Shown one piece after another: positions 1-64,000 of a stretch of 64,000 nucleotides of DNA. The DNA is taken from contig JAHFIQ010000004.1 of the NCBI GenBank assembly GCA_023246355.1, positions 2,697 to 66,696 of the forward strand, given 5' to 3'. The notes under the pieces are model-generated. The model saw only the letters and a list, made by a program, of their open reading frames with translations. It was not told where the DNA came from and made no database searches. This DNA comes from Candidatus Uhrbacteria bacterium. GTDB lineage: Bacteria; Patescibacteriota; Patescibacteriia; UBA9934; GWF2-40-263. The position numbers were made by a program, and so were the translations under genes. Within the stretch, counting starts at the first letter, position 1. Each line of letters starts with the position of its first letter.

Positions 1-373
1 AGCATTCTTCTCGTCTTGCGACAGTCCTTCCGTCGTCGAGCAGGATCGGACAGTACACCTCGCGCCAAAAGGCATTGTCCGCGTCGTCCGTTGGTGGGCC
101 TGGCATCGAGGTTATCGTCTCGTTGGACAGGGCGAACTTCGCCAGGCAGGGAGCTGTGCACTACCGCAATCGTCGATTGACAGCATACGGATCGCACAGC
201 AGAGTCGGGCAAAAGGAGCACCGTCTTGCGACAGCCCGAGTATCGCCCGACCAGACAGGACTACCTGAAAAAGCAGGAGATGTCAAACGCGGCGACCGCC
301 AATCGTTTGACAAATCGGGTGTTTTCTGGCACTGTGTCCGCCTCTGAGGCTGTCGCTTTAGAGCGGAGGATTC

Positions 374-1159
374 GTGTCACAGACCGATTCGCCAACGCCC
401 ACGCTGTGGGATCGTGCCAGACGAGGCGCCGTGATCACGGCCGCGCTCACCGTGGCCGGCTGTCAGCTGTGGATCTCGCCGCCAAGGGCGCCCAAGCAGC
501 TTCGGGTCAGCCAGGTCCGTCAAGATCCAGAAAAGATCACGATCGTCCTCGAGTATCCACACTCCTACGAAGGTGAGGACTCGAGCCAAACGGCCAGGGT
601 CACGGTCCTGCGTGATGGACCCAGGATCGACTGGCAGTTCACGGACAAGTGGCTGTTCGATCTTGAACACAAGGGATCGGGAGCGATCGGCTTGGCCCTC
701 ATGAGCCTGCCGATCACGCTGCCGTTGTCGCCGGTTCTTCTGTCAGTGAACGCCTGGTACGCTCGAGAAGAACGACGAGTGGGAATGTCGCGCCATGCGA
801 TCGCCCTTGTGGATCGCATCAGCAACCAGATCCAACCGCAGGTTCTCGCTGTCCTCGTGGAAGCCCTGCAAGACGACTGGGCGAGGCGTCAGCGTGCTCG
901 TGCCAAGGTGAGCTACCAGGAAGCGATCGATGTGTTGAGTCCCTGCCGACTGGTTTGGTATGAGAAGGACGGATTCATCTCGGCTCACTGGTACGACGAT
1001 GATGAAGGTCGTGCCGTTGCCGTATACGATACGCGTGCGGAGAATGCGATCCTCGTGCTGGGAAGTCGGTTCACGGGTGAACAGCGGGATGTTCTCATCA
1101 CTTGCTTCGATCCATCCAAGAGTGCCGATCGGTACAGCGAGTCCGACGACGAAGACTAG
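374..1159 (+). CDS. hypothetical membrane-associated protein
   Basis: 261-aa ORF, GGAGGA RBS before GTG, upstream TTGACA (~307), hairpin terminator ~1167-1190, hydrophobic segments. Confidence 0.7.
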   Translation: MSQTDSPTPTLWDRARRGAVITAALTVAGCQLWISPPRAPKQLRVSQVRQDPEKITIVLEYPHSYEGEDSSQTARVTVLRDGPRIDWQFTDKWLFDLEHKGSGAIGLALMSLPITLPLSPVLLSVNAWYAREERRVGMSRHAIALVDRISNQIQPQVLAVLVEALQDDWARRQRARAKVSYQEAIDVLSPCRLVWYEKDGFISAHWYDDDEGRAVAVYDTRAENAILVLGSRFTGEQRDVLITCFDPSKSADRYSESDDED

Positions 1160-1214
1160 AACGTGATCCGCTCATCTGGGCGGATTTTAAAATTGAAAAA
1201 CCCGACCGGAAAGG

Positions 1215-1682
1215 TCAGGCAGATTTGGTCTCTTCGACCACGGTGAGCACCGGGTCGCCAGTGGCGCGGGAGACCAGGGCGTGGGTCGGACACTCGCGGT
1301 TGGGACAGCGGTAGATGTGCTTGTCGCGTTGAAGTGGACGCGCCTTCTGGATCGGGATCACGCTCTTGCAGTGCGTGCAATCGAACGCACCGTGAGCGAT
1401 CACACGGCGACGGTCCCACTCAAGCCACCAGGCCGTGAGACGCAGAATGCTCAGAACCGCCTCAGTTGCCTCTTCCATCGTGTCTTCATGGACGACGAAC
1501 TCTTGAATCCTCCCTTGGGCGATCCTCATGATGATCGGGAAGATCAGTGTTTCCAGAGCCGATGGCAACTCACCTGGCGTCTTGGTGTGTTGTTGCATCC
1601 CGATAAGATGCGTCCATTCCAAACCGTTCGGATCAAGTTTGATCGTGAGCGGGAAAGAGGGTTCAGGGAGAGGTAGTGACAA
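1215..1682 (-). CDS. hypothetical protein with C-terminal zinc ribbon
   Basis: GGAGG RBS; CTHC...CPNREC motif. Confidence 0.7.
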   Translation of the reverse strand: MSLPLPEPSFPLTIKLDPNGLEWTHLIGMQQHTKTPGELPSALETLIFPIIMRIAQGRIQEFVVHEDTMEEATEAVLSILRLTAWWLEWDRRRVIAHGAFDCTHCKSVIPIQKARPLQRDKHIYRCPNRECPTHALVSRATGDPVLTVVEETKSA

Positions 1683-1724
1683 GGATGACCTCCAGTATCA
1701 GTAAGCCTCTGCTATAATACACCC

Positions 1725-3125
1725 ATGCATTCCACCATCACAGAAAAGACCTTTTATCAATACCTTAAGTGTCCCAACTGGGTCTATTTGGATTTTCACG
1801 CCCTTGAGCCACGGCCGCATGACGTGCTGCTTGCACGACTTCAAGATGACGGACTTCTTCCAGAGAAGGAACACGAGATGGTTTCCGATCGTGAAGATTT
1901 GGTTGAAGTCACAGCGGAAGATCCTGATCAAGCGTTCAAGCAAACGCTTGCGTTCATGCGCGAGGGACGCAAGACCATTTATCACGGCGTGCTTGTCGAC
2001 AAACATTGGGTCGGGCATCCGGATCTCTTGGAACGTGTGGAAGGCCGTTCGCGGTTAGGTGAGTATTATTACGTGGCCGCTGATTTGAAACGCACACGAT
2101 TTGTTCGTGATGATCACAAGTTTCAAGGATGTTTTTATGCTGAGCTTTTGGAGCGTGTGCAAGGTATGAAACCTGTGCAGGGCTATGTGGTGACACCAGA
2201 TCACGTCGCGCTTCCGTATCTTATCGAAGAATTTGAAGCCGAGTACGAACTCACCCTCACTGAGATTGAAAAAATTATAGCGGGCCAGCGACCAGCGCAC
2301 TTCGTCACCTCAGGCTGCAAGCAATCGCCATGGTTTGATGTATGTCGCACAGAGTCGGAAGCCTGCGACGATCTCTCGCTTTTGAATCGCGTGTGGCGAG
2401 AGGAAGTGCATCGACTAGAAGAGGCCGGTGTGAAAACCATTGCAGAGTTGGCTCTCAAGTCTGTTCCTGAGCTTGAGCATCTCTGTCCCACGGTCAGCTC
2501 CGTGCGTCTGGAGACCATGCGTGACCAAGCCATTGCAGTGCGTGAACAGCGTCACATCATTCGTCGCTACGTAAAAATGCCCGAGGCGAACGTGGAATTG
2601 TTTTTTGACATTGAGAGTGATCCACTGCGTGACTTTGATTATTTGTTTGGTGTGCTTGAAGTCAGTGGAAAGGGCGAGCAGTATTACTCGTTTATGGCGC
2701 AGTCACCTGAACAAGAAGGAGCCATGTGGAAAGAATTTGTGGCGTGCGTTGAGAGCCACATGGACTCACCGATCTATCACTACGGCTGGTTTGAACGCGA
2801 AGTGGTGAATCGTTTTGCGGCCAAGTACGGTATTTCAGAAATTGCACGCCAAGCGCTTGAGGAGAACATGATTGATCTGCTCGAGCTGATTCGTCCAGCG
2901 ATTATTTTTCCCTTATCGTTTTATTCCCTCAAAGATTTGGCTGCCTATATTGGGTTTACCTGGAGGAGTGACGATGCGGGCGGCGCGAATTCCGTGCTGT
3001 GGTTTGAGGAGTGGCTCAAAAAGAAAACGCCAAAGCTGTTGCAGAAGATCCTCGAGTATAACGAGGACGATGTGCGTGCCACGCACAAGCTGCAGCGATG
3101 GGTAAGAGAACACGCAAGTTTATGA
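1725..3125 (+). CDS. TM0106-family RecB-like nuclease (PD-(D/E)XK + HhH + RNase H-like domain)
   Basis: GHPDLLER..AADLK nuclease motif, Cys cluster, LFFDIESDP..DYLFG and YNEDDVRAT RNase_H_2 motifs. Confidence 0.9.
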   Translation: MHSTITEKTFYQYLKCPNWVYLDFHALEPRPHDVLLARLQDDGLLPEKEHEMVSDREDLVEVTAEDPDQAFKQTLAFMREGRKTIYHGVLVDKHWVGHPDLLERVEGRSRLGEYYYVAADLKRTRFVRDDHKFQGCFYAELLERVQGMKPVQGYVVTPDHVALPYLIEEFEAEYELTLTEIEKIIAGQRPAHFVTSGCKQSPWFDVCRTESEACDDLSLLNRVWREEVHRLEEAGVKTIAELALKSVPELEHLCPTVSSVRLETMRDQAIAVREQRHIIRRYVKMPEANVELFFDIESDPLRDFDYLFGVLEVSGKGEQYYSFMAQSPEQEGAMWKEFVACVESHMDSPIYHYGWFEREVVNRFAAKYGISEIARQALEENMIDLLELIRPAIIFPLSFYSLKDLAAYIGFTWRSDDAGGANSVLWFEEWLKKKTPKLLQKILEYNEDDVRATHKLQRWVREHASL

Positions 3126-3439
3126 AAAAAGCCTTATGGATTTTTGTGCCTGTTGTTCTGATCGGCGCAATCATCGTGCTGATGCTCCTTCAACGAGTTG
3201 ATCGTGGACAGAATGATGCGCGTGACGCCACATCACCAGGTCGATATGAAGCATTGAATGAGACAACGTGTTCAGATATGGGAGGAACGTGGAATGCCTG
3301 CGGTTCTGTTTGTCGTACCACTCCGGAGGAACCGTGTATCGAAGTGTGTGCTACGTACTGTGAATGTACAGGGGATGCTCAATGTCCAACAGGATTCACC
3401 TGCGGTGACTATGTTGATAACGTCGGTGTTTGCCTATGA
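3122..3439 (+). CDS. small membrane-anchored Cys-rich protein
   Basis: start MKKALW overlaps upstream stop; N-terminal TM helix; many Cys (CSDMGGTWNACGSVC...). Confidence 0.8.
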   Translation: MKKALWIFVPVVLIGAIIVLMLLQRVDRGQNDARDATSPGRYEALNETTCSDMGGTWNACGSVCRTTPEEPCIEVCATYCECTGDAQCPTGFTCGDYVDNVGVCL

Positions 3440-4287
3440 AAGCCCTTCGTCTTTTTGTCACGTTTGTGATTTTGTCGATCGCGTTTGGAGCGGCGTTGTA
3501 CACGCAGCGAGTGAACGTGATGGATTGGTATCGTGAAGTAACAACGCCCGTGCTGCCAGAGTCGGTTGGGTATGAGGAGGTAGAAAAGGTGGCAGAGGTG
3601 GAGAAGGTGGATGAGGTGGAAGAAGCGGAAGAAGAAAATCCGACGGAGGAATCAGTCCCATTGGTCCCATCCGACCCAGTGGTTACCGAAGATCCATCCG
3701 TCGAAGTGGAGCTGACGGCGGTCAATCTCGCGGTTCCGTTCACGCCGCAAGCTCCGCAAGGAAACTGGGACGAGCCATACCAGGAGGCCTGTGAGGAAGC
3801 GAGTGTGTACATGGTGCAGCAATTTTACGAAGGCACGCCAGAGGGACTCATCAATGCAGATCAGGCAGAGACAGATATTTTAAAAATCGTTGCGTTTGAG
3901 CGTGAGCTGTTTGGGTATTACGAGGACACAACCGCAGAACAAGTCGCCACGTTTGCTGAACTCATGTTTGGCTTCACAACAGAATTGATCGTAGATCCAA
4001 CCATCGACGACATCAAAACACATCTTACCCTCGGCCATCCCGTGATCGTCCCAGCCGCTGGTCGTGAATTGCACAATCCGTATTTCACCGCTCCAGGTCC
4101 CGTGTATCACATGTTGGTTATTCGTGGATTCACAGACGAAGGGCAATTTATTGTGAACGATCCAGGCACCTATCGTGGCGAGGCGTATCTCTACGACTTT
4201 GACACGCTCATGAATGCGATGCACGATTGGAATAACGGCGACGAAATTACAGAGGGAAGAAAAGTGGTGATTGTGTTGACGCCATAA
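3436..4287 (+). CDS. C39-like peptidase family secreted protein
   Basis: VPFTPQAP..W..PYQEACEEAS, YHMLVIRG, FIVNDPG motifs. Confidence 0.85.
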   Translation: MKALRLFVTFVILSIAFGAALYTQRVNVMDWYREVTTPVLPESVGYEEVEKVAEVEKVDEVEEAEEENPTEESVPLVPSDPVVTEDPSVEVELTAVNLAVPFTPQAPQGNWDEPYQEACEEASVYMVQQFYEGTPEGLINADQAETDILKIVAFERELFGYYEDTTAEQVATFAELMFGFTTELIVDPTIDDIKTHLTLGHPVIVPAAGRELHNPYFTAPGPVYHMLVIRGFTDEGQFIVNDPGTYRGEAYLYDFDTLMNAMHDWNNGDEITEGRKVVIVLTP

Positions 4288-4311
4288 TTGAAAATAAATT
4301 TTGGATTTTTC

Positions 4312-4857
4312 ATGAAACAACGTCGCAACAACATTGCCTATATTGATGGGGCGAATCTTCACAAAGGCATTTCAGCGCTTGGATGGCGGCTAGATTACCG
4401 TCGTTTTCGTGTTTGGCTTTCTGATAAATACCATGTTCAGACTGCCTATTTGTTTATAGGTCTGATCCCGAGATACAAAGATTTGTATGCATATCTACAA
4501 AAGTGTGGTTTTACTTTGATTTTTAAGGAAGTGGTTTACGATGGTTCTGGCAAGGCAAAGGGGAATTGTGATTCGGATCTTGTGCTTCAAGCCATGCAAG
4601 ATGTCTATGAGTCGGCGTTTGATCAAGCTCTTCTTGTAACAAGCGACGGAGACTATGCGTCGCTCGTCAAGTTTCTATTAAAGCGTGAGAAAATGAATGC
4701 CGTTCTCTCGCCGAGTACATCTAAAAAATGTTCGATTTTGCTCAAACAAACCAACGTAAGGATAGCCTACATGCAGGATCAGCGGACACTGTTGCAAGCC
4801 AAAAAAGAAAAAGCCCCCGGTGGGGACGGAACCCCACAAGGGTCTCTTTCGTGGTGA
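4312..4857 (+). CDS. NYN domain (PIN-like/LabA) putative ribonuclease
   Basis: AYIDGANL, KGNCDSDLV, LVTSDGDY acidic motifs. Confidence 0.9.
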   Translation: MKQRRNNIAYIDGANLHKGISALGWRLDYRRFRVWLSDKYHVQTAYLFIGLIPRYKDLYAYLQKCGFTLIFKEVVYDGSGKAKGNCDSDLVLQAMQDVYESAFDQALLVTSDGDYASLVKFLLKREKMNAVLSPSTSKKCSILLKQTNVRIAYMQDQRTLLQAKKEKAPGGDGTPQGSLSW

Positions 4858-4865
4858 ATATTGAT

Positions 4866-4894
4866 ACAATAGTCCAAAAGGCAGCACGTGTCAA
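4866..4894 (-). promoter_or_regulatory. sigma70 promoter antisense to the NYN gene 3' end
   Basis: minus strand TTGACA-N17-TATTGT. Confidence 0.6.
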
Positions 4895-4912
4895 ATTGAA
4901 ATCTCACAGAGT

Positions 4913-5740
4913 ATGCAAATAAAGCATTTTTACAGGCTCAAACAAGGCGATATTGTTTCGCTTTTTCGTGAATTTCTAGAAGACGATCTGTTTCGTCGAT
5001 ATCCTGAGTTGGTAGGGAACGTGAGTGTTATCATAACTGGGTCGATTCCATCTGGTCATTATGATCAATATAGCGATATCGATACTGAGTTTTTTTATAC
5101 GCAGGAAGGCGATCGCAAGAAAATGAACGCGTTTGTAAAGGAGTATAAGGCTTCTCTCCGTCAAAGGAAACTACCAATTCAGTTTCATCCTGCCAAGACG
5201 TTTCGTGAAGTGAAAAAAGAGCACTTGACTGGATGGGGTCACGATGACTCGCTGCGGGAATACTCGAGTGCACTTAGTGTGATCGATCCGCAAGATCGTT
5301 TTCAAAAATTACAGCAGCAAATCAAATGGTATCCGAAGGATGTCCTTCAGGAGAAAATAAACTGGTTATTTGCAGAAGCTGTTTTTTCCTATTATGATCG
5401 TTATGTGGTAGCTCTCAAGCGTGGCAATGCCCATTATGCTGAAGCGGTGAAGCTGCATATCCTCAAGTTACTTGGGAATGCTCTTCTCATGACCGCTCAT
5501 ACGTTTCCAGTTTTCGAAAAGCATCTATATTTCGAAATTCGAGAGTTGGGCGATCGTAAACTTCTCTTCTTCTTTGACGAGATGATCGCGGGGCGATCAT
5601 CCACGACACAGAACAATGTCGTTAGAAAATTTTTGAACGTCGTTGAACGTAGATTGATAATAGACGGCTGGATACAAAAGAAGCCGAAGGGCTATTGGAT
5701 TCTTTTGCGGCCAAAGTATAAAGTTGAGTTGGTTTCGTAG
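4913..5740 (+). CDS. nucleotidyltransferase (Pol beta superfamily, DUF4037-like)
   Basis: IITGSIPSGHYDQYSDIDT = GS..DxD motif; helical C-terminal domain. Confidence 0.7.
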   Translation: MQIKHFYRLKQGDIVSLFREFLEDDLFRRYPELVGNVSVIITGSIPSGHYDQYSDIDTEFFYTQEGDRKKMNAFVKEYKASLRQRKLPIQFHPAKTFREVKKEHLTGWGHDDSLREYSSALSVIDPQDRFQKLQQQIKWYPKDVLQEKINWLFAEAVFSYYDRYVVALKRGNAHYAEAVKLHILKLLGNALLMTAHTFPVFEKHLYFEIRELGDRKLLFFFDEMIAGRSSTTQNNVVRKFLNVVERRLIIDGWIQKKPKGYWILLRPKYKVELVS

Positions 5741-5745
5741 GGGTT

Positions 5746-6216
5746 ATGAACTATCTCCTTGGCGGATCATTGGGAGGGCTCGTGGCGTTCGCTTTTGCGA
5801 TTCCGGCGATCCTGCTGGAGATCACTCAACAAGGAAAGGTGAGTGAGGCGCCTCTGCTCATCGACGTCAAAACCATTTTTGGCGTGACCATCCGTCACAA
5901 GCATGAAGTTTTTTTTATCGGGCTGTTGCTTCATGTGGTGATCGGATTTTTGTTCGGACTCATCTATGTGACGTTTGTTGAGCGCGGCTGGTTGTTTGTG
6001 ACTCATGCACCGTATACGTTTTTGTCTTTGCTCGTGTATGCCTTTTTGAGTTGGATCGTGGCAAACCTGGTGGTGTATCCCGTTCTTGGCTTGGGAGCAT
6101 TTGGACTCAAAGAAGGTCGTCATGTGTGGATGGAAACGTTTGTGTCCCATCTCATTTTGGGCGTGAGTTTGTGGCTGTTGGTTCAGTATTATCAACCTGT
6201 ATTCTTCGGTTCATGA
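5746..6216 (+). CDS. hypothetical multi-pass membrane protein
   Basis: four hydrophobic segments; coupled to xseA. Confidence 0.8.
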   Translation: MNYLLGGSLGGLVAFAFAIPAILLEITQQGKVSEAPLLIDVKTIFGVTIRHKHEVFFIGLLLHVVIGFLFGLIYVTFVERGWLFVTHAPYTFLSLLVYAFLSWIVANLVVYPVLGLGAFGLKEGRHVWMETFVSHLILGVSLWLLVQYYQPVFFGS

Positions 6217-7409
6217 CACCCTCACTCTCCGTCTCTCAGTATCTTGAACTCGTCAACGTTTCCCTTGGACAAATCCCAGCCGACTTTGTGATCGAGGGAG
6301 AAATTTCAGATTATAAAGTGTCTCAAGGGAAGTGGGTGAGTTTTGATTTGAAAGACGAAGAGCATCAAGCGTTGCTCAAGTGCTTCATGACGACGTGGCA
6401 GTTGAAGACGCAGATCGAAGACGGGATGCGCGTGCACGTCAAAGGCGCTCCAAAAATTTACGAACGATTTGGAACGTTCAAGTTGAATGTGACGGAGGTG
6501 GAACCGGTTGGCGAAGGAGCCTTGAAACGTGCCTATGAACTTCTCAAGAAAAAATTAGAACGCGAAGGACTTTTCGATGTCTCGCGTAAACGACCTTTAC
6601 CAAGATTTCCAGAGCGCATCGGGTTGATTACGTCACGTGATGCGGCGGCGTACGGTGACTTCTTGCGCATCCTGAACAATCGTTGGAGTGGGGTGCAGGT
6701 CGTCTTTTGTCATGTACACGTGCAAGGCCGTGAAGCGGTTGACGAGATTGTGCACGCCCTCGACCAGTTGAATGGACTTGCAGATCGTCCTGACGTGATG
6801 GTTCTCACGCGCGGCGGTGGGGGACTGGAAGATCTGCATGCATTCAACGATGAGCAAGTCGCACGCGCCATCTATGCGTCAACGATTCCAGTTGTCTGTG
6901 CGGTGGGACATGAACGTGATGAGTCGCTCGCTGATTTTGTGGCCGACGTTCGTGCGTCAACGCCGTCCAATGCGGCTGAACGCGTGGTGCCATCGCGCGA
7001 GGAGGTCCGATACGAAATCGATGCTCTGTCTGCTCATCTGACATCCTGTGTGAGCGACGCGATTCGTGAACGTCTGTCCGTGATTGATCAAGCAACCAGC
7101 CGTGTGCGTTTTCTGTTGGAAAGGCAAAAGGATCGTTTGCGTCGTTTGTCCGAGACCCTTCAATCAGGATCAGCGCTGTGGTTGTCACGACTCAGTGATC
7201 GCCTTGCCCGTCATGCTCTTGTGCTCAAACAACTCGATCCCAGACGTGTCCTCTCACGCGGGTACAGCATTGTTCGCTTTGCTGGTCGCGTGCTTTCAGA
7301 TGTCTCGACCCTTGAAGTGGGGAGTGAGATTCAGGTACAATTTGCGACAGGCTCGGCTGACGCACAGGTACGTCGACTGAACGGCCGCGGTCAACAGAAA
7401 CTTGTATGA
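6213..7409 (+). CDS. xseA: exodeoxyribonuclease VII large subunit
   Basis: IEGEISDY, RGGGGLEDLHAFNDE, AVGHERD, STPSNAAE; start moved to ATG 6213. Confidence 0.97.
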   Translation: MTPSLSVSQYLELVNVSLGQIPADFVIEGEISDYKVSQGKWVSFDLKDEEHQALLKCFMTTWQLKTQIEDGMRVHVKGAPKIYERFGTFKLNVTEVEPVGEGALKRAYELLKKKLEREGLFDVSRKRPLPRFPERIGLITSRDAAAYGDFLRILNNRWSGVQVVFCHVHVQGREAVDEIVHALDQLNGLADRPDVMVLTRGGGGLEDLHAFNDEQVARAIYASTIPVVCAVGHERDESLADFVADVRASTPSNAAERVVPSREEVRYEIDALSAHLTSCVSDAIRERLSVIDQATSRVRFLLERQKDRLRRLSETLQSGSALWLSRLSDRLARHALVLKQLDPRRVLSRGYSIVRFAGRVLSDVSTLEVGSEIQVQFATGSADAQVRRLNGRGQQKLV

Positions 7410-7612
7410 CAGCAAAAAAATCATTCGCTAAGGATTTTGAAGAGCTCGAACACATCACCCAGTGGTTTGATTCCCAAGATCAGCTGGACCTGGATCTTGG
7501 GCTCAAGCAATTCGAACGTGGTTTGGAGCTCGCCAGTCAGCTGAAAAAGAAACTCTCTGAGGTTGAGAACAAGGTCGAAGAGATCAAACAAAAATTTTCT
7601 TCTGCCACCTGA
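7406..7612 (+). CDS. xseB: exodeoxyribonuclease VII small subunit
   Basis: F..LE.I...LDLD..L..FERG pattern; follows xseA. Confidence 0.93.
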   Translation: MTAKKSFAKDFEELEHITQWFDSQDQLDLDLGLKQFERGLELASQLKKKLSEVENKVEEIKQKFSSAT

Positions 7613-7643
7613 TCCACCTCATCTACCTTTTCCACCTTCCCCT

Positions 7644-7997
7644 ATGTCCTATATCCTCTTCCGCTGGATCATCAACGCTCTCGCGCTGCTCCTGGTCGCC
7701 AATGTTGTGCCAGGTTTTGGTGTGGATTCTTTCTACGCCGCGCTGATTGCGGCTCTGGTCTTGGGACTGGTCAATGCCCTGGTACGACCACTGTTTTTTA
7801 TCTTGACGCTCCCCATCACCATCCTCACACTGGGGTTGTTCACGTTTGTCATTAACGCCTTCATGATTCTACTCGTGTCCACGATCGTGAAAGGATTTGT
7901 GGTGGAAGGCTTTACTCCAGCGTTATTGGCCGCCTTGCTCCTGTGGATGTTTTCTCTCGCAACGAACTGGATTATTAAACAAGCAAAGGAATCATAG
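7644..7997 (+). CDS. YvlD/DUF360 (4-TM 'phage holin family') membrane protein
   Basis: LGLVNALVRP..LTLPITILTLGLF.FVINA signature. Confidence 0.9.
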   Translation: MSYILFRWIINALALLLVANVVPGFGVDSFYAALIAALVLGLVNALVRPLFFILTLPITILTLGLFTFVINAFMILLVSTIVKGFVVEGFTPALLAALLLWMFSLATNWIIKQAKES

Positions 7998-8017
7998 GCA
8001 CCGTTGGTGCCTTTTTT

Positions 8018-8093
8018 AGTAGCAAGTATCAAGTAGCACGTAGCAAGTATTTTCGAAGCGCATATACTTGCTACTTGATACATGCTACTTGCT
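8018..8093. repeat. inverted heptamer (AGTAGCA)n hairpin element, empty copy
   Basis: agtagcaagtatcaagtagcacgtagcaagtat / atacttgctacttgatacatgctact. Confidence 0.9.
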
Positions 8094-8103
8094 TCTTTCC
8101 CTT

Positions 8104-8811
8104 ATGACCCACTCCAACTCACTTAAACCTTCCACGCTCGTCATCTCTGTCGGCGGCTCGCTCGTAGTTCCCAATGGTGGAATCGATGTGGAATTTCTCA
8201 AAGACTTTCGAGAGCTCATTCACAAACACGTGAAGCTCGGTTGGCGTTTTGTGGTCGTGGTTGGTGGTGGGGGCACAGCGCGTCATTATCAAGAAGCCGC
8301 ACGTGACGTCGGCAAACTCACCCGCGACGATCTTGATTGGCTGGGGATTCACTCGACGCGTTTGAACGGACACCTCATGCGCACCGTGCTTCGCGACGTG
8401 GCGCATCCCATCATGATCAAAGACCCGACTGGGTCGTTCCACCACTGGACCAAGCCCGTGCTGGTGGCGGCTGGATGGAAACCAGGCTGGTCCACCGATT
8501 ACGTGGCCACGCGTTTAGCCAAACGTCTCAAGAGCAAACTTGTGGTGAACCTTTCCAACATCGACTACGTCTACACCAAAGATCCACTCAAGCACAAAGA
8601 TGCTGAAGTCATCTGTAACATCACCTGGAAAGAGTTTCGTAAAATGGTCGGCAACACCTGGGACCCGGGCATGAATGTGCCGTTTGATCCCGTGGCCTCA
8701 CGCCTGGCGCATCATTCCAAAATTTCCGTGGCGATTTTGAATGGCAAAAATATTTCAAATCTGGATGGACTCCTAACCGGCGAGCGATTCATTGGAACCG
8801 TGATTGGTTGA
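8104..8811 (+). CDS. pyrH: UMP kinase, archaeal type
   Basis: ISVGGSL, VGGGGTAR, GWKPGWSTDYVA, PFDPVAS. Confidence 0.93.
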   Translation: MTHSNSLKPSTLVISVGGSLVVPNGGIDVEFLKDFRELIHKHVKLGWRFVVVVGGGGTARHYQEAARDVGKLTRDDLDWLGIHSTRLNGHLMRTVLRDVAHPIMIKDPTGSFHHWTKPVLVAAGWKPGWSTDYVATRLAKRLKSKLVVNLSNIDYVYTKDPLKHKDAEVICNITWKEFRKMVGNTWDPGMNVPFDPVASRLAHHSKISVAILNGKNISNLDGLLTGERFIGTVIG

Positions 8812-8879
8812 CAAAAAAGATGAAATGGAAGAAGAATAACGGATCCTAGATTCATAGGATCCCTTCCAAGGAGCCAACC

Positions 8880-9764
8880 ATGAGGGTCGAATATGTTGTG
8901 GTGAGCGTCCCCTCGTTGAAGGGGACGCCAAGTGAAGATGCCTATCTTGTGGATGGTGAGGGAGGTGGAAAACCTTTCTTCGCCGCGATTGCCGATGGGC
9001 ATGGCGAGGAGGTGGATGAACGAGGTGATCACTTTGAGAGATCTCAGACGGTTGCGAGATTTTCTGGTCGTCTGGTGGGCAGCCTTCACGAACGATTCGT
9101 GCAGTTCCCTGATCCAACATACCTTCCAGACATCTTCGATGTGACGGCACAGGACCTCGATGGAGAGTTTCGTGCACTCACAGAGCGTCAGCACCTGATT
9201 GCATCACTGCGCGTCGGAGCCGTGGCGAGTTGCGTTACGGTCGTGGATGGCAGAATCCATCTGGCACAGACAGGCGACTGCCGGTTCTATGCGGCTTCGG
9301 ATTCTCCTCGAGGATTCATTCAGCTCTCGCGCGACCATGACTGCAACCATCCGGATGAACTTGCCCGACTGCAGCCGATCCTGACACAGGGGAAGTTCGT
9401 GATCTGGCCGCCGTTTCTAGACGAGTCTTCTCCTCCCGTTACTCGCAAGAGGCGGCTGAGTTATTACGTGGGTGAGAACGTGGTGGCTGGAATCCTTCCC
9501 ACCAGAACCTTCGGTGATTGGCGCTACCACCCAGCCGTGATTCACACCCCTGAGGTGAACAGCTTCGAGCTTGCTGCTGTGCCAGAAGGAACGGTGTTTG
9601 CCCTGTGCTCAGACGGTGGGAACCGCTATGTCGAGCATGTGTTGGGGCCGGTGGCTGGGCATTCGCACGAGATTCCGCTTTCAGCTCTGGCAGAGGCCAC
9701 CAAGACACGAATTGATATTCCTGGTGACGATGTGACGATCATCTATTTCCGGGTGTATCATTGA
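8880..9764 (+). CDS. PP2C-family protein phosphatase
   Basis: SEDA, IADGHG, TGDCR, TRTFGD, LCSDG, DDVTI motifs. Confidence 0.88.
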   Translation: MRVEYVVVSVPSLKGTPSEDAYLVDGEGGGKPFFAAIADGHGEEVDERGDHFERSQTVARFSGRLVGSLHERFVQFPDPTYLPDIFDVTAQDLDGEFRALTERQHLIASLRVGAVASCVTVVDGRIHLAQTGDCRFYAASDSPRGFIQLSRDHDCNHPDELARLQPILTQGKFVIWPPFLDESSPPVTRKRRLSYYVGENVVAGILPTRTFGDWRYHPAVIHTPEVNSFELAAVPEGTVFALCSDGGNRYVEHVLGPVAGHSHEIPLSALAEATKTRIDIPGDDVTIIYFRVYH

Positions 9765-9802
9765 GCGGCTCTCGTTTTTGATCCTTCCACGCAGGAGGTT
9801 TC

Positions 9803-10045
9803 ATGCCCTCACCCAGTTCCGTTCGTGATCAGAACATGACCACCCCTGTCTGGCTTGGCACAGTGGTTCTCGTGGTCTGCATGGCCATCGTTTTCCTTTC
9901 TGAACAGTTCCTTCCGGTCAACCAGACACATGGTGTGATCTTGGATACTCTGAGGAGCTTTGTGACGAATCCATGGGGCTACGCCAAGCCATTGCTTGTG
10001 AGCCTGTTTGCCTTTTGGATCGCCCTGCGCATCTCCAACTTCTGA
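9803..10045 (+). CDS. small 2-TM hypothetical protein
   Basis: AGGAGGT RBS, hydrophobic helices, downstream terminator. Confidence 0.7.
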   Translation: MPSPSSVRDQNMTTPVWLGTVVLVVCMAIVFLSEQFLPVNQTHGVILDTLRSFVTNPWGYAKPLLVSLFAFWIALRISNF

Positions 10046-10093
10046 GCCTCTCGGCTCACACGGTCCCTCCATCCGAGGGATTTTCTATTTCTG

Positions 10094-10116
10094 AGTTGGA
10101 AGCCTGGCTCCCAACT
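10094..10116. repeat. REP-like palindrome
   Basis: agttggaagcctggctcccaact; second copy at 29134-29154. Confidence 0.65.
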
Positions 10117-10126
10117 GGATAAAAAT

Positions 10127-10155
10127 TTGACACAAAAAGCCTCGTTCGCTATCCT
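10127..10155 (+). promoter_or_regulatory. rplJ promoter
   Basis: TTGACA-N17-TATCCT. Confidence 0.7.
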
Positions 10156-10164
10156 AGGCCTCGA

Positions 10165-10270
10165 ACTGAAGATTTGCCGTAGACAACGAGCTGGCTTGGC
10201 CATAAGTCTCGTCGAGGTAAAAGGTTTCGGCCTTTTTCTACTGCGGCGCAAGTCAGCAGTTTTTTATACC
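10165..10270 (+). ncRNA. L10 leader (r-protein autoregulatory element)
   Basis: CCGTAGACAACGAG...TAAGTCTCGTCGAGG pattern plus stems directly 5' of rplJ. Confidence 0.7.
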
Positions 10271-10286
10271 TAAAGGTCGAACAACT

Positions 10287-10805
10287 ATGCCAAAAACACG
10301 TGCTCAGAAAGAAGAAATTCTGGACGAGCTCTCGGAGAAACTTTCACGCATCAAGTCCGCCGTGTTCACCTCGGTCTCTGGGTACACCATGGACGACGCC
10401 AATGCCCTGCGACAAAAAGGTCGTACACAAGGTGTCGAACTGGTGGTTGCCAAGAAAACCCTTCTCACACGAGCCCTTGAGAAAAATGGCCTCCAGGTGA
10501 AAGAAGAGGATCTGACAGGAAGCATTCTCACCACGCTTGGATACCAAGACGAGATCGCTCCTTCAAAGCTCATGGCCGCATTCACAAAAGATCGTGAAGG
10601 CATGAAGGTCATCGGTGGAATTTTGGAGGGGGTCTTCGTGGGGTCAGAGGCCATCAAACAGCTGGCCACCTTGCCAAGTCGCGAAGAGCTTCTCTCAAAA
10701 CTCGTTGGCTCGCTCAATGCTCCTGCCTCAGGGTTTGTGAATGTCCTTGCTGGAAATTTGCGTGGCCTTGTCCAAGTGCTCAATGCTATTGGTGCAGTTA
10801 AATAA
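10287..10805 (+). CDS. rplJ: 50S ribosomal protein L10
   Basis: VAKKTL, LATLPSREELL..LVGSLNAP. Confidence 0.97.
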   Translation: MPKTRAQKEEILDELSEKLSRIKSAVFTSVSGYTMDDANALRQKGRTQGVELVVAKKTLLTRALEKNGLQVKEEDLTGSILTTLGYQDEIAPSKLMAAFTKDREGMKVIGGILEGVFVGSEAIKQLATLPSREELLSKLVGSLNAPASGFVNVLAGNLRGLVQVLNAIGAVK

Positions 10806-10813
10806 TTTAAAAA

Positions 10814-10872
10814 GAGTAGCAAGTATTTAGTAGCAGGTAGCAAGTATACATGCTACTTGATACTTGCTACTC
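10814..10872. repeat. inverted heptamer hairpin element, empty copy (between rplJ and rplL)
   Basis: gagtagcaagtat...atacttgctactc. Confidence 0.9.
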
Positions 10873-10889
10873 ACTTACTACGCTTCCCT

Positions 10890-11288
10890 ATGTCCGACGA
10901 AACACTCGAGGTTCCTGCCAAGTTTCAGGATCTCGTCTCCACGATTGAAAAAATGTCCGTGCTCGATCTTGCTGAACTCGTCAAAGTGCTTGAAAAGAAA
11001 TTTGGGGTGAGCGCAGCCGCTCCTGCCATGATGATGGCTGCTGGCCCTGCCGCCGGTGCTGCCGCCGCGGAAGAGAAAACCAGCTTCGATGTGGAGCTGA
11101 CGGCTGCCGGAGAGAACAAAATCAACGCCATCAAAGCTGTGCGTGCGATCACCGGGCTTGGCCTCAAAGAGGCAAAGGACTTGGTCGACGGCGCTCCCAA
11201 GATGGTGAAGGAAGGTGTCGATAAGGCCACGGCCGATGACATCAAGAAACAACTGGAAGAAGCTGGCGCCAAAGTGACAGTCAAGTAA
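10890..11288 (+). CDS. rplL: 50S ribosomal protein L7/L12
   Basis: [27 protein letters not shown]. Confidence 0.98.
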
Positions 11289-11292
11289 AAAT

Positions 11293-11328
11293 AAAAATCC
11301 CGCCCTGAGAACGGACGGGATTTTTTTA
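11293..11328. terminator. bidirectional intrinsic terminator
   Basis: aaaaatcccg...cgggattttttt. Confidence 0.8.
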
Positions 11329-11703
11329 TTCACTCACACGCTTCAGAACCGCTCCTTCGATTTGGATCACATCTGGATCATCCGTTGTGACCACGGTCAT
11401 GTCATATTCTTTACTGCCATCGCTGAAGGTTTTTCTCACGGTCATGGATCCATCCAGGAAACGTTCCGTGATGGAGTACGTTCCATCTTCTTTGTAGTAT
11501 GAGTCCGTGGTGAGCGTGTAATGGCGATTTTCAAAGGTATACTCCATCCACCAAGGGTATTCATCCGCACTGGTCCCTTCGGCTCGCCAGGTGCCGGTGA
11601 GTTCGTCTGCGTAGATGTCGGTACTGTGGAGCTTTGGCCAGAGCAGCATGCCTCCTACAACGACAGCGGCGATGGTGAGAACGATCCAGTGATGTGCTTT
11701 CAT
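11326..11703 (-). CDS. hypothetical exported protein (lipocalin-like)
   Basis: N-terminal TM; LTGTW motif. Confidence 0.75.
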   Translation of the reverse strand: MKAHHWIVLTIAAVVVGGMLLWPKLHSTDIYADELTGTWRAEGTSADEYPWWMEYTFENRHYTLTTDSYYKEDGTYSITERFLDGSMTVRKTFSDGSKEYDMTVVTTDDPDVIQIEGAVLKRVSE

Positions 11704-11705
11704 AC

Positions 11706-13940
11706 CTATTTGATGTGACTCGCGGCGATAGAATAAATTTTCGATCCTGCTAAAAGATAAATGGTATAGCCCTCTTCGTCAACCACGAAGTCCGTCAGGC
11801 TTGCAAAGGCGCCTGAGCGATATTGCACAACAAATTCGCCGCTCTCCTTTTCAAAGACGATCAGTCGATTCGTCGCAGGTTCCAGAATGTACAGGTAGTT
11901 GCTTTCTGGGCTTGTCCACATTTTCGTGGCGTTTGTGATCGCTGGATCCACGACACCCACATCCCAGCCTTCTTCGCTGCCACTGGCAAATCGAGTGATG
12001 TTCCCATTTTTCATGAGCACGTAGACATTCCCATCCACCGCGAGAGAGATCGCACTATCAAATGAAACCGTCCGCGAGGTGATCCAGTTAGATTCACCTG
12101 AGAACTTGGATCCGCTTCGATCAAATCTCAAAATTTGGCCTTCTTGTCCGCCGGTGCTTGGCCGAAGGACGTACAGACGACTGGCATAGGCTTCTAAATC
12201 CACCCACGTGTTTGAACCGGCTCCTGTGGCTTCAAGTGTGGCGTCCTCTGGAGAGACGAAGTACACGTTTCCGTCTTCACCCAAGAAGTACAAACGGCCC
12301 TCTTCTTCAGAGGCAGACAGGGCAGGAGACGCTTTGGCGTCGTCGCCGATGGTCACTTCAAAGCGCTTGGTCTCGCGGTTGAAGGTATAGATGCGGCCAT
12401 CGGAACCGAAGACGAAGAGTTGACCTTCGCGCTCAATCAAACTATTTCCGAACACACCATCACTCAGATTTGCCAGATCGCCTAGGAGGGGAGGATTGGG
12501 AATAGTGACCACATGTCGAATTTCATCCAGGGCGTTTTCCAGATCCGTGGTCAGGGCGGCCGCTTTGGAGGCACGTTCGGGTGTGTCTGTCGGCAGTTCT
12601 GAAATGAGGGTCTCAGCATTCATGTAGAGGCTTCGCGCTTGATCTTCGTCTTTGTAAATGACCGCTCCACCGGCTCTCTCCATCAGATCATCTATCGTTG
12701 TGAGGCGCTCCTGATACGTTTTTTCTTCGGCTGATCGTGCCTGAGACTGTGAGAGAAATGAAATCCCAACAACCAAGACAACCACCGCGACGCCGATTCC
12801 CAGCAGTAAAAATTTTGTGGCGCGAGGAATACGCTGTGTTCGACGGACTGCCTGTTTTATACGCTCCAGTCCTGTTTCCTTGCTGAGACGGATACGTTTT
12901 TTTAGGCGCGTCCGTTCTTGTTCGTTCGAGAGGGTTTTGATCGCCTGGGTGGTGTGTTTCCATGAACGTTTTCCGAGAAAAAACAGCACACGCCAGAGCA
13001 TGCGTCCTACTCGTTTGATGGCCACCAGGCTTGAGTCCCGCGCGTTCAAGTCTTGTAAGATGCGTGACTTGCTCTGGGTTCGATGTTTGATCCAGGCTAC
13101 GAGTGATTGAACGAGAGATGAGAGTTTTGGACGTTGATCCTCAAGGAGGTCATGGGTTTCAGATTCCATGCGTTGAAACTCATCGACCGACACGTCCGCC
13201 TTTGCCATGGCAGATCGAGCGTCCAAGGTCGAAACAGAGAGTTCTGGTCCACCCACTTTGACGACCGTCAGCAAGAGCCCATCTTTATGAGAAAAATACT
13301 GACGGATTTTTTCGACGGAACTCACTGGAGGGAGGGTGCAGAGAATTTGGTTGAGCTCCTCAGGGGGAATGGCTTGTTGGAGATCGCGATCGCAGACGCA
13401 GAAGACATCACCAGGATGCAGGTCGCCATCCAAGACCACGGCGAATGGCTTTTCCCAGGTTGGGAGAGACTGCTCGGTTTGGATGCCACGGAAGAGATTA
13501 AAAATTTGATAGCGCTGAGAAGGTTTTTTGTGGAGGAACAGTGCGGTGAGTTCTCCGGTTCCGGAGAGAAACATCTGACGAGAGGACGCAACACCCACCA
13601 GGGCATGAACGTGTTCAATCGGGAGGACAAAACGCCCATCACGAACATGGGAGGAAAGGGTTTCATTGAGTGCACCAAGGAATTGTTCAAAGCGGTGCTG
13701 AGGATTGGCTTCTTTTCCGAAGGAGTCAGCCAGGCGATGGATTTGGTCGTTCAAGACCTGGAGAAAAAGGTCAGAGTCTGCGTTTTCTTTTTTCGTGTAC
13801 GCCAGCATGAACACAAAACCTCCTCGATCTTGAACCGGGAGAAGGATGGAAACGCCACGGATATGCTCATCGGGTGACTCGGGCTCCCACTGAGCGGCTT
13901 TGATTTCGGTTGGCATACGATTTGCTCTGATTTCCAGCAT
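11706..13940 (-). CDS. membrane protein with degenerate PP2C-like N-domain and C-terminal beta-propeller
   Basis: long ORF; single TM (FLLLGIGVAVVVLVVGI); NHL-like repeats; TATAAT 7 nt before ATG 13940. Confidence 0.8.
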   Translation of the reverse strand: MLEIRANRMPTEIKAAQWEPESPDEHIRGVSILLPVQDRGGFVFMLAYTKKENADSDLFLQVLNDQIHRLADSFGKEANPQHRFEQFLGALNETLSSHVRDGRFVLPIEHVHALVGVASSRQMFLSGTGELTALFLHKKPSQRYQIFNLFRGIQTEQSLPTWEKPFAVVLDGDLHPGDVFCVCDRDLQQAIPPEELNQILCTLPPVSSVEKIRQYFSHKDGLLLTVVKVGGPELSVSTLDARSAMAKADVSVDEFQRMESETHDLLEDQRPKLSSLVQSLVAWIKHRTQSKSRILQDLNARDSSLVAIKRVGRMLWRVLFFLGKRSWKHTTQAIKTLSNEQERTRLKKRIRLSKETGLERIKQAVRRTQRIPRATKFLLLGIGVAVVVLVVGISFLSQSQARSAEEKTYQERLTTIDDLMERAGGAVIYKDEDQARSLYMNAETLISELPTDTPERASKAAALTTDLENALDEIRHVVTIPNPPLLGDLANLSDGVFGNSLIEREGQLFVFGSDGRIYTFNRETKRFEVTIGDDAKASPALSASEEEGRLYFLGEDGNVYFVSPEDATLEATGAGSNTWVDLEAYASRLYVLRPSTGGQEGQILRFDRSGSKFSGESNWITSRTVSFDSAISLAVDGNVYVLMKNGNITRFASGSEEGWDVGVVDPAITNATKMWTSPESNYLYILEPATNRLIVFEKESGEFVVQYRSGAFASLTDFVVDEEGYTIYLLAGSKIYSIAASHIK

Positions 13941-13986
13941 TGTGTACATTATACCCGGATCGATTCAAGGCGCAAACTAGGCCATT

Positions 13987-14592
13987 ATGAACAAAAAACC
14001 GTTCAAGCTTGAACAGATGTTTGGTTCAAAAACGCGTGCCCATCTCTTGGCGCTTTTTCTTCAGCATTCAGAAGAATCGTTCTTTGTTCGGGAACTGACA
14101 CGACGTGTGAACGCACAGCTCAACTCGGTTCGTCGAGAACTGAAGAACTTGGTTGATCTGAATCTGATCGTTGAGAAAGTCGGTGCAGACAAACAATCAA
14201 AAAAACTTTCTGAGAAGAAAAAATACTACGCCGTGAATACGGATTTTATTCTTTATGAAGATTTGCGATCGCTCTTTCAGAAAGTCCAAATTCTTTTGAA
14301 ACAAAATCTTGTCCAAGAGATTCAAGAGAAAGGTCACATTGATTATTTTGCATTCACCGGACGATTCGTTGACGCTCCTGACATTCCCACAGATATTTTG
14401 ATTGTCGGCGCTATCAAGCAGGCAGACTTGGAAAAAATGATCAGCAAGTTTGAGTCGGAGATTCCCTACGAGATCAACTACACCCTCATGCCCAAGGATG
14501 AGTTTCTCGATCGCCGTCAGGTGGCGGATCGCTTCCTCTTTTCGGTATTGAATGGAGAGAAAGTTGTCATGATTGATCGTCTGAGCCATTAA
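13987..14592 (+). CDS. winged-helix regulator with nucleotidyltransferase-like C-domain
   Basis: FGSKTR..FVRELTR..LNSVRRELKNL; TDILIVG, INYT. Confidence 0.8.
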   Translation: MNKKPFKLEQMFGSKTRAHLLALFLQHSEESFFVRELTRRVNAQLNSVRRELKNLVDLNLIVEKVGADKQSKKLSEKKKYYAVNTDFILYEDLRSLFQKVQILLKQNLVQEIQEKGHIDYFAFTGRFVDAPDIPTDILIVGAIKQADLEKMISKFESEIPYEINYTLMPKDEFLDRRQVADRFLFSVLNGEKVVMIDRLSH

Positions 14593-14595
14593 TGT

Positions 14596-15000
14596 ATGGA
14601 ACTTGCGATCCTTGCTCAGAACATTGATTCTCTCAGTCTTGCGTTGGTGGTTCAAGGAAACATTCTGCATCAGAGGATGGTTTCTGGGTCACCTGAGCAG
14701 TACTTGAAGTTGATCGATGAGACACTTCATGAGTGGGGGACCGTGCTGAGCGAGCTCTCGGGCGTGTTTATTGTCACAGGTCCTGGATCGTTTACTTCCA
14801 GCCGAGTGAGCACCACCATCGCCAATACGTTGGCATTTGCCCTATCGATTCCTGTCACAGCTGTTGAAAATCCAGATCATCTTTCACTTGAGGAACTACT
14901 CAGATCCACAACGATAGACCGTGTCACAGCTCCTTTTGCTCTGCCTAGCTATAATCGTCCGGCGAATATTACTTACCCTAAGGCAGGGCCTGCATCGTGA
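14596..15000 (+). CDS. tsaB: tRNA t6A biosynthesis protein TsaB (short form)
   Basis: GPGSFTSSRV motif. Confidence 0.85.
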   Translation: MELAILAQNIDSLSLALVVQGNILHQRMVSGSPEQYLKLIDETLHEWGTVLSELSGVFIVTGPGSFTSSRVSTTIANTLAFALSIPVTAVENPDHLSLEELLRSTTIDRVTAPFALPSYNRPANITYPKAGPAS

Positions 15001-15095
15001 CAGGACCCGCCTCCATGGGGATAAACCGTTGGATGGGACTCCTTTTTAGGTGGTACAGTAGACTTAATTACTAATTCATCTTCAATTTTGCTTCT

Positions 15096-15776
15096 ATGCC
15101 TTTTTCCTACGAAGTGCTTCAGGGCCCGCTCCTTTCGCTCTGGAACACCATCATTGCCTACCTTCCAAATGTGGTCGGGGCGATTGTGGTGTTTCTCATT
15201 GGCCTCATTGTGGCTATGGTTTTACGCTCTGCGGTCGAAAAAATCGTTGCGCTGTTGCGCATTGATGAAATTGCCAAAAAACTTGAGCTGACCCATCAGT
15301 TTGAGCGTGTGGGATTGCGACTCCACATTGGTGGCTTGCTTGGCTGGATTGTGAAGTGGTTCTTCGTAATCATTGCGCTCATTGCCGCCACGGACGTGTT
15401 GGGTTGGGATCAAGTCACGGATTATTTGCAGCAGGTGGTCCTGTTCATTCCAAACGTTATCATTGCGGTGATCATTCTGCTCGCAGGAATCCTCTTGGGG
15501 AACTTTGTGCAGAACGTGGTGAAGTCAGCTGTGGAAGCCGCACAACTTGCCTCAGCAGAATTTCTCTCCGGCATTGCCAAGTGGTCGATTCTCATCTTTA
15601 GCTTCATGGCCGCGATGGTACAGTTGCAGATTGCCCCTGAACTGATCCGCGTTTTGTTCACGGGCCTGGTCGCGATGTTGGCTCTTGCTGGTGGTTTGGC
15701 CTTTGGCCTTGGTGGCAAGGAACACGCCCATCAATTCTTGAATCGGTTGAAGAAAGATATTTCATCAGAGAAATAA
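15096..15776 (+). CDS. CmpX-like TM-helix-repeat membrane protein (MscS N-terminal-like)
   Basis: two P-N-x-I/V-x-A repeats; AFGLGG. Confidence 0.85.
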   Translation: MPFSYEVLQGPLLSLWNTIIAYLPNVVGAIVVFLIGLIVAMVLRSAVEKIVALLRIDEIAKKLELTHQFERVGLRLHIGGLLGWIVKWFFVIIALIAATDVLGWDQVTDYLQQVVLFIPNVIIAVIILLAGILLGNFVQNVVKSAVEAAQLASAEFLSGIAKWSILIFSFMAAMVQLQIAPELIRVLFTGLVAMLALAGGLAFGLGGKEHAHQFLNRLKKDISSEK

Positions 15777-17261
15777 ATGACAGATCAGTATCAGTACGGA
15801 CAATCGCGTTTTTGGGAAATGTTCCCCGGCCTGTTGGTTTGGGGGACATTTACGTTTGCGCTTCTCTTGTCTTTTTTGGCTCCTTTGTGGGTGATCGTGT
15901 TCATTCTCATTTTCGATTTGCTCTGGCTCTATCGCGTGTTGTACTTCAATATCTTTGTGCTGATTTCCTGGAAACGGCACCGAGACACCGCGAGCATTGA
16001 CTGGCAGGCAAAGCTCGCAGAGCTGCCGCAGGCAAAGGACATGATCCATCTGGTTTTTTTGCCAACGTACAAAGAAGGCTATCCGATTATTCAGGAGACC
16101 CTTCGTTCACTGCGGGAGAATCGTTTTCCCAACAAACAACTCATGATTGTCTTAGGTGGAGAAGAGGGTGATGCTGAGGCATTTGCCCGACATGCTCTTC
16201 GTGCCAAAAAAGAATTCGGCAACGTGTTTAAGGAATTGATCGTGACGGTTCATCCAAAAGGTTTGGTCGGAGAAATTCCTGGGAAGGGATCGAATTTGAA
16301 TTGGATGGGACATCAGGTGGAAACGTTTTTGCAGACCAACTATCCAGATCTCAAGGACGAAGAGGTCATCGTCTCGTCGTTTGATATCGACACGATTGCG
16401 CACCCACAGTATTTCTCCTACCTCACCTATCTGTACTGCACGACTCAGAGTCCAACACGTTCCTCCTACCAACCCATCGCGTTGTTTTCCAACAACATTT
16501 GGAGAGCCTCAGCGCCTGTGAGGATCGCCGCGTTTGGCACGACCTTCTGGTTGTTCGGTGAGCTCACACGTCCAGACCGTCTGTGGACCTTCTCCTCTCA
16601 CTCCATGCCGTGGAAGATGTTGCGCGATGTCCGGTTTTGGCAGAAAGATATTGTGAGTGAAGACTCACGCATTTTCATGCAAGCGTTTTTGCACTATCAC
16701 GGCGACTACCGCGTAACACCATTGTTTTTGCCCGTGTCCATGGACGCGGTCAGTGGAAAAAATTATTGGGAGTCGCTCAAAGGTCTCTATGTCCAGATGC
16801 GTCGCTGGGCCTGGGGCGTGGAGCATCTTCCGTATTTGGTGCATGGATTTAGAAAGGACAAACAAATTCCGCGCTGGAAAAAGGTGAAGTATTTTTTCAA
16901 TCACGTCGAAGGGATGTACACGTGGGCCACAGCTCCTATAACGATGTTTGTTCTGGGCTGGCTGCCTCTGTGGGTTGCCAAGGGGGAGACGAATGCGCTC
17001 ATTCAGGCCGCGCCGTTTACCCTGGAGCAAATCATGCAATGGGCTATGATCGGTGTGTTTATTTCAGCCGTGATGTCCCTGACGTTGCTTCCACGCAGGC
17101 CTCAGGAGGTGAGGTCTCATGCCTGGATCGTGATGTTGTTCCAGTGGATTCTCTTGCCTGTCACCTTTATTCTGTTTGGCTCCTTTCCTGCGATCGACGC
17201 CCAGACGAGATTGATGCTGGGAAAGTATCTTGGATTTCATGTGACAAAAAAAGCTCGCTGA
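15777..17261 (+). CDS. membrane glycosyltransferase family 2
   Basis: GKGSNL, DID, SED, QMRRWAWG motifs. Confidence 0.9.
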   Translation: MTDQYQYGQSRFWEMFPGLLVWGTFTFALLLSFLAPLWVIVFILIFDLLWLYRVLYFNIFVLISWKRHRDTASIDWQAKLAELPQAKDMIHLVFLPTYKEGYPIIQETLRSLRENRFPNKQLMIVLGGEEGDAEAFARHALRAKKEFGNVFKELIVTVHPKGLVGEIPGKGSNLNWMGHQVETFLQTNYPDLKDEEVIVSSFDIDTIAHPQYFSYLTYLYCTTQSPTRSSYQPIALFSNNIWRASAPVRIAAFGTTFWLFGELTRPDRLWTFSSHSMPWKMLRDVRFWQKDIVSEDSRIFMQAFLHYHGDYRVTPLFLPVSMDAVSGKNYWESLKGLYVQMRRWAWGVEHLPYLVHGFRKDKQIPRWKKVKYFFNHVEGMYTWATAPITMFVLGWLPLWVAKGETNALIQAAPFTLEQIMQWAMIGVFISAVMSLTLLPRRPQEVRSHAWIVMLFQWILLPVTFILFGSFPAIDAQTRLMLGKYLGFHVTKKAR

Positions 17262-17266
17262 TTGTG

Positions 17267-17443
17267 TGATTTCCAAAGTAAGGCGCTGTTGAAAAACCGT
17301 CACGGAAGGCCGCACGACTCATTCGATAGGTTAGAAGCATTTTTCTTGCGGCCTGAGTGACGAGGGGCGCCGAGCTCGACCGTTGGGAATAAGCTAAGGT
17401 GGGCGACCCCGTGTTTTGAAACAGCGCCTTGCTTTGGAAATCA
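17267..17443 (-). repeat. structured repeat family B, copy 1
   Basis: 24-bp terminal inverted repeat (1 G-U/mismatch); core homologous to 21857-22024. Confidence 0.85.
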
Positions 17444-18154
17444 TCTAGTTTCCTTGAGCACAATCCTTTTTTCAAATCCTCCGCGTTCCTCGCGTTTTTT
17501 TGTTTGGATGAGCTGGAGCTGTTCGCGTGGCACTTTCTGCAGAGCCGTCAGGCTGTGAACGACTTCCAGGATGTCTGCCAGTTCTTCCGTGTCTCCACTC
17601 TCAAGATATTCGAGGACCTCCTCAGCAAGTTTTGCGCGAAGACGTTCTCCGTACTCTTGTAGGTCGGCCGTGTAGAAGTTGGCATGACCTGCTTGTGACT
17701 CAATGATTTCAATGATCTTGTCACGCACCAGTTTATCGTGGAAGACGGCAAGTGGATGATAGCCCTGGGCAAGATGACTTTGGACAGGAGCAAACAAGGG
17801 AGAGGGAAGGGATTCCCACTCAAACCATTCCCAGCCTGAACACTTTTCTGGTTCACAGTTTCGTGCTTCACCCGAGCTCCAGTCAGCACGCATCCAGATG
17901 GTCACATAGTGAGTGCTCCAGTCTGGCTGGTGGTTGTCAACGACGCCACCGAAACGGATATTTTGGATTTCAATCCCAGCTTCTTCCATTGTTTCTCGCC
18001 GTACGCATTGTTCCCAGGTTTCTCCAAATTCTAAATGTCCACCAGGCGGACACCAACTGTGCGCTCCGTGAGCACCCAGACGTTTGCCAAGCAGAACCTT
18101 GCCGTCTTTGACGATCCAGACACCGGTCCCAACTTTTGGTCGTTCAGGATTCAT
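17441..18154 (-). CDS. Nudix hydrolase (NUDT15/MutT-like) fused to MazG/HisE-like NTP pyrophosphohydrolase
   Basis: [16 protein letters not shown] Nudix box; [24 protein letters not shown]. Confidence 0.88.
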
Positions 18155-18783
18155 ACAGAGACAATAGAAAGAAGGTCTAAGAGATTCGTAAATAAATGAT
18201 CTGGTCGTTCAGACGCAAGAGCTTCTCGTGTGTGGTAGCCGGTTGCAACTCCTGCGGTCACGAGTCCGGCTTCCCGCGCTGAGGTGATATCGTGCGTCGT
18301 GTCTCCCACATAGAGGCTTCTGGCTCGATCGACGTTCAGAATCTGGCAGACGTCCTTCAGAGCGGAAATTTTATTGCGTGCGTCGCCGTGCAGGATTTCA
18401 AAAAACGGCGCGAGTAGATAGTCCTGTGCCTCTTGTTTCAAAAACACGGTTGGATGTGAACTCACGACGGCCGTGGGGATACCTGCCTTTTTGATCTGCA
18501 CAAGAACCTCGTGAGCGTCAGGATACACCTGGGGTCGTACGCCAACCTCGAGTGATTGTTGAAAGTAGGTTCGATAGAGCGCGTAGATCTCATCGCCAGA
18601 ATCTGTGACGCCCTGTTCTCGATAAAACTCGATCGGCGTCATCCTGGTCGTTTGAAAGAATTCCTCGAACGTATTGTTCGCGAGGCCATAGTGCGCCCGC
18701 AGGCCTTTGTTGGCTTCATACACGGGCCGTCGGTCATCGCTGAGCGTCCCGGACCAGTCGAAAATAACGGCATCGAATTTCAT
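18151..18783 (-). CDS. HAD-family phosphatase
   Basis: [15 protein letters not shown] motifs. Confidence 0.9.
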
Positions 18784-18824
18784 AGTTTGTTTTCCGGTTC
18801 GTCTTTGTTTATGATATGCCCGTT

Positions 18825-19871
18825 ATGTATCCAAACGTTTCGATCAACATCGTTGCCTGGAACTCCATGAAGTTTATTCCAGACCTCATGAAGTCCATTA
18901 TGGCCCAGACCTACCGGGACTTCAATGTGGTTATCGTTGACAACGGTTCCAACGATGGGGTGGAGGCATACGTGCGTGAACACTATCCTGATGTTGTGCT
19001 GATTCGCAATGCACGTAATCTTGGCTTTGCTCCGGCGCACAATCAAGGGATTCGCTATGCGCTTGAACATTGGACAGAGACAGACGTGAAAGATCGATTT
19101 GTTCTTGTCACGAATCCAGACATTATTTTTACTCCAACGTACTTGGAAGAGCTGATGGCTCAGGTCCATGCGCATCCTGAGTGCGGAAGTTTTGGAGGAA
19201 AACTTCTCCGGGCCTTTGGAGAGAATCTGACAGACGAAGTGATGAAGGAAACCATTCACTCAGATCGCATTGATTCCACAGGGCTCAATCCTCATCGAAA
19301 TTTTACCGTAACGGATCGTGGAGCAGGGGAAATGGATGAGGGGCAATTTGATACGCAGGGACCGGTGTTTGGGATCAGCGGAGCGCTCGTGCTCTATCGC
19401 GCTGCCGCTTTGCAAGACGCTCGATACAAAGATGAATTCTTTGATCATCATTTTTTTGCGTACAAAGAAGATGTGGATTTGGCCTGGCGTCTCCAACAGC
19501 TTGGCTGGGACGCCCTTTACGTTCCGCAGGCAAAAGCTTTCCATTATCGTGGAATGTATGGTCCTGAGAAGAGCGGTCTCATGCAAAAACTTCGCAACTG
19601 GCGAACAAAATCCGCTATTCGGAATTTTTACTCCACGCGCAATCAGTGGCTTCTGCTCATGAAAAACATGGAGGTCGTTCATGCCATCTTGGCCCTGCCC
19701 TGGCTGCTTCCGTACGAGACGGCTCGGTTTGTCTATGTGGTGCTTTTCGATCGTGGTTTGAAGGCCTTCTTGGGAGCCCTCGCACTTTCTCCGGTCATGC
19801 TCAAAAAGAGACAGGCCACGCGTCTGAAACAGAAACGTTCAGGCAGCGAAATACGTCGATGGTTCATTTGA
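18825..19871 (+). CDS. glycosyltransferase family 2
   Basis: VDNGSND, NLGFA, NPD, YKEDVDL. Confidence 0.92.
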   Translation: MYPNVSINIVAWNSMKFIPDLMKSIMAQTYRDFNVVIVDNGSNDGVEAYVREHYPDVVLIRNARNLGFAPAHNQGIRYALEHWTETDVKDRFVLVTNPDIIFTPTYLEELMAQVHAHPECGSFGGKLLRAFGENLTDEVMKETIHSDRIDSTGLNPHRNFTVTDRGAGEMDEGQFDTQGPVFGISGALVLYRAAALQDARYKDEFFDHHFFAYKEDVDLAWRLQQLGWDALYVPQAKAFHYRGMYGPEKSGLMQKLRNWRTKSAIRNFYSTRNQWLLLMKNMEVVHAILALPWLLPYETARFVYVVLFDRGLKAFLGALALSPVMLKKRQATRLKQKRSGSEIRRWFI

Positions 19872-19885
19872 GGTATACTGAACCC

Positions 19886-21847
19886 ATGTCCCATTCAGAA
19901 AAATATCTTGAACGTCATCATCCACGAACCCATACAGCTCGAATTATTTTGGTCGTCACTGTGACAATCGTGGTGCTTTGGGTGGTTGCCGTCATGGTGA
20001 GTGCCACACAGGTCTTTGCTCACATGCTGGATGCCAGAGACGCCCTCATCCAAGCAAAAGAAGAAGCCACAGCGTTTTCTTTTACCTCAGCCTCTTCATC
20101 GCTTGAGAGAGCAGAGGAGGCGTTTGCTGCCTCAGAGCGTTTTCTTCCGGTGCTCTCATCTGTTTCCTGGGTCCCGGTTGTGGGCCACACCATGGCCTCT
20201 GTTTCCGATGTGGTGAGATCGGGTCACGATTTGGTCGAGGCTCTTCAGCCTTTTTTTGATCTTGGTGAAGACGTGGTTCAGCTCTCTGGTCTTTCCGATG
20301 CCTATCTCGCGCAGATGAACGAAGGACTTGTCCCAACCGTGACGTTTGGAGATTTATCCACGCAGACCAAGCGGGCCATGCTCACGCGTTTGAGTGCCTC
20401 CGCCGAGGATTTGGATTTGCTGTTCGCACGATTGGATTTGGTTTCTCAAGAGCTGACGATTCTCGCACAAGAAAGTCCGATCGGTCCTGTGCTCACCCTC
20501 ATGGACCCATTACGTGTTCAAGTGAATGAACTGACAGCTGAGTTAGATTTTTTAAGGTCTCTCGTCCGCCTCTTACCGACGTTTGCAGGTTTGGAAGATG
20601 AAGCCACATCGCTTCTGCTCTTTTTGAATAACAATGAATTGCGTCCAGGGGGTGGCTTCATGGGAACCTACGGCGTGCTCAAGACCTCAGGAGGCGATAT
20701 CACGGAGCTTGAGACCACGGACGTCTATGCCCTGGACGATGCAGCTTCCGACACGGTGACACGGACAGCGCCCTCTCCCTTGCAGAGATACAACGAAACC
20801 ACAAAATGGTTTTTTCGCGATAGCAATTGGTCGCCAGATTTCGCGGTGTCTTCCATGACCGCCTCTGCAATGTTCTTGGAAGAAGGGGGCGTTCCTGTTG
20901 AAAACGTGATTGGGTTTACGCCAACCTTTGCAGCGGACCTGCTCGCCATCACAGGACCCATCACGGTCGGAGGACAAACATTTACACCTGAGAACGTTGC
21001 TGATGCTCTTGAGTATCAGGTCGAGTATGGGTATGCAGAGTCGGGGAAACCTGTTGCGCAACGAAAAGAAATCTTGGCTGATCTCGTGAACGAGATGAAA
21101 GCACGACTGTATGCGCTTCCATCCGCGTCTTGGCAGAAGGTCTTTGATGTGACCCAAAAGGCTCTCGATGAGAAGCAATTGCTGCTATTTAGTTCTGTAG
21201 GGGAGGTGGAAAATGTCATCACCCGATTAGGCTGGGGTGGAAGTGTGGATTCCACAACGGTCGATGCGCTCATGATCGTGGATGCCAATCTCGCGAGCTT
21301 AAAATCCGATCCTGCGGTGAAGCGTGAGGTGACCTACACCCTGGAAAAAGATTCATCAGATCAATGGATCGGCAGGGTTTCGATTCACTACATCCACACA
21401 GGCGATTTTGATTGGAAGACGACCAGGTATCGAACCTACACGCGAGTGTATCTGCCCGTTGGGACAGAGCTTATTGATGTGGAGGGGTCTTGGCTCAATG
21501 ACAAAACACAAAACCCCACTGGGGCAAAAGGACCGGTGGATGTGGAACAAGAGCTTGGACTCACATCGTTTGGCACGTTTACGTCCGTGGAGCCTGGAGA
21601 AGAAAATACGTTGACGTTTACCGTGGCGCTCAGTCCCCAGGTGATTGAGACGATTCACAATGGCGACTATGCACTCTCCGTTCTCAAGCAAGCAGGTGCA
21701 CAAAATAACGCATTGACGCTCGACTTGAATTTTGATAAGAATGTCACGCACGCGACACCATCAGAGGACGAAGGGGAGTGGGGCGACGCCGCCTATCGCT
21801 TGAACACTATTTTAGATCAGGATTTGCAGATAGGGATTAGGTTGTAG
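19886..21847 (+). CDS. DUF4012 domain protein
   Basis: NNNELRPGGGF, RDSNWSPDF, KQAG motifs. Confidence 0.88.
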   Translation: MSHSEKYLERHHPRTHTARIILVVTVTIVVLWVVAVMVSATQVFAHMLDARDALIQAKEEATAFSFTSASSSLERAEEAFAASERFLPVLSSVSWVPVVGHTMASVSDVVRSGHDLVEALQPFFDLGEDVVQLSGLSDAYLAQMNEGLVPTVTFGDLSTQTKRAMLTRLSASAEDLDLLFARLDLVSQELTILAQESPIGPVLTLMDPLRVQVNELTAELDFLRSLVRLLPTFAGLEDEATSLLLFLNNNELRPGGGFMGTYGVLKTSGGDITELETTDVYALDDAASDTVTRTAPSPLQRYNETTKWFFRDSNWSPDFAVSSMTASAMFLEEGGVPVENVIGFTPTFAADLLAITGPITVGGQTFTPENVADALEYQVEYGYAESGKPVAQRKEILADLVNEMKARLYALPSASWQKVFDVTQKALDEKQLLLFSSVGEVENVITRLGWGGSVDSTTVDALMIVDANLASLKSDPAVKREVTYTLEKDSSDQWIGRVSIHYIHTGDFDWKTTRYRTYTRVYLPVGTELIDVEGSWLNDKTQNPTGAKGPVDVEQELGLTSFGTFTSVEPGEENTLTFTVALSPQVIETIHNGDYALSVLKQAGAQNNALTLDLNFDKNVTHATPSEDEGEWGDAAYRLNTILDQDLQIGIRL

Positions 21848-21856
21848 GTTCGTTGT

Positions 21857-22024
21857 TGGCCAGCCAGGGATCTCCTCAAAAACACGGGGTCACCCACCCG
21901 TGTTTTATCCCACCGTTGGTTCTCGGTGCCCCTCGTAACTCGCCTGGCAAGAATGACAGAAGCAGACCGATGGACGCCTCAGCCAGGCTCCGTTACGGTT
22001 TTTTCGGAGATCCCTGGCTGGCCA
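21857..22024 (+). repeat. structured repeat family B, copy 2 (mreB 5' region)
   Basis: perfect 19-bp IR tggccagccagggatctcc/ggagatccctggctggcca. Confidence 0.85.
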
Positions 22025-22027
22025 CCT

Positions 22028-23032
22028 ATGTTTCAAAGAAAAATTGGGATTGATCTTGGGACCACCACCGTCCTCGTTTATGTTCCTAAACGAGGGATTA
22101 TTATTCATGAGCCATCTGTGGTGGCTGTGTCGGTTACGGATAAAAAAGTGCTGGCGGTCGGTAAGGAAGCAAAGGACATGTTGGGTCGCACACCAGACAC
22201 GATCGTTGCTAGACGTCCACTCAAGGATGGCGTGATCGCTGACTATCGAACGACTGAGGCCATGCTGCGCTACTTCATCAACAAGGCGTTGGGTGGTGTG
22301 AGACTTTTTCGACCTGAGGTGATGGTGGCGGTTCCCGGTGGCATCACGTCCACGGAGCGCCGCGCGGTCATCGATGCCACACTCGCGGCCGGTGCCAAAG
22401 CTGCCTACATCATCAAGGAGCCGATCGTGGCTGCCATCGGAGCCAACATTCCGATCGGCTCGCCTTCAGGCCATATGATTATCGACATCGGTGGGGGCAC
22501 GAGCGAGATGGCGGTCATTTCCTTGGGAGGCATTGTGGCTTCGGAATCTGTGCGCATCGGCGGGGTGAAGTTTGACTTGGCAATTTCTGAGTACATTCGG
22601 CGCAAGTACGGGCTTGCCATCGGTGAGCGAACAAGTGAAGACATTAAAATCCAAATTGGGGCGGCCATGTACTTACCCGACAAACTCGCCATGGAAGTGA
22701 AAGGCCGCGATATGGTCACAGGCCTGCCGAAAATTATCGAAGTGACATCAGATGACGTCACGGTTGCCATTCAAAACGAACTGGAGGGCATCATCAATAC
22801 GGTCAAAGAAGTTTTACACAAAACACCCCCAGAGCTTTCAGCCGACGTCATGGACAAAGGCATTGTGCTCTCCGGTGGCTCCTCGCAGCTGAGAAATCTT
22901 GATACACTGATTGCTGAGGCAACCGGTGTTCCAACGTTCGTGGCAGAAGATCCTCAACAATGCGTGGCCAAGGGAACAGGCATTGCGCTTGAAAATTTGG
23001 AAGCGTACAAGAGATCAATTTTTACATCGTAG
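22028..23032 (+). CDS. mreB: rod shape-determining protein MreB
   Basis: IGIDLGT, EPSVVA, DIGGGT. Confidence 0.97.
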   Translation: MFQRKIGIDLGTTTVLVYVPKRGIIIHEPSVVAVSVTDKKVLAVGKEAKDMLGRTPDTIVARRPLKDGVIADYRTTEAMLRYFINKALGGVRLFRPEVMVAVPGGITSTERRAVIDATLAAGAKAAYIIKEPIVAAIGANIPIGSPSGHMIIDIGGGTSEMAVISLGGIVASESVRIGGVKFDLAISEYIRRKYGLAIGERTSEDIKIQIGAAMYLPDKLAMEVKGRDMVTGLPKIIEVTSDDVTVAIQNELEGIINTVKEVLHKTPPELSADVMDKGIVLSGGSSQLRNLDTLIAEATGVPTFVAEDPQQCVAKGTGIALENLEAYKRSIFTS

Positions 23033-23034
23033 TT

Positions 23035-24201
23035 ATGCCAGCCGACTTGAATCTCCTTGCAACACAAACAACCGGAGACATTGTCTACGGCATCGACGCG
23101 TCGTCTGCAAACAAACAAAAGCGCACCGGAGTCGAGAACTATGCGCGAGAGCTAATTCAAGCTCTGAAATTGCAACCGCTCAAAGAACAGGAGCGCGTTG
23201 TTTTATATACACCTACGAAGTTAGATGATGAACTTGGCGTGCTTCCAGCTGGTTGGACCTCGCAGATTCTCCACTGGCCGCTCAAGCGTGGCTGGATGTC
23301 CTGCCGCGTGAGTTGGGAGATGCTGCGTCATCGGCCCAGCGTCTTGTTTGTTCCAGGTCAGGGGCTTCCAAGATTTGCAGGAGTGACTCTTACCACCATT
23401 CACGACCTTGCCTTTGCCCGCCGTCCTGATCTCTACGATCCATCCGTGCGTCGACGGCTCAAGCGCGTGACCAAACATGCGATCAAAAAAGCGACGCGGA
23501 TCTTGGTTCCTAGCCAAGCAACCAAACAAGATCTCGTTGATCTCTATCACGTGACATCTGATCGGATCGTTGTTACACCTGAAGCGGTGAACACCAAAGT
23601 GTTTCATCCTTACTCACCAGAGGACGCTCGAGTTACGCTACAACAGCATCGTCTTGGTGCAAATTTTTTTCTCACCGTCGGCAGGCTCGAAAAGAAAAAG
23701 AATCTCACGACCCTGATTCGAGCCTTTGAGTTGTTCAAGAGCCGTCGGGGAATGGGCGATCCGTTTGAGCTGTTGCTCGTGGGAGAGCCAGGCTTCGGCT
23801 ACACAGAAATTAAAAAGTATATCGATCTTTCTCCTTACAAAAATCAAATTCATGAACTCGGCTATCTTCCCGATGAGGAAGTCGCGCCACTCATGAGTGC
23901 GGCAACCGCGTATGTGTTTCCGTCTTGGTATGAAGGCTTTGGGATTCCGAATCTGGAAGCCATGCTTGCTGGGACAACACTTATCACCTCGGACATCGAA
24001 GCGCATCGTGAAGTCGTTGGCGACGCAGGCTTGCTTGTTGCCCCGGGTGAACCAGAGGCTTGGGCACAAGCTCTCGCGCGAGTCGTCAAAGAGGGAAGTT
24101 TGCGCGCTGAGCTTGTTGAGCGTGGCAAACAAAGAGTCATGGGTTTTTCTTGGCAGAAGACAGCAGCAATGACACTGGACAGCTTGAGATCTTTGGTGTA
24201 G
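23035..24201 (+). CDS. glycosyltransferase family 4
   Basis: TGVENY, TIHDL, YEGFGIPNLEAM. Confidence 0.93.
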   Translation: MPADLNLLATQTTGDIVYGIDASSANKQKRTGVENYARELIQALKLQPLKEQERVVLYTPTKLDDELGVLPAGWTSQILHWPLKRGWMSCRVSWEMLRHRPSVLFVPGQGLPRFAGVTLTTIHDLAFARRPDLYDPSVRRRLKRVTKHAIKKATRILVPSQATKQDLVDLYHVTSDRIVVTPEAVNTKVFHPYSPEDARVTLQQHRLGANFFLTVGRLEKKKNLTTLIRAFELFKSRRGMGDPFELLLVGEPGFGYTEIKKYIDLSPYKNQIHELGYLPDEEVAPLMSAATAYVFPSWYEGFGIPNLEAMLAGTTLITSDIEAHREVVGDAGLLVAPGEPEAWAQALARVVKEGSLRAELVERGKQRVMGFSWQKTAAMTLDSLRSLV

Positions 24202-24212
24202 TGTCAGGGATT

Positions 24213-24989
24213 ATGGACGAACTCAAAAAAGAACTGCAACACTTGGGGCTTTCTGATAAGGAAGCAAAGGTGTACTTGGCTGCCCTTGAACTTGGCCCAT
24301 CGCCTGTCCAGGACATCTCCCATAAAGCCCATGTGAACCGGGCGACGACCTATGTGATGATTGAGTCATTGGCTTCGCGCGGGCTCATGTCAACCTTTCA
24401 AAAAGGCAAGAAACGTTTTTACGTCTCCGAGAGTCCTGATCGACTGCTCTCGATCATTCAAATCCAGCAAAAAGAATTGGCAGAAAAAGAATCAGAGTTG
24501 CAAGGCGTGATGCCGCTGCTCACCAGCCTCTACAATGCCGAAGGTGCCAAGCCGCAGATTCGATACTTGGAAGGCATGGAAGGCGTGAAAACCGTTCGGG
24601 CGATTTTTGAAAAGCTGCCTGGTGACTTTATCGAGATCGCGCCACTGGACGATGTCCATGAAACAAAAGAGTTAATGGGAGAAGGGCGCGAAGAACATCA
24701 TGCGGTGCTACGACAGAAAGGCGCCAAGTATCGCGTGCTCGCCATCACCAAAAATACCGACCCGATGTGTTTGCCTGACATGGGAGAAGGGGAATGGCGC
24801 ATGCTGCCACCGGAAAAGTTTCCCATTCATGGGAGCATCGTGGTGCGTCGAGATTATGTGTTCCTGTTCTCATATCGTTCGTCGATTTTGTCCGTTGTGA
24901 TTCGTTCGCAGGAAATTGCCGATGCGATCCGTGCCCTGTTTGCCCTGGCGTGGGATGGGGCAAAGGGTTATCCCTCAAAGGGTTGTTAA
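24213..24989 (+). CDS. TrmB-family transcriptional regulator
   Basis: LGLSDKEAKVYLAALELG HTH; YLEGMEG. Confidence 0.9.
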   Translation: MDELKKELQHLGLSDKEAKVYLAALELGPSPVQDISHKAHVNRATTYVMIESLASRGLMSTFQKGKKRFYVSESPDRLLSIIQIQQKELAEKESELQGVMPLLTSLYNAEGAKPQIRYLEGMEGVKTVRAIFEKLPGDFIEIAPLDDVHETKELMGEGREEHHAVLRQKGAKYRVLAITKNTDPMCLPDMGEGEWRMLPPEKFPIHGSIVVRRDYVFLFSYRSSILSVVIRSQEIADAIRALFALAWDGAKGYPSKGC

Positions 24990-25020
24990 AAAGAAGACAG
25001 ACCTGCGTGGTCTGTTTTTC
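24988..25020. terminator. bidirectional terminator
   Basis: aaaaagaagacagacc-tgcgt-ggtctgtttttc. Confidence 0.75.
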
Positions 25021-25291
25021 GTTTCGTCTGTTGGTCGATGGAGTGGGGATGTGGAGAGAACGTGAGAGTGAGAGTTGTCTCTTGCTAGCTGCCGCCTGGG
25101 CAGATGTAGCAAGGGCAGAACCGCCTGGGATCTTCGTCGACAGCGTGTCGACGAGTCCTGGCCAACCGTGTTGCACGGAAGGCACAAGCGGAATGCAACT
25201 CATTCATCACCATCCTCTCTATCTCCATCACATCCTCCTCACCTTTGTCTGTCCGTTGGACTTATTGTTCGCCGCTCATGTTGAGAAACGA
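24988..25291 (-). ncRNA. putative stand-alone structured RNA (or mRNA of a 47-aa ORF at 25085-25228)
   Basis: promoter TTGACG-N17-TAGTTT (25326-25298), several hairpins, terminator. Confidence 0.45.
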
Positions 25292-25428
25292 CAAGACAAA
25301 CTAACAAGAAGGCTGGTTCTCGTCAAGAGATTCTGTTGGCGAACGTTGGCAAACAAAAAACTCCGACGACTGTCGAAGTTTTTTGCTACTCCTTGGGAGA
25401 GAGTTGGGTAATGAAACCCTCGAAGGGT

Positions 25429-25507
25429 AGTAGCAAGTAGTTAGTAGCAAGTAGCATGTATGTTCACTCCGAAAATACTTGCTACGTGCTACGTGATACT
25501 TGCTACT
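25429..25507. repeat. inverted heptamer hairpin element, empty copy
   Basis: nearly identical to the 31771-31851 copy. Confidence 0.9.
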
Positions 25508-25603
25508 GCTCTCAGAGCGTCGCCCGACACGTCCTTTCCCCAGCAATGGTTTGAGAGCGTGTCAGGCAGAGAGCGCTAGTCACGTCGTTCGCGAACGACG
25601 TGA

Positions 25604-25732
25604 CTAGATGATGCCGCGCAGGTGCGGGCCTTCCTCGAAGAGGAGCTTGATCGCGTAGACGGCGGAGAAGGCCATCATCGCATAGAGGACATGCTCGAGC
25701 TCGCACTTCGCGATCAGTTCAATGAAATACAT
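25604..25732 (-). CDS. 42-aa small hydrophobic protein (not in ORF track)
   Basis: AGGAGGT RBS; MYFIELIAKCELEHVLYAMMAFSAVYAIKLLFEEGPHLRGII; GC3-biased codons. Confidence 0.65.
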   Translation of the reverse strand: MYFIELIAKCELEHVLYAMMAFSAVYAIKLLFEEGPHLRGII

Positions 25733-25744
25733 GGGGACCTCCTA

Positions 25745-25812
25745 GTCCTAGCAGGACACGACCGGGGTCATGTTCTCTTAGGACTCGGCGATCGATTTCG
25801 TGTCGATCGCCG
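25745..25812 (-). repeat. two-hairpin intergenic motif, copy 1
   Basis: homologous to 27262-27337 and 27813-27880, with compensatory changes. Confidence 0.85.
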
Positions 25813-25956
25813 TCCGTTGGTTTCTCACCGTGGAGGTTCTGCTCCCTCTGGGCTCACCGTCCGGTGGCCGAAGTTCTCCATTGCTGGATCGCTTCGACCA
25901 CCGGCATCGCAGGTGACGCGCCTGGTTTGAGTCCAGGAACTTGCGGCCGCGGGGAC

Positions 25957-27216
25957 CTACTTCTTCTTGCCCGCCGACTGCATGTCGTTGCGGATCTGGC
26001 GATCCTTCTCGGCGCGCGCTGCCATCTTTGCCAGCTTCCACGCCGGGGCGCCATTGCCGCTCCCGCCGGTCGCACCGCCGTTGCCGACGACGTCTCCGAA
26101 TCGCGGACGCAGGTTCCGGCTGGCCGCCTGGTACTTCAGCTCCTCGTCCATCATCGTCCGCATGGTCTCCTTGAGGGAGTACCCGCGGCCGAAGCGACGG
26201 ATGCAACGCTCGCCGAACGCGTGCCGCCACAGGTCTTTCGACCCGATGCGGCTTCCGTTCTGACGCTCGCGCATCGCACCGATTGGCGGCACCTGGGCCA
26301 CCGACTCGAGCACGAGGTTGCCGCATCCGCAGACGCACCGGAACGCGAGTCCCGACGCGGTGCTGATTCGACCGAAGGGATCGCTCCCCTCGGGCTTCAC
26401 GCTGGGGATCACCAGGATCAGCGGCGCGGACGCAGGGGAGGCCGACTTGCGGGCGGGGAGGACGAGGCCGGGCTTCACGGTCGCCTTGGGCTTGCGGCTC
26501 TCGACGATCTCGCTCACGCGGGCCTGGAGGGCACCCGCGCTGCGGAACAGGAGATCGACACCGAAGCCCGAGAGCTCCGACGGCGTTTCTCCATTCCACC
26601 CGATCACCTTCACGACCTCGCGGTCGTCGGTGAGACGGGCGAGCTCGTCGGCGGCCTTGCACGCGGCGGTGACCGCGGAGAGGTAGTCGGCCTCCATGGC
26701 GCGGGGGTGATCGCTCCACCTCTCCATGATCAGGTCGGTGCGGCTGAAGCCGAACTGCCGGACCAGGACGTGGTCGTCGATCTCATTCACCGCGTCCGCG
26801 AGGCGCGAGAGCCTGTCCGTGTAGACCGCCTCGCCGACGGTGTCGTCGTCGAACTCGTACTCGCTTTCCTCGCTGTCGGCCTCGATCTCCTCGTCGGACG
26901 CCTCTTCCCAGCTCTCGTACGAGCCGGCGAAGTTGTCCCACTCGGTGGCCGTCAGGTAGACCTCGCGGGACTGGACGGACGCGCTCGCGCGCATGCCGCC
27001 GTTCTGCCGACGGTTCAGCTCGCGCTGCCACGCCACGTCCTGCAGAGCCTGGTCCTCGTCGACCATGTCGAGGTTCTCGAGCGCGATGTCCGAGTAGTCG
27101 GGCGAGTTCGCGTCGCCTTCGCTCGTGACGTGGGAAGTGATCCCACGGCGATTGAACTTGATGCCGAGTTCGCGCACGCCTTCGGAGGCGAGGATGGGGC
27201 TGGGGGATCGGGACAT
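25957..27216 (-). CDS. hypothetical protein (acidic N-half, CxCGC motif, basic C-tail)
   Basis: 419 aa, AGGAG RBS, strong GC3 bias. Confidence 0.8.
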   Translation of the reverse strand: MSRSPSPILASEGVRELGIKFNRRGITSHVTSEGDANSPDYSDIALENLDMVDEDQALQDVAWQRELNRRQNGGMRASASVQSREVYLTATEWDNFAGSYESWEEASDEEIEADSEESEYEFDDDTVGEAVYTDRLSRLADAVNEIDDHVLVRQFGFSRTDLIMERWSDHPRAMEADYLSAVTAACKAADELARLTDDREVVKVIGWNGETPSELSGFGVDLLFRSAGALQARVSEIVESRKPKATVKPGLVLPARKSASPASAPLILVIPSVKPEGSDPFGRISTASGLAFRCVCGCGNLVLESVAQVPPIGAMRERQNGSRIGSKDLWRHAFGERCIRRFGRGYSLKETMRTMMDEELKYQAASRNLRPRFGDVVGNGGATGGSGNGAPAWKLAKMAARAEKDRQIRNDMQSAGKKK

Positions 27217-27261
27217 GAGAATCTCCTGGTTCAGTGGGGGGGGGAAGTAACCTTGGGCAAA

Positions 27262-27337
27262 GCCCTAGCAGTTCACGATTTAAGATCATGGACTCTTAGG
27301 GCTGGGCGAGTCGACTCACGTACGAATCGATCGCCCA
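27262..27337 (-). repeat. two-hairpin intergenic motif, copy 2
   Basis: gccctagcag..cacga..tcatg..ctcttagggc plus ggcga..tcgcc hairpin. Confidence 0.8.
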
Positions 27338-27394
27338 CCACGTCGCTCGCGAGCGACGTGGCCGTCGTTCCCTTCGCCGTTGGCGTCTAGCCGT

Positions 27395-27601
27395 TCATCG
27401 AGCGGTCGCGGTCTGCAGGCGGCGGGCCTGCTCCATGCGGCGGACGAAGCGGGGAAGGATCACGGGGACGGCGGGGCGCGGCGGCGGGGTGGTGCCGGTG
27501 CAGAAGATCATGCCGGTCGTGAGAAAACGATCGGCGTCCTCGTCGGTGAAGAAGCGGTCGGTGGCGCGGGCCACCATGAGGATCGTGGGGGAAGGGGGCA
27601 T
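27395..27601 (-). CDS. 68-aa hypothetical protein
   Basis: GGGGAG RBS; MPPSPTILMVARATDRFFTDEDADRF... Confidence 0.6.
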   Translation of the reverse strand: MPPSPTILMVARATDRFFTDEDADRFLTTGMIFCTGTTPPPRPAVPVILPRFVRRMEQARRLQTATAR

Positions 27602-27812
27602 GGGAAGACTCCCCTGGTCGGTTGGTTCGGGTCCGACGCAGGAATTCGGAGAAGAATGGTCCAGTGACCTACCCGAAGGTTGGTGTAGACCTGGAACAAC
27701 GGGCATATGGATCAAGTAAGCGTAAGCCTAGTTGGGCCATTTGTTGTTCCTCCTCACGACCGCTTTTGGCGGCCAGAGGTTTCTCTCTCCTCCGAGTTCC
27801 TGTGTCAGATTT

Positions 27813-27880
27813 CCCTAGCAGGACACGATCATCGATCATGTTCTCTTAGGGTTCGGCGATCAATTTCGTGTTGATCGCCG
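27813..27880 (-). repeat. two-hairpin intergenic motif, copy 3
   Basis: ccctagcaggacacga..tcatgttctcttaggg plus cggcgatcaa/ttgatcgccg. Confidence 0.85.
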
Positions 27881-28012
27881 CCCGTGTGCACCTAGCGTTT
27901 TTTCGGAAGGAGCAGGTGCGCTCCTTCCAACCACCCTTTCGGTTTCCGTTGTTCGCATCCTGTCTGGGACGCGGTAACGGTGGGCTGTGGTGCCCGTGTT
28001 GCTCGCCTCGCG

Positions 28013-28657
28013 CTAGCCGTTGGTTCCGGTTCCTTCGCCCTCGTCCGCCTCGTCCTCATCGGACTCGGCGGGTTCGGGGGCGGCGGTTCCGGCGGCGATC
28101 GCGGCGGCCTCGGCGCGGCGGGCTTCCTCGAGGTCGGCCTTGAACTGCGCGTAGCCTTCCTCGCCGGCGATGAGCTCGAGGATCTGCAGCGAGGTGCGGA
28201 TGTGGAGGCCGTGCTTGCCGATGATCGCGCGCGCGACGGTCTTCTCGGTCTCCTGCGTCGGTGCGTTGAACACCGGCGCGAGGGTCTCGATCAGCACGTC
28301 ACGCTCGCCACGACCGAGCTTCACCGGGCGACCCTCGGGGGTCTTCTTGTCGAGCGCCACGCCTTCCTTGGCCGCCTTCATCTCCGGGATCCAGCTCTGG
28401 AAGTACCACTCGCGGCTGCCGGCTTCGAGCTCGACCTTGGCCATGGCCCACCCGATCTGCACGATCGCGAAGGCGGACTGGCGGGACGAGATCGCGAAGT
28501 CGAACAGCTTCTGTCCGTGGTCCTTGAGCGGCTCGTAGAGACCGACGATGAGTTGGACCGCGAGGTCCGCTTCGTCGCGGGACACCACGGGCGTGGTCTG
28601 GCGCGGAGCCTGGCGGGGGGCGACGGCACTGTTGCGGGTCGGGAGCGTGAGAGACAT
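28013..28657 (-). CDS. hypothetical protein
   Basis: 214 aa, AGGAG RBS, GC3 bias, acidic tail. Confidence 0.8.
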   Translation of the reverse strand: MSLTLPTRNSAVAPRQAPRQTTPVVSRDEADLAVQLIVGLYEPLKDHGQKLFDFAISSRQSAFAIVQIGWAMAKVELEAGSREWYFQSWIPEMKAAKEGVALDKKTPEGRPVKLGRGERDVLIETLAPVFNAPTQETEKTVARAIIGKHGLHIRTSLQILELIAGEEGYAQFKADLEEARRAEAAAIAAGTAAPEPAESDEDEADEGEGTGTNG

Positions 28658-29099
28658 TGGGACTCCTGTTCTTGCGGTTGCGGCCGTGTGGCCAGGGAAC
28701 TGAATCGCTCGACGGTCAGAAATGATCCCGTCAGCCTACTGGAGGCCAGCCGTCGCCCTTGCGGGCTATGGCTGGTAAATAGTGGTGCATTGACCGATCC
28801 GAGGATCTGGTGTGCACCGTGGAGATCGGGTGTGTGGGGTGAGTGAGCCAAGGCCCAGTCAATCCACTTGATCTCCTCCGCTCATCGCGGCCGAAGCGTT
28901 GATGAGACGGTTTTACTCTCTCCTCCATGAGGCTGATGGCATCAGAACAAAAACCGGTTGTTGAATACATCGTCCAGAGAGAGATGCGTACAACAACCGG
29001 CCTTTGTGAAGGTTACGATTGATGGCCATTTACTTGGCCTGAGTACTCTCTCCCCAGAAAGTGTTTCGTTGTAAGCTTTGTGTGATCTTGTATGGACGC

Positions 29100-29128
29100 A
29101 GTCTATCATATTTTGTCAACTTTGTCAA
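29100..29128 (-). promoter_or_regulatory. sigma70 promoter of the GC-rich unit
   Basis: TTGACA-N17-TAGACT with extended -10 TG. Confidence 0.75.
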
Positions 29129-29133
29129 GACTT

Positions 29134-29154
29134 GTTGGGAGCCAGGCTCCCAAC
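29134..29154. repeat. REP-like palindrome
   Basis: gttgggagcc-a-ggctcccaac. Confidence 0.65.
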
Positions 29155-29250
29155 TCTAAGCTAAAATTAGCTTAAAATAGCAATACACTCAGTGTTTACA
29201 ATACTGGACATCACAGGGCAATTTCAGCCTCGTGTTATACTAGTGCCTGT

Positions 29251-30150
29251 ATGGGACTTTTTTCTTCCCTCATCGGACACACAAAAGCAAAAGACGTTCT
29301 TTCAAGGATGATCGAACACAAAACCCTTCCACATGCCCTGCTTTTTGTCGGGCCAGATCACGTGGGAAAGACTCTGCTTGCCAAAACGCTGAGTCGTCAG
29401 GTTCTGGGGGTGCAGAATCTTGAGACTCAGCCTGACTATCTCGAGCTCAAACGTTTGGATGATGAAAAAACAGGCAAGCGCAAGTCCAATATCTCTGTGC
29501 GTCAGGTTCGAGAATTGGTGGGAAGGCTATCCATGACCTCGTTTACTGGAGGAGCCAAAGTGATTTTTGTAGAAGAGGCACATAGGCTCTCCATGGGCGG
29601 GGCGAACGCGCTTTTGAAAACATTGGAAGAACCAAAAGGCCAAACGCTTTTTGTCTTGCGAGCTCCGAGCGTTGAAGACGTTCCTGCGACTATTGCATCT
29701 CGTTGTCAGGTCATGCATTTCACGGTGGTCTCTGCATCTGCAATTGTTGATGGGCTTGTGCGAGCTGGATTCAGTCAAGCCGATGCACAAGAGGCGGCGC
29801 TTCACAGCGAAGGTCGGCCAGGACTCGCGCTGCGCTATCTCAAAGACAGTGAGTATCGAGCGCAGCGTGAAACCGATCGAGTGCAAGCAGAGACGTTTTT
29901 GGCAGCGAGTTTGCCAGAGCGTTTGCGCCTGGTGACAGAGCTCATTCCAAAAGCAGAAGTGAACAGTGCGAGTCGTTTGCAAAAAGTGATCACCGAATTG
30001 CAGATGGTCGCTCGTCGAGATCTTCTTGCCACCTCATCTACCTCCTCCACCTTATCCACCTTTCTCGAGCGTCTCTCAGAAGTCCGCCAAGCCGCACGTC
30101 ACAACATCAACCCTCATTTAGCTCTTGAGCACATTGCTCTTGCCACATAA
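29251..30150 (+). CDS. holB: DNA polymerase III delta' subunit
   Basis: HALLFVG..GKT, ANALLKTLEEP, TIASRCQ. Confidence 0.9.
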   Translation: MGLFSSLIGHTKAKDVLSRMIEHKTLPHALLFVGPDHVGKTLLAKTLSRQVLGVQNLETQPDYLELKRLDDEKTGKRKSNISVRQVRELVGRLSMTSFTGGAKVIFVEEAHRLSMGGANALLKTLEEPKGQTLFVLRAPSVEDVPATIASRCQVMHFTVVSASAIVDGLVRAGFSQADAQEAALHSEGRPGLALRYLKDSEYRAQRETDRVQAETFLAASLPERLRLVTELIPKAEVNSASRLQKVITELQMVARRDLLATSSTSSTLSTFLERLSEVRQAARHNINPHLALEHIALAT

Positions 30151-30151
30151 T

Positions 30152-31198
30152 ATGAAACGTTTTTCACTCATTGCTCTTTCCCTCATCTTGATCGGCGCTG
30201 GCTGCTCAAGTTCCTCATCTTCTGGTTCAGACGGCGGAATTTTTTCCTCCGCAAACGCTGGTCAGGACTGGACACAGACCGTGATCGTTCCCACCGCCTC
30301 AGGCATCGGCACACTCGCGACCACGGATGTGCTCAACATGGAAATGGATCCAGAGGACGATACGTTCATGTACATCGGCACGCGCCAAAACGGGGTGCTC
30401 TACTCGCAAGACTCGGGTATCTCGTGGATGCAACCTGAGAGTGATGCTCTTTCCGACGGACTGATTTATCACATCGAGGTGGACCCCACAGATGTCTGTA
30501 CCGTGTATGTTGCCAAGGGTTCTCGTTTGTATAGCACACGAGATTGTATGCGCTCGTTTGATTCAGAAACGTACGTGGATAACAGAAGTGGCGTGTCAGT
30601 TGTGCAAGTGGCTGTGGACTGGTTCAGCGCAAGTACGATTTGGATTGGTCTCTCAAACGGAGATGTACTCAAGAGCACAGACTCAGGTGACACGTGGCAG
30701 ACGGTTCTCAAAACAGGAGAGGAAATTTCCAACATCCTGATTCACACAACCGACTCAAGAAACGTTCTCGTTTCGACCTTTGGAAAAGGCTTGTACAAAA
30801 CAGAGGACGCGGGTGCTGATTGGGATGAAGTTGATGGCGGACTTTCTGATCTGAAAAAATCTGAAACCGTGTACAGCCTGATTCAAAGCGATGATTCATC
30901 TGTGGTAATCGCAGCCAATGGGTATGGACTTGTGCGCTCAACAGATTTTGGTTCGACATGGGAGGCGATTGAGCTGGTGACCTCCGCCGGTCAGGTAACG
31001 ATCCGTGCTGTGGGCATGGACGTCACGGATCCTGACACGCTTTACTATGCTGCCAACGCCACGTTCTATCATTCAGACGATGCAGGCTCCACCTGGGACA
31101 CAGAAAAACTTCCGTCCTCTCGCGTGCCACGAGCCATGCTGGTTGACCCTGATGAGCCGGCGGTGTTATATATCGGAGTCGCGAGTGCGACGGATTAG
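30152..31198 (+). CDS. BNR/Asp-box beta-propeller lipoprotein (YCF48-like)
   Basis: lipobox LIGAGC; repeated SxDxGxTW. Confidence 0.85.
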   Translation: MKRFSLIALSLILIGAGCSSSSSSGSDGGIFSSANAGQDWTQTVIVPTASGIGTLATTDVLNMEMDPEDDTFMYIGTRQNGVLYSQDSGISWMQPESDALSDGLIYHIEVDPTDVCTVYVAKGSRLYSTRDCMRSFDSETYVDNRSGVSVVQVAVDWFSASTIWIGLSNGDVLKSTDSGDTWQTVLKTGEEISNILIHTTDSRNVLVSTFGKGLYKTEDAGADWDEVDGGLSDLKKSETVYSLIQSDDSSVVIAANGYGLVRSTDFGSTWEAIELVTSAGQVTIRAVGMDVTDPDTLYYAANATFYHSDDAGSTWDTEKLPSSRVPRAMLVDPDEPAVLYIGVASATD

Positions 31199-31201
31199 TG
31201 T

Positions 31202-31756
31202 ATGCATGCACTTCTGATTCAAAAAAAACCATCGTTTGATAGCGCGCTTGAGCATCTCCAAAAAGAGTTGGGACAGTTGCGCACCGGACGTGCCACGCCA
31301 GCACTTGTGGAAAATATTTCGGTTTCTGCCTACGACGCATTCATGGAGATCAAGGGCTTGGCTTCCATTTCCACAGCCGATGCCAAAACGATTGTGATTG
31401 ATCCGTGGGACAAGAGCCTGCTCAAGAATATCGAAAAGGGCATTCGCGATGCCGGCGTTGGGCTTTCACCGGTCGTGGATAGTGATGTGATTCGCATCAT
31501 GATGCCGCAAATGACCGAGGACAACCGCAAGGCCATGGTCAAAAAGATGAAAGAGTTTTTAGAAGAGACACGCGTGTCGCTGCGCCAGGTTCGTGAAGAA
31601 ATTCGTGGAGAAGTCGTTGCCATGGAAAAAGACAAGGCGATCAGTGAAGATGAAAAGTTCAAGCTGTTTGATGAGGTTGATAAGCTCACCAAAGAATACG
31701 TGGATCGTGTGGAAGAAACGGGTGACAATAAAGAAAAAGAAATAATGACCGTTTAA
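31202..31756 (+). CDS. frr: ribosome recycling factor
   Basis: LRTGRATP, PWDK, ISED. Confidence 0.96.
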   Translation: MHALLIQKKPSFDSALEHLQKELGQLRTGRATPALVENISVSAYDAFMEIKGLASISTADAKTIVIDPWDKSLLKNIEKGIRDAGVGLSPVVDSDVIRIMMPQMTEDNRKAMVKKMKEFLEETRVSLRQVREEIRGEVVAMEKDKAISEDEKFKLFDEVDKLTKEYVDRVEETGDNKEKEIMTV

Positions 31757-31851
31757 GTAGCAAACTGTTTAAGTAGCAAGTAGTTAGTAGCAAGTAGCAT
31801 GTATATCTGCTCCGAAAATACTTGCTACATGCTACTTGATACTTGCTACTT
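31755..31851. repeat. inverted heptamer hairpin element, empty copy (frr-glyS)
   Basis: aagtagcaagtagttagtagcaagtagcatgtat..atacttgctacatgctacttgatacttgctactt. Confidence 0.9.
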
Positions 31852-31856
31852 CGCTT

Positions 31857-33188
31857 ATGAACACAAACGTCACCATGGAAAAACTCGTTGCCCTCGCGAA
31901 GTCGCGGGGGTTCGTGTTTCCGGGCTCGGATATTTATGGAGGATTGGCTAACTCTTGGGATTACGGACCTCTTGGGGTGGAGTTGAAAAAGAACATTGTC
32001 GATGCCTGGTGGAAGCGCTTTGTTAGTTCGCGGCGCGATATGGTTGGCATCGACGCGGCGTTGGTGATGAATCCGAAAGTTTGGGAGGCGTCGGGGCATG
32101 TCGCTACGTTCACCGATCCGCTCGTGGAATGCAAAACCTGTCATGAACGCTATCGTGCTGATCAAATTGATTTGAATGCGGCTTGCCAGAAATGCGGCAA
32201 CAAAGGCACGTTCACCGATCCAGCGGCGTTTAACATGATGTTGAAAACGTGGCTTGGTCCGAAGGAGGATGCAAGCGCGGTCGCTTATTTCCGTCCCGAA
32301 ACGGCTCAAGCGATGTTTGTGGATTTCCCCCAAGTTCTTCAAAGCTCGCGCAAACGCGTTCCGTTTGGTATTGCTCAAGTCGGCAAAGCCTTTCGCAACG
32401 AGATCACGCCAGGAAATTTTATTTTCCGTACACGCGAGTTCAACCTAATGGAATTTGAGTATTTTATTCACCCATCGGAGTGGGAAAAGTGGTTCGAATA
32501 CTGGCTAGAAGAGATGAAGGCTTGGCTGAGATTTCTCGGGGTCAAGGATGATGAATTGGTTTTCCACGAAATTGAAGACGGTGAACGCGCGCACTACTCC
32601 AAGCGCACCGTCGATATTGAATATTATTATCCGTTTGGTCTGAAGGAATTGTATGGTTTGGCTTACCGCACCGATTTTGATTTAAAACTGCACATGGAAT
32701 CCTCAGGGAAGGATTTGCGCTATACCGACCCTCAGACGAACGAGAAGTATCTCCCGCACGTCATTGAGCCGGCTTTCGGTGTGGATCGATCGGTTCTTGT
32801 GACGCTGCTTTCAGCCTACCACGAAGAAGAAGCCCCGACGTCAGAGGAAGGGGAAACAGATAAACGTGTGGTGCTGAAACTTCCCAAAGCGCTTGCGCCG
32901 TTTAAGATCGCGGTGTTGCCGCTTTCCAAAAAAGACGAACTCGCTGTGGTCGCAGGACCTCTCGCAGATCGTTTGCGCCAGAGGTGGGCGACCGATTACG
33001 ACGAAACCCAATCCATTGGCAAACGTTATCGACGTCAAGACGAAATCGGCACGCCGTACTGCGTCACGGTAGATTTCGACACGCTCACAGATCAGGCCGT
33101 CACCGTCCGCGATCGAGACACGATGAAACAGGATCGAGTGAAGATAGATGATTTGGAAGTTTATTTTTCAGAGCGCCTCGCAGGCTAA
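31857..33188 (+). CDS. glyS: glycine-tRNA ligase (alpha2 type)
   Basis: DYGPLG, RPETAQ, FRNEITP, IGKRYRRQDEIGTP. Confidence 0.96.
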   Translation: MNTNVTMEKLVALAKSRGFVFPGSDIYGGLANSWDYGPLGVELKKNIVDAWWKRFVSSRRDMVGIDAALVMNPKVWEASGHVATFTDPLVECKTCHERYRADQIDLNAACQKCGNKGTFTDPAAFNMMLKTWLGPKEDASAVAYFRPETAQAMFVDFPQVLQSSRKRVPFGIAQVGKAFRNEITPGNFIFRTREFNLMEFEYFIHPSEWEKWFEYWLEEMKAWLRFLGVKDDELVFHEIEDGERAHYSKRTVDIEYYYPFGLKELYGLAYRTDFDLKLHMESSGKDLRYTDPQTNEKYLPHVIEPAFGVDRSVLVTLLSAYHEEEAPTSEEGETDKRVVLKLPKALAPFKIAVLPLSKKDELAVVAGPLADRLRQRWATDYDETQSIGKRYRRQDEIGTPYCVTVDFDTLTDQAVTVRDRDTMKQDRVKIDDLEVYFSERLAG

Positions 33189-33197
33189 AGCCTGCGG

Positions 33198-33238
33198 CTA
33201 CCTCATCCACCTGATCCACCTCGTCCACCTTACCACCT
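33198..33238 (+). repeat. 9-nt-period CCACCTnnn tandem repeat
   Basis: five units; related tracts at 3578, 7605, 30029, 37326. Confidence 0.75.
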
Positions 33239-34510
33239 ATGAAAACCCCCCTTGCTCTTTCAAACGGCCTGCGTGTGCATCTGCTTCCATATTCTGGCAC
33301 ACAGGCGGTGACCATGTTGGTGCTCATCAAAGTTGGTTCGCGTTATGAATATTCAGCGATCAATGGCGCGTCGCATTTTATTGAGCATCTCATGTTCAAA
33401 GGCACCAAGCGTCGTCCAACCACGCTGGATATTAGTCGTGATCTCGATGCGGTGGGCGCCGAGTACAACGCGTTCACCGGAAAGGAATACACCGGTTACT
33501 ACGTGACCATCGAAGCCTCGAAGCTGCCCTTGGCAGTCGACCTGTTGCATGACATGATTTTTCACTCGAAGTACGATCCCAAAGAAATGAATCGTGAACG
33601 GCGTGTCATCATCGAGGAGATCAAAATGTACAACGAGAACCCCGTCATGCACGTGGAAGAGTTGCTGGAGCAGACGATGTTTGATGGCTCACCCCTTGGA
33701 TGGGATATTGCTGGCGATGCAAAACGGATGTTGTCGATGACGCGCAAGGACGTGATTGCGTACCGTGATCAGCATTACGTGCCATCGCGGATGGTGATTG
33801 CTCTGGCCGGTTGCGTGGACAAGAAAGCTCTAGCGCTTGTGAAAAAAACATTTGGATCTGTGAAAGGGAGACACACACCCGTTGCGTTTCAGGCTTTTCA
33901 CGGAGCAAAGAATCACTCTTTGCGCTGTCGAATCGAACAGAAAAAGTTGGAACAGATTCAGCTCGCGCTAGGCTTTCCGTCCTATGGTGTTGCCGACAAG
34001 CGCAATGCAGCTGTTTCACTTTTAGCGACGATTCTTGGCGGCACGATGTCGTCTCGATTGTTTATCTCGGTACGTGAACGCAAAGGCTTGTGCTATCACG
34101 TTCGTGCGGAGAACGGAACGTATGATGATGTAGGAGCGTTCATGATTCGCTCAGGCCTGGATGCGTCGCGTCTCAAAGACGCGGTGAAGACGATTTTGGC
34201 TGAAGTGGCTAAAATAAAAAAGACAGGAGTGACCGCGCGTGAACTCAAAGACGCAAAAGAAAATTATCGTGGCCGCATTTTGCTCAAGCTCGAAGAATCA
34301 TCCGCTCGTGCCGATTGGTATGCGAGACAGGAGTTGCTCTTGGGTCGTGCCCTGACACCAGAAGAACGCATGAGGGAGATTGACGCGGTGACTCTGCGCG
34401 AGGTACAACACGTCGCGCAGGAAATTTTGGACACCACAAAGATGTCTGTGGCGGCGATCGGGCCGTTTGCCGATGAACAAGCGTTTTTGAAAGCGGCTGG
34501 GTTATCATGA
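33239..34510 (+). CDS. M16 family zinc peptidase
   Basis: HFIEH (HxxEH) motif. Confidence 0.95.
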   Translation: MKTPLALSNGLRVHLLPYSGTQAVTMLVLIKVGSRYEYSAINGASHFIEHLMFKGTKRRPTTLDISRDLDAVGAEYNAFTGKEYTGYYVTIEASKLPLAVDLLHDMIFHSKYDPKEMNRERRVIIEEIKMYNENPVMHVEELLEQTMFDGSPLGWDIAGDAKRMLSMTRKDVIAYRDQHYVPSRMVIALAGCVDKKALALVKKTFGSVKGRHTPVAFQAFHGAKNHSLRCRIEQKKLEQIQLALGFPSYGVADKRNAAVSLLATILGGTMSSRLFISVRERKGLCYHVRAENGTYDDVGAFMIRSGLDASRLKDAVKTILAEVAKIKKTGVTARELKDAKENYRGRILLKLEESSARADWYARQELLLGRALTPEERMREIDAVTLREVQHVAQEILDTTKMSVAAIGPFADEQAFLKAAGLS

Positions 34511-34528
34511 TACTGAGCTTGTCGAAGT

Positions 34529-35305
34529 ATGAAAACCATTATTGCCAACTGGAAAATGAACGTGGGAGTGAGAGAATCAGTCGCCCTTGCGCGCGGCACG
34601 CTGTTGACGTTGCGTGGTCGCAAACATATTCCCGAGTTGGTGATTCTTCCACCGTTTGTCGCGCTCTCGGAAGTGCGCAAAGTTGTGGCGCGATCCGGGG
34701 CAATTTTGGGAGCACAGAATGTCTTTTGGGAAGACGCCGGTGCCTACACCGGAGAAATTTCTGCGCGCATGCTTCAAGAAGTGGGTGTGACCCATGTTTT
34801 GATAGGTCACTCAGAACGCCGACAGGTGCTTCACGAGACCGATGAAATGATCAACAAAAAAATCCTCCACGTCTTTGAACTGGGCTTGAAGCCGATTCTG
34901 TGCGTGGGTGAAACAGCACAGGTACATCAGGCGGGGAAGTCAAAAGACGTGGTCGCTCAGCAACTCAAAGCCGCGTTCTCATCTGCTCATCTTCGCCCAT
35001 CTGATCGATTGTCTATTGCCTACGAACCCGTGTGGGCGATCGGGACAGGACAATCGGCAACCGTATCGGAAATCGTGGAGATGCATGTGTTCATCCGTTC
35101 TCTGACGCAAGAGATACTCGGTGAACGCGTACTCAGTCAGATTCGTGTGCTCTACGGAGGATCCGTGGACGGCGAGAATGCGTACCGGTTTCTTCGTGAA
35201 AAGGAAGTTGATGGCGTGCTCGTGGGAGGCGCAAGTGTCAAGATCAATCAGTTCAAAGACATTGTTCAGGCGGCCTGTGAAGTCTTAGAAGCACAAAGCG
35301 TATGA
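34529..35305 (+). CDS. tpiA: triose-phosphate isomerase
   Basis: ANWKMN, GHSERR, AYEPVWAIGTG. Confidence 0.97.
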   Translation: MKTIIANWKMNVGVRESVALARGTLLTLRGRKHIPELVILPPFVALSEVRKVVARSGAILGAQNVFWEDAGAYTGEISARMLQEVGVTHVLIGHSERRQVLHETDEMINKKILHVFELGLKPILCVGETAQVHQAGKSKDVVAQQLKAAFSSAHLRPSDRLSIAYEPVWAIGTGQSATVSEIVEMHVFIRSLTQEILGERVLSQIRVLYGGSVDGENAYRFLREKEVDGVLVGGASVKINQFKDIVQAACEVLEAQSV

Positions 35306-36150
35306 ACGGGTTTCTTCTTCTGCTCATTGTTGGTTCTCTTGGCGTGATAGCCGCTGTCCTCTTTCGAAAGCTTCCACAGCTTCGTGTGATTGATGTTGCG
35401 TCGATTCCCAAGGAGCGCGAGCGGCAGGTAAAAGAGCAAATCATTCTTTCCAAACTTCAGCGCACCGGCTCTGCCAAGCTGCAGCATGTGGCTCGATGGA
35501 TGTCGGACGCTGTAAAAATGTTGTCACGCCACGGACGACGTGCGGTTCAGCGACTCTATCGACTGGAGCAGTACTATCAACGCTTGAGACGGACCGCCTC
35601 TGAGGGGACAAACAGTTATAGTGAGGATCGCATCAAGCAACGACTTGAAGAAGCGCAGAAATTGATCGATCAAGATGAATTTATTCCAGCGGAGAAGATT
35701 TTTATCGACGTCATCAGCCACAACCCAAAGAGTGTTGACGCATATGAAGCGCTTGGGAACATGTACATTGAGAGTGGTCAGGTGGAACAAGCTCGTGAGA
35801 CCCTGCAGTTTACGCTTCGACTTTCTCCTGATGATGCGTCTGTCCATGTGTCGCTTGCGGAACTTGAAATGAAACAAGAACATCCGAAACAAGCGCTGAC
35901 CTATTTGCGCAAGGCGGTTGAAAAGCGACCGAAGAATCCTCGGTACTTGGATTTTTATATTCATGCCGCGCTTTCGACCGGCTCTCTCAAAGATGCACGA
36001 AAAGGCATTTTGGCTCTCAAAGACGTGAACCCGGAGAATCAAAAGATCGAAGAGTTTGAACGGCTGTTTCAGGAAAAGAAAGATGCGTATATTCGCAAAA
36101 CCTCCCGTGAGGCTGAGAAACCCACAGACATGCCTTCACAAGAGGGATGA
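35302..36150 (+). CDS. membrane-anchored TPR protein
   Basis: N-terminal TM; AY..LG..Y TPR repeats. Confidence 0.85.
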   Translation: MNGFLLLLIVGSLGVIAAVLFRKLPQLRVIDVASIPKERERQVKEQIILSKLQRTGSAKLQHVARWMSDAVKMLSRHGRRAVQRLYRLEQYYQRLRRTASEGTNSYSEDRIKQRLEEAQKLIDQDEFIPAEKIFIDVISHNPKSVDAYEALGNMYIESGQVEQARETLQFTLRLSPDDASVHVSLAELEMKQEHPKQALTYLRKAVEKRPKNPRYLDFYIHAALSTGSLKDARKGILALKDVNPENQKIEEFERLFQEKKDAYIRKTSREAEKPTDMPSQEG

Positions 36151-36174
36151 GCTTTGTTACCATCATCGCGCTTC

Positions 36175-36250
36175 GCCGTTGTAGCTCAGTTGGTAGAGCA
36201 CATCCATGGTAAGGATGAGGTCACCGGTTCAATCCCGGTCAACGGCTCCA
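36175..36250 (+). tRNA. tRNA-Thr(GGU)
   Basis: cloverleaf, anticodon GGT, CCA end. Confidence 0.95.
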
Positions 36251-36256
36251 GGTTTC

Positions 36257-36342
36257 GGGCAGGTACCGAAGTGGTCAAACGGGGGAGACTGTAAATCTCC
36301 TGGCTTACGCCTTCGAAGGTTCGAACCCTTCCCTGCCCACCA
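36257..36342 (+). tRNA. tRNA-Tyr(GUA)
   Basis: cloverleaf with long variable arm, anticodon GTA, CCA. Confidence 0.95.
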
Positions 36343-36374
36343 AAAAACAATCAAGCATGCTTGATTGTTTTTTG

Positions 36375-37430
36375 TTACAGCAAGAGACAGTCCACGGTCC
36401 AGGAACTCATGCCAGGTCCGTCAAAGGCCTCATCGAGTGCAAGACCGATGGGATGATAGATCGGATTTGTTTGGGAGAGATCAATGAAAAAAAGTCGAGA
36501 GAAACTCACGGTTCCCTTTGTGTCCGTGTTGCACGAGGTGCTCACAAGCAGGTGTTCATCATCACCACAGAAGGTCGGATAGTTGAAGCTGGCGCCCTCA
36601 CAGGAGGAAAAGACGGGGTCGTACTTTGTGAGCGCTTCTGGTTTGAGATCTGCAAGAAACAGCGAGCTCTCGCCCAGTGATCCGTTTATCCACGAGCGAG
36701 CAAACAAGCCCCCACCTTTGGAGTTGTCACACACCGTGAGGGTCCCTGATGGAGAAAAGGCACAATGACCGCTTTTATTTTCCCAGGTGGCTGTGTCTCC
36801 CGTCTGTGTATCCAAGATCACTCCATGTGCGCCGTCATCCAAAATTTCATGAAGAATAATCGTGTGCCCGTCTGGTGCGTAATCAGGATCGCCCTGTTCG
36901 TTTTCTTCGGTGAGTGCCGAAGATTCAGAGATCGAGAGGCCGTTCAGTGTCAGAGCAGCGGACATGAGTCTGTCTGTATCACTTGTGACATACAGAAGCG
37001 TTGTTCCCTCAGGGCTCACCTCTGGCCAGGTGGCGAGAGAGAGCAGTGTGTCTGTGACGCCTGTTGTGAGATCGACGTAGTTGATGAGCTTCTGTGTGAT
37101 CGTCTCAAACACACTCGCGTAGACCACCATGCCATTTGGATTCCAAACAGGATAGGACTCGCTGATCTCGGGTGTCTCTGTCACTTGCTTCACGTCGTCT
37201 ACAGAACCTGCGTCCAGATCAAGATTCGCGGTAAAGAGATCACAAGCGTCTGTGCTACTGTGATCAGCGCAACCTTCATCTGTGGCAAAGTCAGAAGCGA
37301 AAACGAGTCGGGCCTGTGTTGAGGAAGGTGGAGAGGTGGACAAGGTGGACGAGGGAGATGAGGTGGATATCACAACAAGGATGATCATGATCACACACAG
37401 GAACAGACATACTCCAAAAGTTTTCTTCAT
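36375..37430 (-). CDS. secreted TolB-like (PD40) beta-propeller protein
   Basis: signal/TM; PVWNPNG, SPEG, APDG, FSPSG repeats. Confidence 0.8.
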   Translation of the reverse strand: MKKTFGVCLFLCVIMIILVVISTSSPSSTLSTSPPSSTQARLVFASDFATDEGCADHSSTDACDLFTANLDLDAGSVDDVKQVTETPEISESYPVWNPNGMVVYASVFETITQKLINYVDLTTGVTDTLLSLATWPEVSPEGTTLLYVTSDTDRLMSAALTLNGLSISESSALTEENEQGDPDYAPDGHTIILHEILDDGAHGVILDTQTGDTATWENKSGHCAFSPSGTLTVCDNSKGGGLFARSWINGSLGESSLFLADLKPEALTKYDPVFSSCEGASFNYPTFCGDDEHLLVSTSCNTDTKGTVSFSRLFFIDLSQTNPIYHPIGLALDEAFDGPGMSSWTVDCLLL

Positions 37431-37508
37431 AGATTTCTATTCTACCGCATCTCTTGACAAATCACTCCCACATGACATACTTTCCCTCTGCTCACCCACG
37501 GAGACAGC

Positions 37509-38048
37509 ATGACTCACTACGAGTTGCTCGCTGTCCCCATGGACGCGAGCACTGACGATATTCGACGCGGCTTTCGAGAGAAGGCTCAGGTTCTTCACCC
37601 GGATCGGTTTGCCAAGCTCGGCGAGTCGAAGGAGCAACAGACTGAACGGGCTCGCGTGTTTCAGCAACTGCGCGATGCCTACGAAACGCTCATAGATGAA
37701 CGTAAGCGTCGGGCCTATGACCGCCTGATTCAGGTTCCACAGGGTCTTGCTGATCTTGTGCGGCTTCCTGAAGGTCGGCGCGCCATGGCACGACTGCTTC
37801 CTCGAGCGACCAAGCAGGCTCGGGAAGGGGAAGATCGTCTCGTCCTCATCGAGGCTCCGCTATCTTTGCTCAGAACAGGAGGAGTGCTTGAGCTCACAGT
37901 GATTTCTTTACCCGGCTACGATCCACTGTTTGTGCCGCCGAACGCTCTTGACATGCCCTGGGCACATCTGAGCGAGCTGGGAAATCCGGGCGAAAACGAA
38001 GGAAATCCTGGAAACCTCTACCTCTTGCTGATTCCAAGCGCTTCTTGA
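37509..38048 (+). CDS. J-domain (DnaJ type III) protein
   Basis: HYELL, HPD, AYETL..RRAYD; GNLYL tail; promoter TTGACA-N17-CATACT. Confidence 0.88.
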   Translation: MTHYELLAVPMDASTDDIRRGFREKAQVLHPDRFAKLGESKEQQTERARVFQQLRDAYETLIDERKRRAYDRLIQVPQGLADLVRLPEGRRAMARLLPRATKQAREGEDRLVLIEAPLSLLRTGGVLELTVISLPGYDPLFVPPNALDMPWAHLSELGNPGENEGNPGNLYLLLIPSAS

Positions 38049-38139
38049 CCCTTTCGGGGGTCATTTTCTTTTGCCCGCTTTTCTTGACATTCTCAGTCGT
38101 TTTGATAGTCTGAGTCCTCCTCTTCCAGGAGTAGGAAAC

Positions 38140-38595
38140 ATGGCCCTGTTTTCACGCAGTGGCGCTCGAAGCGCCCTGTCTACATTCGTTCGTCAAAATG
38201 ATGAAGGCGGCAGCACGGACAGCCGTGCGACTCAGTCCGCTCGATTGCTTCAAGCAGGCTTCGCCCCGATCCTGTGGGACGATGAGCTTGGCGGATTCGT
38301 GAGCGACCCGGCGATCTTCGCCGCGGCCGTGAGTCACATCGCTACTGCCTCCATGGCTCCCGCAAAGCTCGAGGAACTCAAAGCAGTGAAGACCATCCAG
38401 GCGATGCGAGCACTCGCAAAGGACGTGGACGCCAGCATCGTGACGCCCGAGGATGGGGCACTCTCTGCCTTCCTGCGCGGCGTTGCGGCTCTGGGAACCG
38501 ACGGCCGTGTGTGGCTCTTGCTCGTCGCGGCTCATCTTGGCAGCTTGAAAGCAACTGCGCAGCTGCGCCCTCTCATCTACCCCAACCTCAAGTAG
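38140..38595 (+). CDS. hypothetical protein
   Basis: promoter TTGACA-N16-TAGTCT; AGGA RBS. Confidence 0.75.
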   Translation: MALFSRSGARSALSTFVRQNDEGGSTDSRATQSARLLQAGFAPILWDDELGGFVSDPAIFAAAVSHIATASMAPAKLEELKAVKTIQAMRALAKDVDASIVTPEDGALSAFLRGVAALGTDGRVWLLLVAAHLGSLKATAQLRPLIYPNLK

Positions 38596-38601
38596 GATGC
38601 C

Positions 38602-39372
38602 ATGCCCATCGATCCCAGTGACCTGAACGCACTTGCCGATGACAGGTTTCGACAAGGAGAAGGAGGCACAGCGCTCGCAAGGCGCGTGCAAGAAGACCCG
38701 GTCTCTGCTCTGCAGTTGATCGGCTCAACCTCGCTCGCCAGGGGGCAGAGCGCCAAAGCCTTGGACAACATCATCGGCGCGATCGGCGACGATGCGAAGG
38801 CCAAGGACTTGGTCGCGGAGCACGTGACCGCGGAAGTCCAAGCGGAAATCCTGGTGGCATGGGGGGACCGAGTGAGCTCGCTCGCTCAGATCGCCGACCC
38901 GGAAACGCTCATCCAGGCCATCTTCCGGATGAGCCATGAGGAAGGACATCTGGATCTGGCCGTGGCCTGCGCAACGGTTCGGGGGCTCGCGATGCAGATT
39001 CACGATCGTTCTGACTGGGACGAAGTGCTGGATCTGGAACTTTCCAGTGACTTCACCCTGCGGGATCTGCTCGTGATCGCGGTAGCTGCCGAGGTCGATC
39101 CTGTGGACTTGGATCCCAAGGACGCCGGTGATGATGACGAGGATGACGAGACGTCCAGTCAAGGAGCTCGACCGGCGGACGCCTGGGTGAATGTGGGACT
39201 CAATCCCGATGAGGCCGAAGAGCGACTGGAGGAGTTGGAACAGATGTCGCCAGACATCTGGCGCGAAGTGACGGATACGGCTCTGTTCTCTGCTCGTCTG
39301 GCTCTTTCCAAGAAGCGTGAAGAGCTCGGTCTGCCTGCGGATGCGACCCGCGGTTCGGCTCACGACGTGTAG
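38602..39372 (+). CDS. hypothetical acidic helical protein
   Basis: 256-aa ORF, 6 nt after the previous stop. Confidence 0.8.
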   Translation: MPIDPSDLNALADDRFRQGEGGTALARRVQEDPVSALQLIGSTSLARGQSAKALDNIIGAIGDDAKAKDLVAEHVTAEVQAEILVAWGDRVSSLAQIADPETLIQAIFRMSHEEGHLDLAVACATVRGLAMQIHDRSDWDEVLDLELSSDFTLRDLLVIAVAAEVDPVDLDPKDAGDDDEDDETSSQGARPADAWVNVGLNPDEAEERLEELEQMSPDIWREVTDTALFSARLALSKKREELGLPADATRGSAHDV

Positions 39373-39490
39373 CTCGCGATCGGCTTACCCACGCAGGGAG
39401 CCGATTTTCTTTCCCGTGACGGTCACGGGAGTTTTCTTCGCCGGTCATGATTCTCATGAACGTCGATTGAACCTTTCACTTGGGGATGCC

Positions 39491-41494
39491 ATGGAGACCG
39501 CACTTGTTCCTGTGCGGCGTTCCATCGCCCCACAGGTTTCTATCTCGCCCTTTGGAGCCATGATTGCCGATCTGGAAGCGCGTGCTTCACAGACCGGCCA
39601 CACTCACTTTGGCCGTGTCACGTGGTCGGCCCTTCCGGTGCGCCACCTGCTTGCTGATGCTGCCGCGCTCATCATCGATGCGGTGGGGAAGCGCAGTGAG
39701 ATGCGTTTGGGAACTCAGACAGACGCAGAACATATCGCCGAAGCCACAGATGCTCGGCTGAACGTGGGAGTGCTTCTGCTGTATGGAACACCTCAATCCG
39801 CGGCTGACGCCTTTGAGCTTCAAGTCTTTGGAGCCTTTAACCGTGCGATCAAAGTCGGATACCGTCCTGGGATGATTCTGACCGACGACGCGTGGCGGGC
39901 CCTGATGCGTGGTGCCTCAGGAATGGCTGTTCAGGAATTGAAGTCGCAGACGCCCTCGGGGGAGCAAGGAGATCTTGCGACCTTCTGGTGTCGTCCGGCG
40001 TATCTGTTTCTGGCGGCCTGTGTGAAGCGCGGAAGGGAACACACAGAAACCATGCGTGCTCGTGCAACGCAGCTCAACCATGAGAACGCTGTTCGCGTTT
40101 CTGAAGTTCATGTCCTGAGTGGTCTGTCTGGCCGTACCATCCGTTGGTTGGAAGGAGATAGCTCGCTCAAAGACCAGCTTGGGAAGGCCCTGCAGCTTTC
40201 CGCCAAGCTCGATGCCTACGAGGCCCTGCTTGCCGTGGGCATTGCCACGCTCAAAGCAGAACAGCCTCTGCGTGGTCACGAGATGTGCGTAGAAGAAAAT
40301 GGGATCTTTCTTCCCTGGCTCAACACCGCGGTTCTCAAGGTCGCCTTGGGGGATGTGAACATCACTCCAGGAGCACTCTCTCCCGAGCAAGCGGTTGAGG
40401 CACAGCAACGGTTGCGTGAACTCGACACCTCGGTGGTCACCGAGCAAGTGGTGTCCGTGGTTCGTTCAAGAGCCCGTCGCGTCGCACCTGCCTTGCTGGT
40501 CCGAGGCCTTGTCCAAGTTCGCGAACATCTCACCGGGCAGGTGGCGAGGCTTGTGAAGAGTCAGCATGCTCCCATGCTGGGTGATCATTTCATTGACCCC
40601 TACTTGGGAAACATCGCAAAGGTCGTGCTCACGCATGAATCCGCCATGGAGTACCTCGATCCCTTCAGCAATGATGATGTCCGCGAGCCATTGCCCGATG
40701 AGCTCATGGCCGCGATCGAAGCCGCGCTTGAGTGGAAACGGTTTGACCCAGAAGAGTTGCAGATGCTGATTGAGGGAGGCTCGCTTCCCCATGAGGTCAT
40801 CGTCAGACACCTGGGCGATCTGACCGCATCCGCCAAAAAGAAAGCTGTTGACACGCTGGTGGAATATCATCCAGAGCTCGTCAACGTGTTGCTCTCTACA
40901 GGGCATCTCGTGTGGGGGCGGGGTTTGGCTGAACGCTGTCTGCCGCATCTGTCTCCGGAATACCTGGCTCGTGCGCTCTGCGAGTCGCTTCTTCAGGAAA
41001 CCGCGTTTGAAGACACTCTGTCCAAATACGTCGGGATCATGCTCTTGCTGCCAGAGGCAAGGCTTCGAGAGATTTGGGCAGACCCCAGGTATCACGAAGC
41101 GCTCGTTGACTTCATGGACGCATTCCTCTTTGACAGTGGTGCCACGGACATTTCAGATGTACAGGAGAAGGCTCTTGCTGAGCGTGTTCTTACGTCCTTT
41201 CGGACCTACGGGCTTGAGGCCTACGTCAAGTTCCGCTCGGCGATCTACGGTGAGGAACCGCTCGTGCCCAAGTCAGAGCGGATGATGCCTCGATGGGAAC
41301 AGACCGCGTCGAGCAAACGCACGAGTTGGACCCTGGTCGTGCGCATGCGGCGGGTCTTTTCCAAGCACCTCGCTGCGATGATCGGTGAACTGTCAGAGGA
41401 AGAGTGTTTTCGACGCTTGGTCCATGACCGCCCAGATCGTGATCAACGTGTGCACGTGTTCCTTGCCAATCGGTCACGCTTCTACGGACCGTAA
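39491..41494 (+). CDS. large hypothetical helical protein
   Basis: long ORF, GGGGA RBS, terminator after 41505. Confidence 0.8.
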   Translation: METALVPVRRSIAPQVSISPFGAMIADLEARASQTGHTHFGRVTWSALPVRHLLADAAALIIDAVGKRSEMRLGTQTDAEHIAEATDARLNVGVLLLYGTPQSAADAFELQVFGAFNRAIKVGYRPGMILTDDAWRALMRGASGMAVQELKSQTPSGEQGDLATFWCRPAYLFLAACVKRGREHTETMRARATQLNHENAVRVSEVHVLSGLSGRTIRWLEGDSSLKDQLGKALQLSAKLDAYEALLAVGIATLKAEQPLRGHEMCVEENGIFLPWLNTAVLKVALGDVNITPGALSPEQAVEAQQRLRELDTSVVTEQVVSVVRSRARRVAPALLVRGLVQVREHLTGQVARLVKSQHAPMLGDHFIDPYLGNIAKVVLTHESAMEYLDPFSNDDVREPLPDELMAAIEAALEWKRFDPEELQMLIEGGSLPHEVIVRHLGDLTASAKKKAVDTLVEYHPELVNVLLSTGHLVWGRGLAERCLPHLSPEYLARALCESLLQETAFEDTLSKYVGIMLLLPEARLREIWADPRYHEALVDFMDAFLFDSGATDISDVQEKALAERVLTSFRTYGLEAYVKFRSAIYGEEPLVPKSERMMPRWEQTASSKRTSWTLVVRMRRVFSKHLAAMIGELSEEECFRRLVHDRPDRDQRVHVFLANRSRFYGP

Positions 41495-41579
41495 CAGTCA
41501 CAACGACCTGGCCAGCAAATGGCCGGGTTTTATTATTGGACAGCTGTTTGCCAATCGCTTATACTCATCGAGAATTGAG

Positions 41580-41654
41580 GCCGGTGTAGCTCAGGGGTAG
41601 AGCAACACTTTTGTAAAGTGAAGGTCGTGGGTTCGAATCCCTCCACCGGCTCCA
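41580..41654 (+). tRNA. tRNA-Thr(UGU)
   Basis: cloverleaf, anticodon TGT, CCA. Confidence 0.92.
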
Positions 41655-41693
41655 TTGACTTATTTCAACGCCACCAGTAGGATCCTCCCATCT

Positions 41694-41849
41694 ATGTCAC
41701 AAGATAATCTCGTCAACCTCGAATGTACGCAGTGCAAACGCGTTGGATACCAGAGCAAGAAGAACAAAAAAAAGCTCAAGGATCGTCTTGAGATGAAGAA
41801 GTTTTGTAAGTGGTGCAAAGGACACGTCCTCCATAAGGAGACAAAATAA
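41694..41849 (+). CDS. rpmG: 50S ribosomal protein L33 (Zn-binding form)
   Basis: LECTQC..KNKK..RLEMKKFCKWC..HKETK. Confidence 0.95.
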   Translation: MSQDNLVNLECTQCKRVGYQSKKNKKKLKDRLEMKKFCKWCKGHVLHKETK

Positions 41850-41971
41850 GACTGTTGAAATTCCTTCATCTGCTGCGTTGCGGGACCCGGCCATCGCTTC
41901 GCTGTAGGATTACCTACAGCTCCAGCGACTGGCCACCCGCGCCTTGCAGCTGAAGTTTTTCAACAGTCTTA
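41847..41971 (-). repeat. structured repeat family A, copy 1
   Basis: taagactgttgaaa/tttcaacagtctta IR; core is the reverse complement of 61957-62076. Confidence 0.88.
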
Positions 41972-42034
41972 AATGAAAATCCCCACCTGTTGGTGAGGAG
42001 TGGAGATCGACCGCGTGTCGATCTTTTCGTTTGG

Positions 42035-42601
42035 CTACTCGCTCTGGAGCGCCTTTTCGATCTCGGTCCAGTTGTGCGGATCCTGACCTTCGCCGCCCGA
42101 GACCCAGCTTGCGCGCACGCGACCATCCTGGATCAGGATCAGTGCGTTCTTGGTGCGGCTGCTGAGGTTCGGAGGGTTGATCCTCAGAAGTCGCGACAGC
42201 GTGGCGCTGGGGGAGAACACGGTGCAGCGGGTGGGCTCACGTGTCAGGCCATGCAGGCCCGTGAGGATTCCGCAGCTGTAGAGGACACTGCCGATGAAGT
42301 CGGTCGCGCCACCACCGACCATGACGACCGGTACGCCGAGCCGCTCGCCGTGGCGAAGTACTTGTCCGATTGCGCCGTAATCAGCGAGATCTTCCACACA
42401 CACGAGAAGGTAGGTGCCGTCGCCGGGAAGGAGTTCGCCCACATGGAGCGTTCCGCCGTTGACTGGGGTCACACCACCCACGGGCTTTCGATGGATCTGG
42501 AAGGTGGCGTCTTCTGGCCACTCGATGAGGCTGGTGCTGTGGCCCTTGGACGGGCCGGAGGGAGCAAGGGCGGGAGGAGGAAGAGCGGGCGAGAGAGACA
42601 T
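42035..42601 (-). CDS. hypothetical protein, possible degenerate peroxiredoxin fold
   Basis: C-terminus ALILIQDGRVRASWVS...WTEIEKAL resembles Prx/Tpx ends. Confidence 0.6.
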   Translation of the reverse strand: MSLSPALPPPALAPSGPSKGHSTSLIEWPEDATFQIHRKPVGGVTPVNGGTLHVGELLPGDGTYLLVCVEDLADYGAIGQVLRHGERLGVPVVMVGGGATDFIGSVLYSCGILTGLHGLTREPTRCTVFSPSATLSRLLRINPPNLSSRTKNALILIQDGRVRASWVSGGEGQDPHNWTEIEKALQSE

Positions 42602-42750
42602 GGGTGCGTTCAACTCCGGGGGATGGTGGATGTGCATCCGCAAACAGGAGTGTTTCGGAAACACGAGCGCGATTCTACCCTGGCACTCTGAGCAAGTCAA
42701 TGCATGCCTGTGGATGGCGGGGATTCGCTCTGTGGTAGAATTTCACCACT

Positions 42751-43926
42751 ATGGTTTCACAAGATCTCGTCATCATCGGTGGAGGCTTTGCTGGAGTGTA
42801 TACCGCCCGTGGGCTGCTCAAGCGCGGCATTCCTGTGACCCTGGTGAGCGATGATAATCACTTCACGTTCACGCCTCTGCTGCACGAGGTTGCCACCGGT
42901 TCGCTGCTTCCCAATGACATTATTTTTGAATACGAACGTTTTTTTCATTCCAAGGCATTTCGGTTTATTCGAGGCCGCGTGGAAGATCTTGATCCTGAGA
43001 AAAAAACGATTCGCCTTACAGGCGGGCATAGCCTTGAGTATTCGTATCTGGTGATCGCCACCGGTTCTGTGACCAATCTCACCCAGGTGGCAGGATCACA
43101 ACATGCCTTTGTGCTCAAAGACGTGCATGATGCCGTGAAATTGAAGTCCGCGATTCTCGCTCGTGCACAAGATTACAATCGTCACGTCGCCATTTCGGTG
43201 GTGGGAGGCGGGCCGACAGGACTCGAACTCGTGTTTGATTTGGATTTGATGTTGCGCGCTTTACGTCGCAAGAATCCAGATTCTCACTACACGCTGCGCG
43301 TCGTTCATGGCTCTGACACGTTTTGTTCCATGAGTGTTCCACCGGTTCAAAAGTATATTCGCCGGGCGCTTGAGAGAGCAGGAATCGAGATTATCTGCAA
43401 CGCGATGGCGCAGGAGATCACACAGGACGAAATCAAGACGACTCAAGGAACATTTCATTCAGATGTGACGATTCTCTGTGCAGGTGTCTTACCCAACACC
43501 TCAATGCTTGGCACGCTCAAAAAAGACGAGAAAGGTCATATTCCCGTGAACGCGTTTTTGCAGACCCTGGAGCATCCTTCGATCTTTGCGTTGGGCGACA
43601 TCATTGCGGTGAATGGCACACCGGTTCCCAAACTTGCACAGACCGCTGTGAGAGAGGCAGATGTGGTTGCAGCCAATATCCAGAGTCTCATCAACAGTGA
43701 GCCACCTCGCGTTTCATACAAAGCGCAAGTCATTGGCATGCTGTTCTCCCTTGGATTTGGCGACGGTGTGGGAGTGATCGGACGGGTTGTGGTCAAAGGT
43801 ATTCCCGCCTGGTATCTTTGGCGCACGGTGTATCTCTTTAAAACTCCTGGCCTGTTTAACAAACTGCGCGTTGCCTTTACGTGGACGCTTGGCTTGTTTC
43901 AGGGCAGAAACTTAACAGAACTCTAA
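42751..43926 (+). CDS. ndh: type II NADH dehydrogenase family FAD oxidoreductase
   Basis: GGGFAG, FTPLL.EVA.G, GGGPTGLE, FALGD, AQTA. Confidence 0.85.
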   Translation: MVSQDLVIIGGGFAGVYTARGLLKRGIPVTLVSDDNHFTFTPLLHEVATGSLLPNDIIFEYERFFHSKAFRFIRGRVEDLDPEKKTIRLTGGHSLEYSYLVIATGSVTNLTQVAGSQHAFVLKDVHDAVKLKSAILARAQDYNRHVAISVVGGGPTGLELVFDLDLMLRALRRKNPDSHYTLRVVHGSDTFCSMSVPPVQKYIRRALERAGIEIICNAMAQEITQDEIKTTQGTFHSDVTILCAGVLPNTSMLGTLKKDEKGHIPVNAFLQTLEHPSIFALGDIIAVNGTPVPKLAQTAVREADVVAANIQSLINSEPPRVSYKAQVIGMLFSLGFGDGVGVIGRVVVKGIPAWYLWRTVYLFKTPGLFNKLRVAFTWTLGLFQGRNLTEL

Positions 43927-43937
43927 TTCTCACTTCT

Positions 43938-44630
43938 ATGTTCAAGTCCTTGTTTCCCGCACTGCTGTTTCCCCTTCTTCTGATCGGTGCTGGCTGTTCC
44001 AAAACGTCTCTTTCCACGAACGCCGATTCACAACTTACCATCACCCCTGTCTCGATCGAAGAATCGGCTCCGGTTGATGCGACGGTTTTGGTTGATGGGA
44101 CCTACACACTTGATACAGCATCGAGTTCCATTGTTTGGAACGCGGAAAAACGTGTGGGTGCGCATCACACCGGAACCGTTGAGGCAGAACAAGGCGCGGT
44201 GGTGATTGAAAACGGTGAGGTGACCGGCGGTTCGATGGAGGTGAATATGCGCTCCATCGCGGATACGGATTTGACCAGTGAAGAGGATAATAAAAAACTC
44301 GTTGGCCACTTGAAGTCAGAAGACTTTTTCAATGTCGCTGTCTATCCAACCGCCACGTTTGCTCTTACGAGCGTGACCACGGTGGAAGGTGAGGAGACAC
44401 CGCAGGCGACGGGCATCATGACGATCAAAGGGATTGAAAACGAAGTGACGTTTCCAGCGATGTTTGTGATGACCGATGCAGGTGTTCGTCTCACGGGAGT
44501 CGTCACCTTGGATCGAACACTGTGGGACATCCGTTACGGCTCTGAAACGTTTTTTGAAAATCTCGGCGATAATTTGATTGAGGACCAGTTCGCTCTGACA
44601 TTGGATGTGGTGTTTGCGAGTGCGGAGTAA
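43938..44630 (+). CDS. YceI family lipoprotein
   Basis: lipobox LIGAGC; HLKSEDFF..YPTA, DRT.WDI.Y. Confidence 0.9.
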   Translation: MFKSLFPALLFPLLLIGAGCSKTSLSTNADSQLTITPVSIEESAPVDATVLVDGTYTLDTASSSIVWNAEKRVGAHHTGTVEAEQGAVVIENGEVTGGSMEVNMRSIADTDLTSEEDNKKLVGHLKSEDFFNVAVYPTATFALTSVTTVEGEETPQATGIMTIKGIENEVTFPAMFVMTDAGVRLTGVVTLDRTLWDIRYGSETFFENLGDNLIEDQFALTLDVVFASAE

Positions 44631-44689
44631 GTCAAACAAAAATCGCCCAGCTCGCAGGGCGGTTTTTTTGTTGTTCAAGTATGACCTCG

Positions 44690-45637
44690 TCATCGTGTTT
44701 GAGATCCATTTCCGGTAACGAATAAGATCGACAACACCGTAAACAACGTGATGTGAGCGTAGACTTGTTCGCCGAAGAAGAAAAAAGAAAGGGAGAGAAC
44801 AATGAAGGCGATCAGGGAGACCAGACGAGTTTTGATGCCCAGCACGAGCAGGATTCCGATCGCGAGTTCCACCATGCCCACCCATAGCACCCAGGCTTCG
44901 GGAGTGATGGGAATAAAACGTGTCAGTGAAAATTGTTCAACGACCAGGGCGCTGGCATGTGGATTCAGAAATTTTTCATAGATCGCCAGAAAGATCATGG
45001 ACACTCCAATCCCCAGGCGCAGGATCAGCGGCACAAAACGACGTAGGTGTTTGAAAGGAGAGAGAAAGGGAAGTTCAAGCAGATGATCAAGTCCTGGCCG
45101 TGGGTCGGCAAAGATGAGCAGGGAGAGAGCGAGGGCGAGAAATTCGGTGGATCCGAGTGTGTACGAGTTCATGCCAAGCGCAAAGAAAAAAAGCAGGATC
45201 GTTGCAAGAGTCGCTGGTGTCAGAAGAAATCCAACCAGAATCAAGAAGCCGAGAAGAAATTCAATCGTGGCGATGAACGGAAACGTTTCCATTCCAGGAC
45301 TTAGCAAGGCCTGCGAGCTTCCTGCGCCAATGAGCGTGATGCCCAGAGCCAAGCGGATCATCCACGGGAAAAAGGCTTCATACTGATGACGGCAGTCAAC
45401 GATATGCGCGTGTTCGTCCTTCACGAGTCGACTCCGTGAAGCGAGGACGTAGATGACGCTGAACACGATGAGAGAAGCACCAAGTAAGATCCACGCCGAG
45501 TGATCACTCAAAGCTCGCAGAAGAAACAGGTCGTCCCGTCCTGCCCAGGCGTCGAAAGACTCACCTGACACCACGTAACGGACATGCGCCTCTGCGAGCC
45601 TTGGAAGCAAGAGAGGAAGAGCAAAAAGCCATTTCAT
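44690..45637 (-). CDS. DoxX family membrane protein (two repeats)
   Basis: AHVRY, LRLGIG..EK, ELAIG..L.LG..TR. Confidence 0.85.
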   Translation of the reverse strand: MKWLFALPLLLPRLAEAHVRYVVSGESFDAWAGRDDLFLLRALSDHSAWILLGASLIVFSVIYVLASRSRLVKDEHAHIVDCRHQYEAFFPWMIRLALGITLIGAGSSQALLSPGMETFPFIATIEFLLGFLILVGFLLTPATLATILLFFFALGMNSYTLGSTEFLALALSLLIFADPRPGLDHLLELPFLSPFKHLRRFVPLILRLGIGVSMIFLAIYEKFLNPHASALVVEQFSLTRFIPITPEAWVLWVGMVELAIGILLVLGIKTRLVSLIAFIVLSLSFFFFGEQVYAHITLFTVLSILFVTGNGSQTR

Positions 45638-45696
45638 ATAACGCTATCTTATCACGAATCTTGCAAGGGATGAGAAAAAATCGTAGAGTCATGCGC

Positions 45697-46695
45697 ATGA
45701 AATCGACTCTCGAGAATCATTTGCGTGACATGCTCACACTCGCGATTGTCCATAAACCATCGGCACGAGCATTGATTGTGTTTGACCATGCGTCAGGGTT
45801 AGCACGGCTGCTCACCGATGCCTACCACGCGATTCTCCCTACGGCCACGATGATTGAATTCTCTCCAGAAGCAGCTGGGGAGATTCGTGCAAGCGCCAAC
45901 GCTTTATCGCCTGGGGATCTGGTGATCCTTGTTCAGTCATCGAGTTTTCGTTTGAACGATTTTCGTTTTCGCTTGGAGTTATTTAATCGGAACCTTGCGG
46001 TTATTGAGCATCCCCATCTTGGTCGAATGCCTGAGAGTGAATTTCAAACGTATATCGATTCACTTGCGTATGATGCTGGTTATTATCGAACATTGGGTCC
46101 AAAGCTCAAAGAACGGATCGATAAAGCGAAGAAGATTCTTGTGAATGGTCCAGGGGCACAGCTTGAGTACTCCACGACGTTTGAAACAGCCAAACTGAAC
46201 ATTGGCGACTACACAGGCATGAAAAATATTGGCGGACAGTTTCCCATTGGAGAAGTGTTTACCGAACCTGTGAATCTCGATGGTGTGAACGGAACGGTGA
46301 AGTTGTTTGCCTACGGTGGGATGGGTTTCAAATTGGCGGTGCCAGAGGAGCCTGTTCTGGTCGTGATTGAAAAAGGGTTGATCGTGGATGCTCCAAACGC
46401 GCCGCACTCATTTACCGAGGTCCTTGATCAAATTCGTCAGGACGAACCGCTCTGGGTCCGTGAACTTGGCTTTGGTATGAACCGTGCCCTGACCCGAAGT
46501 CGGTTGCTCACGGACATCGGCAGCTACGAACGCATGTGTGGCATTCACCTTTCGCTTGGACAGAAGCACACGGTCTACGCCAAGCCGGGTTTTTCAAAAC
46601 GCAAAAGCAAATATCATGTGGATGTCTTCGTTGATGTGACGACCGTGCAGATCGAAGGGGAGACGGTGTACCGAGATGGTGCCTACTGCATCTGA
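45697..46695 (+). CDS. M29-like (thermophilic) aminopeptidase
   Basis: PIGEVF, ELGFGMN, ER..GIHLSLG, HVD. Confidence 0.75.
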   Translation: MKSTLENHLRDMLTLAIVHKPSARALIVFDHASGLARLLTDAYHAILPTATMIEFSPEAAGEIRASANALSPGDLVILVQSSSFRLNDFRFRLELFNRNLAVIEHPHLGRMPESEFQTYIDSLAYDAGYYRTLGPKLKERIDKAKKILVNGPGAQLEYSTTFETAKLNIGDYTGMKNIGGQFPIGEVFTEPVNLDGVNGTVKLFAYGGMGFKLAVPEEPVLVVIEKGLIVDAPNAPHSFTEVLDQIRQDEPLWVRELGFGMNRALTRSRLLTDIGSYERMCGIHLSLGQKHTVYAKPGFSKRKSKYHVDVFVDVTTVQIEGETVYRDGAYCI

Positions 46696-46731
46696 AACGA
46701 AAAACGATCACCTTGCGATGATCGTCTCTCG

Positions 46732-46806
46732 TGGCAGGGGCGCAGGGATTCGAACCCTGAATGAGAGTTTTGGAGACTCTAGTGATAGCCATTTCACTAC
46801 ACCCCT
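46732..46806 (-). tRNA. tRNA-Trp(CCA)
   Basis: cloverleaf on minus strand, anticodon CCA, CCA end. Confidence 0.95.
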
Positions 46807-46896
46807 ATTTGGAAACAGTCCCTGTCTAACTTTGGACGGCTGCATTATAATGGACACGACTAAGTCTTACAAGCTCGTCATGAGCATTCTTTTCTT

Positions 46897-47862
46897 ATGA
46901 AACGCTTTATTCCTCTTCTTTTTCCGCTCATTGTTTTAGGCTTCGGATGCGCTTCTGCTGATTCACCTTCCGCGTCATCGACGAGCGAGGTTGAAGCGGA
47001 TGCGTCCACAACCACTGAAGCCGTAAACGAGGAGACAGCCATTGAGAACGAAGTCGAGCAGCCTGAACTCAATCCTGATCTCCCACCCATCATCGACACA
47101 CATGCTCATATTTATCCTGTGTCCAAAGAAGCCAACGAAGCCTACGTGGATGATCTTGTGGCTGCGGCCATGGAAAACGGGGTGAGCAAAATTTTGCTTG
47201 GTTTGAATGCGCGCCAGGTTCCAGATCGTCCGCCAACGTTTTCTTCCGAGCATGACGAAATGGTTTTGGATGCCTACGAACGCTATCCGGACGTGATCGT
47301 TCCGACGCTCAATGGATTTGATCCTGAAGATGAAGCTGCGCCCGAGTATGTTCGTGAGCAGTTGAAAACAGGGAAGTGGAAAATGGTCGGAGAGCTGGAT
47401 GTACGCAATCCCATCAAGCAGAATTCGATCGCCGCAGATTCCGATGTCCTCATGGACATTTACGACATCGCCGGTGAGTATCATGTTCCTGTGATGCTGC
47501 ACTTTACCTTTGCTTTTGGAACAGACGCCGAGAGTGGCAAGGCAGAGCTTGAACGCGCACTCTCTGGCAATCCGGACACGATCTTTATCTACGCGCATAG
47601 CTGTGCTTCCGAGATTGCGCTTCTCATGAGGTCGCATGACAACCTGTACTGTGAACAAGAATCCGGTTCTCCTGCCCCGGGCATTGATTTTTCGCGAGTC
47701 ATTCTGGGCACAGACATTCAGGTGACGGAGCGCGCACCAGAAAAAGTGGCGGACCATTATGCAGACGTGATCGATGCATTGCGTGACACCATCTCCACCT
47801 GGAGCGATGCAGATCAGCTCGCGGCTCGGATCGAGACGCCCACGGCTTTGTTTGGATTATGA
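46897..47862 (+). CDS. amidohydrolase/TatD-like lipoprotein
   Basis: lipobox LGFGC; IDTHAH, GEL, H, AH, GTD motifs. Confidence 0.8.
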   Translation: MKRFIPLLFPLIVLGFGCASADSPSASSTSEVEADASTTTEAVNEETAIENEVEQPELNPDLPPIIDTHAHIYPVSKEANEAYVDDLVAAAMENGVSKILLGLNARQVPDRPPTFSSEHDEMVLDAYERYPDVIVPTLNGFDPEDEAAPEYVREQLKTGKWKMVGELDVRNPIKQNSIAADSDVLMDIYDIAGEYHVPVMLHFTFAFGTDAESGKAELERALSGNPDTIFIYAHSCASEIALLMRSHDNLYCEQESGSPAPGIDFSRVILGTDIQVTERAPEKVADHYADVIDALRDTISTWSDADQLAARIETPTALFGL

Positions 47863-48647
47863 CAACACTGGCATTCGTTCTTCTTTCGACCTTTGGCATT
47901 GCCGTTCTTTCTCTGGTTGGGATTGTCTTTTTATCCGTGAGCGAACATCGCCTCGCGCCTCTTGTGCTTCTGTTGGTCGCGCTCTCGGCCGGCGCCATGT
48001 TGGGTAATGTCGTGTTTCATCTGTTGCCTGAAACCTTTGAAACCGTACAAGCCGGGGAGATCACCTTGTTCTTGGCCATGTTGCTCTTTGTTGGTTCGTT
48101 TGTTCTTGCGTTTTTCTTTGAATTATTTTTTTCTGCGTACCATTGCCACAACGTCGCTCACGCTGGTGAAGGAGAGAGTGTCATTGTCTGCAACCATCGC
48201 ATCAAGCCATTTGCGCAACTCGTTCTCTATAGTGATGCGCTTCACAATTTCATCGATGGGCTGATTATCGCTGCTTCGTTTGCTGTGTCTATTCCCTTGG
48301 GACTCACCACAACCCTGGCGGTTGCCCTCCATGAGATTCCTCAAGAGCTGGGAGATTTTGCGGTGTTGCTCCACGGAGGTTACAAAAAAAAACAAGCGCT
48401 CCTGTATAATTTCATCTCGGCGCTGACCGTCGTTGTCGGTGGAGTGATTGGATACTTTGTCACGTCTTCCGTGAGCGTTGCGGTTCCTGTGCTTTTGCCC
48501 TTTGCGGCTGGTAGCTTTCTTTATATCGCTGCCGCAGACTTGATGCCAGAGTTGAAGCATCAAGAAAAAATGAGCGAGACCGTTCTTCATGCGTCAGTGT
48601 TTTTGGTTGGGTTAGTGCTGATGGCGCTTACGGCCTTTCTTGAGTAG
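47859..48647 (+). CDS. ZIP family metal transporter
   Basis: HNFIDG, HEIPQELGD. Confidence 0.93.
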   Translation: MTTLAFVLLSTFGIAVLSLVGIVFLSVSEHRLAPLVLLLVALSAGAMLGNVVFHLLPETFETVQAGEITLFLAMLLFVGSFVLAFFFELFFSAYHCHNVAHAGEGESVIVCNHRIKPFAQLVLYSDALHNFIDGLIIAASFAVSIPLGLTTTLAVALHEIPQELGDFAVLLHGGYKKKQALLYNFISALTVVVGGVIGYFVTSSVSVAVPVLLPFAAGSFLYIAAADLMPELKHQEKMSETVLHASVFLVGLVLMALTAFLE

Positions 48648-48648
48648 C

Positions 48649-49050
48649 TCAGTTTGCTTTCCTAAAGCAGAGAAACGCGATCGCGCCTCCAATCAGACCT
48701 AGCATCAAGTCCGCCATGGTATCCTGCAAAGAGACTTGGGCCTGGGGCCAGCCCATCCAAACTGTGAAGGTGTGATCAAGAACGTATTCGTGAAATTCCC
48801 ACAGGACAGCGATCAGAGCAACGAAGGAAATGACGAATAAAAAATGGTACCAGCCTGAAACGTGTTTGGTGCGAGCGTGTAAAATTTCACAGTGGTGAAC
48901 GGCAAGACCGAGCATGCCCATAGCAAAGCCTCCGGCAAAATGCATGGGGCCGTCAATTCCTGGAATCAAAAAATAGCCGTCCGTGAACAGAAGGATGCTG
49001 TGGAAGACAAGAACCGTAAGAATCGCATAAGAAGCCTTTGTAAACGTCAT
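48649..49050 (-). CDS. small membrane protein (VanZ/DUF2238-like)
   Basis: D..MHFAGG, WEFHE, DTMADL. Confidence 0.8.
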   Translation of the reverse strand: MTFTKASYAILTVLVFHSILLFTDGYFLIPGIDGPMHFAGGFAMGMLGLAVHHCEILHARTKHVSGWYHFLFVISFVALIAVLWEFHEYVLDHTFTVWMGWPQAQVSLQDTMADLMLGLIGGAIAFLCFRKAN

Positions 49051-49070
49051 AACCGCATTATACATCACTT

Positions 49071-49652
49071 ATGTTTACCCTTCCCGATCTCCCTTTTGCA
49101 AAAGACGCTCTGGCTCCTTGGACCAGCGCACAGACGCTTGAGTTCCATCATGGCAAACATCATGCCGGGTACGTGAGTAAGCTCAACGATGCTGTTGTTG
49201 GCACAGAATTTTTAGACAAGAGTCTTGAGGAGGTGATCGCATCTGCACGGAGTAAAAATCAGAAAGTGTTTAACCTTGCGGCTCAGCATTTCAATCATAG
49301 CTTCTTCTGGAATTGTTTGACGGGAGCCTCACAACAACCCTCTGCACATCTTCTTACCATGCTCGAACGAGATTTTGGATCCATCGATGCGTTCCGTGAT
49401 CAATTCTCCGCCGTGGCCGCAGCTCACTTTGGCTCTGGTTGGGCCTGGCTTGTGCAGGATCAGGCGGGGAAATTGATCGTGAAAGATTTTCACGATGCTG
49501 AAACTCCTGTGGGCACAGAGCTGCGTCCTATTCTGACTCTCGACGTTTGGGAGCATGCCTATTATCTTGATTTTAAAAATGACCGAGCCAGCTTTATCAA
49601 AGGTTTTTGGGAGCGTGTGAACTGGGCGTTTGTCGCTGAGCAACTTGTATGA
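49071..49652 (+). CDS. sodB: Fe/Mn superoxide dismutase
   Basis: HHGKHH, AAQ..NH, DVWEHAYY. Confidence 0.93.
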   Translation: MFTLPDLPFAKDALAPWTSAQTLEFHHGKHHAGYVSKLNDAVVGTEFLDKSLEEVIASARSKNQKVFNLAAQHFNHSFFWNCLTGASQQPSAHLLTMLERDFGSIDAFRDQFSAVAAAHFGSGWAWLVQDQAGKLIVKDFHDAETPVGTELRPILTLDVWEHAYYLDFKNDRASFIKGFWERVNWAFVAEQLV

Positions 49653-50848
49653 TGAAAAAAAATTGGATCATTTGGTTTTCTGTTCTTGTCGGAGTCGTTG
49701 TTTTGGGTGGCGTGGCGTTCGTGCTTTTTCATGCACCAAACGAAACATCGAAGACAGAGTCATCCTCTGAGATTTCAGATGTAGGTGAGGATCAGGAACA
49801 GGAAGAGTCCACCACACAACAGACAGCAGACGAACGTGCGGTTGAGATTCCAACAGAAAAACCCACGAGCCCGGTGATTTATGCAACCGTGTTTACTCAT
49901 AATGAAGACGGTTTGGGAATAGAGGACCCAGATTACACACAGGACGAGGACGAGTTTTGGACGGATCGCGAAGCCGTGATTGAATTTGCGCAGATGCTCC
50001 AAGATCACCACGTTGGATATGATTTTCAATCGGACTGGAATTTTTTGCTCGCCATCCAAGCCTTTGATGAGGGCACAGACTCCACGGACGGGAAAAATGT
50101 CCTGCGCTATCTGTCGGAGGATCTCGATGCACAAGTGGACATCCATTCCCACCAGAACATGGGCTATAACACGGCCGATGTCGGCTATCTGATGACACAG
50201 CTTGGCGTGACGCCCTCTGGCATTGTGGGAGGCATGATCGCCTCTCCAGCCGAGGATTCTTTGCTCGAAGATTTTTGGGAACCGATGAAGGCCAACAAAT
50301 TTGATTACACCTGGAGTGCAGAAGCGGTCTTCGGTGGAGGGACGGGTTTGCATCAAGATGAAGAATCTTTGTGGACGTCCGGCGTGTGGCGACCACAGGA
50401 CAAGGAGCATTATCTTGTGCATGATGACGATGCGCCGATTCCATCGATTGGGCATTATGAATCGAACTGGGATGGACTGGATAATTTGTTAGCTCACCAA
50501 GAGGCCGGCGATCTTGAAGCGGGAAAGATGTACACGATCGCCATCAACGCGCATCAGCGAGATTTCAACGAGGCGTTCAAGAATGAATTCGAGGCACAAC
50601 TGAAAACATACGATGATGAAACACAAGAAGGAAGAATCGTCTGGGTGACGCTCAATGAAGTGTTAGACATTTGGCATACGACCTACAACGAGGAACCAAC
50701 CATTTTCAAATTTGATGGCGAGGCATCAAGCACGACAGACGCTCCGACCCTGCAACCTGGTGGAACCGGAACCGGCGGCAGCTGCGGAAACGGTGTCTGT
50801 GAAGCCTTGGAGAGAAAGATGAAGTTGTGCCCGGAGGATTGTTCGTAG
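49649..50848 (+). CDS. secreted hypothetical protein (deacetylase-like barrel), C-terminal Cys motif
   Basis: TM anchor; HNED, HSH; CGNGVCE..CPEDC. Confidence 0.75.
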   Translation: MMKKNWIIWFSVLVGVVVLGGVAFVLFHAPNETSKTESSSEISDVGEDQEQEESTTQQTADERAVEIPTEKPTSPVIYATVFTHNEDGLGIEDPDYTQDEDEFWTDREAVIEFAQMLQDHHVGYDFQSDWNFLLAIQAFDEGTDSTDGKNVLRYLSEDLDAQVDIHSHQNMGYNTADVGYLMTQLGVTPSGIVGGMIASPAEDSLLEDFWEPMKANKFDYTWSAEAVFGGGTGLHQDEESLWTSGVWRPQDKEHYLVHDDDAPIPSIGHYESNWDGLDNLLAHQEAGDLEAGKMYTIAINAHQRDFNEAFKNEFEAQLKTYDDETQEGRIVWVTLNEVLDIWHTTYNEEPTIFKFDGEASSTTDAPTLQPGGTGTGGSCGNGVCEALERKMKLCPEDCS

Positions 50849-50918
50849 CTGCCTCGCTTGACGTAATTCGTTCCATCAGGTAAAAAGATCTCTCTCATAT
50901 TTAACGCCGAAAAGCGCT

Positions 50919-51017
50919 ATGACAACCACACGCACCATTTGTCTGTACATGGCCGCCGATACTGGTTTTCCAGTCTCGGAGATGTCTTTTATTTCGGCGT
51001 GGAGTCTCAAGGTTTAA
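50919..51017 (+). promoter_or_regulatory. putative 32-aa leader peptide with attenuator hairpin
   Basis: uORF MTTTRTICLY...; GC hairpin plus U-rich tract 51034-51085. Confidence 0.5.
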
Positions 51018-51107
51018 GCAAAAAACTTGAAACGCCCCGCTGAATCCTCAGAGGAGGATAAGACGGGGCCTATTTTGTTCCTTTCATCTTCACGTTCGGA
51101 GGCAGCT

Positions 51108-52985
51108 GTGGACGAAGACATTCGGAGTTACAAGGCTGATACGTCACTCAAGGACTACTTGAGGTCGATGAGTGAAACCGTCGAAGTGCTCTCTTGGTGC
51201 TTTTCTCAGTTTGTGAACGGGACGGCTTGGGGATACGTCAAGCGCATTCTCGCTTGGTCCAGCCTGTCGCGGATTTCAAGTCTGACCTATCCCTGGTTCA
51301 TGGGGCTTGGGATCGAAGGACTCATGACTCACAACGCGGCTCATGCCCTGACGGCGCTCTTGGGCATCTGGCTTTCCTACATGCTCGGCTCGGTCTTTGA
51401 ATGGCGAGCCGGACATTTCATCGAGCTCACGCTTGGTGAAAATCTGGCGACCATGGATCATCGCATCAACCAGCTGTTCTTCGAGAAAGACTTGGGACTG
51501 CATTTGGAGGAGGGGAGTCGGCTCACGCAGGAGAATATGGAAAAGGGCTGGAATCGATTCCACCAGGTTCAGCAGTCTGTGCTGTTCGCTGGCATTGATT
51601 CAGGACTTTCGTTTCTCATCTCGTTTGTGATGCTGATGGTCTTGAGTCCCGTCTGCGGTGGGATCGTTCTTACGATTCTCATGGCCAACATCCTTCTCTC
51701 GCTTCACCTCAACCGTTTCATCACGGTTGCGATGGGGCCAGTGGAATCGCGTTTTCGCGCGCTGCATCGGCGACGTGGAGAACGCTGGTTGGGTGTTGAA
51801 CGCGTCGTCACTTCGGGTCGGCACAGGGCTGAGGTCGAGGAGATGGACGCAGAGTTCCGTGCGACGATCGAAGAAGATCGCAAGATCTGGTTGCGCTACA
51901 TTCGTGGCACCATGCCGCGGTCTATTCTGTCGGGCTTTGCCGCAACTGCGACCGGGCTGTGGGCTGGTTGGCAGGTGTGGACAGGGACGATGAACGCCTC
52001 TGACATGATCCCGATTCTGACCTGGGCCGGCATGGCCACGCAGCAGATTCGATTCCTGGCTCGCGTTGAGCGGGAAGTCAACTGGTGCACACCAAGTCTG
52101 AAGTCACTGCGTGAAGCACTGACACTTCCTGTTCGTGTGATCGAGTCGGCCGATGCCCATGTCCTTCCCGACGAACCGATCACGATTCAGATTTCTGAAG
52201 TCGGACATCGCTACGAGCAGGGTCGTGGAGTGAAAGAAGGGAGGCAGACTCGTGTACTCCAAGGGCTCACCTTCACGATTCAACCGAGGGAAAAGGTCGC
52301 ACTCATCGGTCCCAGTGGCGCTGGCAAAAGCACGGTCACACGTCTTCTGCAGCGCTACATGGATCCGGAGCAGGGGGTCATTCACCTCAACGGCCATCAT
52401 CTTGGAGCCGTGAATCTACCCTCTTGGCGACGGTTGGTGGGAACGATTCCCCAAAGCCCGAAACTCTTCGATGGGACACTCAAAGACAATTTGCTCTACG
52501 CTCTCACCCCAGAACAACGAGCGCTGCTCACCGACGACCAGATCTGGGAGGTGATGCGATTGCTGCGGGTGGACTTCGGTCCACGACTGACTCATGGCCT
52601 TGAAACGCGCGTGGGTCGCAACGGAGTAAAACTCTCTGGTGGAGAAGCGCAGCGTGTGATGATTGCCTCGGTTGCTCTCAAGCGTCCGCGGTTCATGATT
52701 ATCGACGAGGCGACGAGTTCGCTCGACGCGGAGAATCAAGCCGCTGTCCAAGCCGGTCTCGAATCGCTCCTCGCAAGCATGGACGCCTCGGCTCTCATCA
52801 TCGCCCATCGACTTTCAACCGTCATGGGCTGTGACACGTTCGTGGTGCTCAAACCTGTGGACACGCTTGAAAACGGCAACAGCCAAATCGAGTGCATCGC
52901 GCACTCCAAGGAAGAAGTCTTCGCGAGTTCCCCGACCTTCCGTCGGCTCGCAGAACTCGAAGGCGTTCGCCTCACGGTTGCCTAG
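51108..52985 (+). CDS. ABC exporter, fused permease/ATPase
   Basis: GPSGAGKS, LSGGEAQR, IDEATSSLD, IAHRLST; GGAGG RBS before GTG. Confidence 0.93.
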   Translation: MDEDIRSYKADTSLKDYLRSMSETVEVLSWCFSQFVNGTAWGYVKRILAWSSLSRISSLTYPWFMGLGIEGLMTHNAAHALTALLGIWLSYMLGSVFEWRAGHFIELTLGENLATMDHRINQLFFEKDLGLHLEEGSRLTQENMEKGWNRFHQVQQSVLFAGIDSGLSFLISFVMLMVLSPVCGGIVLTILMANILLSLHLNRFITVAMGPVESRFRALHRRRGERWLGVERVVTSGRHRAEVEEMDAEFRATIEEDRKIWLRYIRGTMPRSILSGFAATATGLWAGWQVWTGTMNASDMIPILTWAGMATQQIRFLARVEREVNWCTPSLKSLREALTLPVRVIESADAHVLPDEPITIQISEVGHRYEQGRGVKEGRQTRVLQGLTFTIQPREKVALIGPSGAGKSTVTRLLQRYMDPEQGVIHLNGHHLGAVNLPSWRRLVGTIPQSPKLFDGTLKDNLLYALTPEQRALLTDDQIWEVMRLLRVDFGPRLTHGLETRVGRNGVKLSGGEAQRVMIASVALKRPRFMIIDEATSSLDAENQAAVQAGLESLLASMDASALIIAHRLSTVMGCDTFVVLKPVDTLENGNSQIECIAHSKEEVFASSPTFRRLAELEGVRLTVA

Positions 52986-53097
52986 ACATTCCTCTCACCC
53001 CCACTCTCTCGGTGGGGTTTTTGATTGTCAAAGTTGTTTAAGCATGCTAGTCTCCAATCTCGTCCAACAAGGACGAGACCGTTTTGGAGTCCCTCAA

Positions 53098-54075
53098 ATG
53101 AGCCAAGAAGTAACCGCAGACCAGCTGCTCACATTGATGAGTAAGCTGGTTGTACGACTCAGCAAGGAGATCGAGCTTCCAATAAGGGGAAAAACGTCAC
53201 GACCCCTCGCGAACGGAGAATTGTTCATTTGCAGCGAGAATGTGTTCATTCGTAGCGACGTGGATGATTGTCTCATAGGACGGGGTCCAGCGAGTCTGCA
53301 GGTGCTAGAAAATTTCTTGATTTGGGTGCTCATCAAGCATGAGCGAGTGTGTTTTGCTGATGATTACTTCGCAGACATAGAGAGGGCACAGCAAACAGAA
53401 GCGTTCATTCGTCTGACGACATTTCGTGAGAAGGTGTTGTCAGGTGAAGTCATCGTTCCTTGGTCACCGGAGGAGTTGTGGGATACGTTGTTTCTTCCAT
53501 GGCCAGATGATCTTCCAATGACCGTCCCTGTCCCGGAGGTTGAGTATTCTCTTGGGAGGCACATGACACCTGGGGAGGAGCTTCGCACGGCGTGGATTAA
53601 ATTTTGGAAAAGGCTTTTCTTTCACAACATGGATAGGGATGTTCCAGTTCAAGGTGCGCCATCCTTTTTTCGGCGAGCTGTACGAATCAGAGGTCTCGGG
53701 TTTTCTACTCTGACTGCGCGAGCGGAATCCCTGCCGGTGGAAGCGAGATCCCAGCTGGATCTGCGAGCGTCTACACAGACAGAACTCATTCGACATCGGT
53801 TTCCCGTGGGCCCCATGTACATGAAGCCGATAAGGGGTGGAGAGAGCGAGTTAGAGTTCAAGACACGACACTTCGACACACACGGACCCTGGAGCGGAAG
53901 TTTTCCGCTTGTCTACATCGATGACAAGCCAGAAGTCGTCAACGCCTACATTCGCTCGATGGAACGACAGGGAGTCAAAACGTATCTGGGTGTTCATTTC
54001 CAAGGTTCCTATAAATCCACAACTCCCTTGGACGCAAGAGCCGTTGTTCTCAAGAGCTATGTTTCCAAGCCATGA
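53098..54075 (+). CDS. hypothetical protein
   Basis: GGAG RBS, long ORF, terminator after. Confidence 0.75.
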   Translation: MSQEVTADQLLTLMSKLVVRLSKEIELPIRGKTSRPLANGELFICSENVFIRSDVDDCLIGRGPASLQVLENFLIWVLIKHERVCFADDYFADIERAQQTEAFIRLTTFREKVLSGEVIVPWSPEELWDTLFLPWPDDLPMTVPVPEVEYSLGRHMTPGEELRTAWIKFWKRLFFHNMDRDVPVQGAPSFFRRAVRIRGLGFSTLTARAESLPVEARSQLDLRASTQTELIRHRFPVGPMYMKPIRGGESELEFKTRHFDTHGPWSGSFPLVYIDDKPEVVNAYIRSMERQGVKTYLGVHFQGSYKSTTPLDARAVVLKSYVSKP

Positions 54076-54175
54076 ATCTCCTACGGCCTCAGATTACTCT
54101 GGGGTTTTTGATTACAGCGCGGGGGCTTAGCCACCGCGGCACGGAAGCCTAGCCTCGGTTTTCAATCGGGAAAAC

Positions 54176-54208
54176 AAAAATCCTCTGGACGAATCCAGAG
54201 GATTTTTG
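54176..54208. terminator. bidirectional terminator
   Basis: caaaaatcctctgga-cgaa-tccagaggatttttg. Confidence 0.8.
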
Positions 54209-54213
54209 AAAGC

Positions 54214-54468
54214 TTATTCAGCTTTTGGACGGGCGAGGGACACGCTGATCGCGCGGCCTTCGACCATCATACCGTCGGCGCCTTCGATGGCGGCTTGAGC
54301 GGAAGCGTCGTCAGCATACTCGACGAAGCCGAATCCGCGGCTGCGGCCACTCTCCCGGTCTGTGACAACGCGAGCAGAGACGACTTCACCAAACTTGGCA
54401 AAGATTTCCATCAGAGCGGCGTCGTCGGTTGCCCAGGGGAGGGAGCCGACAAATAACTTGTTCTTCAT
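54214..54468 (-). CDS. RRM (RNP-1) RNA-binding protein
   Basis: LFVGSL, RSRGFGFVE. Confidence 0.95.
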   Translation of the reverse strand: MKNKLFVGSLPWATDDAALMEIFAKFGEVVSARVVTDRESGRSRGFGFVEYADDASAQAAIEGADGMMVEGRAISVSLARPKAE

Positions 54469-54616
54469 AGCAAGAGAAGTGACAAGGGGAACCGAAGTTC
54501 CATCAAAGAGTTAGGAGCTTCTCTGACCACAAAGGGAACAAGAGGAAGCAAGGAAAGTATCTCACAAAAGTCGATCGATGTCAATGGGCCGGGTCTCGGG
54601 TATACTGGAAGGAACT

Positions 54617-55153
54617 ATGCAGCAGAGATCCTTGCTCTGGGTTTTATTGGTCGCATCGGTCTTATTGGTCGGTTGTGGAAAAACGACTGAACACGTTGAC
54701 GAGTCGGCTGCTTTGACGTTGCCAGTGGAGGTCGCGGGTTCGGTCTACCAGAACACGCGTTTTGCTTACGAATTTACAGTTTCAGATGGAATACTCGTGT
54801 ACGCTCTGAATCTTGAAGACCAAACCGCCAGGCTGGCAGGGCCTGAGGATGAGATTGTGTTTGTGGCAGGTGAGGGGACCAACGTGCTCACAGTTCGAGG
54901 GGTCGAGGGACAAGGATCACCTCATGAGTGGCTCACGAGTCATGTGACGTTTTTTTATCCCAAGGGCGAAGCCGCCCAGCAGATTCAAGATCTGGATGGG
55001 AAACAAGCGATCACTCTCTACGGTGACGGCACCAGTGACTCACCAGCTCGACTACTCGTCGCACAACATGACGACCAGTTGATCATCATTACCTTTGAAC
55101 AAGAGGACGAACGTTTTGATCAGATCCTTTCCTCGTTCACGTTTACCCCTTGA
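54617..55153 (+). CDS. PsbP-like lipoprotein
   Basis: lipobox LVGC; Y.N..F.Y.F and FDQILSSF.F. Confidence 0.75.
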   Translation: MQQRSLLWVLLVASVLLVGCGKTTEHVDESAALTLPVEVAGSVYQNTRFAYEFTVSDGILVYALNLEDQTARLAGPEDEIVFVAGEGTNVLTVRGVEGQGSPHEWLTSHVTFFYPKGEAAQQIQDLDGKQAITLYGDGTSDSPARLLVAQHDDQLIIITFEQEDERFDQILSSFTFTP

Positions 55154-56423
55154 GAGCCTGGCGCATCTGTGTTTTGTAGAGCTCGACTTCTGGTTGGTCA
55201 AACGCGTTGACGTCCATGAGTCGTGCCAGATACATCACCTCGATCATGCGCCACTGAAGGTAATAGCCAAGTTCCCACGTGCCGATTCCTTCCAGGTCGA
55301 TGAGAAGACAAGGTCGATGTAATTGTCCGTAGGTTGCTTTCACGCCTGTGACGATCGCCTTCATGACCTGTTCAAGAGATTTGTTTTGCAGGTCAGACAC
55401 AAGACCAGAGAACAGCGGCTGACGAGGGACTTGATTGACATCTCCGCTCATGGAATAGATGAGGTGCGTTACTTTGTCATCAGGTCCGGCGAAATACAGT
55501 TGAGCCTGCGAATGTAAATCCGTTGATCCGATGGAGACGATCGGCGTGATACCCTTACCGTCTTTTCCCAGACTCTCGGCCATCAACTGTCGGTACCATT
55601 TTCCGAGTGACTCGAGTTTTGGTGAAAAAAGAAAGCTGTTGTGGATCGTACGACCAGCGCGGCGGTGACAATCGGTGATAATGGCGCTTGCCATGGCCGT
55701 GTTGACCTGTAGATCCTCCTGCGTGTTGTCGACAACTGACTGGCGTGCACCTTCCAGCAATCCCTCCACATCGATGCCGGAAAGCAACAAGGGAAGCAGT
55801 CCGACCGCGGTGAAGACAGAGTAGCGTCCACCGACCATGCTCGGGATCGACAGGCGCGCGATTTTTTTCTCCCCAGCTTGGTTCCAGAGTTTGGATCCTT
55901 CGTCGGTAATGGCGACAAACCGAGATCTGGGATCGCCAAAATGTTCACTCAGGTACGCAAAGAGGACCTCGGCATTGGCGATCGTCTCCGTGGTGGTGCC
56001 TGATTTGCTGATCACGATCACCGCAAAGTCGTCTTTCTTGGGAAGACGTTCGAGTGTACGCGTGACAGACGTCATTTTTTCATCGCTGACCGTATCGAGG
56101 AATAGCAGTTTGGGAAGGCGATCCACGAGCAAGTTCATGGATCCGGCCACGGCATCGTACACAGCCTGTGTTCCCAGGTTCGATCCGCCGATGCCGATCA
56201 CGACCACATATTGAAGCGTGTTGGTTTTGATGGCCGCGGCGACGTCGCGGACCTGTTTGAGGATTTGTTCATCAAAAGGAAGATGCAGAGAACTTTCAGG
56301 CTCGAGGTAGTCTGTTTGCGTTGAGATTTTTTTGAAACGCGAGACAGAGTCGCAGAGGGAACCAGCTCGGTCTTTGAGTTCAGCTTCGGAAACCAGAGCC
56401 CCAGCGTCGTGGATGAATTTCAT
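55143..56423 (-). CDS. pgi: glucose-6-phosphate isomerase
   Basis: GIGGSNLG, SKSGTT.ET, GGRYSV, FDQPEVE..K. Confidence 0.95.
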   Translation of the reverse strand: MKFIHDAGALVSEAELKDRAGSLCDSVSRFKKISTQTDYLEPESSLHLPFDEQILKQVRDVAAAIKTNTLQYVVVIGIGGSNLGTQAVYDAVAGSMNLLVDRLPKLLFLDTVSDEKMTSVTRTLERLPKKDDFAVIVISKSGTTTETIANAEVLFAYLSEHFGDPRSRFVAITDEGSKLWNQAGEKKIARLSIPSMVGGRYSVFTAVGLLPLLLSGIDVEGLLEGARQSVVDNTQEDLQVNTAMASAIITDCHRRAGRTIHNSFLFSPKLESLGKWYRQLMAESLGKDGKGITPIVSIGSTDLHSQAQLYFAGPDDKVTHLIYSMSGDVNQVPRQPLFSGLVSDLQNKSLEQVMKAIVTGVKATYGQLHRPCLLIDLEGIGTWELGYYLQWRMIEVMYLARLMDVNAFDQPEVELYKTQMRQALKG

Positions 56424-56548
56424 ACACCACCATCATATCAAAGCCACGTGTGGATAACCATTTTCCTCTCTTGACTCACAAAATGCTACGATAGATCCAT
56501 AATTTATTTTTCTTTGCAGCTTTCGCTTTCGAAAGCTGAGATCATCGT

Positions 56549-56761
56549 ATGATGAATTCATCTAAGTGCGGCATCCACTGTGTCGCCTGGTGGCTCCTTT
56601 GGGTAGGAGGCATCAACTGGGGTCTGGTCGGTCTGCTCGACTGGAACCTCGTCGACACATTGCTCGGCGGCTGGCCATGGCTCGTGAAGCTCGTGTATAT
56701 CCTCGTGGGTATCTCAGCTCTGCTCGTGTTGCTTGAAAAGAAGTGTACGAAGTGTAAGTAG
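56549..56761 (+). CDS. DUF378 small membrane protein
   Basis: GGINWGLVG..NLV..YILVG. Confidence 0.9.
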   Translation: MMNSSKCGIHCVAWWLLWVGGINWGLVGLLDWNLVDTLLGGWPWLVKLVYILVGISALLVLLEKKCTKCK

Positions 56762-56880
56762 GATTCAAACAAAAAATGAGGATTGCTCCTCGTTTTTTGT
56801 TTGAAGGTCTTGCCAAAGTGTGGTTTTATTGTTAGTCTGAAACTGCCATTTGGCAAAACTCTGCAACCTACGGAGGACAC

Positions 56881-57036
56881 ATGTCCTTTCTTCTCTCCGG
56901 TGAAATTACCAACGAGCTCTTGGACGGCGGCTACATCACGGACGGCGGGACCCCGATCATCTCCGGCGGTGGCGGCGCCCAGCTCGTCGACGGCGGCCGC
57001 GTCAGCCAAGGCAAGACCGATAGCGGAACGCTCTGA
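56881..57036 (+). CDS. 51-aa Gly-rich peptide with repeated DGG (not in ORF track)
   Basis: promoter TTGCCA-N17-TAGTCT, GGAGG RBS, downstream terminator ~57079-57105. Confidence 0.65.
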   Translation: MSFLLSGEITNELLDGGYITDGGTPIISGGGGAQLVDGGRVSQGKTDSGTL

Positions 57037-57124
57037 TCAACCTCCAAGGCTGATCTCACACCAACGCTCCCCACGCACCCCGAGTCCACACTCGGGTTTT
57101 CTATTTGTGCTAAACTAGAATCCT

Positions 57125-57601
57125 ATGATGAAAAAAGGCATGAAGGCTCCGGGGTTTTCACTTCCGGATCAGGAGGGGACCGTTCACTCACTCGCCGATT
57201 ACAAGGGCCAGTGGGTGCTGCTGTATTTTTATCCTAAAGACGATACGCCTGGTTGTACAAAAGAAGCCTGCATGATTCGTGACTCCTGGCCGAAGTTTAA
57301 AAAACTTTCCCTGAACGTTTTTGGTGTGAGTGTGGACTCGGTGAAGAGTCATGGAAAGTTTGTGAAGAAGTATGACCTGCCGTTTATCCTATTGGCTGAC
57401 GAGGACAAGGCGATCGTCAAAAAGTACGGCGTGTGGGGAAAGAAAAAGTTCATGGGTCGGGAGTATCTGGGAACGAATCGGATGTCGTTTCTGATCGACC
57501 CAACAGGCAAGATCGCCAAAGTGTACGAGAATGTGAAGCCAGAGGCCCATGCAGATGAGGTGCTCACAGACCTGAAAATACTCACCAAAAAAGCAGGCTA
57601 A
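57125..57601 (+). CDS. bcp: thioredoxin-dependent peroxiredoxin BCP
   Basis: YFYPKDDTPGCTKEAC. Confidence 0.95.
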   Translation: MMKKGMKAPGFSLPDQEGTVHSLADYKGQWVLLYFYPKDDTPGCTKEACMIRDSWPKFKKLSLNVFGVSVDSVKSHGKFVKKYDLPFILLADEDKAIVKKYGVWGKKKFMGREYLGTNRMSFLIDPTGKIAKVYENVKPEAHADEVLTDLKILTKKAG

Positions 57602-57614
57602 GCCTGCTTTTTCC

Positions 57615-58613
57615 TTACTCCTTTCGCATGGCTCGTGCCATCTGTTCAAATTCTGTCCCGAGTTTCTTCTGTCGCGCTGGAAGGATTTGTTTGTAGACGC
57701 GTTCTTGATCGGCTTTGATACGAGCAAGCTTGGTCTTGAGCATCTTGCCTTTTTCGCCAAACCATTTTTGTACGAACCCAAGCTGTGCATACTCTGCATC
57801 TGCATCTTGCTGTTCTTGTCTTAAGATCATCCATTTTTTCTCAAGAAGCATTTGTTGTCTTGCCTCAACGCTTTCCTGTGATGGCTCACCCATTTTGGTG
57901 ATGACCTCGTGGCTGCCCCCAACGGCTCCTGTTTTTTTGAGTGCGATGTCTGATGGCCCCAGCACGTTGTCATGGGATCCGCCTAATCCACCGGTGGCTT
58001 TGAGCCGAGCGTCCAACAGTGTTCGCTGAGACTCACGCAACGTCTTACGCGACCCTGGGTTTTTTTCAAGGTCTTTGAGTACCTGCATGTACGCCTGGTG
58101 GGGAATGAATTCTGTTGCTGAGATTCGATCTGCATCTTGATCATTTACTTCTTCCAGTTTATTTTCAAGTTCTTGAGAGATTTCTTCTCCCCGTGTGAGC
58201 AAATAAGCTACATCAGCGCCGCTGGCAAGTTGCGCTAAAACTTTTTCACGCGCCTCAAACAAAGCAACCGCTTTGAGTTGTTCTTCAACTTGTTTTGCAT
58301 GAAAACGTGTCTCGTTGGCGAGCGTGGCCTGTTTATCTTCAACAAGACCTCGTCGTTGCTGTGCAAGTTCTTCCAACTCCATGAGCAGATGTCTCTTGTA
58401 TTCATCCATGTCTGCCCCTGTTTTGATTCTTGCTTCAACAAGTTCAATCGCCTGTTGTCGAGCGTTTTGCTCGCGTCGAATAACGTGTTCACGTTTGGGA
58501 ACCGTCCAGATGACGCCCTTGGTATCCACCACATCATCAGGTCGATCAAGTGGTACTCGCGCTGGTCTGGTGATGAGATCTTGATCTACATGCTGTTCTC
58601 CGTGTGGGCTCAT
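57615..58613 (-). CDS. hypothetical coiled-coil protein
   Basis: long helical ORF; internal repeat KxTGxxGGSH. Confidence 0.8.
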   Translation of the reverse strand: MSPHGEQHVDQDLITRPARVPLDRPDDVVDTKGVIWTVPKREHVIRREQNARQQAIELVEARIKTGADMDEYKRHLLMELEELAQQRRGLVEDKQATLANETRFHAKQVEEQLKAVALFEAREKVLAQLASGADVAYLLTRGEEISQELENKLEEVNDQDADRISATEFIPHQAYMQVLKDLEKNPGSRKTLRESQRTLLDARLKATGGLGGSHDNVLGPSDIALKKTGAVGGSHEVITKMGEPSQESVEARQQMLLEKKWMILRQEQQDADAEYAQLGFVQKWFGEKGKMLKTKLARIKADQERVYKQILPARQKKLGTEFEQMARAMRKE

Positions 58614-58708
58614 ATTTTGTGTATACAAATTACCCACTCAGTATAGTCTGCCCAGGCTCTTGACGCCAAGGGTCAGTGGATAAACCACCATGGTATAATT
58701 CTGTCCGT

Positions 58709-59152
58709 ATGAAGGTGATCCTGCTCTCAAGCGTCAAGCCGCTTGGAAAAGAAGGGGACGTGGTCGAGGTGTCGGACGGGCACGCACGCAACTTTTTGTT
58801 CCCACAAAGTCTGGCGGTACCAGCAACGGACGAGGCCCTGAAGAAAAAGGCCGAGCGAGAAAAAATCGCCTCAGGCAAAGCCAGCAAGGCCCTTTCAGCG
58901 GCTGGAGACTTGGCGCACAAATTGGAAGGACACGAAGTGTTGCTTGAAGAAAAGGTCAGCGACGGAGGGGTGTTCTTTGCTGCGGTCACAGGAAAGATGA
59001 TTGCCTCAGCGCTCAAGAAAGAGGGTTTTCCGGTCGAAACGGATTGGATCCACATCGAGAGTCCGATCAAAGAACCAGGAGACTACACAGCTTCTGTGTC
59101 CCTGCCTCACGGCTTTGAAGCCGAAATAAAAATCATTGTCGAAGAGAAGTAG
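58709..59152 (+). CDS. rplI: 50S ribosomal protein L9
   Basis: MKVILL..LGK.G.VVEVSDGHARNFL.P. Confidence 0.96.
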   Translation: MKVILLSSVKPLGKEGDVVEVSDGHARNFLFPQSLAVPATDEALKKKAEREKIASGKASKALSAAGDLAHKLEGHEVLLEEKVSDGGVFFAAVTGKMIASALKKEGFPVETDWIHIESPIKEPGDYTASVSLPHGFEAEIKIIVEEK

Positions 59153-59601
59153 CAAGTATCAAGTAGCATGTAGCAAGTATGCTCATAGGAATGAATGGAA
59201 ATGAAGGTCAGATAAAGAATTTTACAGATCTTGTTACATGGCAGAAAGGACATACTCTCGTCATCACAGTCTACAAACTAACGAAAAATTTTCCAGCAGA
59301 TGAACGATACGGACTGGTAAGCCAAATGAGACGCTGTTCTGTTTCAATCACCTCTAACATTGCTGAGGGTTTTGGAAGAAGAACAGGAAAAGAAAAAATT
59401 CGATTTTATGATATAGCCATTGGTTCTTTGTTCGAGCTTCAAAATCAGGTTCTCCTCTCGCAGGGGCTTGGATATCTTGATGAATCTCAAATTGCTCTTA
59501 TCCAACCACTTGCTTTAGAGGTGAATCGTTTATTGAATGGCTTAATCAAAACAGCCATCTAGCTAATATACTTGCTACTTACTACTTGATACTTGCTACT
59601 T
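59147..59601. mobile_element. heptamer-arm element enclosing a four-helix-bundle gene (putative)
   Basis: left arm 59147-59180 and inverted right arm 59568-59601 flank an AT-richer ORF. Confidence 0.55.
59191..59562 (+). CDS. four helix bundle protein (23S rRNA IVS/'S23', Avd-like fold)
   Basis: DL.TWQK, FP..ERYGL.SQMRR.SVSI.SNIAEG..R, GS..E. Confidence 0.93.
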   Translation: MNGNEGQIKNFTDLVTWQKGHTLVITVYKLTKNFPADERYGLVSQMRRCSVSITSNIAEGFGRRTGKEKIRFYDIAIGSLFELQNQVLLSQGLGYLDESQIALIQPLALEVNRLLNGLIKTAI

Positions 59602-59607
59602 TCCTTT

Positions 59608-61227
59608 ATGAAACATCGTTACATTTTTGTCGTAGGAGGCGTGATGTCAGGTGTTGGAAAGGGAGTGACCACGGCGTCTATTGGTAAAATTCTCCAGTCG
59701 CGTGGTTTGCATGTGACCGCCATCAAGATCGATCCGTATGTGAATGTCGATGCAGGCACCATGAACCCGGTTGAACATGGAGAGGTGTTTGTGACGGACG
59801 ACGGGGACGAGACCGATCAGGACATGGGAAATTACGAGCGGTTTTTGGAAGCGGATTTGACGAGCACGAATTACATGACCACAGGCCGTGTCTACCAGAC
59901 GGTGATCGAGAAGGAGCGCAACTTGGAGTACAAGGGAAAGTGTGTAGAAGTCGTGCCGCATATTCCACTGGAAGTGATTCGTCGTATCAAGAACGCAGCA
60001 CAGATGGCGAAGGCCGATGTCACGATGGTCGAGGTTGGAGGGACGGTCGGTGAGTATCAAAACATTTTATTTTTGGAAGCCGCGCGCATGATGCATTTGG
60101 ACGATCCTGAGAACGTCTTGTTTGTGTTGGTGAGTTACTTGCCTGTGCCAAAGCACTTGGGAGAGATGAAAACCAAGCCGACGCAGTATGCGACCAGAAC
60201 CTTGAATAGCGCGGGTATTCATCCAGACTTTATTGTCTGTCGCGGAGAGCAGTTCATGGACAAACCTCGGCGAGAAAAGTTGAGTGTGTTTTGCAATGTG
60301 AAGCCAGAGGCCGTGATCACCGCGCCGGATGTTCCTTCTATTTATGATATTCCGGCCTTGTTTGAGTCACAGGATCTGTCCAGCACGATTTTGAAAAAAT
60401 TTAAGATGAAGCCTCGCTCTACGGACTTGCGTACCTGGAAGGCCATGGCCGATGTTCAACGGACGGCCAAACGTACCGTAAAGATTGGCGTTGTTGGAAA
60501 GTACTTTGCCACAGGCGACTACACCCTTTCTGACTCCTACATCTCGGTGATAGAAGCACTCAAGGCTGCGGCGTGGAGTCACAAGGTCAAAATTCAGCTT
60601 GACTGGATTAACTCAGAAGATTTTGAAACGCATCCAAAATCCATTTCTCGCTTGAAAGAATACGATGGCATTCTGGTGCCTGGTGGATTCGGCACACGCG
60701 GCATCGAAGGGATCATTGCGGCGATCAAGTATTGTCGCGAGAAAAAAGTTCCGTATTTTGGATTGTGCTATGGCATGCAACTGGCCTGTGTGGAGTTTGC
60801 CAGGCATGTGCTTGGAAAGACGACGGCCCATACGGTGGAAGTCGATGAGGCAACGGTTGATCCAATCATTCATGTGAGTCCGATTCAGTTGAAGAACATT
60901 CGTGAGAATCGTTATGGCGGCACCATGCGTTTGGGGGCGTTCGATTGCAAATTGCAGCCTGGGACGCTCACGGCAAAGGCCTACCGAGCAAGTGTGATTT
61001 CTGAACGTCATCGCCATCGTTATGAGTTTAACAATGACTATGCAGAGGCGATTGAGAAAAAAGGTTTAATGATCACCGGTGTGAATCCCGGATCTGGTTT
61101 GGTGGAGATCGTCGAGCTTAAGAACCACCCGTTCTTCGTGGGTGTCCAGTTCCATCCAGAATTCAAATCTCGTCCGCTCAATCCACATCCACTGTTTAAG
61201 GCATTTATTGGCGCTGCGTTGAAATAA
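59608..61227 (+). CDS. pyrG: CTP synthase
   Basis: GGVMSGVGKG, GLCYGMQ, ERHRHRYE, QFHPE. Confidence 0.98.
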   Translation: MKHRYIFVVGGVMSGVGKGVTTASIGKILQSRGLHVTAIKIDPYVNVDAGTMNPVEHGEVFVTDDGDETDQDMGNYERFLEADLTSTNYMTTGRVYQTVIEKERNLEYKGKCVEVVPHIPLEVIRRIKNAAQMAKADVTMVEVGGTVGEYQNILFLEAARMMHLDDPENVLFVLVSYLPVPKHLGEMKTKPTQYATRTLNSAGIHPDFIVCRGEQFMDKPRREKLSVFCNVKPEAVITAPDVPSIYDIPALFESQDLSSTILKKFKMKPRSTDLRTWKAMADVQRTAKRTVKIGVVGKYFATGDYTLSDSYISVIEALKAAAWSHKVKIQLDWINSEDFETHPKSISRLKEYDGILVPGGFGTRGIEGIIAAIKYCREKKVPYFGLCYGMQLACVEFARHVLGKTTAHTVEVDEATVDPIIHVSPIQLKNIRENRYGGTMRLGAFDCKLQPGTLTAKAYRASVISERHRHRYEFNNDYAEAIEKKGLMITGVNPGSGLVEIVELKNHPFFVGVQFHPEFKSRPLNPHPLFKAFIGAALK

Positions 61228-61232
61228 GTGTA

Positions 61233-61297
61233 ATGGGGTCAGGTCGGGTTATGGGCATTGTGAAAAACAAAATGCCCATAACCCGACCTGACCCCAT
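61233..61297. repeat. perfect 27-bp-arm palindrome (REP-like/terminator)
   Basis: atggggtcaggtcgggttatgggcatt / aatgcccataacccgacctgaccccat. Confidence 0.85.
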
Positions 61298-61367
61298 GAC
61301 AAATCACGGTTGACAGCACCGTGATTTTGTGATAGATTCTTTCGTTCCGAATCTTCAGGAGGAACCC

Positions 61368-61853
61368 ATGTTTCTGTACAACTGTGCATTGGGTGCGCTT
61401 GCTGGTCTTGGTGCTATTTTCGCTGGGCCCTGGGTTTTGCGCAGCGGTTGGCATTGGGCAGCGAAGCTGATCGTTTTTGGAATGCTCGGTGTCATGCTCT
61501 ACCAGAGTTGGGCGCTCATCATGGGCGGACCAGGTTCGGACTTGCGCATCGTGACCGAGCTTCTGGCCTCCTACGGCGGAATCACCGCCGCCTCGAGGAT
61601 CGTGCAGCGTCCGGGAAACCCCTGGGTTCAGTACGGTATTCCTGCTCTGCTCGTTATCTTTCTCACCATCACCTGGTGGGAGCAGATTGAGCGGTTTCAG
61701 GATGGAGGAGCACGTGCTTTTGTCGGTGACCAAGTGACTCCCGACCAGGCGCAGCCCGCTTCGCAACCGCAGGAGGCCACTCCCCGCAAGAACTTCTGCG
61801 ACGAGAACATCTCAGTCTACCAACGAGAGCAGCTGGGATGTCCACCCAAGTAG
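61368..61853 (+). CDS. hypothetical membrane protein
   Basis: TTGACA promoter, AGGAGG RBS, ~4 TM segments, terminator. Confidence 0.75.
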   Translation: MFLYNCALGALAGLGAIFAGPWVLRSGWHWAAKLIVFGMLGVMLYQSWALIMGGPGSDLRIVTELLASYGGITAASRIVQRPGNPWVQYGIPALLVIFLTITWWEQIERFQDGGARAFVGDQVTPDQAQPASQPQEATPRKNFCDENISVYQREQLGCPPK

Positions 61854-61956
61854 CCGATCACGACTCCGACCCCGCGTCGGAGTTTTCTATTGACATTTTT
61901 TTCTCGTTTCGTTATGCTTTTCGCAAATAATACTTAGATTAAACTTCTGTTCATCC

Positions 61957-62076
61957 GGGAGCTCTGAAAAGCTCCAGCTGCAAGGCGCGGGTGGCCAGTC
62001 GCCAGAGCTGTAGCAGCGCTACTGCGAGGCGATGGCCGGGTCCCGCAACGCAGCAGATGGACGTTTCAGAGCTCCC
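61957..62076 (+). repeat. structured repeat family A, copy 2 (rpmA 5' region)
   Basis: gggagctctgaaa/tttcagagctccc IR around the conserved core. Confidence 0.88.
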
Positions 62077-62078
62077 CT

Positions 62079-62360
62079 ATGGCACATAAAAAAGCAGGTG
62101 GTTCTACCCAGCTCGGACGTGACTCTGCTGGTCAACGTCTGGGCGTGAAAATCGCCGATGGACAGTACGCACTTCCCGGACAAATCATTGTCCGCCAGCG
62201 CGGTACGAAAATTCATCCAGGCACCGGTGTCCTTCGCGCTAAGGACGACACGCTCTATGCCGGCGTCAAAGGCATCGTGAAGTTCACGCAAAAAAAGATG
62301 GCGAATTTCCATGGAGTCTTGAAACATCGGACGTTTGCAAAAATGGTCTCTGAAAAGTAA
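62079..62360 (+). CDS. rpmA: 50S ribosomal protein L27
   Basis: [14 protein letters not shown]...RLGVK, IIVRQRG. Confidence 0.98.
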
Positions 62361-62431
62361 CCGAATACATCCAGCTCACCTGGATGTTTTGGTTTGCTCA
62401 AAACACAAAAAAAGGCTATCATAAAACGACT

Positions 62432-62671
62432 ATGAACGAGACGATAGAACAACAGATTGAACGCGTCCTTGAACAAGTCCGTCCCGCGCTTCGTCTGGAT
62501 GGCGGCGGAATTGAATTGGTGAAGTATGACGCACAGACCGGCGCGGTGCATGTGAAAATGCAAGGCGCCTGCGTTGGATGTCCGATGTCTCAGATTACTC
62601 TGAAGATGGGAGTTGAGGCTGCACTGCAGGACGCCATTCCTGAGATTAAAGAAGTGATTCCTGTTTCGTAA
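62432..62671 (+). CDS. NifU C-terminal domain protein
   Basis: VRPAL..DGG.IELV, GACVGCP.S..TLK. Confidence 0.92.
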   Translation: MNETIEQQIERVLEQVRPALRLDGGGIELVKYDAQTGAVHVKMQGACVGCPMSQITLKMGVEAALQDAIPEIKEVIPVS

Positions 62672-62672
62672 T

Positions 62673-63074
62673 GTGGTGAAACATCATTACAAAAAATCTC
62701 TTCAGCAGTTTTTTAAGGACGGGGCAGAGTGTTTTAAGACGACGCGTCTCACGCAGGTGAGCTTGCTCGTCTCGATTCTGTTTCTTGTTCTCACCTTTGC
62801 CCTTCCCATCTGGCGCCTGGTTCCTCTGGCTTCTGAGTTGCCATTTATCGCCCTGCACTACAACATTTATTTGGGAGTAGATCAGTTTGGATCACTCTAC
62901 AGTATTTTTCTGCTACCGGTTTTAGGGCTGTTTTTTCTTGTATTGAATGTGGTTATTGAGGTCGCATCGTTTCGCAAACAAAAAATTCTTTCGATGTTTT
63001 TTGCCGGCGCCAATCCACTGCTTCAGGTTTTGTTATTGGTGGCGGTCTCACTCATTATTCTTGTCAATGTATGA
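62673..63074 (+). CDS. hypothetical membrane protein (DUF1648-like)
   Basis: LHYNIYLGVD motif, 3 TM; exact start uncertain. Confidence 0.75.
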   Translation: MVKHHYKKSLQQFFKDGAECFKTTRLTQVSLLVSILFLVLTFALPIWRLVPLASELPFIALHYNIYLGVDQFGSLYSIFLLPVLGLFFLVLNVVIEVASFRKQKILSMFFAGANPLLQVLLLVAVSLIILVNV

Positions 63075-64000
63075 ACCTTGAGTCATTTGAAATCGTCCGC
63101 GTGCTCCTGCTCTCGGCTGTGGCGTTTGTGTTTGCGTTTGCTTGGGCGCCGTTGTTGGTTCGTGCCTTGCATCGCCTCAAGGTCGGGAAATCCATTCGAG
63201 GTGAGGAACACGCACCCGTCTTTGCCAAGCTCCACGAAAAAAAACGCGGCACGCCCACGATGGGAGGGATTCTCATTTGGTGGACAGTGTTGGTGTTGGC
63301 CATCGTGCTGTATTATCTCGCGCCTTTTCTTCCTGCGAGCTCGCTTCTTTCACGTCTCAACTTTTTAACACGCTCTGAAACCCTTTTGCCCCTGGGCGCG
63401 CTCGTTGCCTCGGCCATCGTTGGATTTGTGGATGATTATTTTAACGTTCGAGGAATCGGTCCAAAGGGCGGGGGATTGCGCATGCGCCATCGTCTGCTCA
63501 TCTACACCGCGATTGCCGTGGTCGGCGCTTGGTGGTTTCGTGTGAAGCTCGATTGGGATCTTTTACATATTCCCTTCGTCGGCGACTTTAACATTGGGTT
63601 TTGGTATGTCCCATTTTTTATTCTCGTCATCGTCTCAACCGCGTTTTCTGTGAACGAAGCCGATGGGCTTGATGGTCTGGCCGGCGGTGCCTTGCTCACG
63701 TCTTTTGGGGCGTATGCCGTGATCGCCTTTGCACAGGGACATTATGACCTCGCGGTTTTTTGTGGCGTGATTTTGGGCGCGCTTCTTGCTTTTCTTTGGT
63801 TCAATATTCATCCAGCCAGTTTTTTCATGGGAGACACGGGTGCCATGTCTTTGGGGGTCACGCTGGGCGTTGTGGCCATGCTCACGAACTCCGCATTGTT
63901 TCTTCCGATCATCGGGTTTGTGTTTGTCATCGAATCCTTGTCCGTCCTTGTGCAACTCTTTTTCCGGCGAGTGCTCAAGCGGCGTCTCTTTAAATCATCG
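63071..64000 (+). CDS. mraY: phospho-N-acetylmuramoyl-pentapeptide transferase (partial, runs off window)
   Basis: own translation from ATG 63071: KKRGTPTMGG, DDY, DGLDGL, FFMGDTG. Confidence 0.95.
   Translation, partial: MNLESFEIVRVLLLSAVAFVFAFAWAPLLVRALHRLKVGKSIRGEEHAPVFAKLHEKKRGTPTMGGILIWWTVLVLAIVLYYLAPFLPASSLLSRLNFLTRSETLLPLGALVASAIVGFVDDYFNVRGIGPKGGGLRMRHRLLIYTAIAVVGAWWFRVKLDWDLLHIPFVGDFNIGFWYVPFFILVIVSTAFSVNEADGLDGLAGGALLTSFGAYAVIAFAQGHYDLAVFCGVILGALLAFLWFNIHPASFFMGDTGAMSLGVTLGVVAMLTNSALFLPIIGFVFVIESLSVLVQLFFRRVLKRRLFKSS

Follow-up and report, generated by a model that had tools for sequence, protein, structure and literature searches.

Genes and transcription signals of the operon

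The window, the whole 64,000-nucleotide stretch of Candidatus Uhrbacteria DNA that was analysed, carries on its minus strand an operon of four open reading frames, named here by their lengths in amino acids: ORF214 (28657-28013), ORF68 (27601-27395), ORF419 (27216-25957) and ORF42 (25732-25604), as the preliminary description had listed them. All features given below lie on the same strand. ORF214 is an orphan, predicted to be all-alpha, and ends in Asn-Gly-stop. ORF68 is a small orphan that has relatives at other loci within the clade; upstream starts in its frame, which would give 103-106 residues, fall inside the second copy of an RNA element, module B. ORF419 combines an acidic N-terminus, a helical domain, a CxCxC...C cluster that likely binds zinc, and a basic C-terminus. 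ORF42 is small and hydrophobic, has a strong Shine-Dalgarno (SD) sequence, and had no relative found.

None of the four ORFs had a significant match in Pfam, PHROGs or PADLOC, nor among PDB sequences, and none was found for 15 members of the ORF419 family searched against NCBIfam. Fold searches with ORF214 and with the whole chain of ORF419 returned no Foldseek match at E 0.001, the best Z score being 5.0, and all ESM Atlas neighbours scored below 0.9. A profile of ORF419 matched 38 unnamed representatives. One candidate, G090 (E 3.8e-4), was judged spurious.

A sigma70-type promoter, TTGACA-N17-TAGACT (10/12, with an extended -10), lies at 29128-29100, divergent from holB. The promoter by itself is at chance level (1 found, 1.1 expected); relatives have a promoter at the same place. 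The leader, previously put at about 440 nt, measures 436 nt, and its elements come in the order boxA-like motif, GGGAGAGAG, and a terminator whose apex is complementary to GGGAGAGAG, the 3' end of the operon being complementary as well. The boxA-like site (29062-29080) is a weak copy of a motif that the order's 16S rRNA leaders have in common; it ranks tenth in the window, with a score of 9.8 (region p 0.0014). Next come the strand GGGGAGAGAGU (29045-29055), which is complementary to the apex of the leader terminator as well as to the 3' end, and the terminator-like hairpin itself (28949-29001, -24.7 kcal/mol), which has a U-tract and carries UCUCUCUCU in its apex. At the far end, ACUCUCUCCC (25395-25404) is the complement of the 5' strand and precedes the final terminator-like hairpin, which had been placed at 25355-25386 and is read from the sequence, with its U-tract, at 25355-25384, though neither of two terminator-finding programs called it. 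The leader terminator is the stronger of the two hairpins.

TTACAA is the top shared 6-mer in six of eight 16S leaders and is present in 12 of 33 operon leaders; ACAACT is present in 14 of the 33. A matrix built from the 16S leaders, whose sites were chosen with the operon motif already known and the choice thus partly guided, finds the motif at p<0.05 in 28 of 37 operon leaders, from -3 to +9 nt relative to GGGAGAG; the other nine do not reach this level, and operon leaders preserve the 5' half of the site poorly. The motif, a candidate boxA of these bacteria, resembles the boxA consensus of B. subtilis and E. coli (PMC13753749). Operon and 16S units share one layout, namely promoter, motif, stem strand, cargo, stem strand and terminator. 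Pairing of the leader strand with the terminator beats shuffles in 21 of 36 rows, 15 being negative. The duplex between the 5' and 3' strands has -16.9 to -28.3 kcal/mol in all 11 near loci, and in a wider set it falls in the top decile in 12 of 18 loci, with six end tests negative; in four more loci, one of them in the window, no terminator was called. The end helix, with its 9-12 bp and a few more pairs, compares with about 22 bp in the 16S units, whose helix has -28 to -41 kcal/mol. NusB and RNase III are each encoded in five of five relatives' genomes; Rho, sought in five relatives' genomes, was found in none. Nus antitermination is best documented against Rho.

Folded RNA modules and repeats

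Spacers of 411, 178 and 224 nt separate the ORFs, in keeping with the hairpin-packed spacers of some 180-410 nt described before. On the transcript strand, folding z-scores are -7.4 for the leader, -8.7, -4.2 and -5.5 for the spacers and -10.9 for the tail, and -0.1, -2.2 and +0.6 for coding controls; the intergenic stretch 3' of the final terminator reaches -4.6 as well.

Module B, a multiway junction RNA, occurs twice, at 28732-28935 and 27633-27807. It has a closing stem of about 21-22 bp, an apical arm that is long and irregular, and a 3' central hairpin, and its covariation is marked (93.7% paired, 37 of 48 pairs compensatory). A G-U invariant in 37 of 37 points to the transcript strand. 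Module C (27888-27995) contains two predicted pseudoknots with compensatory changes, of which one is present in 11 of 11 copies, the window carrying the compensatory form, and the other, with at least 5 bp, in seven of 11. Module C' (25819-25940; eight copies) is an alternative upstream partner of hairpin D.

The two-hairpin motif reported once in each spacer is found at 27814-27850, 27264-27300 and 25747-25782 and, with up to 3 mismatches allowed, has no further copy in the window. The corresponding hairpin pairs, H1 and D, span 27813-27881, 27263-27336 and 25746-25812. Hairpin D is 98.2% paired with 6 of 13 pairs compensatory, and its outer pairs covary. Concerted evolution of D was not seen, similarity being 0.68 within loci versus 0.66 between loci. 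In 11 extended loci outside the ORF214/ORF419 clade, the D model gave clear copies only in L085. A divergent fourth hairpin pair, assigned by eye at 25417-25566, holds a dispersed heptamer-repeat hairpin in its loop. This fourth repeat, the leader terminator, the two copies of module B and the pseudoknots were absent from the preliminary description. A Met-Asn-Gly-stop micro-ORF (27387-27398) overlaps the ORF68 stop; 13 copies of this spacer micro-ORF were counted, against 0.16 expected.

A search of the locus RNAs against Rfam gave no significant match, the best ribozyme row reaching 17 bits against a cut-off of 34. RNase P RNA and tmRNA were rejected as the identity of the locus, both being encoded elsewhere in five of five genomes, and so was SRP RNA, since SRP RNA and the Ffh M-domain were both found in none of five. 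Titles and abstract openings in the literature held nothing on the locus or on Uhrbacteria noncoding RNA, and listings no on-topic 6S work in Patescibacteria, most subscription papers lying outside both searches. The cluster tables of one preprint (bioRxiv 10.64898/2026.10.21.760802) may hold these motifs.

Conservation, codon use and expression

Uhrbacteria-like genomes maintain a locus between holB and trmB, of which the window cassette is the local version; the cassette is not an artefact, nor was it inserted recently. What is conserved in the locus is the RNA, and the ORFs are variable. The model of module B, one junction RNA of about 175 nt, matches 92 of 150 genomes of the order; the 419-aa family is found in only 10 of 161, and the two core proteins in about 10 of 161, so that these proteins cannot be obligatory partners of the RNA. 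holB adjoins 23 of the 24 newly found loci checked, and each of the 11 extended loci sits between holB and trmB and has GC3-rich ORFs that are unrelated. ORF content and order vary from genome to genome, and in one locus (L071) duplicated spacers are nearly identical. Copies resembling module B also occur at second sites and outside the order set.

Comparison of synteny between the TrmB regulator and holB, as had been suggested, finds the locus at the same place in relatives, which share the gene order of the window. DNA contigs, possibly from the source sample, cover 21000-25458 and 25578-31801 at a depth of 13.8-14.3. The chimeric assembly envisaged earlier can be set aside because DNA contigs span the region and relatives keep its gene order. 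The earlier idea of a cassette-like transcript with repeated RNA sites, at which processing is putative, fits the covariation of the repeats as RNA and the genome-to-genome variation in which ORFs are present and in what order; that of a remnant of an unknown element finds no support, as the locus keeps the same site across the order and its RNA pairing is maintained. An RNA-protein complex locus, the remaining idea, would have to do without the two core proteins as obligatory partners.

Third positions in the operon are 89% G+C over 712 codons, versus 45-61% in 13 host genes, and SD sequences precede four of four operon ORFs versus three of 33 host genes, which bears out the strong SD and GC3 bias first noticed. 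The ORFs differ between lineages yet keep a GC3 near 0.9 and their SD sites, unlike host genes. GC3 is 0.73-0.99 in core ORFs versus 0.38-0.72 in flanking genes, and in the organism's own ribosomal protein genes, at 0.52-0.61, it lies below the core ORFs; it drops in the lowest-GC genomes (L025 and L026). The core ORFs have diverged in place to 16-60% identity and are still GC3-rich. Loss of the anti-SD was ruled out, as it is intact in 28 of 30 16S ends, and the cell's own ribosomes could therefore read the operon SD sites. Most likely, the proteins serve one life stage as a strongly expressed payload particular to the lineage.

Two runs of a single study, in which DNA carry-over is possible, gave five RNA-library contigs that fall on ORF214, ORF419 and the adjoining spacer. 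Both long ORFs carry such contigs, which give neither strand, transcript length nor processing ends. The RNA runs, which were selected with 24200-30100 and whose contigs can neither prove absence nor rank genes, gave no contig on 21000-25400, 29200-33000 or 1000-20999. Run X5 counts only as a small-share DNA holder.

A proposed model of the operon and its alternatives

An order of tiny symbiotic groundwater bacteria keeps new folded-RNA elements around exchangeable orphan genes at one fixed site, an address where lineage-specific genes gather. The elements amount to several new RNA motifs that covary strongly, and they come from a lineage in which RNA biology has hardly been described. The best explanation of the locus as a whole, at a confidence somewhat short of even, is an operon shared by the order and lying between holB and trmB, whose exchangeable orphan genes are flanked by conserved modules of folded RNA. 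Its transcription probably resembles that of ribosomal RNA, and the transcript is then probably cut into stabilised pieces, which, if true, would be an undescribed route of gene expression.

We tentatively propose, as something that has slightly less than an even chance of being right, a Nus-antiterminated, end-paired polycistron processed at its repeats by putative enzymatic steps. Transcription would pass the operon's own leader terminator, probably helped by the binding of NusB/S10, the complex that also acts on rRNA leaders. This read-through may be controlled through pairing between GGGAGAGAG and the apex of the terminator, and the two ends of the transcript are predicted to pair. The long RNA would probably be cut at the repeated H1 and D by RNase III or another nuclease, and the products would be separately stabilised, SD-translated mRNAs. 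Pseudoknots may block nucleases, and ribosomes may park on Met-Asn-Gly-stop ahead of structured blocks. D may resemble an RNase III consensus. RNase III typically needs two helix turns (PMC1540722); because D alone has about 16 bp with internal loops, and reaches that length only if stacked on H1, cleavage at D would need coaxial stacking of the two. The proposed model accounts for neither the size and conservation of module B nor the GC3 extreme. If it is right, orphan genes in streamlined symbionts would have an expression programme of their own, recognisable by codon use and SD sites, and such marks could point to host-interaction or dormancy factors.

Among known systems, rrn-type boxA/NusB-S10 units (rRNA operons, suhB, CRISPR arrays) are alike in the boxA-like motif of 16S leaders just 3' of the promoter, the presence of NusB, long poorly translated stretches, and complementary 5' and 3' strands before the terminator. 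The operon differs from them in that it carries protein genes led by SD sequences, has an intrinsic terminator some 60 nt past the site, has an end helix about half as long, and comes without a Rho found in the five relatives. Selective RNA processing and stabilization operons such as cip-cel (PMC4423207) likewise have one promoter and long intergenic stem-loops; unlike theirs, the spacers here are repeated covarying modules with pseudoknots, the genes are exchangeable orphans rather than subunits of a known complex, and processing is putative. A type III toxin-antitoxin was rejected: there was no family match of the ToxN/CptN/TenpN type, and the pseudoknots are single, not the tandem repeats that precede such toxins, and placed after ORFs.

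Module B invites two other readings. It is riboswitch-like in size, with a multiway junction, conserved unpaired bases and tandem copies always 5' of ORFs, and would be, in one unlikely account, an orphan riboswitch or protein-sensing switch, the locus a regulon of one signal and the other modules ordinary stability hairpins. Such a switch would suit the occurrence of B-like copies at second sites and beyond the order set, but the genes 3' of module B are unrelated between lineages, it lies 3' of the leader terminator, no mutually exclusive SD-sequestering fold was identified, and no Rfam match appears at E up to 10. That the RNA is far more widespread than any ORF suggests instead that it is itself the product, module B being excised as a stable noncoding RNA (a 6S/Ms1-like polymerase binder or an RNP scaffold) and the ORFs riding its strong promoter; we consider this decidedly unlikely. 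At about 175-200 nt, with a closing stem of about 22 bp, an irregular apical arm and a 3' central hairpin, module B recalls 6S (PMC8876501), and the 6S slot is empty in five of five genomes. Against this, the 6S model (RF00013) gives no match at E up to 10, the centre of module B is filled with covarying helices and hairpins rather than an open bubble, its copies are embedded and duplicated in mRNA, and the five RNA contigs fall on ORFs.

The phage T7 early region, to which PMC1540722 refers, carries RNase III sites, and the locus is like it in a strong host promoter, small orphan genes and repeated irregular intergenic hairpins. Integron attC arrays consist of ORF-plus-hairpin units in variable order behind one promoter, as does the locus. 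A domesticated phage early region or an integron-like cassette array, with D a DNA recombination site and the ORFs captured foreign genes, would fit the variable order and content, the near-identical duplicated spacers in L071, the foreign-looking codon use and, as a lead only, weak ESM Atlas neighbours that are viral (0.88-0.89). We nevertheless regard it as very improbable: no integrase or phage genes are seen near the locus, as had been noted, the ORFs have no significant PHROG match, and searches of viral contigs and phage genomes gave no relatives. The locus is chromosomal and vertically kept across the order, the outer pairs of D covary instead of staying fixed as invariant triplets, pseudoknots and G-U polarity indicate RNA, D copies are equally alike within and between loci, and the core ORFs have diverged in place while remaining GC3-rich. 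A loose viral pattern search gave about 4900 matches and was uninformative.

The extreme GC3 of the core ORFs, above even the organism's own ribosomal protein genes, and SD use within an SD-poor genome would also fit an end-paired, nuclease-proofed transcript exported into a host cell that is GC-rich and uses SD sequences, where it would be translated. This is the most improbable of the readings, given that the intact anti-SD would let the organism's own ribosomes read the sites, that GC3 is lower in the lowest-GC genomes and that no export machinery is linked to the locus. To extend the Nus-antiterminated polycistron to a second gene-expression channel is doubtful: an order-wide RNA chassis would borrow the rRNA transcription machinery, close its ends and package fast-evolving genes, in a codon and SD dialect of their own, into messages for storage or export, module B being a new polymerase- or ribosome-binding RNA and Met-Asn-Gly-stop a ribosome-parking signal.

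The insert in the loop of the fourth hairpin pair (25416-25520) consists of fixed 4-mers and variable 3-mers, then a reverse-complement copy, and so resembles, as far as their description goes, the period-7 Patescibacteriota arrays of cluster #156,623 (bioRxiv 10.64898/2026.10.21.760802); unlike these, as described, it is just inserted into a single loop, further copies lying at other places in the window.

The GC-rich unit between trmB and holB

The window is Patescibacteria-like in genome character. The genes trmB (24213-24989, plus strand) and holB (29251-30150, plus strand) flank a minus-strand unit some 3.7 kb long with 61-69% G+C, compared with about 51% for the window. The preliminary description placed its promoter, leader, four ORFs (ORF214, ORF68, ORF419 and ORF42, named by length in residues) and spacers correctly, as it did the three copies of the repeat and the final hairpin. 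The codon bias, Shine-Dalgarno (SD) sequences and folding reported there also hold: G+C at third codon positions (GC3) is 89%, versus 45-61% in 13 host genes that include ribosomal protein genes; an SD precedes every operon ORF (4/4), versus 3/33 host genes; and the hairpin-packed non-coding parts fold at z of -4 to -11, versus -2 to +1 for coding controls. Chimeric assembly, which would have undone that description, is not seen in DNA contigs or relatives.

Five contigs from two metatranscriptome runs of one study fall on the operon (25963-26170, 26113-26296, 26482-26707, 28001-28148 and 28200-28422); they carry no strand, level or end information and may include DNA. ORF214 is predicted to be all-alpha (pLDDT 84, pTM 0.74), and the predicted structure of ORF419 has two ordered parts (pLDDT 69, pTM 0.33); Cys294 and Cys296 of ORF419 are near-invariant. 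Searches returned no significant family or fold match for either protein, and their few named relatives are all Uhrbacteria or Patescibacteria hypotheticals.

Elsewhere in the window, 28/33 host start codons have T immediately 5' of ATG and lack an SD, while the three genes with an SD (8880, 37509 and 38602) have C before ATG and are orphan-like, which suggests two gene classes. GC3 is raised (to at most 0.74) in ORFs at 374-1159, 37509-41494, 41990-42700 and 51027-52985, some of them near tRNA genes. Past the operon terminator, a small conserved Cys-containing ORF ending in CPCYICPGGS (25085-25231, minus strand; 6087-6221 and 6371-6517 in the related loci L018 and L023) likely has its own promoter, and its intergenic stretch folds at z -4.6.

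RNA modules and their distribution

Module B, a junction RNA of about 175 nt with two copies in the window, consists of a closing stem of about 21 pairs, a long irregular hairpin, a hairpin with a 1x3 loop and often one more hairpin. Aligned with MAFFT, 11 copies show pairing in 94.3% of cells and covariation in 17/48 pairs. For 37 model-aligned matches, an alignment biased towards its model, the values are 93.7% and 37/48, with slid controls at most 48%. Because one G-U pair is invariant, the transcript strand is favoured. Module C has two predicted pseudoknots: pseudoknot 1 occurs in 11/11 copies, the window copy being altered on both sides, and pseudoknot 2 has at least 5 bp in 7/11 copies, with differing sequence; module C' stands in for C in 8 copies. 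The repeated motif of the preliminary description is a variable hairpin H1, a gap of 2-3 nt and hairpin D (98.2% paired, 6/13 pairs covarying in 21 hand-selected copies). A micro-ORF, start-Asn-Gly-stop, has 13 copies in 15 islands, none antisense and 0.16 in shuffles; its copies vary in start codon (three kinds) and stop codon (three kinds) and differ by synonymous changes, and it is absent from loci L071-L085. Its sequence is similar to that of the 3' strand of D, in which start-Asn-Cys-stop can be read 8 times, so it may act through RNA pairing.

A search with the repeat pattern found four genome loci and seven metagenome stretches, with no viral sequences among the matches. Two records are labelled Candidatus Uhrbacteria, one Patescibacteria and one (L001) Gammaproteobacteria; L001 is syntenic with the window and its proteins are 80-98% identical, so by sequence the last label is probably wrong. 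The ORF419 profile matched 11/161 genomes of the order, one of them spuriously. The ORF214 and ORF419 families occupy 13 islands each in their clade, in either order and with varying small ORFs around them. The module B covariance model matches 92/150 genomes of the order. Among 24 new loci examined from these matches, holB adjoins in 23, and holB and trmB flank all 11 extended loci, whose ORFs are unrelated and GC3-rich, many with an SD. With module B widespread at this site and the ORFs unrelated, genes are exchanged within an old RNA frame. GC3 stays at 0.73-0.99 in core ORFs, where flanking genes have 0.38-0.72. In a class-wide sample the model matches 7/151 genomes, four outside the order set and not next to holB; two have the same promoter-GGAGAGAG-terminator leader. 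Some genomes (those of L071 and L073) have a second unit of this type.

Leader and/or module B copies were also noted at second sites for L071, L072, L073 and L074, three of them sharing a contig with a 16S gene that lies 8-20 kb away. Spacers are duplicated in L071, where the boxA-like site is present a second time.

Leader, transcript ends and 16S units

Downstream of the promoter, the leader carries GGGAGAGAG and then a U-tailed hairpin with a UCUCUC-type tract at its apex. The duplex of GGGAGAGAG with the apex is better than shuffles in 21/36 rows, of which three are not true leaders and two more lack the terminator; 8/44 loci yielded no row. At the 3' end, ACUCUCUCC stands just ahead of the final terminator. 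A predicted duplex between the two ends is present in 11/11 near loci and falls in the top decile in 12/18 of a wider set, with four loci uncalled.

In eight of the order's 16S units the arrangement is promoter, GAUCnUU/CACAA-type motif, stem strand, rRNA, complementary strand, terminator. The motif resembles the boxA consensus quoted in PMC13753749 (B. subtilis AUGAUCUUUGAAA, E. coli UGCUCUUUAACA). According to PMC13753749, intrinsic termination is also hindered by the rrn complex; in PMC7862264, boxA precedes long non-coding arrays. It stands directly ahead of GGGAGAG in 28/37 operon leaders, and an unguided 6-mer count picks it out in 16S and operon leaders alike. Five relatives, used for gene-presence checks in place of the window's own genome, each encode NusB and RNase III (5/5); Rho was found in 0/5.

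Stem strand and terminator lie within about 200 nt 3' of the 16S genes in L116-L123, so 16S seems to be transcribed apart from 23S there. In the relatives' genomes G001, G003, G004, G028 and G053, SRP RNA, the Ffh M-domain, 6S and Rho were not found; G004 has two tmRNA matches above cut-off.

Proposed mechanism and alternatives

We tentatively read the unit as a pre-rRNA-like build loaded with genes, every enzymatic step of which we infer. The boxA-like site would be where Nus factors load, and the amount of transcription that gets past the terminator would depend on GGGAGAGAG pairing with its apex. The two ends of the transcript would anneal, and H1+D would serve as the cleavage site, perhaps for RNase III acting on stacked helices, which PMC1540722 allows. 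Pseudoknots would protect the resulting pieces, as stem-loops do in operons whose RNA is selectively processed and stabilized (SRPS operons; PMC4423207). The operon would work like SRPS operons and like boxA-led units. The short end helix and partial boxA are weak points, and the size of module B and the extreme GC3 are unaccounted for by this pre-rRNA-like model.

An orphan riboswitch is an unlikely alternative, and a non-coding RNA as the actual product somewhat less likely still. On the features compared, the locus could not be assigned to 6S RNA, known riboswitches, ribozymes, integrons, prophages or type III toxin-antitoxin systems. Features of T7, attC and type III systems serve as general background to these comparisons. 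We regard an array of captured cassettes as doubtful, and export of the RNA to a host as the most improbable reading, weakened by an anti-SD that is intact in 28/30 16S ends. The locus is real and conserved and, as far as searched, undescribed, the literature searched yielding no description of its type.

Two dispersed elements were also noted. Heptamer-repeat hairpins, with depth spikes, occur in the window at 25416-25520, about 31780-31860 and about 8018-8060, and fit what bioRxiv 10.64898/2026.10.21.760802 describes for cluster #156,623. A short, near-perfect REP-like palindrome lies at unrelated places, at 25576-25607 and 27339-27360 in the window and at 2278-2299 in L001.

Follow-up and report, generated by a model that had tools for sequence, protein, structure and literature searches.

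A two-hairpin element recurring between the genes of a single operon is a new, order-wide RNA family that is absent from Rfam 15 and exhibits strong covariation, and it is most likely a variant of the intercistronic RNase III processing signals. The element was recognized in a 64,000-nucleotide stretch of Candidatus Uhrbacteria DNA, the whole of which we refer to as the window. Uhrbacteria are tiny groundwater bacteria, and the literature searched contained no paper dealing with their RNA motifs or mRNA processing. The available main text of a preprint on intergenic clusters does not name them either (bioRxiv 10.64898/2026.10.21.760802). The element singles out a group of orphan operons that change fast, in bacteria with reduced genomes, and nucleotide-exact cut positions can be predicted for its three intact copies in the window.

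The element and its operon

The initial annotation reported three copies of a two-hairpin motif, and pattern search and folding both reproduced their positions and minus-strand layout. In each copy, a 2-nt linker joins a GC-rich hairpin (P1) to a second hairpin of ~17 positions (P2). Exactly three instances of the core, CCTAAGAG-NN-CATGA-loop-TCGTG-NN-CTGCTAGG, are present in the 64 kb, all on the minus strand (25747-25782, 27264-27300, and 27814-27850 in a pattern search of the whole window), with a chance expectation for further copies of ~3e-10. P1 and P2 fold with z values of -4.8 to -5.4 on the minus strand, and the plus strand likewise yields -4.2 to -5.5. The count of three holds for intact copies, although a degenerate fourth (25414-25567) had been overlooked. 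The copies are as follows:

25745..25812, minus strand: copy 1 (P1 25786-25812; P2 25745-25784)
27262..27336, minus strand: copy 2 (P1 27304-27336; P2 27262-27302)
27813..27880, minus strand: copy 3 (P1 27854-27880; P2 27813-27851)
25414..25567, minus strand: copy 4, degenerate, behind the last ORF (P1 25522-25567; P2-like arms 25414-25519)

In copy 4, a host TACTTGCTAC repeat hairpin stands where the loop or tip of P2 should be; taken alone, its match to the model is weak (E 0.19), and RNAfold leaves its outer arms unpaired. Two related loci (L094 and L028) carry a P2 copy at the equivalent place. Counting copy 4, each of the four ORFs of the operon (214, 68, 419, and 42 aa) is followed by one copy of the element. 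The host repeat itself, a REP-like inverted repeat of TACTTGCTAC units, is found at ~8019-8074, 10816-10870, 25430-25506, 31773-31849, 59149-59178, and 59569-59599.

All of the copies belong to a 3.7-kb minus-strand unit located between holB and trmB, whose other parts are listed from its promoter to its end:

29100..29128, minus strand: sigma-70-type promoter (TTGACA-17-TAGACT, extended TG), which relatives conserve in this position
28948..29062, minus strand: leader L0, GGGGAGAGAGT and then a long hairpin with a T run, in most orthologous loci
28720..28946, minus strand: structured leader L1 by its fold, multibranch with GGAGG/CCTCC closing
28013..28657, minus strand: ORF of 214 aa, SD-led, GC3 0.90, pieces covered by RNA contigs
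27883..28000, minus strand: spacer X, a repeated structured unit ahead of P1 with two possible pseudoknots (by eye), in many loci
27638..27800, minus strand: structured leader L2, a paralogue of L1 by fold and comparison of loci
27395..27601, minus strand: ORF of 68 aa, SD-led, GC3 0.90
27338..27361, no strand: perfect 24-bp palindrome adjoining copy 2
25957..27216, minus strand: ORF of 419 aa with a CxCGC...H...C motif, SD-led, GC3 0.90, pieces covered by RNA contigs
25814..25920, minus strand: spacer Y, a second repeated structured unit ahead of P1, by comparison of loci and fold
25604..25732, minus strand: ORF of 42 aa, its SD directly behind P2 of copy 1
25576..25607, no strand: perfect 32-bp palindrome, related to that at 27338
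25352..25404, minus strand: operon end, ACTCTCTCCCAAGGAG (complementary to leader L0) and then a terminator-like hairpin

The ORFs of the unit have SD sites and a GC3 of 0.86-0.90, compared with 0.31-0.69 for the long ORFs of the window outside it. In four relatives, the ribosomal-protein genes have a GC3 of 0.25-0.6 and mostly lack an SD (by eye), and therefore the code of the unit is not the high-expression code of its host. Neither of the two long proteins, 419 and 214 aa, gave anything significant in Pfam or PHROGs, and the Atlas held no usable match. Their predicted structures have pLDDT values of 50 and 67, with best Z scores of 5.6 and 4.9 and no viral match, and their named relatives are all Uhrbacteria or Patescibacteria. 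Among the 72 genomes of G001's family, 14 contain the 419-aa family, mostly at the same site but with changing gene content and order. A viral origin was discarded, as the element pattern had 0 matches in viral contigs, the 419-aa family had none, and the locus keeps its syntenic place between holB and trmB. One of the syntenic loci (L002) comes from a record labelled Gammaproteobacteria; its TrmB is 92% identical to that of the window and genome G002 falls within G001's family, so the label looks wrong.

In two runs of a single study, RNA contigs extend over parts of the 419-aa and 214-aa genes and stop short of the element; those runs were found using this very stretch and consist of contigs, and thus they give no ranking of expression. 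They contain nothing else on 22000-32000 and only one tRNA on 32001-52000. DNA depth is flat across the unit at ~14. A joint between 27828 and 27286 in one DNA contig was considered as a circle and set aside: it has a foreign 7-nt loop and low depth, and we read it as the copy of another organism.

Several further features of the unit recur in its relatives. The leader (29040-29062) and the 3' end (25386-25412) are complementary, with a duplex of -23.3 kcal/mol and both motifs kept in relatives; it is possible that leader and trailer of the operon pair as a helix. The paralogous multibranch leaders L1 and L2, both beginning with GGAGGAGAGAG, are conserved in most orthologous loci and have no Rfam match. 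Spacers X (an A-rich linker with its two possible pseudoknots) and Y precede P1-P2 in many loci and are separate, uncatalogued RNA motifs. A resemblance between spacer X and preQ1-I or twister was dropped, since Rfam gives it no support. The CG-centred palindrome, perfect or near-perfect, recurs at 25576-25607 and 27338-27361 and in two other loci (L002, 5282-5311; L033, 1673-1694). TCTGAC is present on both sides of the 214-aa module (28690-28735 and 27785-27820), where relatives join L1 to L2 directly, and these flanks are possibly an insertion scar. Between the operon and trmB, many relatives share a conserved 48-aa ORF ending in CPCYICPGG (25085-25231 in the window, minus strand).

Covariation, working strand, and distribution

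The element is a real, conserved two-hairpin RNA family. Our main alignment comprises 49 of 105 rows. Weak and duplicate rows were excluded, as were copies whose loop carries a long insert and antisense matches to the same hairpin. In this alignment, 95.2% of the P2 pair cells are paired compared with 76.0 in shuffles, 104 cells are changed on both sides compared with 26.7 in shuffles, and 9 of 13 pairs change on both sides. None of 500 shuffles attained either the pairing or the both-side value, and slid controls were 33-43% paired; since the copies are relatives of one another and a model of this very structure selected them, these values are counts rather than probabilities. For the 26 copies outside the training set, position -3 is paired in all 26, using all four pair types, and position -13 is paired in 25. 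Thus, the suggestion that selection acts on structure has held up, with covariation persisting in many more homologues. As for the individual compensatory changes originally put forward, every stated base change is present in the three copies, but the swap of AA/UC for UC/AA is not covariation because both positions sit in a free 2x2 internal loop; they carry ~0.1 and 0.02 bits in the 49 copies and are often unpaired. Elsewhere in P2, single base pairs are fixed across an order while adjacent pairs covary.

The strand on which the element works was approached through loops and wobble pairs. Across 12 operons, coding parts included, the sense strand has 54 hairpins capped by GNRA or UNCG, compared with 18 for the antisense strand. 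The order-level set has 77 G-U against 35 A-C, counted in 46 of 53 rows (41 distinct, at least 2 mis-registered) and in a register whose choice is biased to A at -10 and -2. The wobble pairs of the main alignment (53 G-U, 58 A-C) make no call of strand. A function of the antisense strand, hinted at first by plus-strand G-U pairs, was dropped after the tetraloop and order-level counts. The element would accordingly be expected to act as sense-strand RNA within the messenger.

The exact pattern was found in 7 metagenome loci and 0 viral ones. A covariance model of the whole element built from 24 copies detected it in 22 of the 72 genomes of G001's family (E 0.01) and in 44 of 150 genomes of the order (E 0.02), and a model of P2 only extended this to 57 of the 150 (E 0.02) and to 4 of 151 genomes of the class (E 0.005). 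Searching 401 genomes of the class with the half-site pattern, one mismatch allowed, returned matches at control level, and the exact match appeared in G001 only.

Rfam 15 recognized only tRNAs in the window, and its E-value mode, applied to the region and 7 loci, gave nothing close to the cut-off, in agreement with the earlier statement that no known riboswitch or ribozyme was recognized. A new class of self-cleaving ribozyme, or a riboswitch, would fit the conserved non-canonical pairs (A-C, G-G, and U-G) and the highly structured spacers X and Y next door. Yet a conserved unpaired core is missing: the loops, including the 2x2 internal loop, vary freely, and the sequence of P1 is not fixed. 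The element also lies 3' of genes, sometimes with no gene downstream, and falls well short of the cut-off of every Rfam family, all of which makes this reading very unlikely. The hairpin ribozyme has an invariant N^GUC opposite AGAA, plus a loop B. It was rejected by name: GUC is found only in copies 1 and 3, at positions that are free in the family, and loop B is absent.

Arrangement of the element in other genomes

At the level of the order, the arrays that were read have a stop codon, P1, P2, an SD, and an ATG in succession between unrelated SD-led ORFs. An array contains ~3 to 8 copies, which differ little from one another in any one genome (L117, L118, L120, L121, L133, and L134), and the last of them often has no gene behind it, only a terminator (L001, L003, L028, L118, and L120). 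Because of these last copies, the element is to be regarded as 3' or intercistronic rather than as a leader. Copy 1 does lie close to the start of the 42-aa ORF, as had been noted, ending 13 nt ahead of its ATG, but the 5' leader role tied to the SD of that ORF does not survive the comparison, with the element coming after stop codons and last copies often being geneless downstream. Nor is binding by the encoded proteins a likely reason for the element, given that 0 of 20 order-level element loci match the 419-aa or the 214-aa protein; trmB is nearby in 6 of the 20.

Two stable hairpins behind stop codons, in copies homogenised within genomes, might also be a tandem-hairpin terminator or attenuator lacking a U tract, or else a neutral repeat propagated through gene conversion. 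However, P2 is followed in the window by at most three T rather than a U tract, the terminator scan lists no P2 copy, and the arrays have terminator-like end hairpins of their own. Neither idea needs single pairs to be held across an order while adjacent pairs covary, and we consider both quite improbable.

P2 also occurs directly behind tRNA-Asn (L096, 2282-2351) and tRNA-Phe (L146, ~1515-1558), and in the latter the CCA end forms the stem base; these tRNA-linked matches have weak scores (E 0.002-0.005), and tRNA ends also serve as sites of insertion. At 2286-2355 of L097, a P2-like hairpin stands behind a tRNA-like 3' end that ARAGORN does not call, the tRNA seemingly being interrupted by an insert. 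Downstream of the tRNA-linked copies in L096 and L097 is a ThsB TIR gene or an HNH gene. A search of 16 loci for P2 at 16S/23S stems, in rRNA inserts, or at rnc found none (best E 0.9).

Such an arrangement raises the question of whether P2 works as DNA, namely as a single-strand recombination site resembling attC or dif, with the operon being a cassette array moved by a tyrosine recombinase. One copy per ORF, unrelated cargo, shifting gene order, and near-identical copies within a genome all agree with this, as do the defence-type genes (ThsB TIR and HNH) behind the tRNA-linked copies, the TCTGAC on both sides of the 214-aa module, and the tyrosine recombinases, not typed, in 5 of 5 genomes. 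Integron attC/CALIN arrays similarly have an imperfect palindrome behind each ORF, variable cargo, and genome-specific copies, but here there are RNA-type tetraloops on the sense strand, mostly GC3-rich cargo, and no linked integrase to be seen. An attC site has an RYYYAAC ... GTTRRRY core at the hairpin base and extrahelical bases, while Xer dif has two arms around a central region of fixed 6 or 8 bp. By comparison, the attC core is present in 0 of 41 copies (judged from the sense-strand base only) and absent from the three window copies on either strand, and the arms are mostly symmetric, ungapped in nearly all 49 copies, and free of extrahelical bases. The region corresponding to the dif center is 5-10 nt long, with larger inserts in some copies. 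Arrays read by eye contain no integrase, the best match beside 8 recombinase genes has an E of 0.09, homology between copies ends at varying distances from P2, DNA depth is flat at ~14 with no joint listed, and the cargo is mostly GC3-rich and SD-led. Taken together, a recombination site seems improbable.

P2 as a candidate RNase III signal

A consensus for RNase III has been given as WNAGWGNNCWUNNN^NAWGNNCWCUNW, and the available text of its source calls it weak (PMC4357697). The 5' arm of P2, U-N-A-G-A-G-N-N-C-A-U, fits the half-site WNAGWGNNCWU, with all three window copies scoring 8 of 8. Across the 49 aligned copies, 16 score 8, 13 score 7, 19 score 6, and 1 scores 5; the 26 new copies contribute just one of the scores of 8. 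Position -5 is A-U in 46 copies and U-A in 3, never G-C; -6 is C-G in 45, -10 is A-U in all 49, and -9 is G in 47, while no base is fixed at the N positions of the consensus, -8 and -7, and all four pair types are represented at -13 and -3. The order-level set likewise has A-U or U-A at proximal box position 2 in 39 of 41 copies and G-C at position 1 in 36 of 41. Permuted patterns did as well in 0 of 3000 trials on the 49 copies and in 2 of 3000 on the 26 copies outside training, values that overstate the case, since several motifs had been tried before the RNase III consensus. None of 275 other hairpins reached 8 of 8, which informs on the control side only, as the P2 class was defined partly with the pattern.

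Position -5 has a known role. In the accessible parts of the respective papers, the proximal -5 pair must be A-U or U-A in vitro, where it is read by the dsRBD of E. coli RNase III (PMC1540722), the same requirement applies in vivo (PMC6212723), and a single half-site suffices to specify a cut (PMC1540722). All 5 relatives tested have an rnc gene with catalytic motif and dsRBD intact. Below the implied cut, P2 offers a duplex of ~15 positions (at least 11 bp are needed) with mismatches at -12/-11 and -8/-7. When the bacterial enzyme cleaves a substrate, it leaves a 2-nt 3' overhang.

Other positions depart from the E. coli rules. At position -3, 37 of 49 copies have G-C or C-G and the other 12 have A-U or U-A, and the available sections of PMC1540722 describe G-C/C-G at -3 as an E. 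coli catalytic antideterminant that keeps binding and lowers cleavage 7- to 14-fold. Position -4 is U-G in 31 of 49, so the E. coli optimum of A-U at proximal positions 3 and 4 is not found. The distal box has A-C (28 of 49) and G-G (23 of 49) instead of UA/UG, with the purines A and G kept in 41 and 30 copies, respectively; this box may differ between RNase III orthologues (PMC1540722, in the text available). The near-invariant A-U at -2 is absent from the consensus; at this position E. coli RNase III prefers G-C (PMC6212723), and B. subtilis shows no such preference (bioRxiv 10.1101/2023.03.12.532304), as far as the accessible portions of both sources go. Two pairs separate the implied scissile bonds from a 3-8 nt loop, which would place the two cuts 5-10 nt apart, compared with 16-1080 nt for mapped E. 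coli double cuts, a set in which closer sites were merged by design (PMC6212723, available text). No example of a bacterial RNase III cut adjoining a loop was found in the literature searched, and the accessible part of PMC7913692 contains nothing of the kind either. The consensus fits the six rRNA stems examined only patchily. A reversed RNase III site, cut at the base of the stem, was rejected, as the A-C and G-G mismatches would then enter the proximal box. For the orientation retained, the consensus predicts the following cuts:

25767/25766 and 25761/25760, minus strand: predicted cuts in copy 1
27285/27284 and 27278/27277, minus strand: predicted cuts in copy 2
27835/27834 and 27828/27827, minus strand: predicted cuts in copy 3

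We judge the prospects to be about even that the element is an intercistronic RNase III processing signal in which P1 protects the upstream 3' end. RNase III would bind P2 and cut on one or both sides of the loop, thereby removing it, and P1 would cap or protect the new 3' end of the upstream mRNA. The mismatches in P2 may then help the pieces to part, yielding single-gene mRNAs with the next SD exposed, much as is described for T7 R1.1 in the available text of PMC8708148. Because the copies of a genome are nearly identical, recombination could also reshuffle the genes that lie between them.

The confidence in cleavage goes no further, and binding alone deserves a hearing, because of the loop-adjacent cut, the G-C at -3, the mismatched distal box, and the odd -2 pair. 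It is conceivable, though rather doubtful, that P2 is bound and not cut by RNase III, another dsRNA-binding protein, or a host factor, with P1-P2 being an intercistronic stabiliser or insulator and any cut being made by another nuclease. The binding positions (-6, -5, -9, and -10) fit, the mostly G-C or C-G pair at -3 and the closeness of the loop are as expected for such a site, and the near-invariant A-U at -2 together with the U-G at -4 point to a reader with rules of its own. On the other hand, the A-U or U-A pairs at -3 speak for cleavage, as do the long loop inserts that turn P2 into a long duplex in some copies (copy 4 of the window, L008, and L028), which a cut site would tolerate. If P2 is indeed bound and uncut, it points to a new RNA-binding system.

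An elaboration of cleavage that we consider highly speculative is that Uhrbacteria make a dedicated, Dicer-like use of RNase III, clipping the P2 loop and turning each gene into a closed panhandle (or circularisable) RNA unit. The copies being near-identical, each released mRNA would start with the 3' arm of one P2 and end with the 5' arm of the next. Such units have SD sites and a GC3-rich codon dialect, both of which the ribosomal-protein genes of the cell are without; they could be messages stabilised for use in a special state or to be translated in the host cell of a presumed epibiont, and they could also be what gets shuffled. Dicer is an RNase III-family enzyme that cuts two pairs from the terminal loop of a pre-miRNA. 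The predicted cuts in P2 share this distance of two pairs, but the bacterial enzyme would be an RNase III of class 1 with ~231 aa, acting on a ~17-bp stem inside an mRNA.

For processing by RNase III as such, the closest counterparts are the intercistronic sites of the T7 early pre-mRNA (R1.1 and uR1.1), which, in the available portions of PMC8708148 and PMC1540722, are also hairpins between the genes of one transcript and also have one proximal box with G-C at position 1 and A-U/U-A at position 2 in a half-site of ~11 bp. In uR1.1 the loop is far from the cut, whereas in P2 the loop would adjoin the cut, in a reversed orientation. Compared with T7 R1.1, P2 also has a mismatched distal box, position 4 is mostly G-C, an extra hairpin (P1) stands in front, and the P1-P2 element is chromosomal and homogenised within each genome. 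If RNase III truly cuts the element, processing of the T7 early mRNA would have a counterpart on a chromosome, and a cut so close to the loop would be a geometry that we did not find described for bacterial RNase III.
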